Shown here in pieces: positions 1 through 64,000 of a stretch of 64,000 bases of DNA. The DNA is taken from contig CM059441.1 of NCBI GenBank assembly GCA_030390025.1, positions 21,018,001 through 21,082,000 of the forward strand. Direction: 5' to 3'. The notes under the pieces are model-generated. The model did no database searches and was not told the origin of the DNA. It worked only from the letters and a program-made list of their open reading frames with translations. How positions within the stretch are numbered: position 1 is the stretch's first letter; every line of letters starts with the position of its first letter. Source of the DNA: Squalus acanthias (lineage: Eukaryota). The position numbers and the translations under genes are program-made.

Positions 1-1
1 C

Positions 2-268
2 CGCTGTCTGGACCATTCTGGAGGAGCCCTGCAGTACTCGCCTGAGCGAGTATCGAACTTCGTAGTCGTGTGCTGCATGTTGCATAACATGGCAATCCTC
101 AGGACCCAGCCAATGCCACCAGGCCTTGGAGCACCACCAGAGGAGGAGGAGGAAGAGGAGGAAGAGGACGAGGACGATGATCATCAGCAGCACCAAGGCG
201 GGAGGGCGGCCCACAATGGTCAAACTGCAAGGGCCGTCCGTCAACGGCTAATAGCAAGCCGCTTCTAG
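2..268 (+). CDS. C-terminal part of Harbinger DDE transposase (HARBI1-like), 5' part outside window
   Basis: Frame from base 2 reads RCLDHSGGALQYSPERVSNFVVVCCMLHNMA...acidic run...RQRLIASRF*. The RCLD-SGG-LQYSP and CC-LHN motifs are typical of Harbinger transposases. Confidence 0.9.
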   Translation, partial: RCLDHSGGALQYSPERVSNFVVVCCMLHNMAILRTQPMPPGLGAPPEEEEEEEEEDEDDDHQQHQGGRAAHNGQTARAVRQRLIASRF

Positions 269-562
269 GGCCCCTGCCATTGCTAACAACATTAATGAAC
301 CCAGCACGCAACCCCTAAGCCGGCCAAGGCACCAATAATTCCAACCACCAACCATGTATATTTTGAATACAGAAACTTATTTATTTTACAAACTCTGTGT
401 GTGTCAATTCCTCATGACAAACTCATAGAAATAAACACAAAAAAACAGTCAATAACATAACTGGTTCTCACAACCTGGAGATAATGTCCAAAACACTAAA
501 CAAAAGTTGGACCATGAACCTCGACCTTTAATAAAAAAATGACCAGCATTTTGTCACACCTC

Positions 563-2438
563 CTACTTTTTGCCCTTCGAGGGTGATCTCCTTCCCTTGC
601 GCACTTCCCCCCTTCTAACCCTACTGCTCCTCCGTAATGGAACCTCAGTGGCTGCAGCAAGGCTGGTGGAAGGCTGCTGCTCGTCAGACCCTGACACTGC
701 AGATGCCCCTGAAGGACGGCCTCGACCAGTTCTGGGCCTGGAGGGCCTGGCTGCAGACTGCACCAACTCTGCATGGGCGGCAGCAGTCTGTCCTACAGGC
801 GGTGGCAAGTGCAGTGGAGAAGTGACAGTGTTGGCAGCAGGAATGCTGTCATCGTGAGAGAGGACAGCAACTCCCTGCTCGCCCGACACACTGGCACTCC
901 CACGGGGCAGCACTTCAGCATCCGGAGCAATCTGCCGGAGAACAGATTGCTGGCCTGCTGCGGCGCGGTGACAGCCCCGGGGACATGTGCACGAACCATC
1001 GAGGTTGGCAGCAGTCTGTGCTCGCGTGGCCTCAATCTGAGTCTGCATGAGAGCAGTCAGAGATGGGATCACGGCAGCCAGTGACTGAATTGCAGCACTA
1101 AGCATTAGTGTGGCATCCGCCTGTGCTACAGCGAAGTGCTCCACACTCCTTGCCAGTGACTCAATGCATTCGGGCACCCTTCCCACTGCACCCATGAGCT
1201 CAGTGTGCATGCCCACCACCTGGGTGTTCATTTCTGCGATCAGCCGCTCCTCCTCTGCGTCCATTGCAGTAGGAGTGTCTGGCATACTCGCCCTCTGGGG
1301 AGAAGGCCCCCGTTCTTCCCTACCCCCCCCATGGCGTTGCTGCAGCCCGCTGGGTCCTGGAGCTTCACCCTCATCAGACCCTTCCCCCCTGCTCCCCTCC
1401 AGGGAAGGCGTGTTCCCAGTGTGGGCATGGGTTCCTCGGGAGAGGGTGGCACTGATGCTCCGGCTTCCTCTTCCTCCTCGGCTGCAGCATCACTCCCAGT
1501 GGCAGCTTCAGGGCCCGTCTCCTCAGCTGGTGAATCACCATCTGAAAGCAGGGAGGTACAAGAGTGGCTTTAGCGTGAGGACAGGGTGGCAGTAAGGGAG
1601 GAATAAGTGCAGCGAGTTAGCAAGTTGGATTGAAAGTGTCAAAGGCTGGTGTTGTGAGGGACAAGTGGAAGGACAGAGGACAAAAAGGTGATGACCTTAC
1701 CATTGCTGTCCAGAACGGGGTCGGCGTCTCCAGTGGCAACGGGACCGATCACCCGGCTTGCCACAATCCTGTGGACGCGCTCCTCAAGATCACTGAGGGG
1801 TTGCAGCTGAGGCCGCCCTCCACCTGTCCATTGCTGCTGTCTCCTATTATGAGCCAGCTTGGCCTGCAAGAAAAAGGACAGCATCTGAGTAAATATACAG
1901 CCATGGTCTTGCCTGATGTGCCTCCCATAGGTGAATAGCCCTTACTGTATGCAGCCATGGTCTTGCCTGATGTGCCTCCCATAGATGAATAGCCCTTACT
2001 GTATGCAGCCATGGTCTTGCCTGATGTGCCTCCCATAGGTGAATAGCCCTTACTGTATGCAAAGTGTGGAATGTGTGTGTGTGTTTGATGAAAGGGCCAT
2101 AGGTGTTGGATGAGTGTTGTGCATTGGGGTTTTAAGACCCTCTGGCCATAGAGTGAGGTTGAGATGGAGGGATGGAGAGGTATTGAGAAAAAGCCACTCA
2201 CCCTGACGACCCGAGTGAGGTCGTTGAACTTTTTGCGGCATTGAGTATGGGTCCTGGGCACCATGCTCCTGGAGGAGACGCTCTGAGCCACCTCCCTCCA
2301 CACTCTTCTGAACTCACGTGGCAAAGGCCTCCTGCCACTCTCAGGGAAGAGCATACATCTTCTGCGCTCCACCGCGCCAACCAGAGCATCCAAGTCCCGC
2401 TCGGTGAAGCGATGAGCGCGTTCTCTCACCCTCTCCAT
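563..2438 (-). pseudogene. Harbinger Myb/SANT-like DNA-binding protein gene (exons 2438-2202, 1863-1701, 1541-563), 1-bp frameshift near 1430
   Basis: Exon 1 MERVRERAHRFTERDLDALV...WREVAQSV...RTHTQCRKKFNDL is a trihelix/MADF-type Myb. GT-AG junctions are phase-compatible (0 then 1). Exon 3 reads GAACCCAT where the paralogue at 20952 reads GAAGCCCAT. Basic NLS-like C-terminus. Confidence 0.85.
1898..2059. repeat. 54-bp minisatellite, 3 copies, in intron 1 of the Harbinger Myb gene
   Basis: Unit CAGCCATGGTCTTGCCTGATGTGCCTCCCATAG(G/A)TGAATAGCCCTTACTGTATG repeated three times. Confidence 0.95.
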
Positions 2439-2896
2439 GCTTGGCAGCAAAATGGATTCACAGGTCTCTCCAGGCCGAGATTCAAGGCTGCAATGAGCAG
2501 GGTGTGGCTGGGGAGCAAGTGGCCCCCCCCGCTTTAAGAAGTGGCCGGCGCCAGTGTGTCTGTGTTCCCTCGCTAAATGGCAGCAGCTGCGCTGCGCTCG
2601 CGCGCTGAGTTAGCGCCTCACTCCTTGGCCTTTGCGCCTTAAGACAGGTGTGCAGCGCCTGATTTAGCGCTCCACTCACCTCCCGGGGCGGTAAAAGTGA
2701 AGTTTCCAGTCAGTGCCGATAATTAGCGCCAGGCGCTAATATTTGCGTCCAGACGATATTTGCGCCCCAAATGGGGCGCGACCTAATTTCTACCCCAGTG
2801 TGTCATGTATTAATAATATCAGAAATCTGTTCCTAGGATGGTGTATCTTTTGGAATATGGCTATTTCCTTTACATTCCTTCCTGGAGCACAAAACC

Positions 2897-2994
2897 AAAT
2901 TTTTTAGAAGTTGAGAAAGATTAGCACCTGGCGCATATTTTCTCAACTTTTAAAAGTTAGTGCCCCAAACAGGGCTTTAACGAATTTCTCCCCC
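2897..2994 (-). mobile_element. Terminal fragment of a Harbinger MITE
   Basis: Ends AATTTCTCCCCC and is the reverse complement of sequence resembling the MITE start at 37605-37700. Confidence 0.6.
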
Positions 2995-3235
2995 TATTTC
3001 TGTTAAAATAATCGACGGACGAATGTCACACGAATACATTAAACAATCGCCTGCTAATATTGGCAATGGTCATTTCCTGGCTCTTGGGGTGGGATTTCTG
3101 AGCTTGCGGTAGCGACGGCAAACGGCACACACCGACAGTGGGTATCGCAGATCAGGGACTGGCTCGCAAACTGTTTGAATAGACATTAATTAAAAAAATT
3201 AATTGACCATATTGTTTGTTTAAAGTAACACTTAC

Positions 3236-3559
3236 CAATGCCGCTGATTTGTGTCACATAACTGCAGTTCTTCCCTGCTCTGTTGAAGACTGACACGTTA
3301 ATCATTTCACTGGATTTTTTCCCCTGATTATTTGAGGCTGTGCAGTAATATTGATGATGTTGCTGTTTGAAGGATTGACAATGTAGATCCAGTTTATTGG
3401 TGTCAGAGATCTTTGAATCTTCAGACGGGGTCTTTTCGTACCATGTGTACTGAATGGGAAGGGATCCCTGGACAGACTCACAGGAGACTGACACTGAGCC
3501 CCCAAAACATGAGATATTTGGTGGCGATAAATATCTAAGTACAGGAACTGACACGGATT
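3236..3559 (-). CDS. Ig receptor gene A, exon 3: C2-set (FcR-like) Ig domain
   Basis: tttcccacag acceptor, 324 nt, phase 1-1, gtaagt donor. Reads ESVSVPVLRYLSPP...VSCESVQGSLPIQYTWYEK...QYYCTASN... Confidence 0.9.
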
Positions 3560-4017
3560 CTGTGGGAAAGAAACAAACATTCAGATACTGACTGAACATC
3601 TAAAAATCAAATACTCTCCATTTTCCAGCACTTCTGTATCTCAGCCAGGGCCTGCCATGTTGGAATCTCACCGGCACATCTACCTCTCCATGTCTCTCCA
3701 CCCTCCGAGCAGCCTGAACTACCATGTCTGCCATTATATCAGAGCATAGCAGGGCTCCCGATCAGGACAGCAGTAATGATACTGAGGATGTGTCAACGTG
3801 AAAATCTGGCCTAACAATTTCTCTCAGTAGCAGGTAGCCAGCCTCCAATGCTGTTTAATTGTTTGACTCTCGAACATCAATTAGTTGGAGAGATTCTGAG
3901 AAAACCACAGCCGAATATGAGGGAAAAAATTGGAAGATATCTGTTGCACGTTTTGTGGCTTTAAATCACTTTTCTACTCACACTCCCAGATCCATTGAAA
4001 ATTTAACAGGCGGTCCT

Positions 4018-4267
4018 GAACATAGAAAAGGGAGGAGGCCATTCAGCCCCTCGAGCCTGTTCCACCATTCTATTAGATCTCGTCTGATCTGTATCTTAAC
4101 TCCATCTGACCGCCTTGGTTCCGTAACCCTTAATACCCTTGCCGAACAAAAATCTGTCAATCTCAGTTTTGAAATTTTCCATTGACCCCCAGCCTCAACA
4201 GATTTCTGGGCTAGAGAGTTCCAGATTTCCACGACCCTTTGTGTGAAGAAGTGTACCCTGACATCAC
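4018..4267 (-). mobile_element. CR1 LINE 3' fragment
   Basis: Reverse strand reads VEIWNSL.QK.VEA...KLRLTDF followed by the CR1 tail (GGCTCGAGGGGCTGAATGGCCTCCTCC). Confidence 0.75.
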
Positions 4268-4409
4268 CCTCAAGATGCGCTTCAGTTGCCTGGACAGATC
4301 TGGAGTTGCCTTTCAGTACTCACCAGCCAGCGTCTCCAGAATAATCGTGGTTTGCTGCACTCTGCACAACATTGTGCAGCAACGAGATTGGAGCTGCAGG
4401 AGGAACAAG

Positions 4410-5823
4410 TGTAGGGGGTGGTGGTTTGTGTCAGCTTCACCTCTGACTTCTGAGCGGTTCGAATCGCTCCCACTCCCTTGGTTCTAGACCTTGGACTTAT
4501 TTGTGGGTTGTGATAAAAAGTGCAGCAGGCAACTGGTTTTGATGCAAGTATTTTGAGCTTTATTCAAGAAAAGTAAAACACAACACAAACACTCTTAACA
4601 CTCTAAAAGTGGGGAACACTTCAGTACAAGCGAGGGAAATAACATTAGAAGAATACCTCCCCCCTCCCAATCCCACTTTACTAGCTAGGTTGGACTCCAG
4701 AGAACTAGGGATAATGCTCACCAAACGAATCCTTGACAGTTGAGATGGTTCGCGGTTTCGGGGTTCGCTGGACTACCCACTTTTCCTCTGTTAGAGATAT
4801 GGTTTAGAGTCTTTTTAAGTAAAAAGTTTCATAAGGCCCTTGTTGCCGCGAGGTGTCCGATGGTTACTGAGGCAGTCGCTCTGGTCTCTTCTTGTGTGTC
4901 GGCCTACTTCTGGAGCTGTTGGCCTTCTTTGTTGAACTTCTTTCTGTTGCCCCCTCGCCTTGTTGAACTGTCTTCTTCAGAACTGTGGAACTGCCTTCTT
5001 GCAGAACTGTGGAACTGCCTTCTGCCTGCTTGTTGAACTTGTTTCTGTTGAACTGTGTACGGTTGTACTGGAGAACTCGAACTGCTTGCTCTTGTGTAAC
5101 TGCTGTCCTGTCTGTGTGACTCCTGTGCTTCTCCTGTCCTGCTTGTTGTAACTGTGTAACTGCTCCACCCTTGAACTTGTAGGGAACTTGTTGTAACTGC
5201 TGAACTGACTTCTGTACTGGAGAACTCGAACTGCTGTTGAGAACGGGCCTTTAATTATACCCATTGAATCAAATCCCATTCATTGTAAGATTTTGGAGGG
5301 CTTGTTAACTGTAACCTGTTTGTAAATGTGTGAAGTGGTTTTCGGGATGGCTCCATCCTGTCGATCTGTTGTTTAATTGTAGCTGAATTGTCCTCAGGTT
5401 TTGAGTTTCTTGACTGGGTCTGGGATTTCTATAGAGTAATCTGTTTTATGCATGTCTTAATGGGTTCTGTGATGGTTTTGATGGAGCCTGTAATTTTGGG
5501 TGGGACTGCTCTTTCCCTGGGTTTATTGTTAAAATGTTAATGTCTGCTGGGGCATGAGTGAGGTCATCCTGGTTCCCCAGAGAGTGTAATTAACTTCAAT
5601 ACCCAAACTGCATTTACAGAGGTCGAGCCCACCTCCTGTGCAGCCTTTTCTCCCTTACAGGTCCAGACATGTCTTTTAAAATGCCAAAACTTGGTTTTTG
5701 GTCTTAAATTCCTTGTTTTAGGCCCAAATGCATTTTATCACCTTGAGGTAGTTAGAAAAAGTCCTTTTTCCTTCGGGTTTGTCTTCGAGTTTTGGGGGAC
5801 CTGTGAATTTTGAGAATCTTACA
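4410..5823 (-). mobile_element. Solo-LTR-like element family B (1414 bp), present only in copy 1
   Basis: TGTAG...TTACA ends with 4-bp TSD CAAG on both sides. Empty site at about 39993 (GAAACAAGGCGCTG). AATAAA on - at 4559-4564. Internal degenerate GAACTG-rich repeats. Confidence 0.85.
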
Positions 5824-7950
5824 CAAGGCGCTGAGCACACATTGTCTACGGACAAATCCGAGATGGAGGAGAAAGAGGAAAAGGAGCAGGAGGAGGAGGA
5901 GGAAGGAGATTGCGACTCCAACGCAGCACCAATCACTCACATTGCTGCCCGCGATGCCAGCGTTTCCCTTGTAGCTGTAAGGTTCTGTTAGTTACCACCA
6001 CTGGACCGATGTAACAACCACATCCAATGGCCAGTCTCAACTGCCCCGCCCCCCTCCAATCCCACTGACAGAAAGCAGACCTGCTACCAACCAACCACAC
6101 ATTGCACATCCCCCCATTGCTCCCCCTCAATTCATGTCTTCCCATTCATTAACAAGCTGCTGAAAAGGTGAGTTGCCACCCAGCAACCAAAAATGAGCAA
6201 CACGGGAACGTGGTGCAAATTAATATATTTTATGTGATTCTGCTAAAGAACAGAAACTTAACAACATAACAATTTCTCAAACACACATGTGCATACCCTT
6301 GTGCAACTATAAAACTTTACTCTTCCTTTTCCTTCCGCTCCTACGTGGTGCAACCCTCATGGCTTCAGCAGAGGTCGAGGCAGGCTGCTCAGATCCCTGC
6401 TCTGACTGCTGAGATGCTCTTGGTCGATGACCTCTGGGTTTGAAGCCCAACGTGGCCCCCGCCAAAGACTGCTCCACCTGCACCTGTGCAGGGGCAGACA
6501 CAGCCATCGGGAGAGGAGGCAGCATTCCTCTCATGGCCCAGCCGCACTTCACTCCTACCACTCTGCTGGAGAGCAGCTTGGTGCAGATCAGTGACGCGCT
6601 GTAAGGCCAAGGCTAAGGTGTCTGCCATCCTATTTAATGCACCAGACATGTTGACATCCAGAGTCTGCACGGCCGTGGTCAATGCCTGCATGGACTCATT
6701 TGATTGTCGTGACTGATGCTCAACGGAGTTGGCCAATCTATCCATGGAACAAGACATCCTCGCAATGCCCTGCGCTATCAACCCACTCATGCTTGAGGTG
6801 GACTCCTCCAGTCGCTCTGCAATTGTGGACAGTGTGCGTGGAAGGCCTGTCAGTATGTAGCAGATTTTCTGCTGCCCCACAATGATTAGCCTTTTAATCG
6901 ACGGCCCCCGGGGTACAGCACCTGTGTCCAGTTGAGCAGAGTTTGGAGAGGGCTCTGCCCTCCGACGTGGACTCTCCACAGTTGTCCCTGCCGCCACTGT
7001 TGGCTCTTGCTCCCTTGTGAAGTGTGATTTATGAGGTGAAAACTCAACTATCTGTCTAACTGGACTCACTGAAGTGTGAGTATCTGCATTGGTGCGTGGT
7101 AAGCATGAGTCCTGTGATGGTGCACCCTCAGAAGGAATCAGCTCCTCTGAGGATTCATCGTCCGTGAGGTCCACTGACGGCTGCTGCACATGTGAAGGCC
7201 CTGACGGAGAGAAAAGATATGAATTAGTACTGGCAAGGTAAGGATGTAGCAACTTATCATTATGAAGATGATTATATTAAACTCATTGCTGAAATCAGGT
7301 CAACATGACTGAGTGTTTTATGACATGTGGGCCCATGATATTTAATTCTGTCACCAGGTAGCTGGGAGGTCCCCATCTCCAATGGCCAGGGACGGCGAGT
7401 TGCCACTGATCTCCAGCGCTTCCTCCTCTGCAGTTGTCAGCTGTGAGATCTGTCAAGGACCACCTCAGGTTCTCTCTCTCTCTCCCTAGTTTTCTGCGCT
7501 CTCTTCTCCTGCAACGGGAGAAAGAACAGACTTATGAGTGACTGTAAGACATGTGTTCACCCAATGGATGCAGTGCACATGGTGAGGGTGACTATCAGCG
7601 AGCGGCATGAAATTACATAAGGATCAAGGTGAGTGGCAGTGGTGGATGGAGAGATGGGGATGTGAGGAAGTGCATAGAAAGAGAAGGATGTGTGTGCGTG
7701 CAGAGTAAGTGGATGTGACGAGTGATGTGATGGAGTAGGCTTGACAAGACAGGGTGAGGGGGTGGGTGATGTTCTCAATGGGTAGTAGGTGAATGAGCAA
7801 CTGTGCTCACCTTTCCTAAGCTGGTTAGGTCATTAAAGAGCTTCCTGCGCTGACTCCAGCAGCGTGGTATAATGCTCCTGCTGCTGACTTCCTCGCTCTC
7901 ATCCAGGCACGGGTTCTTTGTAGCTTTTTTCCTGCCATTGCTGGGGGTGG

Positions 7951-8024
7951 GCCCGGATAGCTCAGTTGGTAAAGCATCAGACTTTTAATCTTGAGGGTCC
8001 AGGGTTGAAGTCTCTGTTCAGGCG
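7951..8024 (+). pseudogene. tRNA-Lys(TTT) retropseudogene
   Basis: GCCCGGATAGCTCAGTTGGTAAAGCATCAGACTTTTAATCTTGAGGGTCCAGGGTTGAAGTCTCTGTTCAGGCG closely follows vertebrate tRNA-Lys(UUU). It has a damaged B box (GTTGAAG), a 1-nt insertion and no CCA. Confidence 0.85.
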
Positions 8025-8096
8025 TTAGCTTTACCAGCTTGGACTCGATGGGCCGAATGGCCCCCTTCTGTGCTGTAACCATTCTCTGATTCTATG
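7951..8096 (+). mobile_element. tRNA-Lys + CR1 3'-tail chimeric retrocopy (mini-SINE-like) inserted in Harbinger Myb exon 1
   Basis: tRNA body, then TTAGCTTT trailer, then ACCAGCTTGGACTCGATGGGCCGAATGGCCCCCTTCTGTGCTGTAACCATTCTCTGATTCTATG, which matches the CR1 tail at 11847-11920 (reverse strand). Confidence 0.8.
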
Positions 8097-9076
8097 GCCC
8101 CTCTCTGACTCCTCACTGCCTCCAGCAATGCATCAAGGGAGGCGATGTTAAAGCAGGGTGCAGCTTTCCAATTCCTGAGTCTGTCTTTTATGATTGTTGT
8201 CCCTGTTCCAAAGCACCCAAATCCTCCAAATTCCATCTTTGAATTGACCAGTTACATACTTGAGTTGAGATCACATCATGACGGTCCACACCACACCCAC
8301 TACTGCACATACAACACCAAACCCGGGAGTAAAATTATAATGAGCTGGCTGCATTAAAATGCCACATACAGACGCACTGAAATTACTTCTGGGTTTCCCA
8401 TGCGATATCGGATCCCCTGTACCGAGCACGCCTCGAAGTTAATATCGGGCCATTGCATTTAATAGTTGATCCATCAGGAGGTATGATTGGGAGGAAGATA
8501 ATGTCTCAACAATTAATAAAGAGGCTTCTTTTGCCATCAAAACAGTGACCTGGCTTTTCAATTTTAGTTTAGTTCTCTTGTAAAGTTGACCAAAATATCT
8601 AATTGATGATGTGAGCCACCCATCATATCAGGAAACCTATGAAATCTGTTAAGCTCTGTGGATTGATTCTATTATTATTTTTTTCTAGGAATTCATACCA
8701 TTAGTAACGACTTGCTACTCATTGCTTTTGTTATTGTCCGACTATTAGTTTTAGTCTGAATGCAAACATCTGACATTTAATACAGTTCAGAGACAGGAAA
8801 ATGTGGTGAGCATCCCACATGATGTCTGGCACAATATCCTGTAGTTAAAAGAATTGTTCGTCCCATAATACTTGAAATTCTTGGTCAGCTAGTTGGACTG
8901 GCCACAAATTGGGAATGTTCAACATGAGTCGGATTTCCCGACCTCTGCCCGCTACCTGTGAGACTCTGCACTGCTGCGGAGCCTCGGGATATCGGAGCTG
9001 TCATGTTTCCTCCCAGATAAAACATTGATCAGACATTTCAGTAGAGAGTAATAAAGAAAATCACTGAGAAATGTAC

Positions 9077-9403
9077 CGTAAGATATTTGTAGCTCTACAG
9101 CAGACAATGGATCGAAGGCGTGAGATTTTTCAATCCCACAGCTGTACCATCCTGCATCTCCTGGTCGAAGATCCTTCATAGTAACATCAAATATTCCTGC
9201 TGTCTTGTTATCTGTGATTGACATTCTTCGTCGTCTTCCGTGTTGATCATTTGTTTTTACTAAATCTGAACAACTGATAGTTTTCCCGTGACACCAATAT
9301 TTCACATTTGACTGGTACTCCGATTTGTCATAGTGACATTCTATTGTGATCGCTCTTCCCACAACTCCTGTTACTTTATCTTTTACCCACAATGCACCTG
9401 AAA
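9077..9403 (-). CDS. Ig receptor gene A, exon 2: CD300/pIgR-type V-set domain
   Basis: ctcctcag acceptor, 327 nt, phase 1-1, gtacat donor. Reads VSGALWVKDKVTGVVGRAITIECHY...KYWCHGKTISC...RMSITDN...DAGWYSCGI, with the extra C-C' cysteine pair of the CD300/pIgR family. Confidence 0.93.
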
Positions 9404-9645
9404 CTGAGGAGACAACATTTCAGAAATTGAACAGGAAATAACTGCTTAATACAAACAGATACATTTTAATAAGAGTTATCACTCTGTACAGAGGAATCTC
9501 TCCACTCCATCTATTAATACAGTTGAATTCCTTCTAGTTTGTGATGAAAGGAAACATTAATATAGTGCCTTATCACATCCTCAGGATGTGCCAAAGCACT
9601 TCACAGCCAATGATTTACTTTTGAAGTATAGTCACTATTGTTATT

Positions 9646-10095
9646 GTGTCAGCTGTGGCTCAGTGTTTGCACTCTCGGCTCTGAATCAGTAGATTGTGGG
9701 TTCAAGCCCCACTCCAGAGACTCTGAGCAGAAAATCTAGACTGACATGCCAGCACAGTATTGAGGGAGTGCTGCACTGTTGGAGGTGCCGTCTTTCAGAT
9801 GAGACATTAAACCGAGACCGTGTCTGCCCTCTGATGTGGATTCCCATTATTTGAAAAAAGAGCTGGGGAATTCTTCCCGGCGTCCTTGCCAACAATTTTC
9901 TTTCATCCATCATTCAATACGAAACAGATTATCTGGTCATTATCACCTTGCTGTTTGTGGGACCTTGCTGTGTGCAAATTGGCTGACTCTTTTCCTACAT
10001 TACAACATTGGCAACACTTCAAATAAATCATTGGTTGTAAAGCACTTTGGGGCATCCTGAGGTCATGAAAGGCGCTACTTAAATGCAAGTCTTAG
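9646..10095 (+). mobile_element. tRNA-derived DeuSINE (SacSINE1/AmnSINE1-like)
   Basis: A/B boxes (TGGCTCAGTG, GGTTCAAGCCC), Deu core TTGTGGGACCTTGCTGTGTGCAAATTGGCTG and tail GTAAAGCACTTTGGG...AAATGCAAGT. Confidence 0.8.
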
Positions 10096-10149
10096 TTTCT
10101 GACAGCAACAACAACTTGAATTTGATAATCGTCTCCCATTCATCCAGCA

Positions 10150-11060
10150 CCATGGGAACAGCCAAAGGAATGCCCATCCTCTCAACTTCGTTGCTGCAAC
10201 CTGCACTGCAGCAGGATTTGGAGAGGGAAGGTGAACATGGTTCATGCAACCAAGGACATAGAAAGGAAGAGGATTGAGGATCGGCAAGGGAAGATTCAGG
10301 AACTTGGAGATAGATCAATGAGCAGGATATCGAGGGTAGCAACCACAGGATTATTCCCAGTGCCACATGGTAGTCAGTATAAGAAGAGTAAGGTAAGGAA
10401 AGTGATTATTTGTCTGGAGAGATGGTTCAGAAGAAAAGGGTTTCAATTCCTGGCACATTGGGGCCAGTTCTGGAAGAGGAGCGGCCTGTAGAGGACGGGA
10501 GGACTTTACTTGAACAGTTATTAGACCAATGGCCTTGCTGGGAGAGGAACTCGTGCTGTGGGGAAAGAGTTTACACTAAAATAGCAGGTGTGAGGTTAAA
10601 AACAAGGTAAAGAGTCAGAGAGAAGAGCAGAAAGGGAAAAGGATATAGGAATGATAAATGAGGGAAACAAGGGAGGCAAAAAACATCAGATCAGAAAGAG
10701 CAAGGATTGAAAAAAAGGAAGATTGCCAAACAGACAGAGGCACGCGTCAGTTGCATGTAGATAAGAACATAATGTATTCTGTGTAAAATTGGTAAGCTAG
10801 AGGCACAAACTTTTATGGAGAGGTTTGATGTAATAGAATTAACGGTCGTGGCTTCGGGTAGGGTGGGACTGGGAGTTTAACATTGCTGGTAACAAAGATT
10901 TGTCATAAATGTAGGAGAGTTGTATTAATCAAAAATTCCATTACAGCATAATATCGTCGGGTTAATATGGGGCGGGAGTGAAAAAACTAAATCTACTTGG
11001 TTAGAGTTAAAGAGTGAGAAGAAAGTGGTTACTTACTGGAAGAGTAAAATAGACCAACCC
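10150..11060 (+). mobile_element. Old CR1 fragment (ORF1 SGNH-esterase region and start of ORF2 endonuclease)
   Basis: ISRVATTGLFPVPH...LERWFRRKGFQFLAHWGQFW resembles the CR1 ORF1 esterase C-terminus. Downstream are degenerate APE motifs. Confidence 0.7.
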
Positions 11061-11547
11061 TCTACCAGTGAGGAACAGTGTCACTGACAGAGCCTCATGA
11101 AACAATATTTCATCAGATGTACTTTAAATAACAGAAACAATTGCAAACTCGAGACATGTTCAGTGTGAGGGATTATTACTGCTGCAGTCTTCAGTGTATA
11201 TTGGACAGCAGACTACATTAAAAAATCACTTTTACAGATTAAAACAGGTTACCTTTGCATTTGATTATGTTATTCGTGTAGATTTTAAAAACATTAAATG
11301 AGCCCTTTATTTTCCATTCACAATGAATAATGCAGTTTAGTATATATTGGTCAATATTTGTGTGGTACAATAGTACAGTCAAAAAGAGATGAGAAGACTT
11401 CACACAAATATTATTCATGTATATTTTTGCTGGGTATTTTGTGCCTTTACATGTCTACAAGTATTGAAACCTCTCTGCTCTATAAACGGTACACTAGACT
11501 CAAACTAACACTGATTATCTGAATATCCCACTCTGGCTGTCACTCAC

Positions 11548-11584
11548 CGGGCAGGGAACAAATGAGAAGAATCAGAATCCACAT
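11548..11584 (-). CDS. Ig receptor gene A, exon 1: signal peptide
   Basis: ATG TGG ATT CTG ATT CTT CTC ATT TGT TCC CTG CCC G|gtgagt = MWILILLICSLP, phase 1. Joins exon 2 as ...LPVSGALW. Confidence 0.9.
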
Positions 11585-11654
11585 CGTTTTCTTCGCGAAG
11601 AACAGATCCGCACTTGTCGTTAGTCACCCAGCTCTTAGTTCTCATATGGGAATA

Positions 11655-11730
11655 AGTATCTGATATAAATCATATGCAGAATTAAAATGAGGAAGAAGAA
11701 AGCAGGAAGCCAGGTCATGCAACCACAAAA
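11655..11730 (-). promoter_or_regulatory. Putative leukocyte-type proximal promoter of gene A
   Basis: TATA-like TTTATATC about 80 bp upstream of ATG, PU.1-like AAAATGAGGAAG (11684-11695), ETS CAGGAAG (11703-11709) and RUNX AACCACA (11721-11727). Confidence 0.5.
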
Positions 11731-13667
11731 GCTAGCTGGTGAAATCTGACCCTTAAGAACTTGAAATACAGTCAGTTATATTTAACAAACAAAAGCAAAC
11801 TAATCTTTGTCCAAGGTTAGAAAATGGTGAAAAAAAGAGAGTTAAAATCATAGAATCATAGAATCATAGAATGGTTACAGCACAGAAGGAGGCCATTCGT
11901 CCCGTCGAGCCCATGCCGGCGCTCTGCAAGAACACTTCAGCTAGTCCCACTCCCCCGCCCTTTCCCCGTAGCCCTGCAATTTTTTTTACTTCAGCTACTT
12001 ATCCAATTCCCTTTTGAAAGCCACAATTGAGTCTGCTTCCACCACCCTTTCAGTCAGTGCATTCCAGATCCTAACCACTCGCTGCATAAAAAAGTTTTTC
12101 CTCATGTCGGCTTTGGTTCTTTTGTCAATCACCTTGAATCAGTGTCCTCTGGTTCCCGACCCTTCCACCAATGGGAAGAGTTTCTCTCTTTCTACACTGT
12201 CTGGGCCCCTCATGATTTTGAACACCTCTATTAAATCTCCTCTCAACCTTCTCTGCTCTAAGGAAAGCAACCCCAGATTCTCCAGTCTATCCACGTAACT
12301 AGAGTCCCTCATCCCTGGAATCATTCTCAACTTCGCCACTACTCTCTGTTTCCTGTCACTTAGCCAATTTCGTATCCATGCTGCCACTGACCCTTTTATT
12401 CCATGGGCTTCAACTTTGCTGGTAAGCCTATTATGTGGCACTTTATCAAAAGTCAACAGCATTGCCCTCATCAACCCTCTATGCTACCTCATCGAAAAAC
12501 TCGATCAAGTTAGTTAAACACGATTTGCCTTTAACAAATCTATGCTGGTTTTCCTTAATTAATCCACACTTGTCCAAGTGACTGTTAATTTTGTCTCTGA
12601 TTATTGTTTCTAAAAGCTTCCCCACTACCGAGGTTAAACTGACTGGCCTGTAGTTGCTGGGTTTATGCTTACACCCTTTTTTGAACAAGGGTGTAACATT
12701 TGCAATTCTCCAGTCCTCTGGCACCACCCTCGTATCTAAGGAGGGTTGGAAGATTATGGCGAGTACCTCCGCGATTTCCTCCTTAACTTCCCTCAGCATC
12801 CTAGGATGCATCCCATCCGGTCCTGGTGACTTATCAACTTTAAGTACAGACAGCCTTTCTAGTACCTCCTCTTTATTAATTTTTATCTCATCCAGTATCT
12901 CCACTACCTTCTCTTTCGCTATGACTTTGGCAGCATTTTTTTTCTTGGTGAAGGCAGATGCAAAGTACTCATTTAGTACCCCAGTCATGCCTTCTGCCTC
13001 CATGCGTAGGTCTCCTTTTTGGTCCCTAATCGGCCCCATCCCTCCTCTTACTACCCGTTTATTATTTATATGCCTATAGAAGACTTTTGAATTCACTTTT
13101 ATGTTAGCTGCAAATCTATTCTCATACTCTCTCTTTGCCCTTCTTATTTTCTTTTTCACTTCCCCTCTGAACTTGCTATATTCAGCCTGATTCTCACTTG
13201 TATTCTCAACCTGACATCTGTCATATACGCTCTTTTCCTGCTTCATCTTACTCTCTATCTCTTTCGTCATCCAGGGAACTCTGGCTTCAGTTGTCCTACC
13301 TTTCCCCCTCGTGGGAATGTACCTCGACTATACCATCTCTTCTTTAAAGGCAGCCCATTGTTCGATTATTGTTTTGCCTGCCAGTCTTTGATTCCAATTA
13401 ACCCAGGCCAGATCCGTTCTCAGCCCTCTGAAATTTGCCTTCCTCCTATTAAATATTTTTACTCTAGATTGCTCTCTGTCCTTTTTCATAGCTAATCGAA
13501 ACCTTATCATACTATGATCACTGTTCCCTAAATGTTTCCCGACTGACATTTGCTCCTCTTGACCCACCTCATTCCCCAGAACCAGATCCAGCAATGCCTC
13601 CTTCCTCGTTGGACCGGAAACATACTGATCAAGAAAGTTCTCCTGAACACACTTCAGAAAATCTTCC

Positions 13668-16600
13668 TGTAAAGTTTCGCAATTATCGCGATTCGAAATA
13701 ATACGAGAGAGGCAGATTCGTTTGATCAGTTTTATTAAACAAAATGCTGTCCTGATTATAAAGGACACAGAAGCCTGTAAAATGGCCACCGCGCATCGTG
13801 GCAGAAGCTTCCAGAAATACAGTGGGCAGACAAGATGGCGTCGAATATACATTTCAATATAAGATTGGATCATACTCGGTAAACACTGATAAAGACAGGA
13901 TGCAACCCATTTGCATTTGGAACAATAGCAAAGATATAAGTGCTGGAATCATTTTCCATGCACAAGTAAGGACCATTGTACTGGGCAGTCGAAGGCCCAT
14001 CCAGACACATCAATACACAAATACCCCCACGGCTCTACAATGAGAGAGCCATTCACGGGTGATTAAGCAAGTATTCGTGGAGGCCCCAAAACCAGTCAGG
14101 GATACGATTCGTACACATCCTGGCTGGGCCAACAATGGGGAAAACATTAACGGATAGTTGGCCAGTTTCAGGTGCTACCGAAACCCGTTAAAGGAAAGAA
14201 TCGCCCCATGCTGGGAGTTTTGAGCACCAATATTTCACAAAGGACAAACATTAAGATTTGAGCGGGAGAGAAGGGAACACAGCACTATAACTATAGCGAA
14301 CAAATGTCCATCGGTCTCTTGATTCGACTCTTATTCTCCGGGGTGCTCTTATTCACTTGCCGCTTCATGGACTCGCTTGACTGGTGAGCTTGTGTGTTTT
14401 CTCTGGACTTTGTTGACTCTTAGCCGTACTGGTCGGTTATTCGAATGTTGGGTGGAGCTCCATCGGAACGAGCCACCTCGACAAGGGCAAGTGACCGGGT
14501 GCACCATGCGGAGTGTCGGTAAACGGTGTCTGGACCCGAAGGCCCGAAGAGACAAGACGAAACGACAAGAAAAGAAGAAGAATCCACGTGCCGCCACGGT
14601 CAGTAAACCCCGACCGCGCCCGAAAATATTATAAAGAACTCTTCATTGAAATCTGCCGACAACCGGTGTCGGGAACAGGAAGACTCTTCTTTGAATTCTA
14701 CAAACGTGTCCGAGTTCTGTCGAGTTCTTCATGACAAAAGACGGTCTGGCCTGCTTGTCGCAGCAGCGAAGATAAACAAGTGGGGTACAGAGACCCCTCC
14801 AAACACGTGACAGTCAGGCGCTGCAGCGAAACGAGCCGAGTGCCTCACCTTAAAATTCTCCGAAGTAACACGAGTGGTGAGCCTGTTTCCCGATCCTACA
14901 AATCTAGACGTAGTGTAGGTATTGTTAAGGGAGGGTGGTTTTATTAAGGTTAAAGTATAATGTGTTCCCCTTTTTACGATGTGCCGTGCGTTCTTCATTA
15001 CCATAGACCAAGCTTTATGAATGTATGTATACTTGTACTCTCGTTAATTTGCGCCTATGACATGTACTTCATGATTTTGGACGCTATGCGATAAAGATTT
15101 CCATTTCGTAATATTTAACCAAGTCTATTTGAGTTTTCTCTGCATTACTGCTCCTGCACCTAAGTCCAGTGTTAGAACCGTAAGGGCGTGTAGAATTCGC
15201 AATATATCGCGATTTTATTAATAAGGAGAAAACACAGAGTTTCGTTCAAACAGCTTTTATTCCAGCAGAATGCTGCCAGGTTTCTCAAAGTAGACACAAG
15301 CAGCCTGTAAAATGGCCGCCGCACCTCGTGACAGAACATTCTAGACTTTTCGACAGGCAGACAAGATGGCGTTCCATTAAACATTTGTGCAAGATCGATT
15401 AAGATTCAGCACAGTGAAGATAATACACGAGACATCATGGGTTTGCAGTATACACATAAATACTGAAATCGGTCTCCCAGGTACGAATGAAAGCTATTGT
15501 ACCGAGTAATCAAGGGCCCATCCAAAAGACATTAATATGTAAAACCCCAACGACTCTACGATGAGAGAGCCGTTAGCGGGTAGTTATACAAAACACTTGG
15601 AAGCCCCAAAACCCCTCCAGGGAGAACACCGACCGATTTAACAATGGGAGAAATATTAACAGGTACTCAGACAGTTACGAGTAGCCCCGAAACCCATTAA
15701 GAACGGAGATCACCCATACAAGACATTTGAGCGCCAGACCCTAACAAAAGAAAGGACATTAAGGTTGGGCGGGAAACGGAAGATTTTGTACTATAATTAC
15801 AAGCTCCAACCGTCCATCTGCCTCTTATTCTCTTATCCGATCGACTCGTAACCTCGTGGCTGCTCCTGTGTTTTGACTCGTAGTCTGGTTCCTGCTTGCC
15901 TGGTGCCTCTTTGAAAAAGACTGTTGAACTTTCTGATCCGTTCGGATCTACCTCGTGTCACGTAACGAAGACCTATGTTGGTAACTGGCAGCGGAACCAA
16001 AGGCCCGAGATGAGATGAGATGAGATGAGATGAGATGAGAAGAGAGGAAGACCATACTCATCGCCACGGTCAGTAAATCCCGACCGCGCCTGTAGGTCGA
16101 ATAGCCAAGTTTTCCTTGCCAGGAAGACTTCTTTGAACTTGCAAGAACGGTTCATCATCGATGATATTGACTGAGCTGTGAAACCTGCTCGGAAGAGTAC
16201 CTGTTAAACCAACCAACACAGATCTTCATCACAGCAGACGGTCCAGCCTGCTAGCCGGAGTAGAAGCAAGTAAACAAGTGGGACCAGGAGATCTCCTGAC
16301 CGACACGTGGGTGCTGCGGTGAAAAACATCCGATCAGCTATTCGGAATTTCTCCGAGTTATCACGAGTGGTGAGCATGAGTCTCAAAATCCTACGAATCT
16401 AGTTAGGACAGATATTGATAGGGGAGGGTTTAAGTATTAAGGATACTTGTAATGTGTGCCCCTATTTACGGTGTGTCGTTCGTTCCTCGTTTCCCTAGGA
16501 TCAGCTATATAACTGCTTGTAAGATTGTACTGTCATTAATCTGTGCTTATGACATGTATTTCATAATCTTAAATATCATGCAATAAAGATTTTCCATTTC

Positions 16601-16971
16601 GTACCATTCAACCGAGTCTACATGAGTTTCATCTCCATTACTGCTCTCGCATCTAAGTCCAGTGTCTAGAACCGTAAGGGCGAGTGATTCGAACCACTCA
16701 CAGGTGTGTCTAGTGCTCCCAGACTGGCTGGAGACCAGAACAGGCAACAAGGCCTAAACCCGCACTGACATACAGGCTGCACAGAGCCGCGTGAATCTCA
16801 CAGGCTGCGAGACACGCAGGGTCAGAATCCCTTACAGGCGAGTGGGTCGAACCACTCACAGGTGCTTATTGCAATAAGGCTGGCCGGAGACCAGAGCAAG
16901 CAATAGTATTAGGCAACGAAGTCCTAACCTCACACCAGCACCGTCTGAGACACAGGCACGCAACCCTTACA
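13668..16971. mobile_element. Long solo-LTR-like element family A (about 1.65 kb) containing a nested relative
   Basis: TGTAA...TTACA ends with TSD TTCC (13664-13667 / 16972-16975) splitting CR1 TCTTCCCCATC. An uninterrupted 1652-bp copy lies at 47832-49483. Confidence 0.88.
15189..16836. mobile_element. Nested solo-LTR-like element family A2 (1648 bp), copy-1 specific
   Basis: TGTAG...TTACA with TSD GGCG (15185-15188 / 16837-16840). Empty site at about 49350. Shares motif order with the host element. Contains (GAGAT)n near 16007-16038. Confidence 0.88.
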
Positions 16972-18879
16972 TTCCCCATCTCTGCCCTTTATACTATTAT
17001 AATCCCAGTCTATATTAGGATCATTGAAGTTCCCCATTCCCACTACTCTATAATTCTTGCATCTCTCTGTAATTTCCCTGCAAATTTGCTCCTCGATATC
17101 TTTCCCACTAGTTGGTGGCCTATAGAATACACCTAGTAGTGTAATGGCACCTCTATTATTTCTTAACTCTAAACAAATAGATTCTGTCCTTGACCCCTCC
17201 AGGGCATCCTCTCTCTCCAGCACTGTAGCATACTCCTTAACCAATACTGCCCTCCCACCTCCTTTCTTTCCTTCCCTATCTTTCCTGAACACCTTATATC
17301 CAGGAATATTTAAAACCCAATCCTGCCCTTTTCTTGAGCCAGGTCTCCGTTATCGTCACGGCATCATATTTGCGCCTACAGCTCACCAACCCTATTTACC
17401 ACGCTTCGTGCGTTTACACACACGCACTGTAAACATATCTTAGACCTTCTTGTATTCTCTCTTAGTCTGACCCCACCTAATACCTTACTATTTCTCAGCA
17501 GGAATGGATAAATGCCGACCCTAGCCAGGTATTTATGCTGAATTGCGAGGTGAGCTCGAACACAAGTCAAAAAAACTCAGGCAAATGTTGGGATTGGCAG
17601 GAAAATTCAATCTGCTCTCCTTCCCACAGAGTGCTGGGTATGTAAATTAGATTCACAGATGAAGCAGTTAATGCAGTGCTTATTAACAGCATGAAGAATA
17701 TCTGGCCAAGCAGTCGGAGATCCTGTAAAGTGACGACATGGCCTGTGTCAGAACCATATCCTGGTAGACATGCACTCAGCCGCTTTCTCAATGTCCGTTC
17801 CTCTGTGGCAAACAATTGCAGGGCAAGGTCCTGCTGCAAAATTCCTCCCCAACCCCACCGTAGGATAAACATCCCATTTGCTCTGGAATGGTCCAGGGAT
17901 CTGCCTGCAATATGTAGATAAGCCTGACCCTGGGATTTCCACCCTTCCCGCCCAAGTCCTGCCCAGGAATTGTGCTTAATGGGCAGATGCCAAGAGCCAC
18001 CACTTGGACCTCGAATGCTGCAGGTTGCACTAGCCACAATATCCTGTTTATTAACATTAATGGATGGTGGCGTGGGCTCTCAGACAATTCCACCCATCAT
18101 GTACCTCCAGAATGGAGGTCACAGCTGACCATTGCTGTCGCTGGCTGTGCCAGCTTTATGCTGCATGTTAGCTGCAGATGTCCTTGCAGCAGAAGGCACA
18201 GCTCTACATCTGTCTCTTTGATGAACTGTAGACAATTGCTGCCAGGAGGGTGGTCCAATGCCTGCGGATATGCTTGTTGACATCTTGGGATGTCCGGCCA
18301 AGCCGGCTGTGCTTGCTATTGAATCACCCTGACATGTCTTATTTCCTGTAATATTGCAGGCAAATATAACGGCTCACAATGTCCGGAAAAAATAACGATG
18401 TGTGAACAACTCACACCTTTATTAATGTACAAATCAGCCAGCAACTTGTGGCAATGAAGAGACACCCCATTGAAAAGATTCAAGGAGGGGGTCGAGGGAC
18501 GCTGCTGGAAAATAAATCTAGCACTCACATCCCTCTTCAGCAATTTATAAATCCACCCCTTTAGGTTTGGTCCACCGGAATATAAATACTCAAATTTTGG
18601 GTCTAATCTCCTGGTGGCCTCCCTTCCTCGACCCTCCGCAAACTTCAGCTCATTTAAAACTCTGTCGCTCCCATCCTATCCCACACCAAGTTCCACTGAC
18701 CCATCTTTCTCCAGTTGCTTCCCGGGGTTGGGCAGGTCACTGTGAGCAACTATTCAACATACACAAGCGACTCCTTGCATTTCTGTCTTCACGTTCCTTG
18801 TCGTTAACCACCACAGACAGAAGCATCTTGTGTTCTCGAACTGCCAAAAATAAATTCATATCAGTTCAATGAGATTTAG

Positions 18880-19300
18880 GAGTCAGGCAAGTGTCTGTGG
18901 GTAGCACTCACACCTCTGAGTCAGAAGGCTGGCGGTTCATGTTCCACTCCAGAGACTTGAGCACATAATCTAGTCTGAAACTCCAGGGCCGTACTGAGGC
19001 AGTGCTGCACAGTCAGACGTGTCACCTTTTGGGCCCCATTTGCCCTCTCAGGGAACATAACAGACCCATGGCACTATTTCAAATAGAAGCAGGGGAGTTC
19101 TCCCTCAACCAGCAGCACGCAAACAGATTATCTGGTCATTATTGCATTGCTGTTCGTGGGAGCTTTTGTGCGCAAATTAGCTGCCACTTTTCCTACATTA
19201 CAACAGTGATACATTTCAATATTACTTCATTGGCTGTAAAGTGCTTTGGGACATCCTGAGGATGTGAAAGGCGCTATATAAATGGAAGTTCTTTCTTTCA
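18880..19300 (+). mobile_element. DeuSINE copy
   Basis: Deu core ATTATCTGGTCATTATTGCATTGCTGTT...CAAATTAGCTG and tail GGCGCTATATAAATGGAAGTTCTTTCTTTC. Confidence 0.75.
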
Positions 19301-19648
19301 AATCATTGACAATAAGCAAATCCCAAATAAGCCAGGATTTAAATGGTGCAGCTCCCTCAGTGGAACAACAACATTTCTAAGTAACAAAAACCTCGCATTG
19401 TGGACATTCAGGAAACCTCAGTAGCCTCTGACTCAGAAGGTCATGGATTCAAGCCCCATCCAAGACTTGTGCACAAACTCTCCGCTGACACTTAAATGCA
19501 GTGCGAACTTTCAGATACGATGTTGCGGTTCTGTCAGTCTGTTCAGGTGGCATAAAAGATCCCATGGCACAATTCAAAGAAAAGCAGGGTAGTTCCACTC
19601 GTTCCCTCACCTGTATTTATCATTGAACCAACACTATCAAAAGATATT

Positions 19649-22600
19649 GGGGGAGAAATTCGGTATCGCCCCGTTTGGAGTGCAATTATCGGCCGGGCGC
19701 AAAGTTTAGCGCCTGGCGCTATTTATCCCCTCCGACTGCAAACTTGGCTTTTATCGCCCCGGAGGTGATTGGAGCGCTAAATCAGGCGCTGCACTCTTGT
19801 CTTAAGGCGCAAAGGCTGAGGAGCGAGGCGCTAACTCAGAGCGCGGGCGCAGAGCAGGTGATGTCAGTTAGCGATGGAACACAGACACACTGGCGCCGGC
19901 CAGTTCTTAAAGGGGAGGGTCGATCTTGCTCTCCAGCCACACCCTGCTCCTTGGAGCCTTGAATCTCGGCCTGGAGAGACCTGTGCCTACATTTCCAGCC
20001 AAGGTGGAGAGGGTGAGAGAACGAGCTCAGCGCTTCAGCGAGCGGGCCTTCGAGGCTCTGGTTGACGCAGTGGAGCGCAGAAGATCTATACTCTACCCTG
20101 AGAGTGGCAGGAGGCCTTTGCCGTGCAACTACAGAAGAGTGTGGAGGGAGGTGGCTCAGAGCGTCTCCTCCAGGAGCAAGGTGCCCAGGACCCATACTCA
20201 ATGTCGCAAAAAGTTCAACGACCTCACTCGGGTCGTCAGGGTGAGTGGCTTTTTTTCAATACCTCTCCATCCCTCCATTTCAACCTCACTCTATGGCCAG
20301 AGGGTCTTAAAACCCCAATGCCCAACACTCATCCAACACCTATGGCCCTCTCATGAAACACACACGCACATTCCACACCTTGCATACAGTAAGGGCTATT
20401 ACACGAAGTGAGACACATCAGGCAAGACCATGGCTGCATACATGAAGTGCTATTCAACTATGGGAGGCACATCAGGCAAGACCATGGCTGTATATTTACT
20501 CAGACGCCGTCCTTTTTTTGCAGGCCTATCTATCTCATAACAGGAGACAGCAGCAATGGATGGGTGGAGGGCGGCCTCAGCTGCAACCCCTCAGCGATCT
20601 TGAGGCGTGTGTCCACAGGATTGTGGCAAGGCAGGTGATTGGTCCTGTTGCTCCTGGAGGTTCGACCCCGTTTGGGACAGCAATGGTAAGGTCATCAGCT
20701 TTCTCTCCTCTCTCATTCCACTTGTCCCTCACAACACCAGCCTTTGACACTTTCAATCCAACTTACTAAATTGCTCCACTCCTTCCTCCCTTACTGCCCC
20801 CCTGTCCTCATGCTAAAGCCACTCTTGTACCTCCCTGCTTTCAGATGGTGATTCGCCAGCTGAGGAGACAGGCCTTCAAGCTGCCAGTGAGAGCGAAGCC
20901 GCAGGCGAGAAGGAAGAGGAAGCCGGAGCCTCAGTGCCACCCTTTCCCGAGGAAGCCCATGCCCACACTGGGACCGTGTCTTCCCTGGAGGGGAGCAGGT
21001 GTGAAGGGTCTGATGAGGGTGAAGCTCCGGGACCCAGCGGGCTGCAGCAACGCGATGTGGCTAGGGAAGCTCGGGGGCCTTCTCCCCGGAGGGAGAGTAG
21101 GCCATCGAGTCCTGCTGCACTGGACGCAGAGGAGGAGCGGCTCATCGCTGAAATGAACACCCAGGCGGTGGACATGCACACTCAGCTCATGGGTGCAGTG
21201 GGAAGGGTGCCCGAAACCATTGATGCACTGGCAAGGAGTGTGGAGCACTACGCTGTAGCACAGGCGGATGCCACGCAAAAGCTTAGTGCTGCAATTCAGT
21301 CACTGGCTGCCATGATCCAATCTGAGACTGACTGCTGCCATTGTGGCTGGTTCGGACACATTTCTCCGGGGCTCTCACCGCGCCGCAGCAGGCCAACATT
21401 CTGTGCTCCAGCAGATTGCTTCGGATGCTGAGGTGCTGCCCCGTGGGAGTGCCAGTGTGACGGCCGAGCAGGGAGGTGCTGTCCTCTCTCAAGATGACAG
21501 CATTCCTGCTGCCACCACTGTCACTTCCCCATTGCACTTATGTAGGGGGTGGTGGTTTGTGTCAGCTTCACCTCTGACTTCTGAGCAGATCGAATCGCTC
21601 CCACTCCCTTGGTTCTAGACACTGGACTTATTTGGGGGTTGTGATGAAAGGTGCAGCAGACAACTGAGTTTGATGCAAGAACTTTGATCTCTATTTAAGA
21701 AAGTAAAACACAACACAAACACTCTTAACACTCTAAAGGTGGGGATCACTTTGGTACAAGCGAGGGAAATAACATTAGAAGAATACTTCACCCCTCCCAA
21801 TCCCAGTTTACTAGCTAAGTTGGGCTGTGGAGGACCAGGGATAATGCTCACCAAACAAATCCTTGACAGTTGAGAGTTAGGGTTTAGAGTCTTTTGAGTA
21901 AAAGTTTCGTAAGGCCCTTGTTGCCGCGAGGTGTCCGATGGTTACTGAGGCGGTCGCTCTGGTCTCTTCTTGCGTGTCGGCCTGCTTCTGGAGCTGCTGG
22001 CCTTCTTTGTTGAACTTCTTTCTGTTGCACTCTGCCTCTGTTTTAAACTGTCTTCTTCCGAGCTGTGGAACTGCCTTCTTGCAGAACTGTGGAACTGCCT
22101 ACTGCTGGACTGCTTGCTGAACTCTTTGCTGCTGTATAACTCTACTGGAGAACTCGAACTTGAACTGTTGTAACTGCTGAACTTTGCTTCTCCTGATCTC
22201 TGTAACTCCAGCACTGACTTCTGCTGAAAACAGGCTTTCAATTGAACTCGAAACTGCAGAACTGCCTTCTGTTGAACTTGAACTGTTTTACTGGAGAACT
22301 TGTTGTAACTGCTGAAACTGACTTCTGTACTGGAGAACTCGAACTGCTGAGAACGGGCCTTTAATTATACCCATTGAAGGTTCCTTATCTGTGCATTGTA
22401 AGATTTTTGGAGGGCTCGTTAACGGTAACGACTTTAATACGTGTCAAATGGCTTGCGTCCTGTCGATCTCCTTGGTTGATTACAGTTGATTGGTTTTGTG
22501 TTTGGTTTTCTAGGCTGGACTCGGTCTTTCTATAGAAATTGGTCTGAGTGATTTGTTTTATGTATGTTTCTATTGGGCCCTGTATCGGTTTTGATGGGGC

Positions 22601-22935
22601 TTGAGTTTTGGGTGGGACTGCCTTCTCCCAGAGTCTATTGTCCAAATGTTAATGTCTGCTGGGGCTTGAGTGAGGTCATCCTGGTTCCCCCAGACAGTGT
22701 AATTAACTACAATAGCCAAACTGCTTTTACAGAGGTCGACCCACCTCCTTGTCCCTTTACAGGCCCAGACATGTCTTTTAAAATGCCCAAACTTGGTTTT
22801 TGGTCTTAAATTCCTTATGTTATGCCCAAATGCATTTTTATCACTCTGAGGTAGTTCCAAAGTCCTTTTTCCTTAGGTTTTGGGGTTCTGCAAATTTTGA
22901 GAATCTTACACTTCCCACCGCCTGTAGCCCAGACT
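19649..22935 (+). mobile_element. PIF/Harbinger element B (Myb/SANT gene half, related to element A), truncated near the LTR insertion
   Basis: Terminus GGGGGAGAAATT at 19649. Exon 1 VERVRERAQRFSE...QCRKKFNDL (start codon now GTG). Exon 3 from 20845 has a 38-bp deletion near 21330 relative to copy 2. Confidence 0.85.
21541..22910 (-). mobile_element. Solo-LTR-like element family B
   Basis: TGTAGGGGGTGG...GAATCTTACA, similar to 4410-5823. Imperfect TSD CTTA/CTTC within Myb exon 3. Confidence 0.82.
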
Positions 22936-22959
22936 GAGCGTAGAATTGCTGGCATCTGG

Positions 22960-25484
22960 CGTCTGATCCAGCACCGCGCTCTCTACAGGCGGTCTGTGGC
23001 ATCGCTAAGCAGCACAAGAAACAGCGAGGTTCTTCAACCAATCAGATTGAAGAATCCTCACTGAGACACGCAGAGGGTTACATTGGATAACCCCTCAAAA
23101 TGCACGCAGGGATCGCGATACATGATTAACCCGTGTCCGTTAATTGCAATGCAGGCCGAGCACCAGCTTCGTGCTGTCTGTTCATTTCCATGATTTCTGT
23201 GTGCAGCCAGCGCTGTTCATTGGCTGCGCGCATCAGCAGGGGGCCAAATATCATGAGTGCCTAGTACTACTTAAAGCTGGCCTGCACCTCTTAAAGGGGA
23301 GGTGCATTGTGGCTGGTGGTGCTGCTGCGATCATTCTGAATATTATGCAATGGGAGAATCAACAATGGCTGACCATGGGAGAGAGTATGCACCGTGGTTT
23401 GTCGGACGCTTCAATGGAGGTCCTGGTAGAAGAGGTGGAAAGAAGGACCAATATCCTGTATCCTTATGGGGGAGGGATGCCCTCCAGACATATGCTCAGA
23501 AGGCAGCGGGAAGAGATCGTGGGGAAGGTCAAAGCCAGGAGCGTAGCCCCAAGCATATGGTTATGGTGCAGGAGGAGGTTCAATGATCTCACATGAGTTC
23601 TCAAGGTCAGTGAGTCCATCTTCAAATGCTCTAGCCTACCAACTGCACTACTAGCCTCATCCAGCATTCAATTCACTAAACCCCATCACTCACCTGCCAA
23701 CAATCTCAATCAATCAGGACTCGTGCAAAAAAGGTTCACTCGGTTAATCCCGGGGATGAGGGGGTGGTCATATGAGGAGAGGTTGGGTAGATTGGGACTC
23801 TACTCATTGGAGTTCAGAAGAATGAGAGGCGATCTTATTGAAACATATAAGATTGTGAAGGGGTTGGATCGGGTGGATGCGGGGAGGATGTTCCCGATGA
23901 CGGGTGAGACGAGAACTAGGGGACATAGTCTTAGAATAAGGGGCTGCTCTTTCAAAACTGAGATGAGGAGGAACTACTTCACTCAGAGGGTGGTAGGTCC
24001 ATGGAATATGCTGCCACAAAAAGCTGTAGAAACTACAACATTAATTAAATTTAAAACAGAAATAGACAGTTTCCTAGAAGTAAAGGGCATTAAGGGTTAC
24101 GGGGAGCGGGCAGGAATTTGGACATGAGTCTAGGTTCGGATCGGTCATGGCCCTGTGGGTAGTGGAGCGGGCCCAGGGACTGTGTAGCCTGATTCTGCTC
24201 CTATTTCGTGTGTGCAATTCTGTTAGATGCAGGAGATGGTTCTGTGATAGATAGTAGATTGGCGGTTAGGATCAGATCAGCCATGATCTTATTGAATGGC
24301 GGAGCAGGCTCGAGGGGCCGATTGGCCTACTCCTGCTCCTATTTCTTATGTTCTTATGTACCTAATATATGCTTTACCTCATCCTCAAACAGTTAGCACT
24401 GCTGCAAGCAAGCCTCACACCCACATCTCAAAGCTTGCACACACTGGCAGCTAGTCAACCATGACAGCCACATCACCCAAACATATTGCATGACATTCAC
24501 TGATAAACTTCCCTCTTTCTTGCAGGAGATGGTGGCAAACAACAGGAGGTGGCAGGAATTAACGGGAGATGGAAAGGCACGCCTGCATGTTTTAACCCCC
24601 ATGGAGGAGACAGTGCTGGCCATTATGGGAAGGGACATTGCTGAGAGCCCTTCCACCCTCATCCAACTCTCTCTTCTAGCAGCTTGTCCTGCTGTGAGTG
24701 GCCTCTGCTCAATCTCCCAGTCATAGACAATGCCAACAGGAAGCCCTACTAGGCCACCCATGCCTGGAAGCAACTGGTTTCTGCACAAGCCTTTAAGTCA
24801 CCAAAAAAGTACTTCAGCACCAGTCAGACCTCTCCCTGTAGACTATTGAAACTGTAAACAAGTATGGAACAGCACCCAAAACACGTAGAATTGCTGCAAC
24901 AGCTGAACAGGTGATACATGTGAGCCCAATTTCGCTCCCGCAGAGTCCAAACCAGGAAGTATAGACCATGAAGTATAAATTAGAGTTAAAACATGTACAG
25001 AAAGCAGAATAATATTAAGAGAGCGAGATAAAAGAGACAGACAGAAACAGTAAAAAAATTATTTTAATTTTTATTTTTTTTAAAGTCTCCAACACCAATT
25101 AAATTCTGAAGGAATGAGACTCCACAATTGTAAAATTAAATTTTCAGGGCCAGAGAGGTTGTTTTGCAGTAATAATGACTGTTCACACCATTGAAATGCA
25201 CTTACACCTGAATGCACCAGTCCTAACTTTTCTACTGTGTTTAGTGGGTAACTAGTGGGCAAGAACCACAAAATCACGCTCTTACATTGATTTCAATGCC
25301 AAGTCTATCGGCGAGGTACCGATGTAGCACAGCCTGTGGAGGAGCAGGGTAAGTCGGACCGCAACCGCTGGGTTTCCTCATTTAACAGCGCGTGTGCGTA
25401 CTCCGGACGTTGCTGTCCCATTTATTCCAAAATTACGGTGAGGGTTGTTAGCCTCGCCATTATTCTCAACGAAAAATCTGGGCC
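22960..25484 (+). mobile_element. Old Harbinger-derived element D (Myb exons 1-2 remnant)
   Basis: LSDASMEVLVEEVERR...WCRRRFNDL and QEMVANNRRWQELTGDGKARLHVLTPMEE. Terminus AAAATCTGGGCC at 25484. Confidence 0.7.
23723..24358 (+). mobile_element. 5'-truncated CR1 (HER1-type) insertion, copy-1 specific
   Basis: Intact RT C-terminus VQKRFTRLIPGM...YEERLGRLGLYSLE.RRMRGDLIE...IKGYG. Tail ...CCTATTTCTTATGTTCTTATG. Empty site at about 56270 (CAGGACTCATACCTAAT). Confidence 0.9.
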
Positions 25485-26068
25485 ATTGCTCCATCTCATG
25501 TAAAAGTGCAACACATTATGAGAGCTATCGGTTTGCAGTGAATGAATAAGTCAAGTTGCCTATTTCTTACAGATTATTGTTCATGTGTTAGTGATATTTT
25601 CAGGCTTAAAAATTGACAAAAATATGAAACAAGAATTCAAGTTGTGCAGACAGGTAGTGGGCACACAGATAAATTATTACTAATCTTTACAGGCCTCTAT
25701 CAGGTCACCCCTCGGTCTTCTATTCTCTATAGATATTTAAAATGCATTCCTAGACAATGCTGGTGGAGTTGTCTGGAACAGTTCTAACCATCACCTCTCA
25801 ATCTTACCACTGATGCCTGTTTTCAAAAGTCAACTTAAAAAAAGAAAACCAGTCCTTTATTTTCAAAACATATTATGAGAAGTCATTTATACTTGTTCCG
25901 TGAGGGAAGCATGTTGTCTTGTTTGAACCTTGTGTTGAGACATCTAAGGGACACTTTGTGAGACATTGGAATGGGGAGGTTGTGTGATGGTGTGGGTGAA
26001 AAGCGTCTCAAAGCTGTGGGCAAGCTTGTGGTTTGTTTTGGTTGCTTAATTTTCCCATTGTTATTGTT

Positions 26069-26435
26069 ACAAGATTCTGAGGGGGATTGACAAGGGTAGA
26101 TGCTGAGAGGTTGTTTCCCCTGGTTGGAGAGTCTAGGGCTAGGGGGCATAGTCTCAGGATAAGGGGTCAGCCATTTAAGACTGAAATAAGGTGGAATTTC
26201 TTCACTCAGAGGGTCGTGAATCTTTGGAATTCTCTACCCCAAAGGGTTGTGGATGCTGAATCATTGAGTATATTCGCTGAGATAGATAGATTTTTGGACT
26301 CTTAGGAATCAAGGGATATGGGGATCGGGCAGGAAAGTGGAGTTGAGGTTGAAGATCAGCCATGAGCTCATTGAATGGCAGAGCAGGCTCGAGGAGCCGT
26401 ACGGCCTACGCCTGCTCCCAATTCTTATGTTCTTA
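26069..26435 (+). mobile_element. CR1 3' fragment
   Basis: LFPLVGESRARGHSLRIRG...FFTQRVVNLWNSLP and HE1/HER1-type tail ending TTCTTATGTTCTTA. Confidence 0.85.
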
Positions 26436-27107
26436 AGATGTAGATAGAGAGACAACAACTTAAAGGACGTAACCGTTGTTTTGGTTCTGATTTTGCTCCA
26501 CTAATTAAATGTTCAAGTTGATTTAATGCGGAAATCCATTTTATTCTGTACAATTGTTAAACAAAATGTACAAAGCTGGATGAATAATAAAAATTTTGAT
26601 CACGACACACAATTCCATCAAGGTCGATGTAACCAGGGAATCTTCATTTTACCACATTGGTCAAGCTGTGACGATCTGATTCATTGATGAACTGAAAAAG
26701 AAAATATTTACGGCATCAGATTCATTGATACTGAGAACGATGCATTATTTTACATGTCAGGTCTGAACAGAATCCTGGAACTGGCAACAAATTGAGGAAA
26801 AGCTTGTGATGGGCTGGAGCTGTGTTGAGATCACACTCCTCCCTCCCCCAGCACTATTGCACGTGTGATGGGAAAAGGAGCAAGTTGTGTTGCTCTTGAA
26901 TACATGTAGCACCATTTTCTCACAGGCAACAAATGTTTCCCAGCAGCTGTGATTGTGGACAGTTGGCAACAGAAAAAGATTGACTTGGCTACTCTATTAA
27001 ATACATTTTCGATAGTCTAGTCGAGGTTGCCAGCAACAAATGCATTGTTGCTCGACTGGATAAATATGCCTCTGTGTTCTTGTGTGAAAACTGCTATCCC
27101 TGGTTCC

Positions 27108-27167
27108 CTACAGGAAAGTGCTTTTTTTTAGCCTTTTCCATTTCCTTCCTTCCTTTTCTTGTAACGA
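27108..27167 (-). CDS. Gene B putative last coding exon (cytoplasmic tail SLQEKEGRKWKRLKKSTFL*)
   Basis: ttgttattaacag acceptor in phase 0 inside a unique block (26440-27220) retained in both copies. AATAAA on - at 26540-26545. Confidence 0.45.
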   Translation of the reverse strand, partial: SLQEKEGRKWKRLKKSTFL

Positions 27168-30100
27168 CTGTTAATAACAATGGAATGAAAGTTGGGAGAA
27201 TTCTATAATGGGCGGGTTACATGGGATCATAGCAGCAGGAGCAGCCCATTCAACCCCTCGAGCCTGATCTGCCATTCAATTAGATCACGGCTGCTCTGTA
27301 GCTCAACTCCATTTACTCGCCTTTGATCCATATCCTTTGATATCCTTACCCAACAAAGATCTCATGATCTCAGCTGTGAAAATTTGAATTGACCCAGCAA
27401 CCACTGCCTTTAAGAATAGCAAGTTCCAGATTTCCACAGCCCTTTGTGTGAAAAAGTGATTCTGAATTTCACTCCTAAATGGTTTAGCTCTAATTTTTAG
27501 ATTATGCCCCTTGTACTGGATCCCCCACCGAGCAAATCTGACCCAGGCTCTGTACAACTGAAACATCACTTCTTCATTTTTGAATTCCAATCCCTGTAAA
27601 ATAAAGGCCAACATTCCATTAGCCTCTTTGATTACATTTGTACCTGTGCACTAGCTTTTAGTGACTTGTGTACATGGACACACAAATCTCTTTACTCCTC
27701 CACATCTTCTAGTCTCTCGCAACTAAGAAAATATTCCGATTTGTCTTTCTCTGATCCAAAGGGGCTGAACTCACACTTCCCCACATTGAACTCCATCTGC
27801 CATAGTTTTGCCCACTCACTTAGTCTTTCTATGTCCTTATGTAGCTTCCGCTCTAGAACGGGTGGGTGATCGCTCTGCAGAATTACCGCCTATGGTGTGA
27901 AGATGATACATTACCCCAGTGACACCAATTAGAAATAAAACGCTTGTCACATGGAGTTCTTTAACCTGGATTGAGCCTGTTTGGCCAGGGACTTCACCAC
28001 ATAATCTAGGCTGGCACTTCAGCGCCGTACAGAGGTAGCGCTCTGTTGTCAGATGAAATGTTAACTGAGGGCCCCGTCTGCTTGTTCAGGTGGACATAAA
28101 AGATCCCACGGCACTATTTGAAGAAGAGCAGAGGAGTTCGCCCAGAGTCCTGGCCAAAACAGATTATCTGGTCATTTATCTCCTTTGCTGTTTTTGGGAC
28201 TTTGCTGTGTGCAAATTGTCTGCCCCTTTTGCCTACAGAACAACAGTAACACTTCAAAAGTAACTCATTGGATGTAAAGAGCTGTAAAGTTTCGCAATTA
28301 TCGCGATTCGAAATAACATAAGAGAAGCAGATTCGTTTGATCAGTTTTATTAAACAAAATGCTGTCATGACACTGAAAGACGCCCTCGTAAGAACGGGAT
28401 ATGACGCTCGACTTGTCGATCGACAGTTCCGACGGGCCACAGCGAAAAACCGCATAGACCTCCTCAGAAGACGAACACGGGACACAACCAACAGAGTACC
28501 CTACGTCGTCCAGTACTTCCCCGGAGCGGAGAAACTACGCCATGTTCTTCGCAGCCTTCAACATGTCATCGATGACAACGAACACCTTGCTAAGGCCATC
28601 CCCACACCTCCACTACTCGTCTTCAAGCAGCCGCCTAACCTCAAAAGTACCATCCTTCACAGCAAATTACCCAGCTTTCAGGAGAACAGCGACCACGACA
28701 CCACACAAACATGCCACGGCAACCTCTGCAAGACATGCCAGATCATGGACACAGATACCGTCATCACACGTGAGGACACTACCCACCAGGTACATGGTAC
28801 ATACTCATGTGACTCGGCCAACGTTGTCTACCTGATACGTTGCAGTAAAGGATGCCCCAGAGCATGGTACATCGGCGAGACAATGCAGACACTGAGACAA
28901 CGTATGAACGTACACCGCGCAACAATCGCCAGGCAGGAGGGTTGCCTCCCAGTCGGGGAGCACTTCAGCAGTCAAGGGCATTCAGCCTCGGATCATCGGG
29001 TTAGCGTTCTCCAAGGTGGCCTTCGGGATACATGACAACGCAAAATCATCGAGCAGAAACTGATAGCCAAGTTCCGCACTCATGAGGATGGCCTCAATCG
29101 GGATATCGGGTTCATGTCACGATACAGAACGTGGCTTGACATCGTTGCCGGTCTTTCCAGCTTTTTAAAAAATCTAACACAAGAAACAAACACAAGAAAC
29201 AAACCCAAATGGAGAGGATATGCAGCCAGCAGGTGTTTTGACACGTTGGACCCCCTGGGACACATCTCATTGTCTTGGCTGTGCTCTTAGTGTGTCTTTG
29301 ATGTTGAATGCATTTTCTCTGTGTTTATATTCTGTGAATTCTGATAGATTGTCTCACAGTAACTTTACCTGAGGAAGGGGCGACAGCTCCGAAAGCTTGT
29401 AATTTTAAATAAATCTGTTGGACTATAACCTGGTGTTGTGCGACTTCTCATTTTTGTCCACCCAAGTCCAACGCCGGCATCTCCACATCATGATAATAAA
29501 GGACACAGAAGCCTGTAAAATGGCCACCGTGCATCGTGGCAGAAGCTTCCAGAAATACAGTGGGCAGACAAGATGGCGTCGAATAAACATTCAATATAAG
29601 ATTGGATCATACTCGGTAAACATTGATAAATACAGGATGCAACCCGTTTGCATTTGAAACAATAGCAAAGATATAAGTGCTGGAATCGTTTTTCCTATGC
29701 ACAGCAAGAACCATTGTACTGGGCAATCGAAGGCCCATCCAGACACATCAATACACAAATACCCCCACGGCTCTACAATGAGAGAGACATTGATGGGTGA
29801 TTAAGTCAGTATTCGGGGAGGCCCCAAAACCAGTCAGGAGACTCCTGGCTGGGTCAACAATGGGGAAAACATTAACGGATAGTTGGCCAGTTTCAGGTGC
29901 TACCGAAACCCGTTAAAGAGAAGAATCGCCCCATGCTGGGAGTTTTGTGCGCCAATATTACACAAAGGACAAACATTAAGATGTGAGCGGGAGATAAGGG
30001 GACACAGCACTATAACTATAGAGAACAAATGTCCATCGGTCTCTTATTCTCCCAGCTTATCCTTATTCTCGGGTATCGCTCTGCTGGATGAGCAACCTTT

Positions 30101-33100
30101 TGTGTTTCTCTGGACTATGTTGACTCTTGACTCTTAGCCGTACTGGTCGGTTATTCGAATGTTGGGTGGAGCTCAATCGGAACGAGCCACCCCGACAAGG
30201 GCAAGTAACAGGGTACACCATCCCGAGTGTCGGTAAACGGTGTCTGGACCCAGAGGCCCGAAGAGACGAGACGAGACGAGAAGAAAAGGAGAAGAATCCA
30301 CATGCCGCCACGGTCAGTAAACCCCGACCGCACCCGAAAATATAAATAAAGAACTTTTCATTGAAGTCTACCGACAACCGGTATCGAGCACAGGAAGGCT
30401 CTTCTTTGAACTGTGTCCGAGGTCCGTCGAGTTCTTAATGACAACAGGGAGTCTGGCCTGCTTGTCGCAGCAGCGAAAATAAACAAGTGGGGTACAGAGA
30501 CCCTTCTAAACACGTGACAGTCAGGCGCTGCAGCGAAACGAGCTGAGTGCCTCACTTTAAAATTCTCCGAATTAACACGAGTGGTGAGCATGTTTTCCAA
30601 TCCTACAAATCTAGACGTAGTGTAGGCATTGTTAAGGGAGGGTGGTTTCATTAAGGTTAAAGTATAATGTGTTCCCCTTTTTACGATGTGCCGTGCGTTC
30701 TTCATTTCCATAGACCAAGCTTTATGAATGTATGTATACTTGTACTCTCGTTAATTTGCGCCTATGACATGTACTTCATGATTTTGGACGCTATGCAATA
30801 AAGATTTCCATTTCGTACTATTCAACCGGGTCTATTTGAGTTTTCTCTGCATTACTGCTCCCTGCACCTAAGTCCAGTGTTAGAACCGTAAGGGCGAGTG
30901 GGTCAAACCACTCACAGGTGCTTATTGCAAAAAGGCTGGCCGGAGACCAGAGCAAGCAATAGTATTAGGCAACGAAGGCCTAACCTCGCACCAGCACCGT
31001 CTGAGACACGCAACCCTTACAGAGCTTGGGACATCTTGAAGACATGAAAGGCTCCATGTAAATTTTATTACAAGGATCTTCAGTGATAAAGTCAAGCTTT
31101 TGTTTATTAGTGGAAGTTATCCTAGACTAATACTGCTGATCACTTCTGGATGGATGCAGCCACAACAAGGCTCAAGAAGCCCGACTCCATCCAGAACAAG
31201 CAATCCATTGGATTTTGCCTACATTAGAACAGTAAACTTTCAAAACTAACTCATATTATCTGTAAAACACTTTGTTTCATCCTGAGGACATGAAAGAGTT
31301 TATGTAAATGCAAGTTTTTCTTTACACTGATCAATATTTTTGAAAGAATTGATGGTGTGATTCATATAAAGTCGGTAATGCCTACCTTAGATTTTCTCGT
31401 ACACCTTGTGACTGAAATAGTACAAATCACCAGGAGGGCAAAGAGCACCCAGCGTACCACGTTCCATATAATGTAACTGAGCAAAAGAGAAGAAATACAA
31501 AATAATTCGAAGGAAACAAGACTGCTTTGTGTTTGGAACATTTATAATGGGGGGAATTTTCCGGGGGGTCAGCGGACGGGATCAGGGGTGGGTCGAGTGG
31601 GAAAGTTGTTTTTTTTTGACAGCGGGTTGTATCCATGTTGCCACTGTCCCTTTTATTCCATGGGCTTCAATTTTGCCGGTAAGCCTATTTTGTGGCATTT
31701 TATCAAACACATTTTGGAAGTCCATGTACACCACATCAACCGCATTGCTCTCATCAACCCTCTCTGTTACCTCATCAAAAAACTCGATCAAGTTAATTAA
31801 ATACGATTTGCCTTTAACAAATCCATGCTGGCTTTCCTTAATTAATCCACACTTGTCCAAGTGACTGTTAACTTTGTCCCTGATTATCATTTCTAAAAGC
31901 TTCCCCACTACCAAGGTCAGACTGACTGGCCTGTAGTTGCTGGGTTTATCTTTACACTCTGTTTTGAACAAGGGTGTAATATTTGCAATTCTCCAGTCCT
32001 CTGGCACCACCCCCATATCTAAGGAGGATTGGAAGATTATGGCCAGTACATCCACGAGTTCCTCCTTAACCTCCCTCAGCATCCTAGGACGCATCCCATA
32101 TGGTCCTGGTGACTTATCAACTTTAATTACAGACAGCCTTTCTAGTACCTCCTCTTTATCAATTTTTATCTCATCCAGTATCTCCACTACCTCCTCTTTC
32201 ACTATGACTTTGGCAGCATCATCTTCCTTGGTGAAGACAGATGCAAAGTACTCATTTATTACCCCAGCCATGCCCTCTGCCTCCATGCGTAGGTCTCCTT
32301 TTTGGTCCCTAATCGGCCCCACTCCTCCTCTTACCCGTTTATTATTTATATGCCTATAGAAGACTTTTGAATTCCCTTTTATGTTAGCTGCCAGTCTATT
32401 CTCATACTCCCTCTTTGCCCTTCTTATTTTCTTTTTCACTTTTCCTCTGTACTTTCTATATTCCGCCTGATTCTCACTTGTATTCTCAACCTGACATCTG
32501 TCATACACGCTCTTTTACTGCTTCATCTTATTCTCTATCTTTTTCGTCATCCAGGGAGCTGTGGTTTTAGTTGTCCTACCTTTCCCCCTTGTGGGAATGT
32601 ACCTCAACTGTACCCGAACCATCTCCTCTTTAATGGCAGCCCATTGTTCGATTACTGTTTTTCCTGCCAGTCTTTGATTCCAATTTACCCGGGCCAGATC
32701 CGTTCTCAACCCACTGAAATTTGCCTTCCTCCAATTAAGTATTTTCACTCTAGATTGCTCCCTATCCTTTTCCATAGCTGATCTATACCTTATCATACTG
32801 TGATCTCTGTTCCCTAAATGTTCCCCTACTGACACTTGCTCCATTTGACCCACCTCATTCCCCAGAACCAGATCCAGCAATGCCTCCCTTCTCGTTGGGC
32901 CGGAAACGTACTGATCAAGAAAATTCTCCTGGACAGACTTCAGAAATTCTTCCCCATCTCTACCCTTTACACTATTGTGAGAAGTCTCACAACACCAGGT
33001 TGTAGTCCAACAGATTTATTTGAAATCACAAGCTTTCGGAGCGCTGCTCCTTCGTCAGGTGAAGGAGCAGCGCTCCGAAAGCTTGTGATTTCAAATAAAG

Positions 33101-36100
33101 CTGTTGGACTATAACCTGGTGTTGTGCGACTTCTCAAAATTTGTCCACCCCAGTCCAACACCGGCATCTCCACATCATGGCTGCTTTACACTATTACTAT
33201 CCCTGTTTATATTAGGATAATTGAAGTCCCCCATTATCACTACTCTATAGTTCTTGCTCCTCTGTGTAATTTTCCTGCAAATTTGCTCCTCTATATCTTT
33301 CCACTAATATAGAATACACCTAGTCGTGTAATGGCACCTCTATTATTTCCTAACTCTAACCAAATAGATTCTGTCCTTGATCCTTCCAGAACATCCTCTC
33401 TCTCCAGCACTGTAACATTCTCCTTAACCAATAATGCCATGCTACCTCCTTTCTTTCCTTCCCTATCTTTCCTGAACACCTTATATCCTGGAATATTTAA
33501 AACCAACTGCTGTCCTTTTTCGAGCCAGGACTCCGTTATCACTACGACATCATATTCCCATGTGACTATTTGCGTCTGTAGATCACCAACCTTATTTACC
33601 AAGCTTTGTGTGTTTAAACACATGCACTGTAGTCCTGTCTTAGACCTTCTTGTATTCACTCTTAATCTGACCCCACCTAATACCTTACTATTTCTTACTC
33701 TAGTGCTATCTGTCTCTCCCCATCCTTTGTGCACTTTGTTTCTCCTTTCTGAAGCTACATCCTGGTGCCCATCCCACTGCCAAATTAGTGTAAACCCTCA
33801 GCAACAGGACTAGCAAACCCCACCGCCAGGACATTGTTTCCGGCTCTGTTGAGGTGCAACCCGTCCGTCCTGTACAGGTCCCACCTCCCCCAGAAATGGT
33901 CCCAATGTCCCAGGAACCTGAAGCCCTCCCTCCTGCACCATCTCTCCAGCCATGCATTCATCTGTTCTATCCTCCTATTTCTATACTCACTAGCCCTATC
34001 ACCGGAAAATCATTTCACAGAGTGGGATAGAGCCAGCAGCGGGGCAGCGACCCGCCAACGACATCGACCACACTGGACACACCAAGGTAAGTAAAATCCC
34101 GGCCCTCCTGTTTACACTGTAATCTTAGTACCGTGCATCAATGTAGAGCAGCAGAGCCGAGGGATTACATAGGATTAGATCGGATATACGGCACAGAAAC
34201 AGGTAATTCGGCCCAACCAGTCCATGCCGGCGTTTATGCTCCACTTGAGCCTTCTCCCGTCTTTCCCCATCTAACTCTATCAGCATAACCCTCTATTCCT
34301 TTCTCCCTCATATGCTTATCTAGCCTCCCCTTAAATGTATCCATACTATTTGCCTCAACTACTCCCTGTGATAGCAAGTTCCACATTCTCACCACCCTCT
34401 GGGTAAATAAGTTTCTTCTGAATTCCCTATTGGATTTCTTGGTGACTATCTTATATTGATGGCCTCTAGTTTTGCTCTTCCCCACAAGTGGAAACACCCT
34501 TTCTGTATCTACTCTATCAAAACCTTTCATAACTTTAAAGACACCCATCAACCTTCTTTTTTCAAGCGAAAAGAGACCCAGCCTGTTCATCCTTTCCTGA
34601 TAGGTATACCCTCGCATTTCTGGTATCATCCTTGCAAATCTTCTCTGCACCCTCTCCAGTGCCTCTATATCCTTTCTATAATATGGCGACCAGATTTGTA
34701 TGCAACACTCCAAGTGTGGTCTAACCAAGGTTCAATACAAATTTAGCATAACTTCTCTACTTTTCAATTCTATCCCTCTAGAAATAAACCCTAGTGCTTG
34801 GTTTGCTTTTTTATGGCCTTGTTAACCTGCTTTAGCTGGGAAAGTAAACTAATGTTTGACTTCTGGAGGAAAGTCAACTTTGTGATCATTAGATAAAGAT
34901 CAGATGAAGCAAACTTCATTAACATGTCCACAATGTATAGCTGTAATGGTAAGCCACAATTTTATAATTGAGGACTTTATAAAAGTGACTGGCCATCTGA
35001 GGGAAGCACCGCTGCCGGGGGACATGTAGCAATGTTGAGATATCTCTTCAGGGAGTCAGGATAGTCAGAACAGCATCATCCTACACTGCTCTCATGCACC
35101 TTCTAACAGGCAATTGCTGAGCAGCTGGAATCAGGCAGCCTCCTCACCCTCTCAGTTTGGGAACAGTGTATAACATCGGGAACTGAGAAGGAGTAAATGA
35201 CAGAGAATGCAACTTTTCTGTCAATGCCACTCCAGAACAGATAAGGACAAGAAAACTGGCATTGTGCTAGTGTGGCATGCACAACTCCATAAGATTAACT
35301 TCGCGTTGAAATAATCAAGTTGAATAATGCAAAGAACACGATCTAAGGAGCGGCAAAATGGAGGCGCTTATTTTTTATTCTTATTTTCCACCAACAAAGA
35401 TAGCACCTTCATTAGGAAGCTAACACAACAGCATGATGTAAACCCAGCCAGCATTTTCATTCTGATGCGCATTTACATTCTGAAATAATAAATGATTTTC
35501 ACCCCTTATGATAAAATTATTTAAAAATTCGGTTGCTTTGCGCCTCCCGTTAGCGCCCGAGGGGGCATAAAGAACCTAGCGCCCAGGCGCGGTGCTGCTA
35601 ACACCTCCTGCGAAATTCAGCGGGAGGTTAGCGGCGGTGGTAGCCGGGAGCGCCCTGTGGTGCTGCGCCTCCGGCGATGATGTCATAGCCTGCTCGCGCC
35701 CCGGCTGCAAACTTTGCTCCCTCCCCCGAGCTACCGCCGAACGCTGTGTCTGACAGGGTCAGGGTGCCATGTTTGTGGCCGCGGCGGCGCTAATTTAAAG
35801 GCCAGGTGCCGAGCGGCTATATTTTTTTGGGCCGCCTGCCAGCACCTGCCCCCTCTCGCCTCATCTTGTGGGGTGCCGGCCGCGATCGAGCGATTGATCT
35901 CTTGCCGGTACCCCGCTCCCTGGTGGTCCAGCAGGGCCCCGGTGCACGCTACGCTAGGCCCCTCCCCTTTAATCAGGGGAGGGAGGCCTGCAGTTCCGCG
36001 GCGCTTGGGGCCGACACGCCTGCCGCTGCTGCACGTAGCGCCGCGATATTCAATGGGAGCACCCCAAGAGGGAGCGGGAGCGCTTCCAGTAGGGCCCCGC

Positions 36101-39100
36101 CTCCTGCTTGGGGTGCTACCATTCAACTTCGGGCGCGGGGGCGCTAACTTTTTCGGAGCGCTAAAAGTAGTGTCCCGGCGAAGTTATCGCCGCAAAGGGG
36201 CCGTGAGCCAATTTCCCCCCGAATCTTTCACATGGAAGCCGTGCCAATCAAAACACCAGCAATGAGAACATTGTACCTGCTCGGCCATTTGGATCCTGAA
36301 GTTTGGTTTCGATTATCAGTGGAAATTATATTTGTACTTGTGGAATGTGTAGTTGTTGATGATACTGTTGAAAAAACTTCACAAGAATATTCAGCTCCTA
36401 TTGAAACAAGGGAATAAAATTCAGATTCACCTCATTTTCACTTGTAGTCAACCAAGAGAGCACTATCGTTAAATGGAGCCTCATTACTTGAGTAAAAGCC
36501 TGGTTGATATCATGGATTTGGATGATTTAATTCCTGTGTAATTTCCTCCTCTCTGGTAGCAAGGAGAGATGCTGCTGACACCTGGCCGTGGCCCATTTTT
36601 ACTGATAATTTCTGTTTCTTTCCCATTTCTGAGAGTTGGTGGCACAGAGTTACTACTGGGGCAGTTAAAGGGATCAGGTTGGTGGGACTACAAACCAGGT
36701 ATCCCCATTTTTGCCCGGTGCAAACATAAAGGAAAGTTCCAGCCAGAGAGCTGGCCTCTGCCACCAGTGGAAAATGTATTTCTGGGGGCCGAGCAACCAC
36801 AATTCTGTCCTGGAGAGATGTCCTCAGTGGAAAAGGAACAGCAGCTGTTCATTGAGTGCAGAGGGAAATATTAGACCAGGAATTACTGCTCTCGATATTA
36901 GTGGACAACCAGTTCAAATTCGAATGGCGTTTCTCTGTTAAAAGAATGTTTCTGTTACAACATAGACAGACGAATGTCACACGAATACATTAAACAGTGT
37001 CCTGCTAATATTGGCAATGGTCATTTCCTGCCTCTTGTGCTCGGATTTCTGAGCTTGTGGTAGCGACGAGAATCCTCACTCACTGGCAGTGGATATCGCA
37101 AAATCCTGCCAGCGATTTTCTGTCCATTTAATTATAATGATCAGCGTTGCTGGCGGGAGAGGCTCCCCACCTCCAGCGAGAACTCAGATAAGTGGCTCAG
37201 GTGAGTTTTAATTAAATAATTTGTTTCAAAATGTAAGAAATAACTCGCATTGATACAGCATCTTCCACATTCTCAGGATGTCCCAAAGTGCTTCACCACC
37301 AATGAAGTACTTTTTTGAAGTGTAGTCACGTTTGTAATGTTGGGAAACGCGGAAGTTAATTTGCGCAAAGCAAGATCCCTCAAACAGCAATAAGATAAGT
37401 CGCCAGATAATCTGTTTTTTAAGTGATGTCAGTTGAGGGATGAATGTTTGCTCGGACATCAGGAGAACTTCCTTATTCTTCTTTGACTAGTGCCAGGGGA
37501 TCTTTTACATCTACCTGAGGGGGCAGATGGGTCCTCAGTTTAATGTCTCTAGACAACAGCACCTCACTACCAGAGTGCTGGTCAGTGGTTTCAACCTGAA
37601 TTATGGGGGAGAAATTCATTATAGCCCCGATTGGGGCGCTAATTTTTAAAAGTTGAAAAAATTAGCAGCAGGCGCTAATGTCATTCAACTTTTAAAAGAT
37701 TCGGTTTTAGCGCTCCAGGAAGGAAGTGGAGCGCTTGATTTAGCGCAACAGGCAGTGGGCGGGGCGGTGGGTGAGCAGCGCTGTACACTGGGCCGTGCAG
37801 CGCTGCCTCGTTGGAAGGCTCCTTCCCTCCCTTAAAGGGAAGGGCCATCGCTGCAGGCTCTGCAAGGGGAAAACTTACCTGGTGCCTGACGGCAGCCACG
37901 ATCCGGCCCAATCAACGGCAGCAGAGACTCGGGCTGATCGATCGCGGGCGAAGAAAAATGCAAAATAAACAGAACCAGCATTTCCAATTTTTTTTGTTCC
38001 TTACCTCGGCTACCTCGCCTTTAAGTATCGCCCCCAAAGTGCCCGGCCGCCCGATGAACGCCTCCTGCAGCTGTCGGTGTTTTCACCCAGCGATGCTGCA
38101 GGGAGCGGAATCGAAGTTCGGGTCTGGGGCACTACCGGAGCGCTGACATTACCATCTCCGGGCGAAGGAGATCGGGGCGCAACACCATACCGCCACCGCA
38201 AACTTCTCGCGAGTCGATCTTCTCACCGCGCCCAGCTAGTAAGTAATTACCACCCCATTATCGCCCCCCCGGAGGCGATATCTGGAGGCACAAAGGTGCC
38301 CAATTTCTCCCACCGATATCTCTAGAGGGGGACTTGAACGCACAACCTACTGGTATCAGAGGCAAGAGCGATAGCAACTGAGCAACTGCTGACACCTACA
38401 GTACAAATGCAATTTACAGGTGAAATTTCTACCTGCTGCTGACATCCTTCTTGTCTGACAGCTAAAGGAAGTGACTATATTAACATACGGCCGGAGTCAA
38501 TATTTACATATGTTAATTTATATGCATTACTGCTCAGGAGAAAATACATTTCTCTTTGTTTTCTGACCGTTTTGATGTTTCTCAGCGCAACCAATGGTGA
38601 ACATATTGCTTCCCACTCTGCGGAAAATTAAATCGCTACATTTAAGTAGGCTAAGTTCCTCCTCAAGTCAGAACCAGGGTCATTGTTTTATGGTGACTGA
38701 GTAATTCAGTTTTTAACTGTTGAAGGATCCAAATGGAGTGAATTTGGTCAGTTATAGTTTCTCTGAGTGACTGAAGGAAATTAACTAGCGACCAGTTTGG
38801 ATAAACATTAATTTAAAAAATTCATTAATCATGTTGTTTGTTTAAAGTAACACTTACCAATGCCGCTGATTTGTGTCACATAACTGCAGTTCTTCCCTGC
38901 TCTGTTGAAGACTGACATGTTAACCATTTCACTGGATTTTTCCCCCTGATTATTTGAGGCTGTGCAGTAATATTGATGATGTTGCTGTTTGAAGGATTGA
39001 CAATGTAGATCCAGTTTATTGGTGTCAGAGATCTTTGAATCTTCAGACGGGGTCTTTTCGTACCATGTGTACTGAATGGGAAGAGATCCCTGGACAGACT

Positions 39101-42100
39101 CACAGGAGACTGACACTGAGCCCCCAAAACATGAGACATTTGGTGGCGACAAAAATCTAAGTACAGGAACTGACACGGATTCTGTGGGAAAGAAACAAAC
39201 ATTCAGATACTGACTGAACATCTAAAAATCAAATACTCTCCAATTTCCAGCACTTCTGTATCTCAGCCAGGGCCTGCGATGTTGGAATCTCACCAGCACA
39301 TCTACCTCTCCATGTCTCTCCACCCTCCGAGCAGCCTGAACTACCATGTCTGCCATTATAGCAGAACATAGCAGAGCTCCCGATCAGGACAGCAGCAATG
39401 ATACTGAGGATGTGTCAACGGGAAAATTAGAGCTAACAATTTCTCTCAGTAGCAAGTAGCCAGCCTCCAATGCTGTTTCTTTGTTTGACTCTCGAACATG
39501 AATTAGTTGGAGAGAGTCCTAGAAAATCACAGCCGAATATGAGGGAAAGAAATTGGCAGATATCTGTTACATGTTTTGTCTTTGCCACAAACTGTGCTCA
39601 GAAACAGTTCTGCCAAAATTTGCTACTGCTTGCGAGCCTGTCCCTGAGCACTTTTCTACTCACACTCCCAGATCCATTGAAAATTTAACAGGCGGTCCTG
39701 AACATAGAAAAGGGAGGAGGACATTCAGCCCCTCGAGCCTGTTATGCCATTCAATTAGATCTCGTCTGATCTGTATCTTAACTCCATCTGCCCGCCTTGG
39801 TAGAGATTTCCAAATTTCGATGACCCTTTGTGTGAAGAAGTGTTCCCTGACATCACCCTCAAGATGCGCTTCAGTTTCCTGGACAGATCTGGACGCGCCC
39901 TTCAGTACTCACCAGCCAGAGTCTCCAGAACGATTGTGGTTTGCTGCGCTCTGCACAAAATTGCGCAGCAGTGAGATTGGAGCTGCATGAGAAACAAGGC
40001 GCTGAGCACACATTGTCTACGGACAAATCCGAGACGGAGGAGAAAGTGGGAAAGAAGCAGGAGGAGGAGGAAGGAGATTGCGACTCCAACGCAGCACCAG
40101 TCACTCACATTGCTGCCCGCGATGCCAGCGTTTCCCTTATAGCTGTAAGGTTCAGTTAGTTACCACCACTGGACCGATGTAACAACCACATCCAACAGCC
40201 AGTCTCAACTGCCCCGCCCCCCTCCAATCCCACTGACACAAAGCAGACCTGCTACCAACCAACCACCCATTGCACATCCCCCCATTGCTCCCCCTCAATT
40301 CATGTCTTCCCATTCATTAACGAGCAACTGAAAAGGCGAGCTGCCACCAAGCAACCAAAAATGGGCAACACGGGAAAGTGGTGCAAAGTAATATATTTTA
40401 TGTGATTCTGCTAAAGAACAGAAACTTAACAACATAACAATTTCTCAAACACACATGTGCAGACCCTGTGCAACTACAAAACTTTACTCTTCCTTTTCCT
40501 ACCGCTCCTACGTGGTGCAACCCTCATGGCTTCAGCAGAGGTCGAGGCAGGCTGCTCAGATCCCTGCTCTGACTGCTGAGATGCTCTTGGTCGATGACCT
40601 CTGGGTTTGAAGCCCAACGTGGCCCCCGCCAAAGACTGCTCCATTGCACCTGTGCAGGGGCAGACACAGCCATTGGGAGAGGAGGCAGCATTCCTCTCAT
40701 GGCCCAGCCGCACTTCACTCCTACCACTCTGCTGGAGAGCAGCTTGGTGCAGATCAGTGACGCGCTGTAAGGCCAAGGCTAAGGTGTCTGCCATCCTATT
40801 TAAGGCAGCAGACATGTTGGCATCCAGAGTCTGCACGGCCGTGGTCAATGCCTGTGTGGACTCATTTGATTGTCGCAACTGATACTCGACGGAGTTTGCC
40901 AATCTGTCCATGGAACAAGACATCCTCGCAATGCCCTGTGACATCAACCCACTCATGCTTGAGGTGTACTCCTCCAGTCTCTCTGCAATTGTGGACAGTG
41001 TGCGTGGAAGGCCTGTCAGTATGTAGCTGATTTTCTGCTGCCCCACAATGATTAGCCTTTTAATCGACAGCCCCCGGGGTACAGCACCTGTGTCCAGTTG
41101 AGCAGAGTTTGGAGAGTGCTCTGCCCTCCGACGTGGACTCTCCGCAGTTGTCCCTGCCACCACTGTTGGCTCTTGCTCCCTTGTGAAGTGTGATTTATGA
41201 GGTGAAAACCCAACTATCTGTCTATCTGGACTCACTGAAGTGTGAGTATCTGCATTGGTGCGTGGTAAGCATGAGTCCTGTGATGGTGCACCCTCAGAAG
41301 GAATCAGCTCCTCTGAGGATTCATCGTCCACGAGGTCCACTGACGGCTGCTGCACATGTGAAGGCCCTGACGGAGAGAAAAGATATGAATTAGTACTGGC
41401 AAGGTAAGGATGTAGCAACTTATCATTATGAAGATGATTATATTAAACTCATTGCTGAAATCAGGTCAACATGACTGAGTGTTTTATGACATGTGGGCCC
41501 ATGATATTTAATTCTGTCACCAGGTTGCTGGGAGGTCCCCATCTCCAATGGCCAGGGACGGCGAGTTGCCACTGATCTCCAGCGCTTCCTCCTCTGCAGT
41601 TGTCAGCTGTGAGATCTGTCAAGGACCACCTCAGGTTCTCTCTCTCTCTCCCTAGTTTTCTGCGCTCTCTTCTCCTGCAACGGGAGAAAGAACAGACCTA
41701 TGAGTGACTGTAAGACATGTGTTCACCCGATGGATGCAGTGCATATGGTGAGGGTGACTATCAGCGAGCGGCATGAAATTACATAAGGATCAAGGTGAGT
41801 GGCAGTGGTGGATGGAGAGATGGGGATGTGAGGAAGTGCATAGAAAGAGAAGGATGTGTGTGCGTGCAGAGTAAGTGGATGTGACGAGTGATGTGATGGA
41901 GTAGGCTTGACAAGACAGGGTGAGGGGGTGGGTGATGTTCTCAATGGGTAGTAGGTGAATGAGCAACTGTGCTCACCTTTCCTAAGCTGGTTAGGTCATT
42001 AAAGAGCTTCCTGCGCTGACTCCAGCAGCGTGGTATAATGCTCCTGCTGCTGACTTCCTCGCTCTCATCCAGGCACGGGTTCTTTGTAGCTTTTTTCCTG

Positions 42101-45100
42101 CCATTGCTGGGGGTGGGCCCGGATAGCTCAGTTGGTAAAGCATCAGACTTTTAATCTTGAGGGTCCAGGGTTGAAGTCTCTGTTCAGGCGTTAGCTTTAC
42201 CAGCTTGGACTCGATGGGCCGAATGGCCCCCTTCTGTGCTGTAACCATTCTCTGATTCTATGGTCCCTCTCTGACTCCTCACTGCCTCCAGCAATGCATC
42301 AAGGGAGGCGATGTTAAAGCAGGGTGCAGCTTTCCAATTCCTGAGTCTGTCTTTTATGATTGTTGTCCCTGTTCCAAAGCACCCTAATCCTGCAAATTCC
42401 ATCTTTGAATTGACCAGTTAAATACTTGAGTTGAGATCACATCATGACGGTCCACACCACACCCACTACTGCACATACAACACCAAACCCGGGAGTAAAA
42501 TTATAATGAGCTGGCTGCATTAAAATGCCACATACAGACGCACTGAAATTACTTCGGGGTTTCCCATGCGATATCGGATCCCCTGTACCGAGCACGCCTC
42601 GAAGTTAATATCGGGCCATTGCATTTAATAGTTGATCCATCAGGAGGTATGATTGGGAGGAAGATAATGTCTCAACAATTAATAAAGAGGCTTCTTTTGC
42701 CATCAAAACAGTGACCTGGCTTTTCAATTTTAGTTTAGTTCTCTTGTAAAGTTGACCAAAATATCTCATTGATGATGTGAGCCACCCATCATATCAGGAA
42801 ACCTATGAAATCTGTTAAGCTCTGTGGATTGATTCTATTATTATTTTGTCCTAGGAATTCATACCATTAGTAACGACTTGCTACTCATTGCTTTTGTTAT
42901 TGTCCGACTATTAGTTTTAGTCTGAATGCAAACATCTGACATTTAATACAGTTCAGAGACAGGAAAATGTGGTGAGCATCCCACATGATGTCTGGCACAA
43001 TATCCTGTAGTTAAAGGAATTCTTCGTCCCATAATACTTGAAATTCTTGGTCAGCTAGTTGGACAGGCCACAAATTGGGAATGTTCAACATGAGTCGGAT
43101 TTCCCGACCTCTGCCCGCTACCTGTGAGACTCTGCACTGCTGCGGAGCCTCGGGATATCGGAGCTGTCATGTTTCCTCCCAGATAAAACATTGATCAGAC
43201 ATTTCAGTAGAGAGTAATAAAGAAAATCACTGAGAAATGTACCGTAAGATATTTGTAGCTCTACAGCAGACAATGGATTGAAGGCGTGAGATTTTTCAAT
43301 CCCACAGCTGTACCATCCTGCATCTCCTGGTTGAAGATCCTTCATAGTAACATCAAATATTCCTGCTGTCTTGTTATCTGTGATTGACATTCTTCGTCGT
43401 CTTCCGTGTTGATCATTTGTTTTTACTAAATCTGAACAACTGATAGTTGTCCCGTGACACCAATATTTCACATTTGACTGGTACTCCGATTTGTCATAGT
43501 GACATTCTATTGTGATCGCTCTTCCCACAACTCCTGTTACTTTATCTTTTACCCACAATGCACCTGAAACTGAGGAGACAACATTTCAGAAATTGAACAG
43601 GAAATAACTGCTTAATACAAACAGATACATTTTAATAAGAGTTACCACTCTGTACAGAGGAATCTCTCCACTCCATCTATTAATACAGTTGAATTCCTTC
43701 TAGTTTGTGATGAAAGGAAACATTAATATAGTGCCTTATCACATCCTCAGGATGTGCCAAAGCACTTCACAGCCAATGATTTACTTTTGAAGTATAGTCA
43801 CTATTGTTATTGTGTCAGCTGTGGCTCAGTGTTTGCACTCTCGGCTCTGAATCAGTAGATTGTGGGTTCAAGCCCCACTCCAGAGACTCTGAGCAGAAAA
43901 TCGAGACTGACATTCCAGTACAGTATTGAAGGAGTGCTGCACTGTTGGAGGTGCCGTCTTTCAGATGAGACATTAAACCGAGACCGTGTCTGCCCTCTGA
44001 TGTGGATTCCCATTATTTGAAATAAGAGCTGGGGAATTCTTCCCGGCGTCCTTGCCAACAATTTTCTTTCATCCATCATTCAATACGAAACAGATTATCT
44101 GGTCATTATCACCTTGCTGTTTGTGGGACCTTGCTGTGTGCAAATTGGCTGACTCTTTTCCTACATTACAACATTGGCAACACTTCAAATAAATCATTGG
44201 TTGTAAAGCACTTTGGGGCATCCTGAGGTCATGAAAGGCGCTACTTAAATGCAAGTCTTAGTTTCTGACAGCAACAACAACTTGAATTTGATAATCGTCT
44301 CCCATTCATCCAGCACCATGGGAACAGCCAAAGGAATGCCCATCCTCTCAGCTTCGTTGCTGCAACCTGAACTGCAGCAGGATTTGGAGAGGGAAGGTGA
44401 ACATGGTTCATGCAACCAAGGACATAGAAAGGAAGAGGATTGCGGATCGGCAAGGGAAGATTCAGGAACTTGGAGATAGATCAATGAGCAGGATATCGAG
44501 GGTAGTAACCACAGGATTATTCCCAGTGCCACATGGTAGTCAGTATAAGAAGAGTAAGGTAAGGAAAGTGATTATTTGTCTGGAGAGATGGTTCAGAAGA
44601 AAAGGGTTTCAATTCCTGGCACATTGGGGCCAGTTCTGGAAGAGGAGCGGCCTGTAGAGGACGGGAGGACTTTACTTGAACAGTTATTAGACCAATGGCC
44701 TTGCTGGGAGAGGAACTCGTGCTGTGGGGAAAGAGTTTACACTAAAATAGCCGGTGTGAGGTTAAAAACAAGGTAAAGAGGCAGAGAGAAGAGCAGAAAG
44801 GGAAAAGGATATAGGAATGATAAATGAGGGAAACAGGGAGGTAAAAAACATCAGATCAGAAAGAGGAAGGATTGAAAAAAAGGAAGATTGCCAAACAGAC
44901 AGAGGCACGCGTCAGTTGCATGTAGATAAGAACATAATGTATTCTGTGTAAAATTGGTAAGCTAGAGGCACAAACTTTTATGGAGAGGTTTGATGTAATA
45001 GAATTAACGGTCGTGGCTTCGGGTAGGGTGGGACTGGGAGTTTAACATTGCTGGTAACAAAGATTTGTCATAAATGTAGGAGAGTTGTATTAATCAAAAA

Positions 45101-45748
45101 TTCCATTACAGCCTAATGTCGTAGGGTTAATATGGGGCGGGAGTGAAAAAGCTAAATCTACTTGGTTAGAGTTAAAGAGTGAGAAGAAAGTGGTTACTTA
45201 CTGGAAGAGTAAAATAGACCAACCCTCTACCAGTGAGGAACAGTGTCACTGACAGAGCCTCATGAAACAATATTTCATCAGATGTACTTTAAATAACAGA
45301 AACAATTGCAAACTCGAGACATGTTCAGTGTGAGGGATTATTACTGCTGCAGTCTTCAGTGTATATTGGACAACAGACTACATTAAAAAATCACTTCACA
45401 GATTAAAACAGGTTACCTTTGCATTTGATTATGTTATTTGTGTAGATTTTAAAAACATTAAATGAGCCCTTTATTTTCCATTCACAATGAATAATGCAGT
45501 TTAGTATATATTGGTCAATATTTGTGTGGTACAATAGTACAGTCAAAAAGAGATGAGAAGACTTCACACAAATATTATTCATGTATATTTTTGCTGGGTA
45601 TTTTGTGCCTTTACATGTCTACAAGTATTGAAACCTCTCTGCTCTATAAACGGTACACTAGACTCAAACTAACACTGATTATCTGAATATCCCGCTCTGG
45701 CTGTCACTCACCGGGCAGGGAACAAATGAGAAGAATCAGAATCCACAT
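27108..45748 (-). CDS. Ig receptor gene B, complete 6-exon model (about 319 aa): CD300/pIgR-like V + FcR-like C2 + stalk + TM(Arg) + short tail
   Basis: Exons 45748-45712, 43569-43243, 39181-38858, 36397-36277, 31476-31386 and 27167-27108 sum to 960 nt with consistent phases 1,1,1,2,0. The last exon is the least certain. Confidence 0.8.
27230..27846 (-). mobile_element. Degenerate CR1 3' fragments
   Basis: MLAFILQGLEFKNEEV...KGHNLKIRAKPFRSE...FFTQRAVEIWN...IKGYG. Confidence 0.75.
28371..29492 (+). mobile_element. Penelope-like retroelement 3' fragment (linker Zn-finger + GIY-YIG endonuclease + 3' pLTR)
   Basis: CHGNLCKTC...NVVYLIRCSKGCPRAWYIGETMQTLRQRMN.HR...VGEHF. Premature TGA at 29033. 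3' end ...CCGGCATCTCCACATCATG. TCATGA at both junctions. Confidence 0.9.
29365..29402 (+). ncRNA. Minimal type I hammerhead ribozyme (Penelope-associated)
   Basis: TTAC-CTGAGGA-A-GGGGC-GACA-GCTCC-GAAA-GC-T-T-GTAA: stem I TTAC/GTAA, core CUGANGA...GAAA, 5-bp stem II, loop-less palindromic stem III (AAGCTT). Confidence 0.75.
31386..31476 (-). CDS. Gene B exon 5: transmembrane segment
   Basis: ttcttctcttttgctcag acceptor, 91 nt, phase 2-0, gtaggc donor. Reads SYIIWNVVRWVLFALLVICTISVTRCTRKSK. Confidence 0.88.
32977..33183. mobile_element. Penelope pLTR remnant forming a near-perfect inverted repeat
   Basis: Arms of about 75 bp around GTCAGGT. Flanked by the 12-bp duplication CTTTACACTATT (32965-32976 / 33184-33195). 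Confidence 0.88.
33026..33062 (-). ncRNA. Minimal type I hammerhead ribozyme (Penelope-associated)
   Basis: Minus strand TCAC-CTGACGA-A-GGAGC-AGC-GCTCC-GAAA-GC-T-T-GTGA: stem I TCAC/GTGA, intact core, palindromic stem III. Confidence 0.78.
34165..34830 (-). mobile_element. CR1 3' fragment (second subfamily)
   Basis: LVRPHLECCIQIWSPYYRKDIEALERVQRRFARMIP...FTQRVVRMWN...IEGY. Confidence 0.85.
35522..36220. mobile_element. GC-rich Harbinger-type MITE
   Basis: CpG-rich, repeated TAGCGC/GCGCTA motifs, right terminus AATTTCCCCCC. No credible ORF. Confidence 0.65.
36277..36397 (-). CDS. Gene B exon 4: Ser/Thr-rich stalk
   Basis: cttgtttcaatag acceptor, 121 nt, phase 1-2, gtacaa donor. Reads GAEYSCEVFSTVSSTTTHSTSTNIISTDNRNQTSGSKWPS. 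Confidence 0.85.
37236..38395 (-). mobile_element. DeuSINE copy split by a MITE
   Basis: Deu core (reverse) at 37350-37415. tRNA-like head (reverse) at 38325-38395. Confidence 0.65.
37605..38313. mobile_element. Harbinger MITE with terminal inverted repeats
   Basis: GGGGGAGAAATT ... AATTTCTCCCAC termini and internal TAGCGC motifs shared with elements A and B. Confidence 0.75.
38858..39181 (-). CDS. Gene B exon 3: C2-set Ig domain
   Basis: 324 nt with the same splice sites as gene A exon 3. Five amino-acid differences (Y/F, I/V, K/E, I/V, V/M). Confidence 0.9.
39857..42617. mobile_element. Harbinger C remnant, duplicate without LTR insertion
   Basis: Duplicate of 4268-8451. ORF 40474-41418 covers Myb exon 3. 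Confidence 0.85.
42117..42262 (+). pseudogene. tRNA-Lys(TTT)/CR1-tail chimera, duplicate
   Basis: Same sequence as 7951-8096. Confidence 0.82.
43243..43569 (-). CDS. Gene B exon 2: CD300/pIgR-type V domain
   Basis: 327 nt, same splice sites as gene A. Differs by K/T, R/Q and D/N. Confidence 0.93.
43812..44260 (+). mobile_element. DeuSINE duplicate
   Basis: Duplicate of 9646-10095. Confidence 0.78.
45712..45748 (-). CDS. Gene B exon 1: signal peptide
   Basis: MWILILLICSLP G|gtgagt, identical to gene A. Confidence 0.9.
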
Positions 45749-45819
45749 CGTTTTCTTCGCGAAGAACAGATCCGCACTTGTCGTTAGTCACCCAGCTCTT
45801 AGTTCTCATATGGGAATAA

Positions 45820-45895
45820 GTATCTGATATAAATCATATGCAGAATTAAAATGAGGAAGAAGAAAGCAGGAAGCCAGGTCATGCAACCACAAAAG
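45820..45895 (-). promoter_or_regulatory. Putative proximal promoter of gene B
   Basis: Same TATA-like, PU.1/ETS and RUNX motifs as 11655-11730. Confidence 0.5.
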
Positions 45896-46010
45896 CTGGC
45901 TGGTGAAATCTGACCCTTAAGAACTTGAAATACAGTCAGTTATATTTAACAAACAAAAGCAAACTAATCTTTGTCCAAGGTTAGAAAATGGTGAAAACAA
46001 GAGAGTTAAA

Positions 46011-49000
46011 ATCATAGAATCATAGAATCATAGAATGGTTACAGCACAGAAGGAGGCCATTCGTCTCGTCGAGCCCATGCCGGCGCTCTGCAAGAACACT
46101 TCAGCTAGTCCCACTCCCCCGCCCTTTCCCCGTAGCCCTGCAATTTTTTTTACTTCAGCTACTTATCCAATTCCCTTTTGAAAGCCACAATTGAGTCTGC
46201 TTCCACCACCCTTTCAGTCAGTGCATTCCAGATCCTAACCACTCGCTGCATAAAAAAGTTTTTCCTCATGTCGGCTTTGGTTCTTTTGTCAATCACCTTG
46301 AATCAGTGTCCTCTGGTTCCCGACCCTTCCACCAATGGGAAGAGTTTCTCTCTTTCTACACTGTCTCGGCCCCTCATGATTTTGAACACCTCTATTAAAT
46401 CTCCTCTCAACCTTCTCTGCTCTAAGGAAAGCAACCCCAGATTCTCTAGTCTATCCACGTAACTAGAGTCCCTCATCCTTGGAATCATTCTCAACTTCGC
46501 CACTACTCTCTGTTTCCTGTCACTTAGCCAATTTCGTATCCATGCTGCCACTGACCCTTTTATTCCATGGGCTTCAACTTTGCTGGTAAGCCTATTATGT
46601 GGCACTTTATCAAAAGTCAACAGCATTGCCCTCATCAACCCTCTATGCTACCTCATCGAAAAACTCGATCAAGTTAGTTAAACACGATTTGCCTTTAACA
46701 AATCTATGCTGGTTTTCCTTAATTAATCCACACTTGTCCAAGTGACTGTTAATTTTGTCTCTGATTATTGTTTCTAAAAGCTTCCCCACTACCGAGGTTA
46801 AACTGATTGGCCTGTAGTTGCTGGGTTTATGCTTACACCCTTTTTTGAACAAGGGTGTAACATTTGCAATTCTCCAGACCTCTGGCACCACCCTCGTATC
46901 TAAGGAGGATTGGAAGATTATGGCGAGTACCTCCGCGATTTCCTCCTTAACTTCCCTCAGCATCCTAGGATGCATCCCATCCGGTCCTGGTGACTTATCA
47001 ACTTTAAGTACAGACAGCCTTTCTAGTACCTCCTCTTTATTAATTTTTATCTCATCCAGTATCTCCACTACCTTCTCTTTCGCTATGACTTTGGCAGCAT
47101 TTTTTTTCTTTGTGAAGGCAGATGCAAAGTACTCATTTATTACCCCAGTCATGCCTTCTGCCTCCATGCGTAGGTCTCCTTTTTGGTCCCTAATCGGCCC
47201 CATCCCTCCTCTTACTACCCGTTTATTATTTATATGCCTATAGAAGACTTTTGAATTCACTTTTATGTTAGCTGCAAATCTATTCTCATACTCTCTCTTT
47301 GCCCTTCTTATTTTCTTTTTCACTTCCCCTCTGAACTTTCTATATTCAGCCTGATTCTCACTTGTATTCTCAACCTGACATCTGTCATATGCGCTCTTTT
47401 CCTGCTTCATCTTACTCTCTATCTCTTTCGTCATCCAGGGAACTCTGGCTTCAGTTGTCCTACCTTTCCCCCTCATGGGAATGTACCTCGACTATACCAT
47501 CTCTTCTTTAAAGGCAGCCCATTGTTCGATTATTGTTTTGCCTGCCAGTCTTTGATTCCAATTAACCCGGGCCAGATCCGTTCTCAGCCCTCTGAAATTT
47601 GCCTTCCTCCAATTAAATATTTTTACTCTAGATTGCTCTCTGTCCTTTTTCATAGCTAATCGAAACCTTATCATACTATGATCACTGTTCCCTAAATGTT
47701 TCCCGACTGACATTTGCTCCTCTTGACCCACCTCATTCCCCAGAACCAGATCCAGCAATGCCTCCTTCCTCGTTGGACCGGAAACGTACTGATCAAGAAA
47801 GTTCTCCTGAACACACTTCAGAAAATCTTCCTGTAAAGTTTCGCAATTATCGCGATTCGAAATAATACGAGAGAGGCAGATCCGTTTGATCAGTTTTATT
47901 AAACAAAATGCTGTCCTGATTATAAAGGACACAGAAGCCTGTAAAATGGCCACCGCGCATCGTGGCAGAAGCTTCCAGAAATACAGTGGGCAGACAAGAT
48001 GGCGTCGAATATACATTTCAATATAAGATTGGATCATACTCGGTAAACACTGATAAAGACAGGATGCAACCCATTTGCATTTGGAACAATAGCAAAGATA
48101 TAAGTGCTGGAATCATTTTCCATGCACAAGTAAGGACCATTGTACTGGGCAGTCGAAGGCCCATCCAGACACATCAATACACAAATACCCCCACGGCTCT
48201 ACAATGAGAGAGCCATTCACGGGTGATTAAGCAAGTATTCGTGGAGGCCCCAAAACCAGTCAGGGATACGATTCGTACACATCCTGGCTGGGCCAACAAT
48301 GGGGAAAACATTAACGGATAGTTGGCCAGTTTCAGGTGCTACCGAAACCCGTTAAAGGAAAGAATCACCCCATGCTGGGAGTTTTGAGCACCAATATTTC
48401 ACAAAGGACAAACATTAAGATTTGAGCGGGAGAGAAGGGAACACAGCACTATAACTATAGTGAACAAATGTCCATCGGTCTCTTGATTCGACTCTTATTC
48501 TCCGGGGTGCTCTTATTCACTTGCTGCTTCATGGACTCGCTTGACTGGTGAGCTTGTGTGTTTTCTCTGGACTTTGTTGACTCTTAGCCGTACTGGTCGG
48601 TTATTCGAATGTTGGGTGGAGCTCAATCGGAACGAGCCGCCTCGACAAGGGCAAGTGACCGGGTGCACCATGCGGAGTGTCGGTAAATGGTGTCTGGACC
48701 CGAAGGCCCGAAGAGACAAGACGAAACGACAAGAAAAGAAGAAGAATCCACGTGCCGCCACGGTCAGTAAACCCCGACCGCGCCCGAAAATATTATAAAG
48801 AACTCTTCATTGAAATCTGCCGACAACCGGTGTCGGGAACAGGAAGACTCTTCTTTGAATTCTACAAACGTGTCCGAGTTCTGTCGAGTTCTTCATGACA
48901 ACAGAGAGTCTGGCCTGCTTGTCGCAGCAGCGAAGATAAACAAGTGGGGTACAGAGACCCCTCCAAACACGTGACAGTCAGGCGCTGCAGCGAAACGAGC

Positions 49001-50007
49001 CGAGTGCCTCACTTTAAAATTCTCCGAAGTAACACGAGTGGTGAGCATGTTTCCCGATCCTACAAATCTAGACGTAGTGTAGGTATTGTTAAGGGAGGGT
49101 GGTTTTATTAAGGTTAAAGTATAATGTGTTCCCCTTTTTACGATGTGCCGTGCGTTCTTCATTACCATAGACCAAGCTTTATGAATGTATGTATACTTGT
49201 ACTCTCGTTAATTTGCGCCTATGACATGTACTTCATGATTTTGGACGCTATGCGATAAAGATTTCCATTTCGTAATATTTAACTGAGTCTATTTGAGTTT
49301 TCTCTGCATTACTGCTCCTGCACCTAAGTCCAGTGTTAGAACCGTAAGGGCGAGTGGGTCGAACCACTCACAGGTGCTTATTGCAATAAGGCTGGCCGGA
49401 GACCAGAGCAAGCAATAGTATTAGGCAACGAAGGCCTAACCTCGCACCAGCACCATCTGAGACACAGGCACGCAACCCTTACATTCCCCATCTCTGCCCT
49501 TTATACTATTATAATCCCAGTCTATATTAGGATCATTGAAGTTCCCCATTCTCACTACTCTATAATTCTTGCATCTCTCTGTAATTTCCCTGCAAATTTG
49601 CTCCTCGATATCTTTCCCACTAGTTGGTGGCCTATAGAATACACCTAGTAGTGTAATGGCACCTCTATTATTTCTTAACTCTAAACAAATAGATTCTGTC
49701 CTTGACCCCTCCAGGGCATCCTCTCTCTCCAGCACTGTAGCATACTCCTTAACCAATACTGCCCTCCCACCTCCTTTCTTTCCTTCCCTATCTTTCCTGA
49801 ACACCTTATAACCAGGAATATTTAAAACCCAATCCTGCCCTTTTTTGAGCCAGGTCTCCGTTATCGCCACGGCATCATATTTGCGCCTACAGCTCACCAA
49901 CCCTATTTACCACGCTTCGTGCGTTTACACACACGCACTGTAAACATATCTTAGACCTTCTTGTATTCTCTCTTAGTCTGACCCCACCTAATACCTTACT
50001 ATTTCTC
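46011..50007 (-). mobile_element. CR1 LINE duplicate
   Basis: Duplicate of 11847-17496. Confidence 0.92.
47832..49483. mobile_element. Uninterrupted solo-LTR-like family A element (1652 bp)
   Basis: TGTAAAG...CCCTTACA with TSD TTCC. Confidence 0.9.
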
Positions 50008-51387
50008 AGCAGGAATGGATAAATGCCGACCCAAGCCAGGTATTTATGCTGAATTGCGAGGTGAGCTCGAACACAAGTCAAAAAAACTCAGTCAAATGTT
50101 GGGATTGGCAGGAAAATTCAATCTGCTCTCCTTCCCACAGAGTGCTGGGTATGTAAATTAGATTCACAGATGAAGCAGTTAATGGAGTGCTTATTAACAG
50201 CATGAAGAATATCTGGCCAAGCAGTCGGAGATCCTGTAAAGTGACATGGTCTGTGTCAAAACCACATCCTGGTAGACATGCACTCAGCCGCTTTCTCAAT
50301 GTCCGTTCCTCTGTGGCAAACAATTGCAGGGCAAGGTCCTGCTGCAAAATTCCTCCCCAACCCCACCGTAGGATAAACATCCCATTTGCTCTGGAATGGT
50401 CCAGGGATCTGCCTGCAATATGTAGATAAGCCTGACCCTGGGATTTCCACCCTTCCCGCCCAAGTCCTGCCCAGGAATTGTGCTTAATGGGCAGATGCCC
50501 AAAACCACCAGTGGGACCTCGAATGCCGCAGGGTGCACTGGCCACAATATCCTGTTTATTAACATTAATGGATGGTGGCGTGGGCTCTCAGACAATTCCA
50601 CCCATCATGTACCTCCAGAATGGAGGTCACAGCTGACCATTACTGTCACTGGCTGTGCCAGCTTTATGCTGCATGTTAGCTGCAGATGTCCTTGCAGCAG
50701 AAGGCACAGCTCTACATCTGTCTCTTTGATGAACTGTAGACAATTGCTGCCAGGAGGGTGGTCCAATGCCTGCGGATATGCTTGTTGACATCTTGGGATG
50801 TCCGGCCAAGCCGGCTGTGCTTGCTATTGAATCACCCTGACATGTCTTATTTCCTGTAATATTGCAGGCAAATATAACGGCTCACAATGTCCGGAAAAAA
50901 TAACGATGTGTGAACAACTCACACCTTTATTAATGTACAAATCAGCCAGCAACTTGTGGCAATGAAGAGACACCCCATTGAAAAGATTCAAGGAGGGGAT
51001 CGAGGGACGCTGCTGGAAAATAAATCTAGCACTCACATCCCTCTTCAGCAATTTATAAATCCACCCCTTTAGGTTTGGTCCACCGGAATATAAATACTCA
51101 AATTTTGGGTCTAATCTCCTGGTGGCCTCCCATCCTCGACCCTCCGCAAACTTCAGCTCATTTAAAACTCTGTCGCTCCCATCCTATCCCACACCAAGTT
51201 CCACTGACCCATCTTTCTCCAGTTGCTTCCCGGGGTTGGGCAGATCACTGTGAGCAACTATTGAACATACACAAGCGACTTCTTGCATTTCTGTCTTCAC
51301 GTTCCTTGTCGTTAACCACCACAGACACAAGCATCTTGTGTTCTCGAACTGCCAAAAATAAATTCATATCAGTTCAATGAGATTTAG

Positions 51388-51810
51388 GAGTCAGGCAAGT
51401 GTCTGTGGGTAGCACTCACACCTCTGAGTCAGAAGGCTGGCGGTTCATGTTCTACTCCAGAGACTTGAGCACATAATCTAGTCTGAAACTCCAGGGCCGT
51501 ACTGAGGCAGTGCTGCACAGTCAGAGGTGTCAGCTTTTGGGCCCCATTTGCCCTCTCAGGTGAACATAAAAGACCCATGGCACTATTTCAAATAGAAGCA
51601 GGGGAGTTCTCCCTCAACCAGCAGCACGCAAACAGATTATCTGGTCATTATTGCATTGCTGTTCGTGGGAGCTTTTGTGCGCAAATTAGCTGCCACTTTT
51701 CCTACATTACAACAGTGATACATTTCAATATTACTTCATTGGCTGTAAAGTGCTTTGGGACATCCTGAGGATGTGAAAGGCGCTATATAAATGGAAGTTC
51801 TTTCTTTCAA
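51388..51810 (+). mobile_element. DeuSINE duplicate
   Basis: Duplicate of 18880-19300. Confidence 0.72.
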
Positions 51811-52157
51811 ATCATTGACAATAAGCAAATCCCAAATAAGCCAGGATTTAAATGGTGCAGCTCCCTCAGTGGAACAACAACATTTCTAAGTAACAAAAAC
51901 CTCGCATTGTGGACATTCAGGAAACCTCAGTAGCCTCTGACTCAGAAGGTCATGGATTCAAGCCCCATCCAAGACTTGTGCACAAACTCTCCGCTGACAC
52001 TTGAATGCAGTGCGAACTTTCAGATACGATGTTGCGGTTCTGTCAGTCTGTTCAGGTGGCATAAAAGATCCCATTGCACAATTCAAAGAAAAGCAGGGTA
52101 GTTCCACTCGTTCCCTCACCTGTATTTATCATTGAACCAACACCATCAAAAGATATT

Positions 52158-55100
52158 GGGGGAGAAATTCGGTATCGCCCCGTTTGGAGTGCAATTATCG
52201 GCCGGGCGCAAAGTTTAGCGCCTGGCGCTATTTATCCCCTCCGACTGCAAACTTGGCTTTTATCGCCCCGGAGGTGATTGGAGCGCTAAATCAGGCGCTG
52301 CACTCCTGTCTTAAGGCGCAAAGGCTGAGGAGCGAGGCGCTAACTCAGAGCGCGGGCGCAGAGCAGGTGATGTCAGTTAGCGATGGAACACAGACACACT
52401 GGCGCCGGCCAGTTCTTAAAGGGGAGAGTCGATCTTGCTCTCCAGCCACACCCTGCTCCTTGGAGCCTTGAATCTCGGCCTGGAGAGACCTGTGCCTACA
52501 TTTCCAGCCAAGGTGGAGAGGGTGAGAGAACGAGCTCAGCGCTTCAGCGAGCGGGCCTTCGAGGCTCTGGTTGACGCAGTGGAGCGCAGAAGATCTATAC
52601 TCTACCCTGAGAGTGGCAGGAGGCCTTTGACGTGCAACTACAGAAGAGTGTGGAGGGAGGTGGCTCAGAGCGTCTCCTCCAGGAGCATGGTGCCCAGGAC
52701 CCATACTCAATGTCGCAAAAAGTTCAACGACCTCACTCGGGTCGTCAGGGTGAGTGGCTTTTTTTCAATACCTCTCCATCCCTCCATTTCAACCTCACTC
52801 TATGGCCAGAGGGTCTTAAAACCCCAATGCCCAACACTCATCCAACACCTATGGCCCTCTCATGAAACACACACGCACATTTCACACCTTGCATACAGTA
52901 AGGGTTATTCAACTATGGGAGGCACATCAGGCAAGACAATGGCTGTATATTGTAAGGGCTATTCAACTATGGGAGGCACATCAGGCAAGACCATGGCTGT
53001 ATATTTACTCAGACGCCGTCCTTTTTTTGCAGGCCTTTCTATCTCATAACAGGAGACAGCAGCAATGGATGGGTGGAGGGCGGCCTCTGCTGCAACCCCT
53101 CAGCGATCTTGAGGCGTGTGTCCACAGGATTGTGGCAAGACAGGTGATTGGTCCTGTTGCTCCTGGAGGTTCGACCCCGTTTGGGACAGCAATGGTAAGG
53201 TCATCAGCTTTCTCTCCTCTCTCATTCTACTTGTCCCTCACAACACCAGCCTTTGACACTTTCAATCCAACTTACTAAATTGCTCCACTCCTTCCTCCCT
53301 TACTGCCCCCCTGTCCTCACGCTAAAGCCACTCTTGTACCTCCCTGCTTTCAGATGGTGATTCGCCAGCTGAGGAGACAGGCCTTCAAGCTGCCAGTGAG
53401 AGCGAAGCCGCAGGCGAGAAGGAAGAGGAAGCCGGAGCCTCAGTGCCACCCTTTCCCGAGGAAGCCCATGCCCACACTGGGACCGTGTCTTCCCTGGAGG
53501 GGAGCAGGTGTGAAGGGTCTGATGAGGGTGAAGCTCCGGGACCCAGCGGGCTGCATCAACGCGATGTGGCTAGGGAAGCTCGGGGGCCTTCTCCCCGGAG
53601 GGAGAGTAGGCCATCGAGTCCTGCTGCACTGGACGCAGAGGAGGAGCGGCTCATCGCTGAAATGAACACCCAGGCGGTGGACATGCACACTCAGCTCATG
53701 GGTGCAGTGGGAAGGGTGCCCGAAACCATTGATGCACTGGCAAGGAGTGTGGAGCACTACGCTGTAGCACAGGCGGATGCCACGCAAAAGCTTAGTGCTG
53801 CAATTCAGTCACTGGCTGCCATGATCCAAACTGAGACTGGTCTCATGCAGTCTCAGATTGAGGCCATGCAAGCACTGACTGCTGCCATTGTGGCTGGTTC
53901 GGACACATTTCTCCGGGGCTCTCACCGCGCCGCAGCAGGCCAGCATTCTGTGCTCCAGCAGATTGCTCCGGATGCTGAGGTGCTGCCCCGTGGGAGTGCC
54001 AGTGTGACGGCCGAGCAGGGAGGTGCTGTCCTCTCTCAAGATGACAGCATTCCTGCTGCCACCACTGTCACTTCCCCATTGCACTTATGTAGGGTGTGGT
54101 GGTTTGTGTCAGCTTCACCTCTGACTTCTGAGCGGTTCGAATCGCTCCCACTCCCTTGGTTGTAGACACTGGACTTATTTGGGGGTTGTGATGAAAAGTG
54201 CAGCAGACAACTGAGTTTGATGCAAGAACTTTGATCTCTATTTAAGAAAGTAAAACACAACACAAACACTCTTAACACTCTAAAGGTGGGGAACACTTCG
54301 GTACAAGCGAGGGAAATAACATTAGAAGAATACTTCACCCCTCCCAATCCCAGTTTACTAGCTAAGTTGGGCTGTGGAGGACCAGGGATAATGCTCACCA
54401 AACAAATCCTTGACAGTTGAGAGTTAGGGTTTAGAGTCTTTTGAGTAAAAGTTTCGTAAGGCCCTTGTTGCCGCGAGGTGTCCGATGGTCACTGGAACTG
54501 TTGCTCTGGTTTCTTCTTGCGTGTCGGCCTGCTTCTGGAGCTGCTGGCCTTCTTTGTTGAACTTCTTTCTGTTGCACTCTGCCTCTGTTTTAAACTGTCT
54601 TCTTCCGAGCTGTGGAACTGCCTTCTTGCAGAACTGTGGAACTGCCTTCTGCCGGACTGCTTGCTGAACTCTTTGCTGCTGTATAACTCTACTGGAGAAC
54701 TCGAACTTGAACTGTTGTAACTGCTGAACTTTGCTTCTCCTGATCTCTGTAACTCCAGCACTGACTTCTGCTGAAAACAGGCTTTCAATTGAACTCGAAA
54801 CTGCAGAACTGCCTTCTGTTGAACTTGAACTGTTTTACTGGAGAACTTGCTGTAACTGCTGAAACTGACTTCTGTACTGGAGAACTCGAACTGCTGAGAA
54901 CAGACCTTTAGTTATACCCATTGAAGGTTCCTTATCTGTGCATTGTAAGATTTTTGGAGGGCTCGTTAACGGTAACGACTTTAATACGTGTCAAATGGCT
55001 TGCGTCCTGTCGATCTCCTTGGTTGATTACAGTTGATTGGTTTTGTGTTTGGTTTTCTAGGCTGGACTCGGTCTTTCTATAGAAATCGGTCTGAGTGATT

Positions 55101-55485
55101 TGTATTATGCATGTTTCTGATGGGCCCTGTAATCGGTTTTGATGGGGCTTGAGTTTTGGGTGGGACTGCCTTCTCCCAGAGTCTATTGTCCAAATGTTAA
55201 TGTCTGCTGGGGCTTGAGTGAGATCATCCTGGTTCCCCCAGACAGTGTAATTAACTGCAATAGCCAAACTGCTTTTACAGAGGTCGACCCACCTCCTTGT
55301 CCCTTTACAGGCCCAGACATGTCTTTTAAAATGGCCAAAACTTGGTTTTTGGTCTTAAATTCCTTATGTTAGGCCCAAATGCATTTTTATCACTCTGAGG
55401 TAGTTCCAAAGTCCTTTTTCCTTAGGTTTTGGGGTTCTGCAAATTTTGAGAATCTTACACTTCCCACCGCCTGTAGCCCAGACTG
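52158..55485 (+). mobile_element. Harbinger element B duplicate
   Basis: Terminus GGGGGAGAAATT. Exon 3 ORF 53443-54165 lacks the 38-bp deletion. Confidence 0.85.
54088..55459 (-). mobile_element. Solo-LTR-like family B duplicate
   Basis: Duplicate of 21541-22910. Confidence 0.82.
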
Positions 55486-55509
55486 AGCGTAGAATTGCTG
55501 GCATCTGGC

Positions 55510-57398
55510 GTCTGATCCAGCACCGCGCCCTCTACAGGCGGTCTGTGGCATCGCTAAGCAGCACAAGAAACAGCGAGGTTCTTCAACCAATCAGATTGAA
55601 GAATCCTCACTGAGACACGCAGAGGGTTACATTGGATAACCCCTCAAAATGCACGCAGGGATCGCGATACACGATTAACCCGTGTCCGTTAATTGCAATG
55701 CAGGCAGAGCACCAGCTTCGTGCTGTCTGTTCATTTCCATGATTTCTGTGTGCAGCCAGCGCTGTTCATTGGCTGCGCGCATCAGCAGGGGGCCAAATAT
55801 CATGAGTGCCTAGTACTACTTAAAGCTGGCCTGCACCTCTTAAAGGGGAGGTGCATTGTGGCTGGTGGTGCTGCTGCGATCATTCTGAATATTGTGCAAT
55901 GGGAGAATCAACAATGGCTGACCATGGGAGAGAGTATGCACCGTGGTTTGTCGGACGCTTCAATGGAGGTCCTGGTAGAAGAGGTGGAAAGAAGGACCAA
56001 TATCCTGTATCCTCAGGGGGGAGGGATGCCCTCCAGACATATGCTCAGAAGGCAGCGGGAAGAGATCGCGGCGAAGGTCAAAGCCAGGAGCGTAGCCCCA
56101 AGCATATGGTTATGGTGCAGGAGGAGGTTCAATGATCTCACATGAGTTCTCAAGGTCAGTGAGTCCGTCTTCAAATGCTCTAGCCTACCAACTGCACTAC
56201 TAGCCTCATCCAGCATTCAATTCACTAAACCCCATCACTCACCTGCCAACAATCTCAATCAATCAGGACTCATACCTAATATATGCTTTACCTCATCCTC
56301 AAACAGTTAGCACTGCTGCAAGCAAGCCTCGCACCCACATCTCAAAGCTTGCACACACTGGCAGCTAGTCAACCATGACAGCCACATCACCCAAACATAT
56401 TGCATGACATTCACTGATAAACTTCCCTCTTTCTTGCAGGAGATGGTGGCAAACAACAGGAGGTGGCAGGAATTAATGGGGGATGGAAAGGCACGCCTGC
56501 ATTTTTTAACCCCCATGGAGGAGACAGTGCTGGCCATTATGGGAAGGGACATTGCTGAGAGCCCTTCCAGCCTCATCCAGCTCTCTCTTCTAGCAGCTTG
56601 TCCTGCTGTGAGTGGCCTCTGCTCAATCTCCCAGTCATACACAATGCCAACAGGAAGCCCTACTAGGCCACCCATGCCTGGAAGCAACTGGTTTCTGCAC
56701 AAGCCTTTAAGTCACCAAAAAAGTACTTCAGCACCAGTCAGACCTCTCCCTGTAGACTATTGAAACTTTAAACAAGTATTGGACAGCACCCAAAACACGT
56801 AGAATTGCTGCAACAGCTGAACAGGTGATACATGTGAGCCCAATTTCGCTCCCGCAGAGTCCAAACCAGGAAGTATAGACCATGAAGTATAAATTAGAGT
56901 TAAAACATGTACAGAAAGCAGAATAATATTAAGAGAGCGAGATAAAAGAGACAGACAGAAACAGTAAAAAAATTATTTTAATTTTTATTTTTTTTAAAGT
57001 CTCCAACACCAATTAAATTCTGAAGGAATGAGACTCCACAATTGTGAAATTAGATTTTCAGGGCCAGAGAGGTTGTTTTGCAGTAATAATGACTGTTCAC
57101 ACCATTGAAATGCACTTACACCTGAATGCACCAGTCCTAACTTTTCTACTGTGTTTAGTGGGTAACTAGTGGGCAAGAACCACAAAATCACGCTCTTACA
57201 TTGATTTCAATGCCAAGTCTATCGGCGAGGTACCGATGTAGCACAGCCTGTGGAGGAGCAGGGTAAGTCGGACCGCAACCGCTGGGTTTCCACATTTAAC
57301 AGCGCGTGTGCGTACTCCGGACGTTGCTGTCCCATTTATTCCAAAATTACAGTGAGGGTTGTTAGCCTCGCCATTATTCTCAACGAAAAATCTGGGCC
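55510..57398 (+). mobile_element. Harbinger-derived element D duplicate (no CR1 insertion)
   Basis: Duplicate of 22960-25484. Confidence 0.7.
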
Positions 57399-58929
57399 AT
57401 TGCTCCATCTCATGTAAAAGTGCAACACATTATGAGAGCTATTGGTTTGCAGTGAATGAATAAGTCAAGTTGCCTATTTCTTACAGATTATTGTTCATGT
57501 GTTAGTGATATTTTCAGGCTTAAAAATTGACAAAAATATGAAACAAGAATTCAAGTTGTGCAGACAGGTAGTGGACACACAGATAAATTATTACTAATCT
57601 TTACAGGCCTCTATCAGGTCACCCCTCGGTCTTCTATTCTCTATAGATATTTAAAATGCATTCCTAGACAATGCTGGTGGAGTTGTCTGGAACAGTTCTA
57701 ACCATCACCTCTCAATCTTACCACTGATGCCTGTTTTCAAAAGTCAACTTAAAAAAAGAAAACCAGTCCTTTATTTTCAAAACATATTATGCAAAACCAT
57801 TTATACTTGTTCCGTGAGGGAAGCATGTTGTCTTGTTTGAACCTTGTGTTGAGACATCTAAGGGACACTTTGTGAGACATTGGAATGGGGAGGTTGTGTG
57901 ATGGTGTGGGTGAAAAGCGTCTCAAAGCTGTGGGCAAGCTTGTGGTTTGTTTTGGTTGCTTAATTTTCCCATTGTTATTGTTACAAGATTCTGAGGGGGA
58001 TTGACAGGGTAGATGCTGAGAGGTTGTTTCCCCTGGCTGGAGAATCTAGGACTAGGGGGCATAGTCTCAGGATAAGGGGTCAGCCATTTAAGACTGAAAT
58101 AAGGTGGAATTTCTTCACTCAGAGGGTCGTGAATCTTTGGAATTCTCTACCCCAAAGGGTTGTGGATGCTGAATCATTGAGTATATTCGCTGAGATAGAT
58201 AGATTTTTGGACTCTTAGGAATCAAGGGATATGGGGATCGGGCAGGAAAGTGGAGTTGAGGTTGAAGATCAGCCATGAGCTCATTGAATGGCGGAGCAGG
58301 CTCGAGGAGCCGTACGGCCTACGCCTGCTCCCAATTCTTATGTTCTTAAGATGTAGATAGAGAGACAACAACTTAAAGGATGTAACCGTTGTTTTGGTTC
58401 TGATTTTGCTCCACTAATTAAATGTTCAAGTTGATTTAATGCGGAAATCCATTTTATTCTGTACAATTGTTAAACAAAATGTACAAAGCTGGATGAATAA
58501 TAAAAATTTTGATCACGACACACAATTCCATCAAGGTCGATGTAACCAGGGAATCTTCATTTTACCACATTGTTCAAGCTGTGATGATCTGATTCATTGA
58601 TGAACTGAAAAAGAAAATATTTAAGGCATCAGATTCATTGATACTGAGAACAATGCATTATTTTACATGTCAGGTCTGAACAGAATCCTGGAACTGGCAA
58701 CAAATTGAGGAAAAGCTTGTGATGGGCTGGAGCTGTGTTGAGATCACACTCCTCCCTCCCCCAGCACTATTGCACGTGTGATGGGAAAAGGAGCAAGTTG
58801 TGTTGCTCTTGAATACATGTAGCACCATTTTCTCACAGGCAACAAATGTTTCCCAGCAGCTGTGATTGTGGACAGTTGGCAACAGAAAAATATTGACTTG
58901 GCTACTTTATTAAATACATTTTCGATAGT

Positions 58930-59079
58930 CTAGTCGAGGTTGCCAGCAACAAATGCATTGTTGCTCGACTGGATAAATATGCCTCTGTGTTCTTGTGTGA
59001 AAACTGCTATCCCTGGTTCCCTACAGGAAAGTGCTTTTTTTAGCCTTTTCCATTTCATCCCTTCCTTTTCTTGTAACGA
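58930..59079 (-). CDS. Gene C putative last coding exon (49-aa tail variant)
   Basis: Same acceptor as 27167, but an A7 instead of A8 run gives SLQEKEGMKWKRLKKALSCREPGIAVFTQEHRGIFIQSSNNAFVAGNLD*. Confidence 0.4.
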   Translation of the reverse strand, partial: SLQEKEGMKWKRLKKALSCREPGIAVFTQEHRGIFIQSSNNAFVAGNLD

Positions 59080-60282
59080 CTGTTAATAACAATGGAATGA
59101 AAGTTGGGAGAATTCTATAATGGGCGGGTTACATGGGAACATAGCAGCAGGAGCAGCCCATTCAACCCCTCGAGCCTGATCTGCCATTCAATTAGATCAC
59201 GGCTGCTCTGTACCTCAACTCCATTTACTCGCCTTTGATCCATATCCTTTGATATCCTTACCCAACAAAGATCTCATGATCTCAGCTGTGAAAATTTGAA
59301 TTGACCCAGCAACCACTGCCTTTAAGAATAGCAAGTTCCAGATTTCCACAGCCCTTTGTGTGAAGAAGTGATTCTGAATTTCACTCCTAAATGGTTTAGC
59401 TCTAATTTTTAGATTATGCCCCTTGTACTGGATCCCCCCACCGAGCAAATCTGACCCAGGCTCTGTACAACTGAAACATCACTTCTTCATTTTTGAATTC
59501 CAATCCCCGTAAAATAAAGGCCAACATTCCATTAGCCTCTTTGATTACATTCGTATCTGTGCATTAGCTTTTAGTGACTTGTGTACATGGACACACAAAT
59601 CTCTTTACTCCTCCACATCTTCTAGTCTCTCGCAACTAAGAAAATATTCCGATTTGTCTTTCTCTGATCCAAAGGGGCTGAACTCACACTTCCCCACATT
59701 GAACTCTATCTGCCATAGTTTTGCCCACTCACTTAGTCTTTCAATGTCCTTATGTAGATTCCGCTCTAGAACGGGTGGGTGATCGCTCTGCAGAATTACT
59801 GCCTATGCTGTGAAGATGATACGTTACCCCAGTGACACCAATTAGAAATAAAACGCTTGTCACATGGAGTTCTTTAACTGTATTGAGCCTGTTTGGCCAG
59901 GGACTTCACCACATAATCTAGGCTGGCACTTCAGCGCCGTACAGAGGTAGCGCTCTGTTGTCAGATGAAACGTTAACTGAGGGCCCCGTCTGCTTGTTCA
60001 GGTGGACATAAAAGATCCCACGGCACTATTTGAAGAAGAGTAGAGGAGTTTGCCCAGAGTCCTGGCCAAAACAGATTATCTGGTCATTTATCTCCTTTGC
60101 TGTTTTTGGGACTTTGCTGTGTGCAAATTGTCTGCCCCTTTTGCCTACAGAACAACAGTAACACTTCAAAAGTAACTCATTGGATGTAAAGAGCTGTAAA
60201 GTTTCGCAATTATCGCGATTCGAAATAACATAAGAGAAGCAGATTCGTTTGATCAATTTTATTAAACAAAATGCTGTCATGA

Positions 60283-61403
60283 CACTGAAAGACGCCCTCG
60301 TAAGAACGGGATATGACGCTCGACTCGTCGATCGACAGTTCCGACGGGCCACAGCGAAAAACCGCATAGAGCTCCTCAGAAGACGAACACGGGACACAAC
60401 CAACAGAGTACCCTACGTCGTCCAGTACTTCCCCGGAGCGGAGAAACTACGCCATGTTCTTCGCAGCCTTCAACATGTCATCGATGACGATGAACACCTT
60501 GCTAAGGCCATCCCCACGCCTCCACTACTCGCCTTCAAGCAGACGCCTAACCTCAAAAGTACCATCGTTCGCAGCAAATTACCCAGCTTTCAGGAGAACA
60601 GCGACCACGACACCACACACCCTGCCACGGCAAGCTCTGCAAGACATGCCAGATCATGGACACAGATACCGTCATCACACGTGAGGACACTACCCACCAG
60701 GTACATGGTACATACTCATGTGACTCGGCCAACGTTCTCTACCTGATACGTTGCAGTAAAGGATGCCCCAGAGCATGGTACATCGGCGAGACCATGCAGA
60801 CACTGAGACAACGTATGAACGGACAGCACGCAACAATCGCCAGGCAGGAGGGTTGCCTCCCAGTCGGGGAACACTTCAGCAGTCAAGGGCATTCAGCCTC
60901 GGATCTGCAGGTTAGCGTTCTCCAAGGCGGCCTTCGGGATACACAACAACGCAAAATCTTCGAGCAGAAACTGATAGCCAAGTTCTGCACTCATGAGGAT
61001 GGCCTCAATCGGGATATCGGGTTCATGTCACGATACAGAACGTGACTTGACATCGTTGCCGGTCTTTCCAGCTTTTTAAAAAAACAAACACAAGAAACAA
61101 ACACAAGAAACAAACCCATATGGAGAGGATATGCAGCCAGCAGGTGTTTTGACACGTTGGACCCCCTGGGACACATCTCATTGTCTTGGCTGTGCTCTTA
61201 GTGTGTCTTTGATGTTGAATGCATTTTCTCTGTGTTTATATTCTGTGAATTCTGATAGATTGTCTCACAGTAACTTTACCTGAGGAAGGGGCGACAGCTC
61301 CGAAAGCTTGTAATTTTAAATAAATCTGTTGGACTATAACCTGGTGTTGTGCGACTTCTCATTTTTGTCCACCCCAGTCCAACGCCGGCATCTCCACATC
61401 ATG
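60283..61403 (+). mobile_element. Penelope GIY-YIG fragment duplicate
   Basis: Frameshift near 60617 but open through ...EQKLIAKF.THEDGLNRD.GF. Confidence 0.9.
61276..61313 (+). ncRNA. Minimal type I hammerhead ribozyme duplicate
   Basis: Same motif as 29365-29402. Confidence 0.75.
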
Positions 61404-63288
61404 ATAATAAAGGACACAGAAGCCTGTAAAATGGCCACCGCGCATCGTGGCAGAAGCTTCCAGAAATACAGTGGGCAGACAAGATGGCGTCGAATAAACA
61501 TTCAATATAAGATTGGATCATACTCGGTAAACATTGATAAAGACAGGATGCAACCCGTTTGCATTTGAAACAATAGCAAAGATATAAGTGCTGGAATCGT
61601 TTTTCCTATGCACAGCAAGGACCATTGTACTGGGCAATCGAAGGCCCATCCAGACACATCAATACACAAATACCCCCACGGCTCTACAATGAGAGAGACA
61701 TTGATGGGTGATTAAGTCAGTATTCGGGGAGGCCCCAAAACCAGTCAGGGAGACTCCTGGCTGGTTCAACAATGGGGAAAACATTAACGGATAGTTGGCC
61801 AGTTTCAGGTGCTACCGAAACCCGTTAAAGAGAAGAATCGCCCCATGCTGGGAGTTTAGTGCGCCAATATTACACAAAGGACAAACATTAAGATGTGAGC
61901 GGGAGATAAGGGGACAGAGCAAAATAACTATAGAGAACAAATGTCCATCGGTCTCTTATTCTCCCGGCTTATCCTTATTCTCGGGTATCGCTCTGCTGGA
62001 CGAGCAACCTTTTGTGTTTCTCTGGACTTTGTTGACTCTTGACTTTTAGCCGTATTGGTCGGTTATTCGAATGTTGGGTGGAGCTCAATCGGAACGAGCC
62101 GCCCCGACAAGGGCAAGTAACAGGGTACACCATCCCGAGTGTTGGTAAACGGTGTCTGGACCCAGAGGCCCGAAGAGACGAGACGAGACGAGAAGAAAAG
62201 GAGAAGAATCCACATGCCGCCACGGTCAGTAAACCCCGACCGCGCCCGAAAATATAAATAAAGAACTTTTCATTGAAGTCTACCGACAACCGGTATCGAG
62301 CACAGGAAGGCTCTACTTTGAACTGTGTCCGAGGTCCGTCGAGTTCTTCATGACAACAGGGAGTCTGGCCTGCTTGTCGCAGCAGCGAAAATAAACAAGT
62401 GGGGTACAGAGACCCTTCTAAACACGTGACAGTCAGGCGCTGCAGCGAAACGAGCTGAGTGCCTCACTTTAAAATTCTCCGAAGTAACACGAGTGGTGAG
62501 CATGTTTTCCAATCCTCAAACCTAGATGGCATTGTTAAGGGAGGGTGGTTTCATTAAGGTTAAAGTATAATGTGTTCCCCTTTTTACGATGTGCCGTGCG
62601 TTCTTCATTTCCATAGACCAAGCTTTATGAATGTATGTATACTTGTACTCTCGTTAATTTGCGCCTATGACATGTACTTCATGATTTTGGACGCTATGCA
62701 ATAAAGATTTCCATTTTGTACTATTCAGCCGGGTCTATTTGAGTTTTCTCTGCATTACTGCTCCCTGCACCTAAGTCCAGTGTTAGAACCGTAAGGGCGA
62801 GTGGGTCGAACCACTCACAGGTGCTTATTGCAAAAAGGCTGGCCGGAGACCAGAGCAAGCAATAGTATTAGGCAACGAAGACCTAACCTCGCACCAGCAC
62901 CGTCTGAGACACGCAACCCTTACAGAGCTTGGGACATCTTGAAGACATGAAAGGCTCCATGTAAATTTTATTATAAGGATCTTCAGTGATAAAGTCAAGC
63001 TTTTGTTTATTAGTGGAAGTTATCCTAGACTAATACTGCTGATCACTTCTAGATGGATGCAGCCACAACAAGGCTCAAGAAGCCCGACTCCATCCAGAAC
63101 AAGCAATCCACTGGATTTTGCCTACATTACAACAGTAACCTTTCAAAACTAACTCATATTATCTGTAAAACACTTTGTTTCATCCTGAGGACATGAAAGA
63201 GTTTATGTAAATGCAAGTTTTTCTTTACACTGATCAATATTTTTGAAAGAATTGATGGAGTGATTCATATAAAGTCGGTAATGCCTAC

Positions 63289-63379
63289 CTTAGATTTTCT
63301 CGTACACCTTGTGACTGAAATAGTACAAATCACCAGGAGAGCAAAGAGCACCCAGCGTACCACGTTCCATATAATGTAA
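63289..63379 (-). CDS. Gene C transmembrane exon (upstream exons beyond window end)
   Basis: 91 nt, same protein as 31386-31476 with one synonymous change. Confidence 0.88.
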
Positions 63380-63529
63380 CTGAGCAAAAGGGAAGAAATA
63401 CAAAATCATTCGAAGGAAACAAGACTGCTTTGTGTTTGGAACATTTATAATGGGGGGAATTTTCTGGGAGGGTCAGCGGACGGGATCAGGGGTGGGTCGA
63501 GTGGGAAAGTTGTTTTTTTTTGACAGCGG

Positions 63530-64000
63530 GTTGTATCCATGCTGCCACTGTCCCTTTTATTCCACTGGCTTTAATTTTGCCGGTAAGCCTATTTTGTGGC
63601 ACTTTATCAAACACATTTTGGAAGTCCATGTACACCACATCAACCGCATTGCTCTCATCAACCCTCTCTGTTACCTCATCAAAAAGCTCGATCAAGTTAA
63701 TTAAATACGATTTGCCTTTAACAAATCCATGCTGGCTTTCCTTAATAATCCATACTTGTCCAAGTGACTGTTAACTTTGTCCCTGATTATCATTTCTAAA
63801 AGCTTCCCCACTACCAAGGTCAAACTGACTGGCCTGTAGTTGCTGGGTTTATCTTTACACTCTGTTTTGAACAAGGTTGTAACATTTGCAATTCTCCAGT
63901 CCTCTGGCACCACCCCCGTATCTAAGGAGGATTGGAAGATTATGGCCAGTACATCCACGAGTTCCTCCTTAACCTCCCTCAGCATCCTAGGATGCATCCC
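63530..64000 (-). mobile_element. CR1 fragment duplicate
   Basis: Duplicate of 31630-32097. Confidence 0.88.

Follow-up and report, generated by a model that had tools for sequence, protein, structure and literature searches.

An MDIR5-like receptor gene with a transmembrane arginine in a tandem cluster of the shark Squalus acanthias

A 64,000-nucleotide stretch of the Squalus acanthias genome (assembly GCA_030390025.1, contig CM059441.1, positions 21,018,001 to 21,082,000; here termed the window) carries a minus-strand gene, gene A, whose initial annotation described a tandemly amplifying, activating leukocyte receptor that combines two mammalian receptor lineages in one chain. The question raised by this locus is whether the chain is indeed such a hybrid or belongs to a family already described, and what it would bind and signal. 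Gene A is a real gene. Its first five exons are bounded by GT-AG signals and join into one uninterrupted reading frame, giving in order a signal peptide, a CD300/pIgR-type V domain, a C2 domain, a Ser/Thr stalk and an Arg-bearing transmembrane segment, and all the motifs first quoted for it are found at their places on the minus strand. The junctions are defined by splice signals, phase and homology, and a tblastn comparison with 121 relatives placed a single V exon and a single C2 exon between the signal and transmembrane exons. A sequencing-run search with the window listed no RNA run, and none of the 24 rows listed shared half of its words. The features of the locus are as follows.

45712..45748, minus strand: exon 1 of gene A, with the start codon and the bulk of the signal peptide (75-100% identity to homologs' signal peptides where matched)
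43243..43569, minus strand: gene A exon 2, four-Cys CD300/pIgR-type V domain (alternative acceptor 43563; Asn110 at the CD300lf Asp98 position)
38858..39181, minus strand: gene A exon 3, MDIR-type C2 domain, loosely FCRL5-like (extra Cys139, 182 and 220)
36277..36397, minus strand: gene A exon 4, Cys235 and a Ser/Thr-rich stalk (Ser/Thr at 18 of 35 residues)
31386..31476, minus strand: gene A exon 5, transmembrane helix bearing Arg278 within N-x-x-R, and basic stop-transfer residues
26644..26691, minus strand: gene A exon 6 as most likely corrected, 15-residue Tyr-free tail and stop (match to homologous tails)
11548..11584, minus strand: copy B signal exon
9077..9403, minus strand: copy B V exon (differs from A at 3 amino acids; Asp kept at the CD300lf Asp98 position)
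3236..3559, minus strand: copy B C2 exon (the stalk, transmembrane segment and tail of copy B lie beyond the window)
63289..63379, minus strand: copy C transmembrane exon (peptide identical to that of A; 1 base different)
58557..58604, minus strand: copy C tail exon (reads through intact, with 2 residue changes relative to A)
5823..39994, no strand assigned: approximate tandem repeat unit of ~34 kb, the copy of which runs from ~39994-40400 to past the window end

Five of the six phase-compatible exons initially proposed stand, whereas the sixth, 27167-27108, is most likely wrong. When all 1427 AG sites from the transmembrane exon of gene A to the next gene were scanned against 22 homologous tails, the exon 26691-26644 scored 38 (runner-up 27; mean -5.4, SD 8.3); the site at 27167-27108 was absent from the top 12, and copy C has a 1-base deletion there. 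A clean pyrimidine tract accompanies the exon 26691-26644, which copy C retains intact and which is followed about 100 bases 3′ by the polyadenylation signals AATAAA/ATTAAA at 26545 and 26527. The sixth exon of gene A is thus most likely 26691-26644, outside the 27108-45748 interval first assigned to the gene, and the predicted product has 315 amino acids. The short tail without tyrosine survives this correction, and read-through at the transmembrane donor, which would yield a 7-residue tail equally free of tyrosine, is possible. For the V exon, homology makes the upstream AG at 43569 the most likely acceptor; its use adds Val-Ser, as in 33 of the 36 homologous junctions matched.

Comparison with skate proteins places the encoded chain. 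Gene A aligns with the last V-C2-TM-tail module of MDIR5 (ABC86800.1) at 53% identity over 298 columns (E 1e-101); the transmembrane region is 56% identical over 36 residues, the alignment continuing through the tail, and its C2 domain shares 60-70% identity with the four C2 domains of MDIR3 and MDIR5. In a tree of 42 chosen rows, the V domain of gene A clusters with all five V domains of MDIR3 and MDIR5 in a clade of 14 rows (support 96/91) and does not group with turtle pIgR domains. The C2 domain falls into a 12-row clade with all four MDIR3/5 C2 domains at 94/91, slightly below the starred level, in a tree that is flawed by three CD22-like outgroup rows sitting on a long branch inside the MDIR group (85/16). 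The skate comparison consisted of MDIR3 (ABC86797.1) and MDIR5, with MDIR1, MDIR4 and skate MDIR2 left out; when short proteins carrying the MDIR5 transmembrane segment were sought, one of four candidates was found, and it was not MDIR1. The proposal that the architecture lies outside described families therefore falls, both domains, the transmembrane segment and the tail matching skate MDIR, and gene A is a member of the already described MDIR family and not a new chimera. It shares the V-C2 module and the extra cysteines with MDIR3 and MDIR5, and with MDIR5 also the transmembrane Arg and the short Tyr-free tail. Unlike MDIR5, it has one V-C2 module rather than two, a longer Ser/Thr stalk and, three residues before the Arg, Asn in place of Lys. 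Since gene A has one V and one C2 domain and not V-C2-V-C2, it is termed MDIR5-like rather than MDIR5. Public models in this family bear misleading names (pIgR-like, FCRL5, A33-like, titin-like).

The MDIR family (Cannon et al. 2006, PMID 16738934, as cited in PMC3031540) is characterized in PMC3031540, the only article naming MDIR that the literature searches found, as a multigene family with activating and inhibitory forms. The same organization appears here: three tandem copies lie partly within the window, in agreement with the tandem amplification first proposed, and by pattern count 34 of 121 relatives end in the Arg transmembrane segment, 55 have an ITIM-like motif in the last 160 residues and 32 have neither. 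The family consists of paired Arg-transmembrane and ITIM-tail forms on near-identical ectodomains. The tail of copy B lies outside the window, which shows no inhibitory partner, and B is at most a putative inhibitory form. No function for the MDIR family was found in the literature searched.

The ~34 kb unit starts within the V-C2 intron of copy B and comprises the V and signal exons of B, a spacer, and the tail, transmembrane, stalk and C2 exons of gene A. Its boundary falls inside the V-C2 intron, and A and B differ unequally on the two sides (105 of 1693 positions, 6.2%, on the C2 side vs 102 of 8956, 1.1%, on the V side). Because the repeat breaks in this intron, gene A would consist of a neighbour's V domain and the activating half of another gene; unequal crossover would have put the signal and V half of the downstream neighbour onto an activating C2-TM-tail half. 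The 98-99% identity of the repeated units, which differ by insertions, could also be produced by an assembly that joined two haplotypes within the V-C2 intron, so that gene A as a unit would be a false duplication and only B and C real genes. This is quite improbable, given that several kb-scale insertions separate the copies, that multi-copy clusters are the rule among relatives in many shark and ray genomes, and that single-module V-C2-Arg-TM genes occur in catshark, epaulette shark and thorny skate (P0125, P0106, P0129). Gene A is the product of a recent duplication. Over 227 codons, A and B are separated by 8 non-synonymous and 2 synonymous codon changes, too few to claim positive selection.

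The signalling class of the receptor turns on the transmembrane segment. When the Arg of the query was masked, Arg still stood at this place in all 45 of the 45 transmembrane matches of at least 30 bits, and it is also kept in gar, teleost and amphibian proteins. Arg transmembrane segments go with short, mostly Tyr-free tails, whereas the ITIM-tailed twins have uncharged ones. N-x-x-R segments couple the Xenopus XFL receptors to FcRgamma, as judged by co-transfection (PMC2413239), and do the same in mammalian receptors of the LRC (PMC6557307). Gene A resembles these TM1 receptors (Xenopus XFL, LILRA, FcalphaR, GPVI, OSCAR, NKp46) in an Arg near the N-terminus of the segment, a literal N-x-x-R and a short tail. 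The activating-type reading of the initial annotation is therefore upheld. Several differences exist, however: Asn is found in only 5 of the 45 transmembrane segments (Lys in 17 and Asp in 12), the Arg of gene A has a Trp-x-x-x-Arg-Trp setting, LRC segments have the D/T of a DYT consensus and an acidic residue at the C-terminal end that are missing here, the ligand domain is V-type, and the tail has its own exon, unlike in Xenopus TM1. In catfish LITR, adaptor binding did not need transmembrane charge (PMC4810170). Since the tail has no tyrosine of its own, activation would come about through an ITAM-bearing partner of the FcRgamma/CD3zeta type, brought in by the membrane Arg.

A non-signalling adhesion or decoy receptor, in which the Arg has a structural role where the helix enters the outer face of the membrane and no ITAM chain is recruited, would accommodate the inconstant Asn as well as the position of the Arg early in the predicted helix (264-292 in a homolog model). 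It would also agree with the abstract of the MDIR paper, which reportedly describes MDIR5 as being without signalling motifs; MDIR1 is said to be described there with a charged transmembrane residue. Further in its favour, Akula et al. 2014 did not find homologs of FcRgamma, pIgR and FcRL in the shark genomes of that time (PMC4016189). No paper showing a shark FcRgamma was found in the articles searched, and the word 'shark' does not occur in the available portions of two articles on N-x-x-R (PMC2413239 and PMC4536121). Such a receptor is nevertheless unlikely, because the Arg is retained throughout the matches and in bony-vertebrate proteins and its association with short tails, opposite uncharged ITIM twins, is the usual split of paired receptors. 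The preferred reading, held as probable, is that gene A is an intact 315-residue MDIR of the MDIR5-like Arg-transmembrane class and likely the activating partner in a system of paired leukocyte receptors, engaging an ITAM adaptor via its Arg.

What the CD300-type V domain would bind can be approached through its relatives. The CD300/pIgR/TREM-type assignment is borne out by the match to Pfam V-set (E 4e-13) and by PDB sequence matches to pIgR, CD300lf/a and TREM2, and the second C-C′ disulfide that marks CD300 has its counterpart in Cys35, 50, 57 and 101. The match to CD300lf in the PDB search reaches 60.1 (E 2e-15), although by single-domain score the V domain is about as near to pIgR D5 (44.8 bits) as to some CD300 members. 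A model of homolog P0106 superposes on CD300lf with an rmsd of 1.4-1.5 Å over ~110 columns, a comparison that rests on the single domain, as the whole-chain Foldseek ranking consists of generic two-Ig matches. CD300lf holds Ca2+ and phosphocholine via Lys94, Gly96 and Asp98, with Trp89 and Met100 in the cleft (PMC6166816). Counted from the F-strand Cys, Gly, Asp and Met of the MDIR consensus lie at matching distances, and the Asp98 column holds Asp in 92 of the 115 first V domains and in 8 of 8 bony-vertebrate rows. Asn110 of gene A, where copy B has Asp, was placed by spacing, in a loop that is longer by one residue in gene A. The CD300-type FG/CC′ pocket would thus hold, as the family ligand, a phospholipid bridged by Ca2+ or a comparable surface ligand rather than an Ig Fc, and Asn110 would weaken or alter the Ca2+/lipid site of gene A relative to copy B. 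Likeness to CD300lf/CD300a extends over the four-Cys V domain, the fit of the homolog model, the FG-loop Asp of the family consensus and the pairing of activating and inhibitory forms. Gene A differs from the single-domain CD300 proteins in its added C2 domain and Cys hairpin and in Asn at the Asp98 position. The transmembrane charge of CD300 receptors is a central Lys or Glu; in gene A, the Arg lies near the outer end.

An adaptor-signalling Ig receptor for shark IgM, IgW or IgNAR, pIgR/FcmuR-like via the V domain or FCRL-like via the C2 domain, would accord with the candidate Ig binder of the initial annotation, and the top PDB sequence matches, pIgR for V and FCRL5 for C2, speak for it, as do the many relatives named 'polymeric immunoglobulin receptor-like' or 'Fc receptor-like protein 5' at NCBI. 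However, the top rank of pIgR is a sum over five domains. Although the V domain comes from the same superfamily branch as those of pIgR, gene A has one V domain, no D1-type CDR1 motif and no long trafficking tail, and the V tree keeps it apart from turtle pIgR. The D1-type CDR1 loop is the Ig-binding site of pIgR. The window lacks this motif, as do all 121 relatives from sharks, rays and chimaeras; among the proteins gathered it is present only in turtle pIgR and four other matches, which is why Ig binding by gene A is not favoured. The C2 domain points the same way. FCRL5 is its best PDB match, but only loosely alike (best single domain 32.8 bits, i-E 6e-7), the match to Pfam Ig_C17orf99 is sub-threshold, and in the C2 tree gene A stays outside the FCRL-like rows. 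Four extra cysteines (139, 182, 220 and 235) in the C2 domain and at the start of the stalk, overlooked at first, are absent from the FCRL-like alignment rows, FCRL5 included, and FCRL5/FCRL4 have no V domain. The FCRL-type C2 claim is thus retained only as a distant resemblance, and an Ig receptor is a decidedly unlikely identity for gene A. Cys220 and Cys235 are likely to form a hairpin, and the C2 domain, this hairpin and the presumably glycosylated stalk would act as a spacer keeping the V domain off the membrane.

The V plus six-Cys C2 module is also found in gar, teleosts, amphibians and a gharial, mostly with the Arg transmembrane segment. Since V, C2 and the Arg segment also occur together in bony fish and amphibians, the design is old and no new shark hybrid, and the view of a chain combining two mammalian lineages does not hold. 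In the ESM Atlas, a shark protein and a gar protein share an unnamed top cluster of 82 members, with very high scores for both, which is a lead only. A wider reading, tentative and rather doubtful, is that V, six-Cys C2 and Arg-TM make up an overlooked ancestral activating receptor of jawed vertebrates, amplified in sharks and unnamed in gar, teleosts and amphibians (the ectodomain also in crocodilians); its transmembrane segment would be the oldest Arg-type ITAM-adaptor module, and gene A a paired receptor caught at birth by crossover in the V-C2 intron, its CD300-type Ca2+ Asp having since become Asn. If this were true, sharks would have FcRgamma-type signalling despite the report of its absence in 2014.

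Gene A adds one more MDIR to a shark cluster, and its architecture has had GenBank entries from the time of the skate MDIR studies onward. Leukocyte activation in cartilaginous fish and the ligand can be approached through the conserved Arg, the CD300-type Asp, which is likewise conserved, and the Asp/Asn difference that exists naturally between copy B and gene A, and the bony-vertebrate counterparts make such tests possible in fish or amphibian cells.

All motifs quoted in the initial annotation of gene A, the receptor gene at the centre of the window, were found on the minus strand, and five of its exons have GT-AG ends and are predicted to splice in frame. The proposed final exon (27167-27108) was rejected as the tail exon: it was not picked when all 1427 AG sites from the transmembrane (TM) exon to the next gene were scored against 22 homologous tails, and the stretch carries a 1-base deletion in copy C, the tandem copy at high coordinates. 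The best score was obtained for 26691-26644 (38; runner-up 27, mean -5.4, SD 8.3), which is preceded by a good pyrimidine tract, remains intact in copy C and is followed ~100 bases further by polyadenylation-type hexamers. With its last exon corrected, gene A is, as judged from sequence, real, with a predicted product of 315 aa and a tail devoid of tyrosine.

Exons of gene A (exons 1 to 5 with GT-AG ends, in frame)
45748-45712, minus strand, exon 1
43569-43243, minus strand, exon 2, V domain
39181-38858, minus strand, exon 3, C2 domain
36397-36277, minus strand, exon 4
31476-31386, minus strand, exon 5, TM
26691-26644, minus strand, corrected last exon, best match to homologous tails

The V exon possesses two splice acceptors 6 bases apart, 43569 and 43563, which would yield signal peptides with or without Val-Ser. 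Acceptor 43569 gives Val-Ser, as in 33 of 36 matched homologous junctions; the alternative form occurs in 2/36.

The V domain of gene A matches the Pfam V-set domain (E 4e-13) and has pIgR, CD300lf/a, TREM2 and NKp44 as PDB relatives, while FCRL5 is the best PDB match of the C2 domain, weak per domain (32.8 bits). V searches (21 of 114 candidates returned) and C2 searches (136 of 244, 120 of them listed) together gave at least 121 proteins, whose named sources are all sharks, rays, skates or chimaera; they include MDIR5 (ABC86800.1) and MDIR3 (ABC86797.1) of the skate modular domain immune-type receptor family. Over 298 columns, the gene A model shares 53% identity with the last V-C2-stalk-TM-tail module of MDIR5 (E 1e-101); of the relatives compared, models from sawshark (79%) and sevengill (71%) are nearest. 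A tree built from 42 chosen V domains places gene A in a clade with all five MDIR3/5 domains (96/91), separate from turtle pIgR. The gene A C2 domain groups with four MDIR3/5 domains among 31 chosen C2 domains (94/91), in a tree to be read with care as three CD22-like rows are misplaced on a long branch. Since domains, TM and tail of gene A match a described family, the claim of a new architecture is refuted, and gene A is identified by sequence as an additional, MDIR5-like member. Several public models (P0002, P0004, P0013, P0017, P0018, P0048) fuse neighbouring MDIR genes and show extra Ig domains after a TM, mostly with a new signal peptide; long "titin-like" or "pIgR-like" models in MDIR clusters call for caution.

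Searching 1.84 billion representatives with a profile gave 3246 matches at E 0.001. Among the best 150 of these 3246, 130 of which were new, V-C2 modules occur outside sharks, with eight named sources: arapaima, spotted gar, Hoplias, two frogs, a caecilian, a newt and a gharial. All eight bony-vertebrate proteins retain the four extra Cys of gene A's C2 and hairpin, which are absent from FCRL-like and CD22-like rows, and they form their own clade (96/91 in the C2 tree, 99/99 in the V tree). Of these eight lineages, six have models that show an Arg-Trp TM (arapaima, gar, Hoplias, both frogs, newt isoform P0255); it was not seen in the caecilian and crocodilian models. Catshark and newt proteins align end to end (29%, E 4e-34). 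Modules, extra Cys, TM and alignment thus argue that the V+C2 chain is older than the shark/bony-fish split. It does not combine two mammalian receptor lineages, as had been proposed, the same module being found in ray-finned fish, amphibians and the gharial.

The family is paired: one ectodomain type precedes both TM classes, Arg and uncharged, in the alignment. By a pattern count of the 121 relatives, many of them partial or fused models, 34 end in a short tail behind an Arg TM, ITIM-like motifs occur within the last 160 residues of 55, and the other 32 show neither. With the Arg masked in the TM query, Arg was recovered at that position in 45/45 matches of at least 30 bits; six weak matches represent the uncharged class. 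The TM of gene A reads N-x-x-R, literally as in the Xenopus XFL TM1-class receptors, which needed or were helped by FcRgamma in transfections (PMC2413239); the motif is described as marking FcRgamma-coupled LRC receptors (PMC6557307, PMC4536121). In contrast to the TM1 class, Asn occurs in only 5/45 relatives of this TM, the DYT and the acidic C-end are lacking, and a separate exon encodes the tail. Of two further papers, one reports that FcRgamma was not found in the shark genomes then available (Akula 2014, PMC4016189), the other that adaptor binding by a catfish LITR did not require its TM charge (PMC4810170). The proposed activating function is probable: the kept Arg, N-x-x-R and the Tyr-free tail speak for it, whereas the rarity of Asn and the missing DYT/acidic end do not. 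By analogy, gene A likely couples to a signalling adaptor, which could be of the CD3zeta type. Arg-Trp TMs were also observed on V-only or mixed CD300/pIgR-like receptors (P0179, P0190, P0205, P0245, P0102), V-only in sturgeon, skate, manta and chimaera and V-only or mixed in whale shark; the exon looks like an activating module shared among receptors.

Of the two ligand types initially suggested, Ig and lipid, the latter fits better. CD300lf holds Ca2+ and phosphocholine via Lys94, Gly96 and Asp98, the cleft also containing Trp89 and Met100 (PMC6166816). Gly, Asp and Met recur in the MDIR consensus at equal spacing past the F-strand Cys, and Asp occupies the Asp98 column in 92/115 first V domains, 161/276 V domains overall and 8/8 bony rows. 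Gene A carries Asn here where copy B, the tandem copy at low coordinates, carries Asp; only three residues differ between the two V domains, this one included. The AlphaFold model of the epaulette shark homolog P0106 (63% identical to the gene A model, mean pLDDT 79) superimposes on CD300lf with an rmsd of 1.4-1.5 A over ~110 columns and has two additional strands following C2 and one TM helix. The pIgR D1 CDR1 motif was not found in the window sequence. From these residues, the fold and the missing motif we infer that a lipid or cell-surface ligand is favoured over Ig. A four-Arg run ahead of the D strand (~43390-43375, V exon), shared by A and B, possibly forms a basic patch; most relatives carry a stretch containing Gly/Gln at this place.

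Gene copies recur every 32-35 kb at ~98% identity, and repeats lie among their exons. The 807-2997 repeat resembles, we presume, a PIF/Harbinger DNA transposon; a stretch of the TM-tail intron looks by eye like what we take for a GIY-YIG endonuclease remnant of a Penelope-type retroelement; and the LINE-like remnants are presumably CR1-type.

Repeats within the locus
807-2997, copy B intron after the C2 exon, Myb/SANT-like reading frame near 2460-2200
near 19648-21539 and 52157-54086, inverted copies of the 807-2997 repeat
~28360-29130, plus strand, putative endonuclease remnant
~31700-33900, minus strand, LINE-like reverse-transcriptase remnants
12453-13667, 46617-47831 and 63640-64000, copies of the LINE-like remnants, ~91% alike between copies

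At ~40,400 the divergence of A from B changes, from 1.1% of sites on the V side (102/8956) to 6.2% on the C2 side (105/1693; Fisher p 6e-32, taking sites as independent), and the TM-tail half of A matches C at ~98%, so that the repeat unit breaks within the V-C2 intron. A haplotype mis-join in the assembly would produce the identical pattern among A, B and C, and is considered improbable. Most simply, the pattern would stem from an unequal crossover in which an activating gene upstream recombined with a paralog downstream, so that A would have been assembled from signal and V of B and C2-TM-tail of C. B, whose end lies outside the window, may be inhibitory, since the Arg-TM gene of the sawshark model is followed by one with an ITIM tail. 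The value of gene A lies not in a new architecture but in an apparently overlooked pan-vertebrate spread, testable Arg and Asp sites and what would be a recent chimeric origin.
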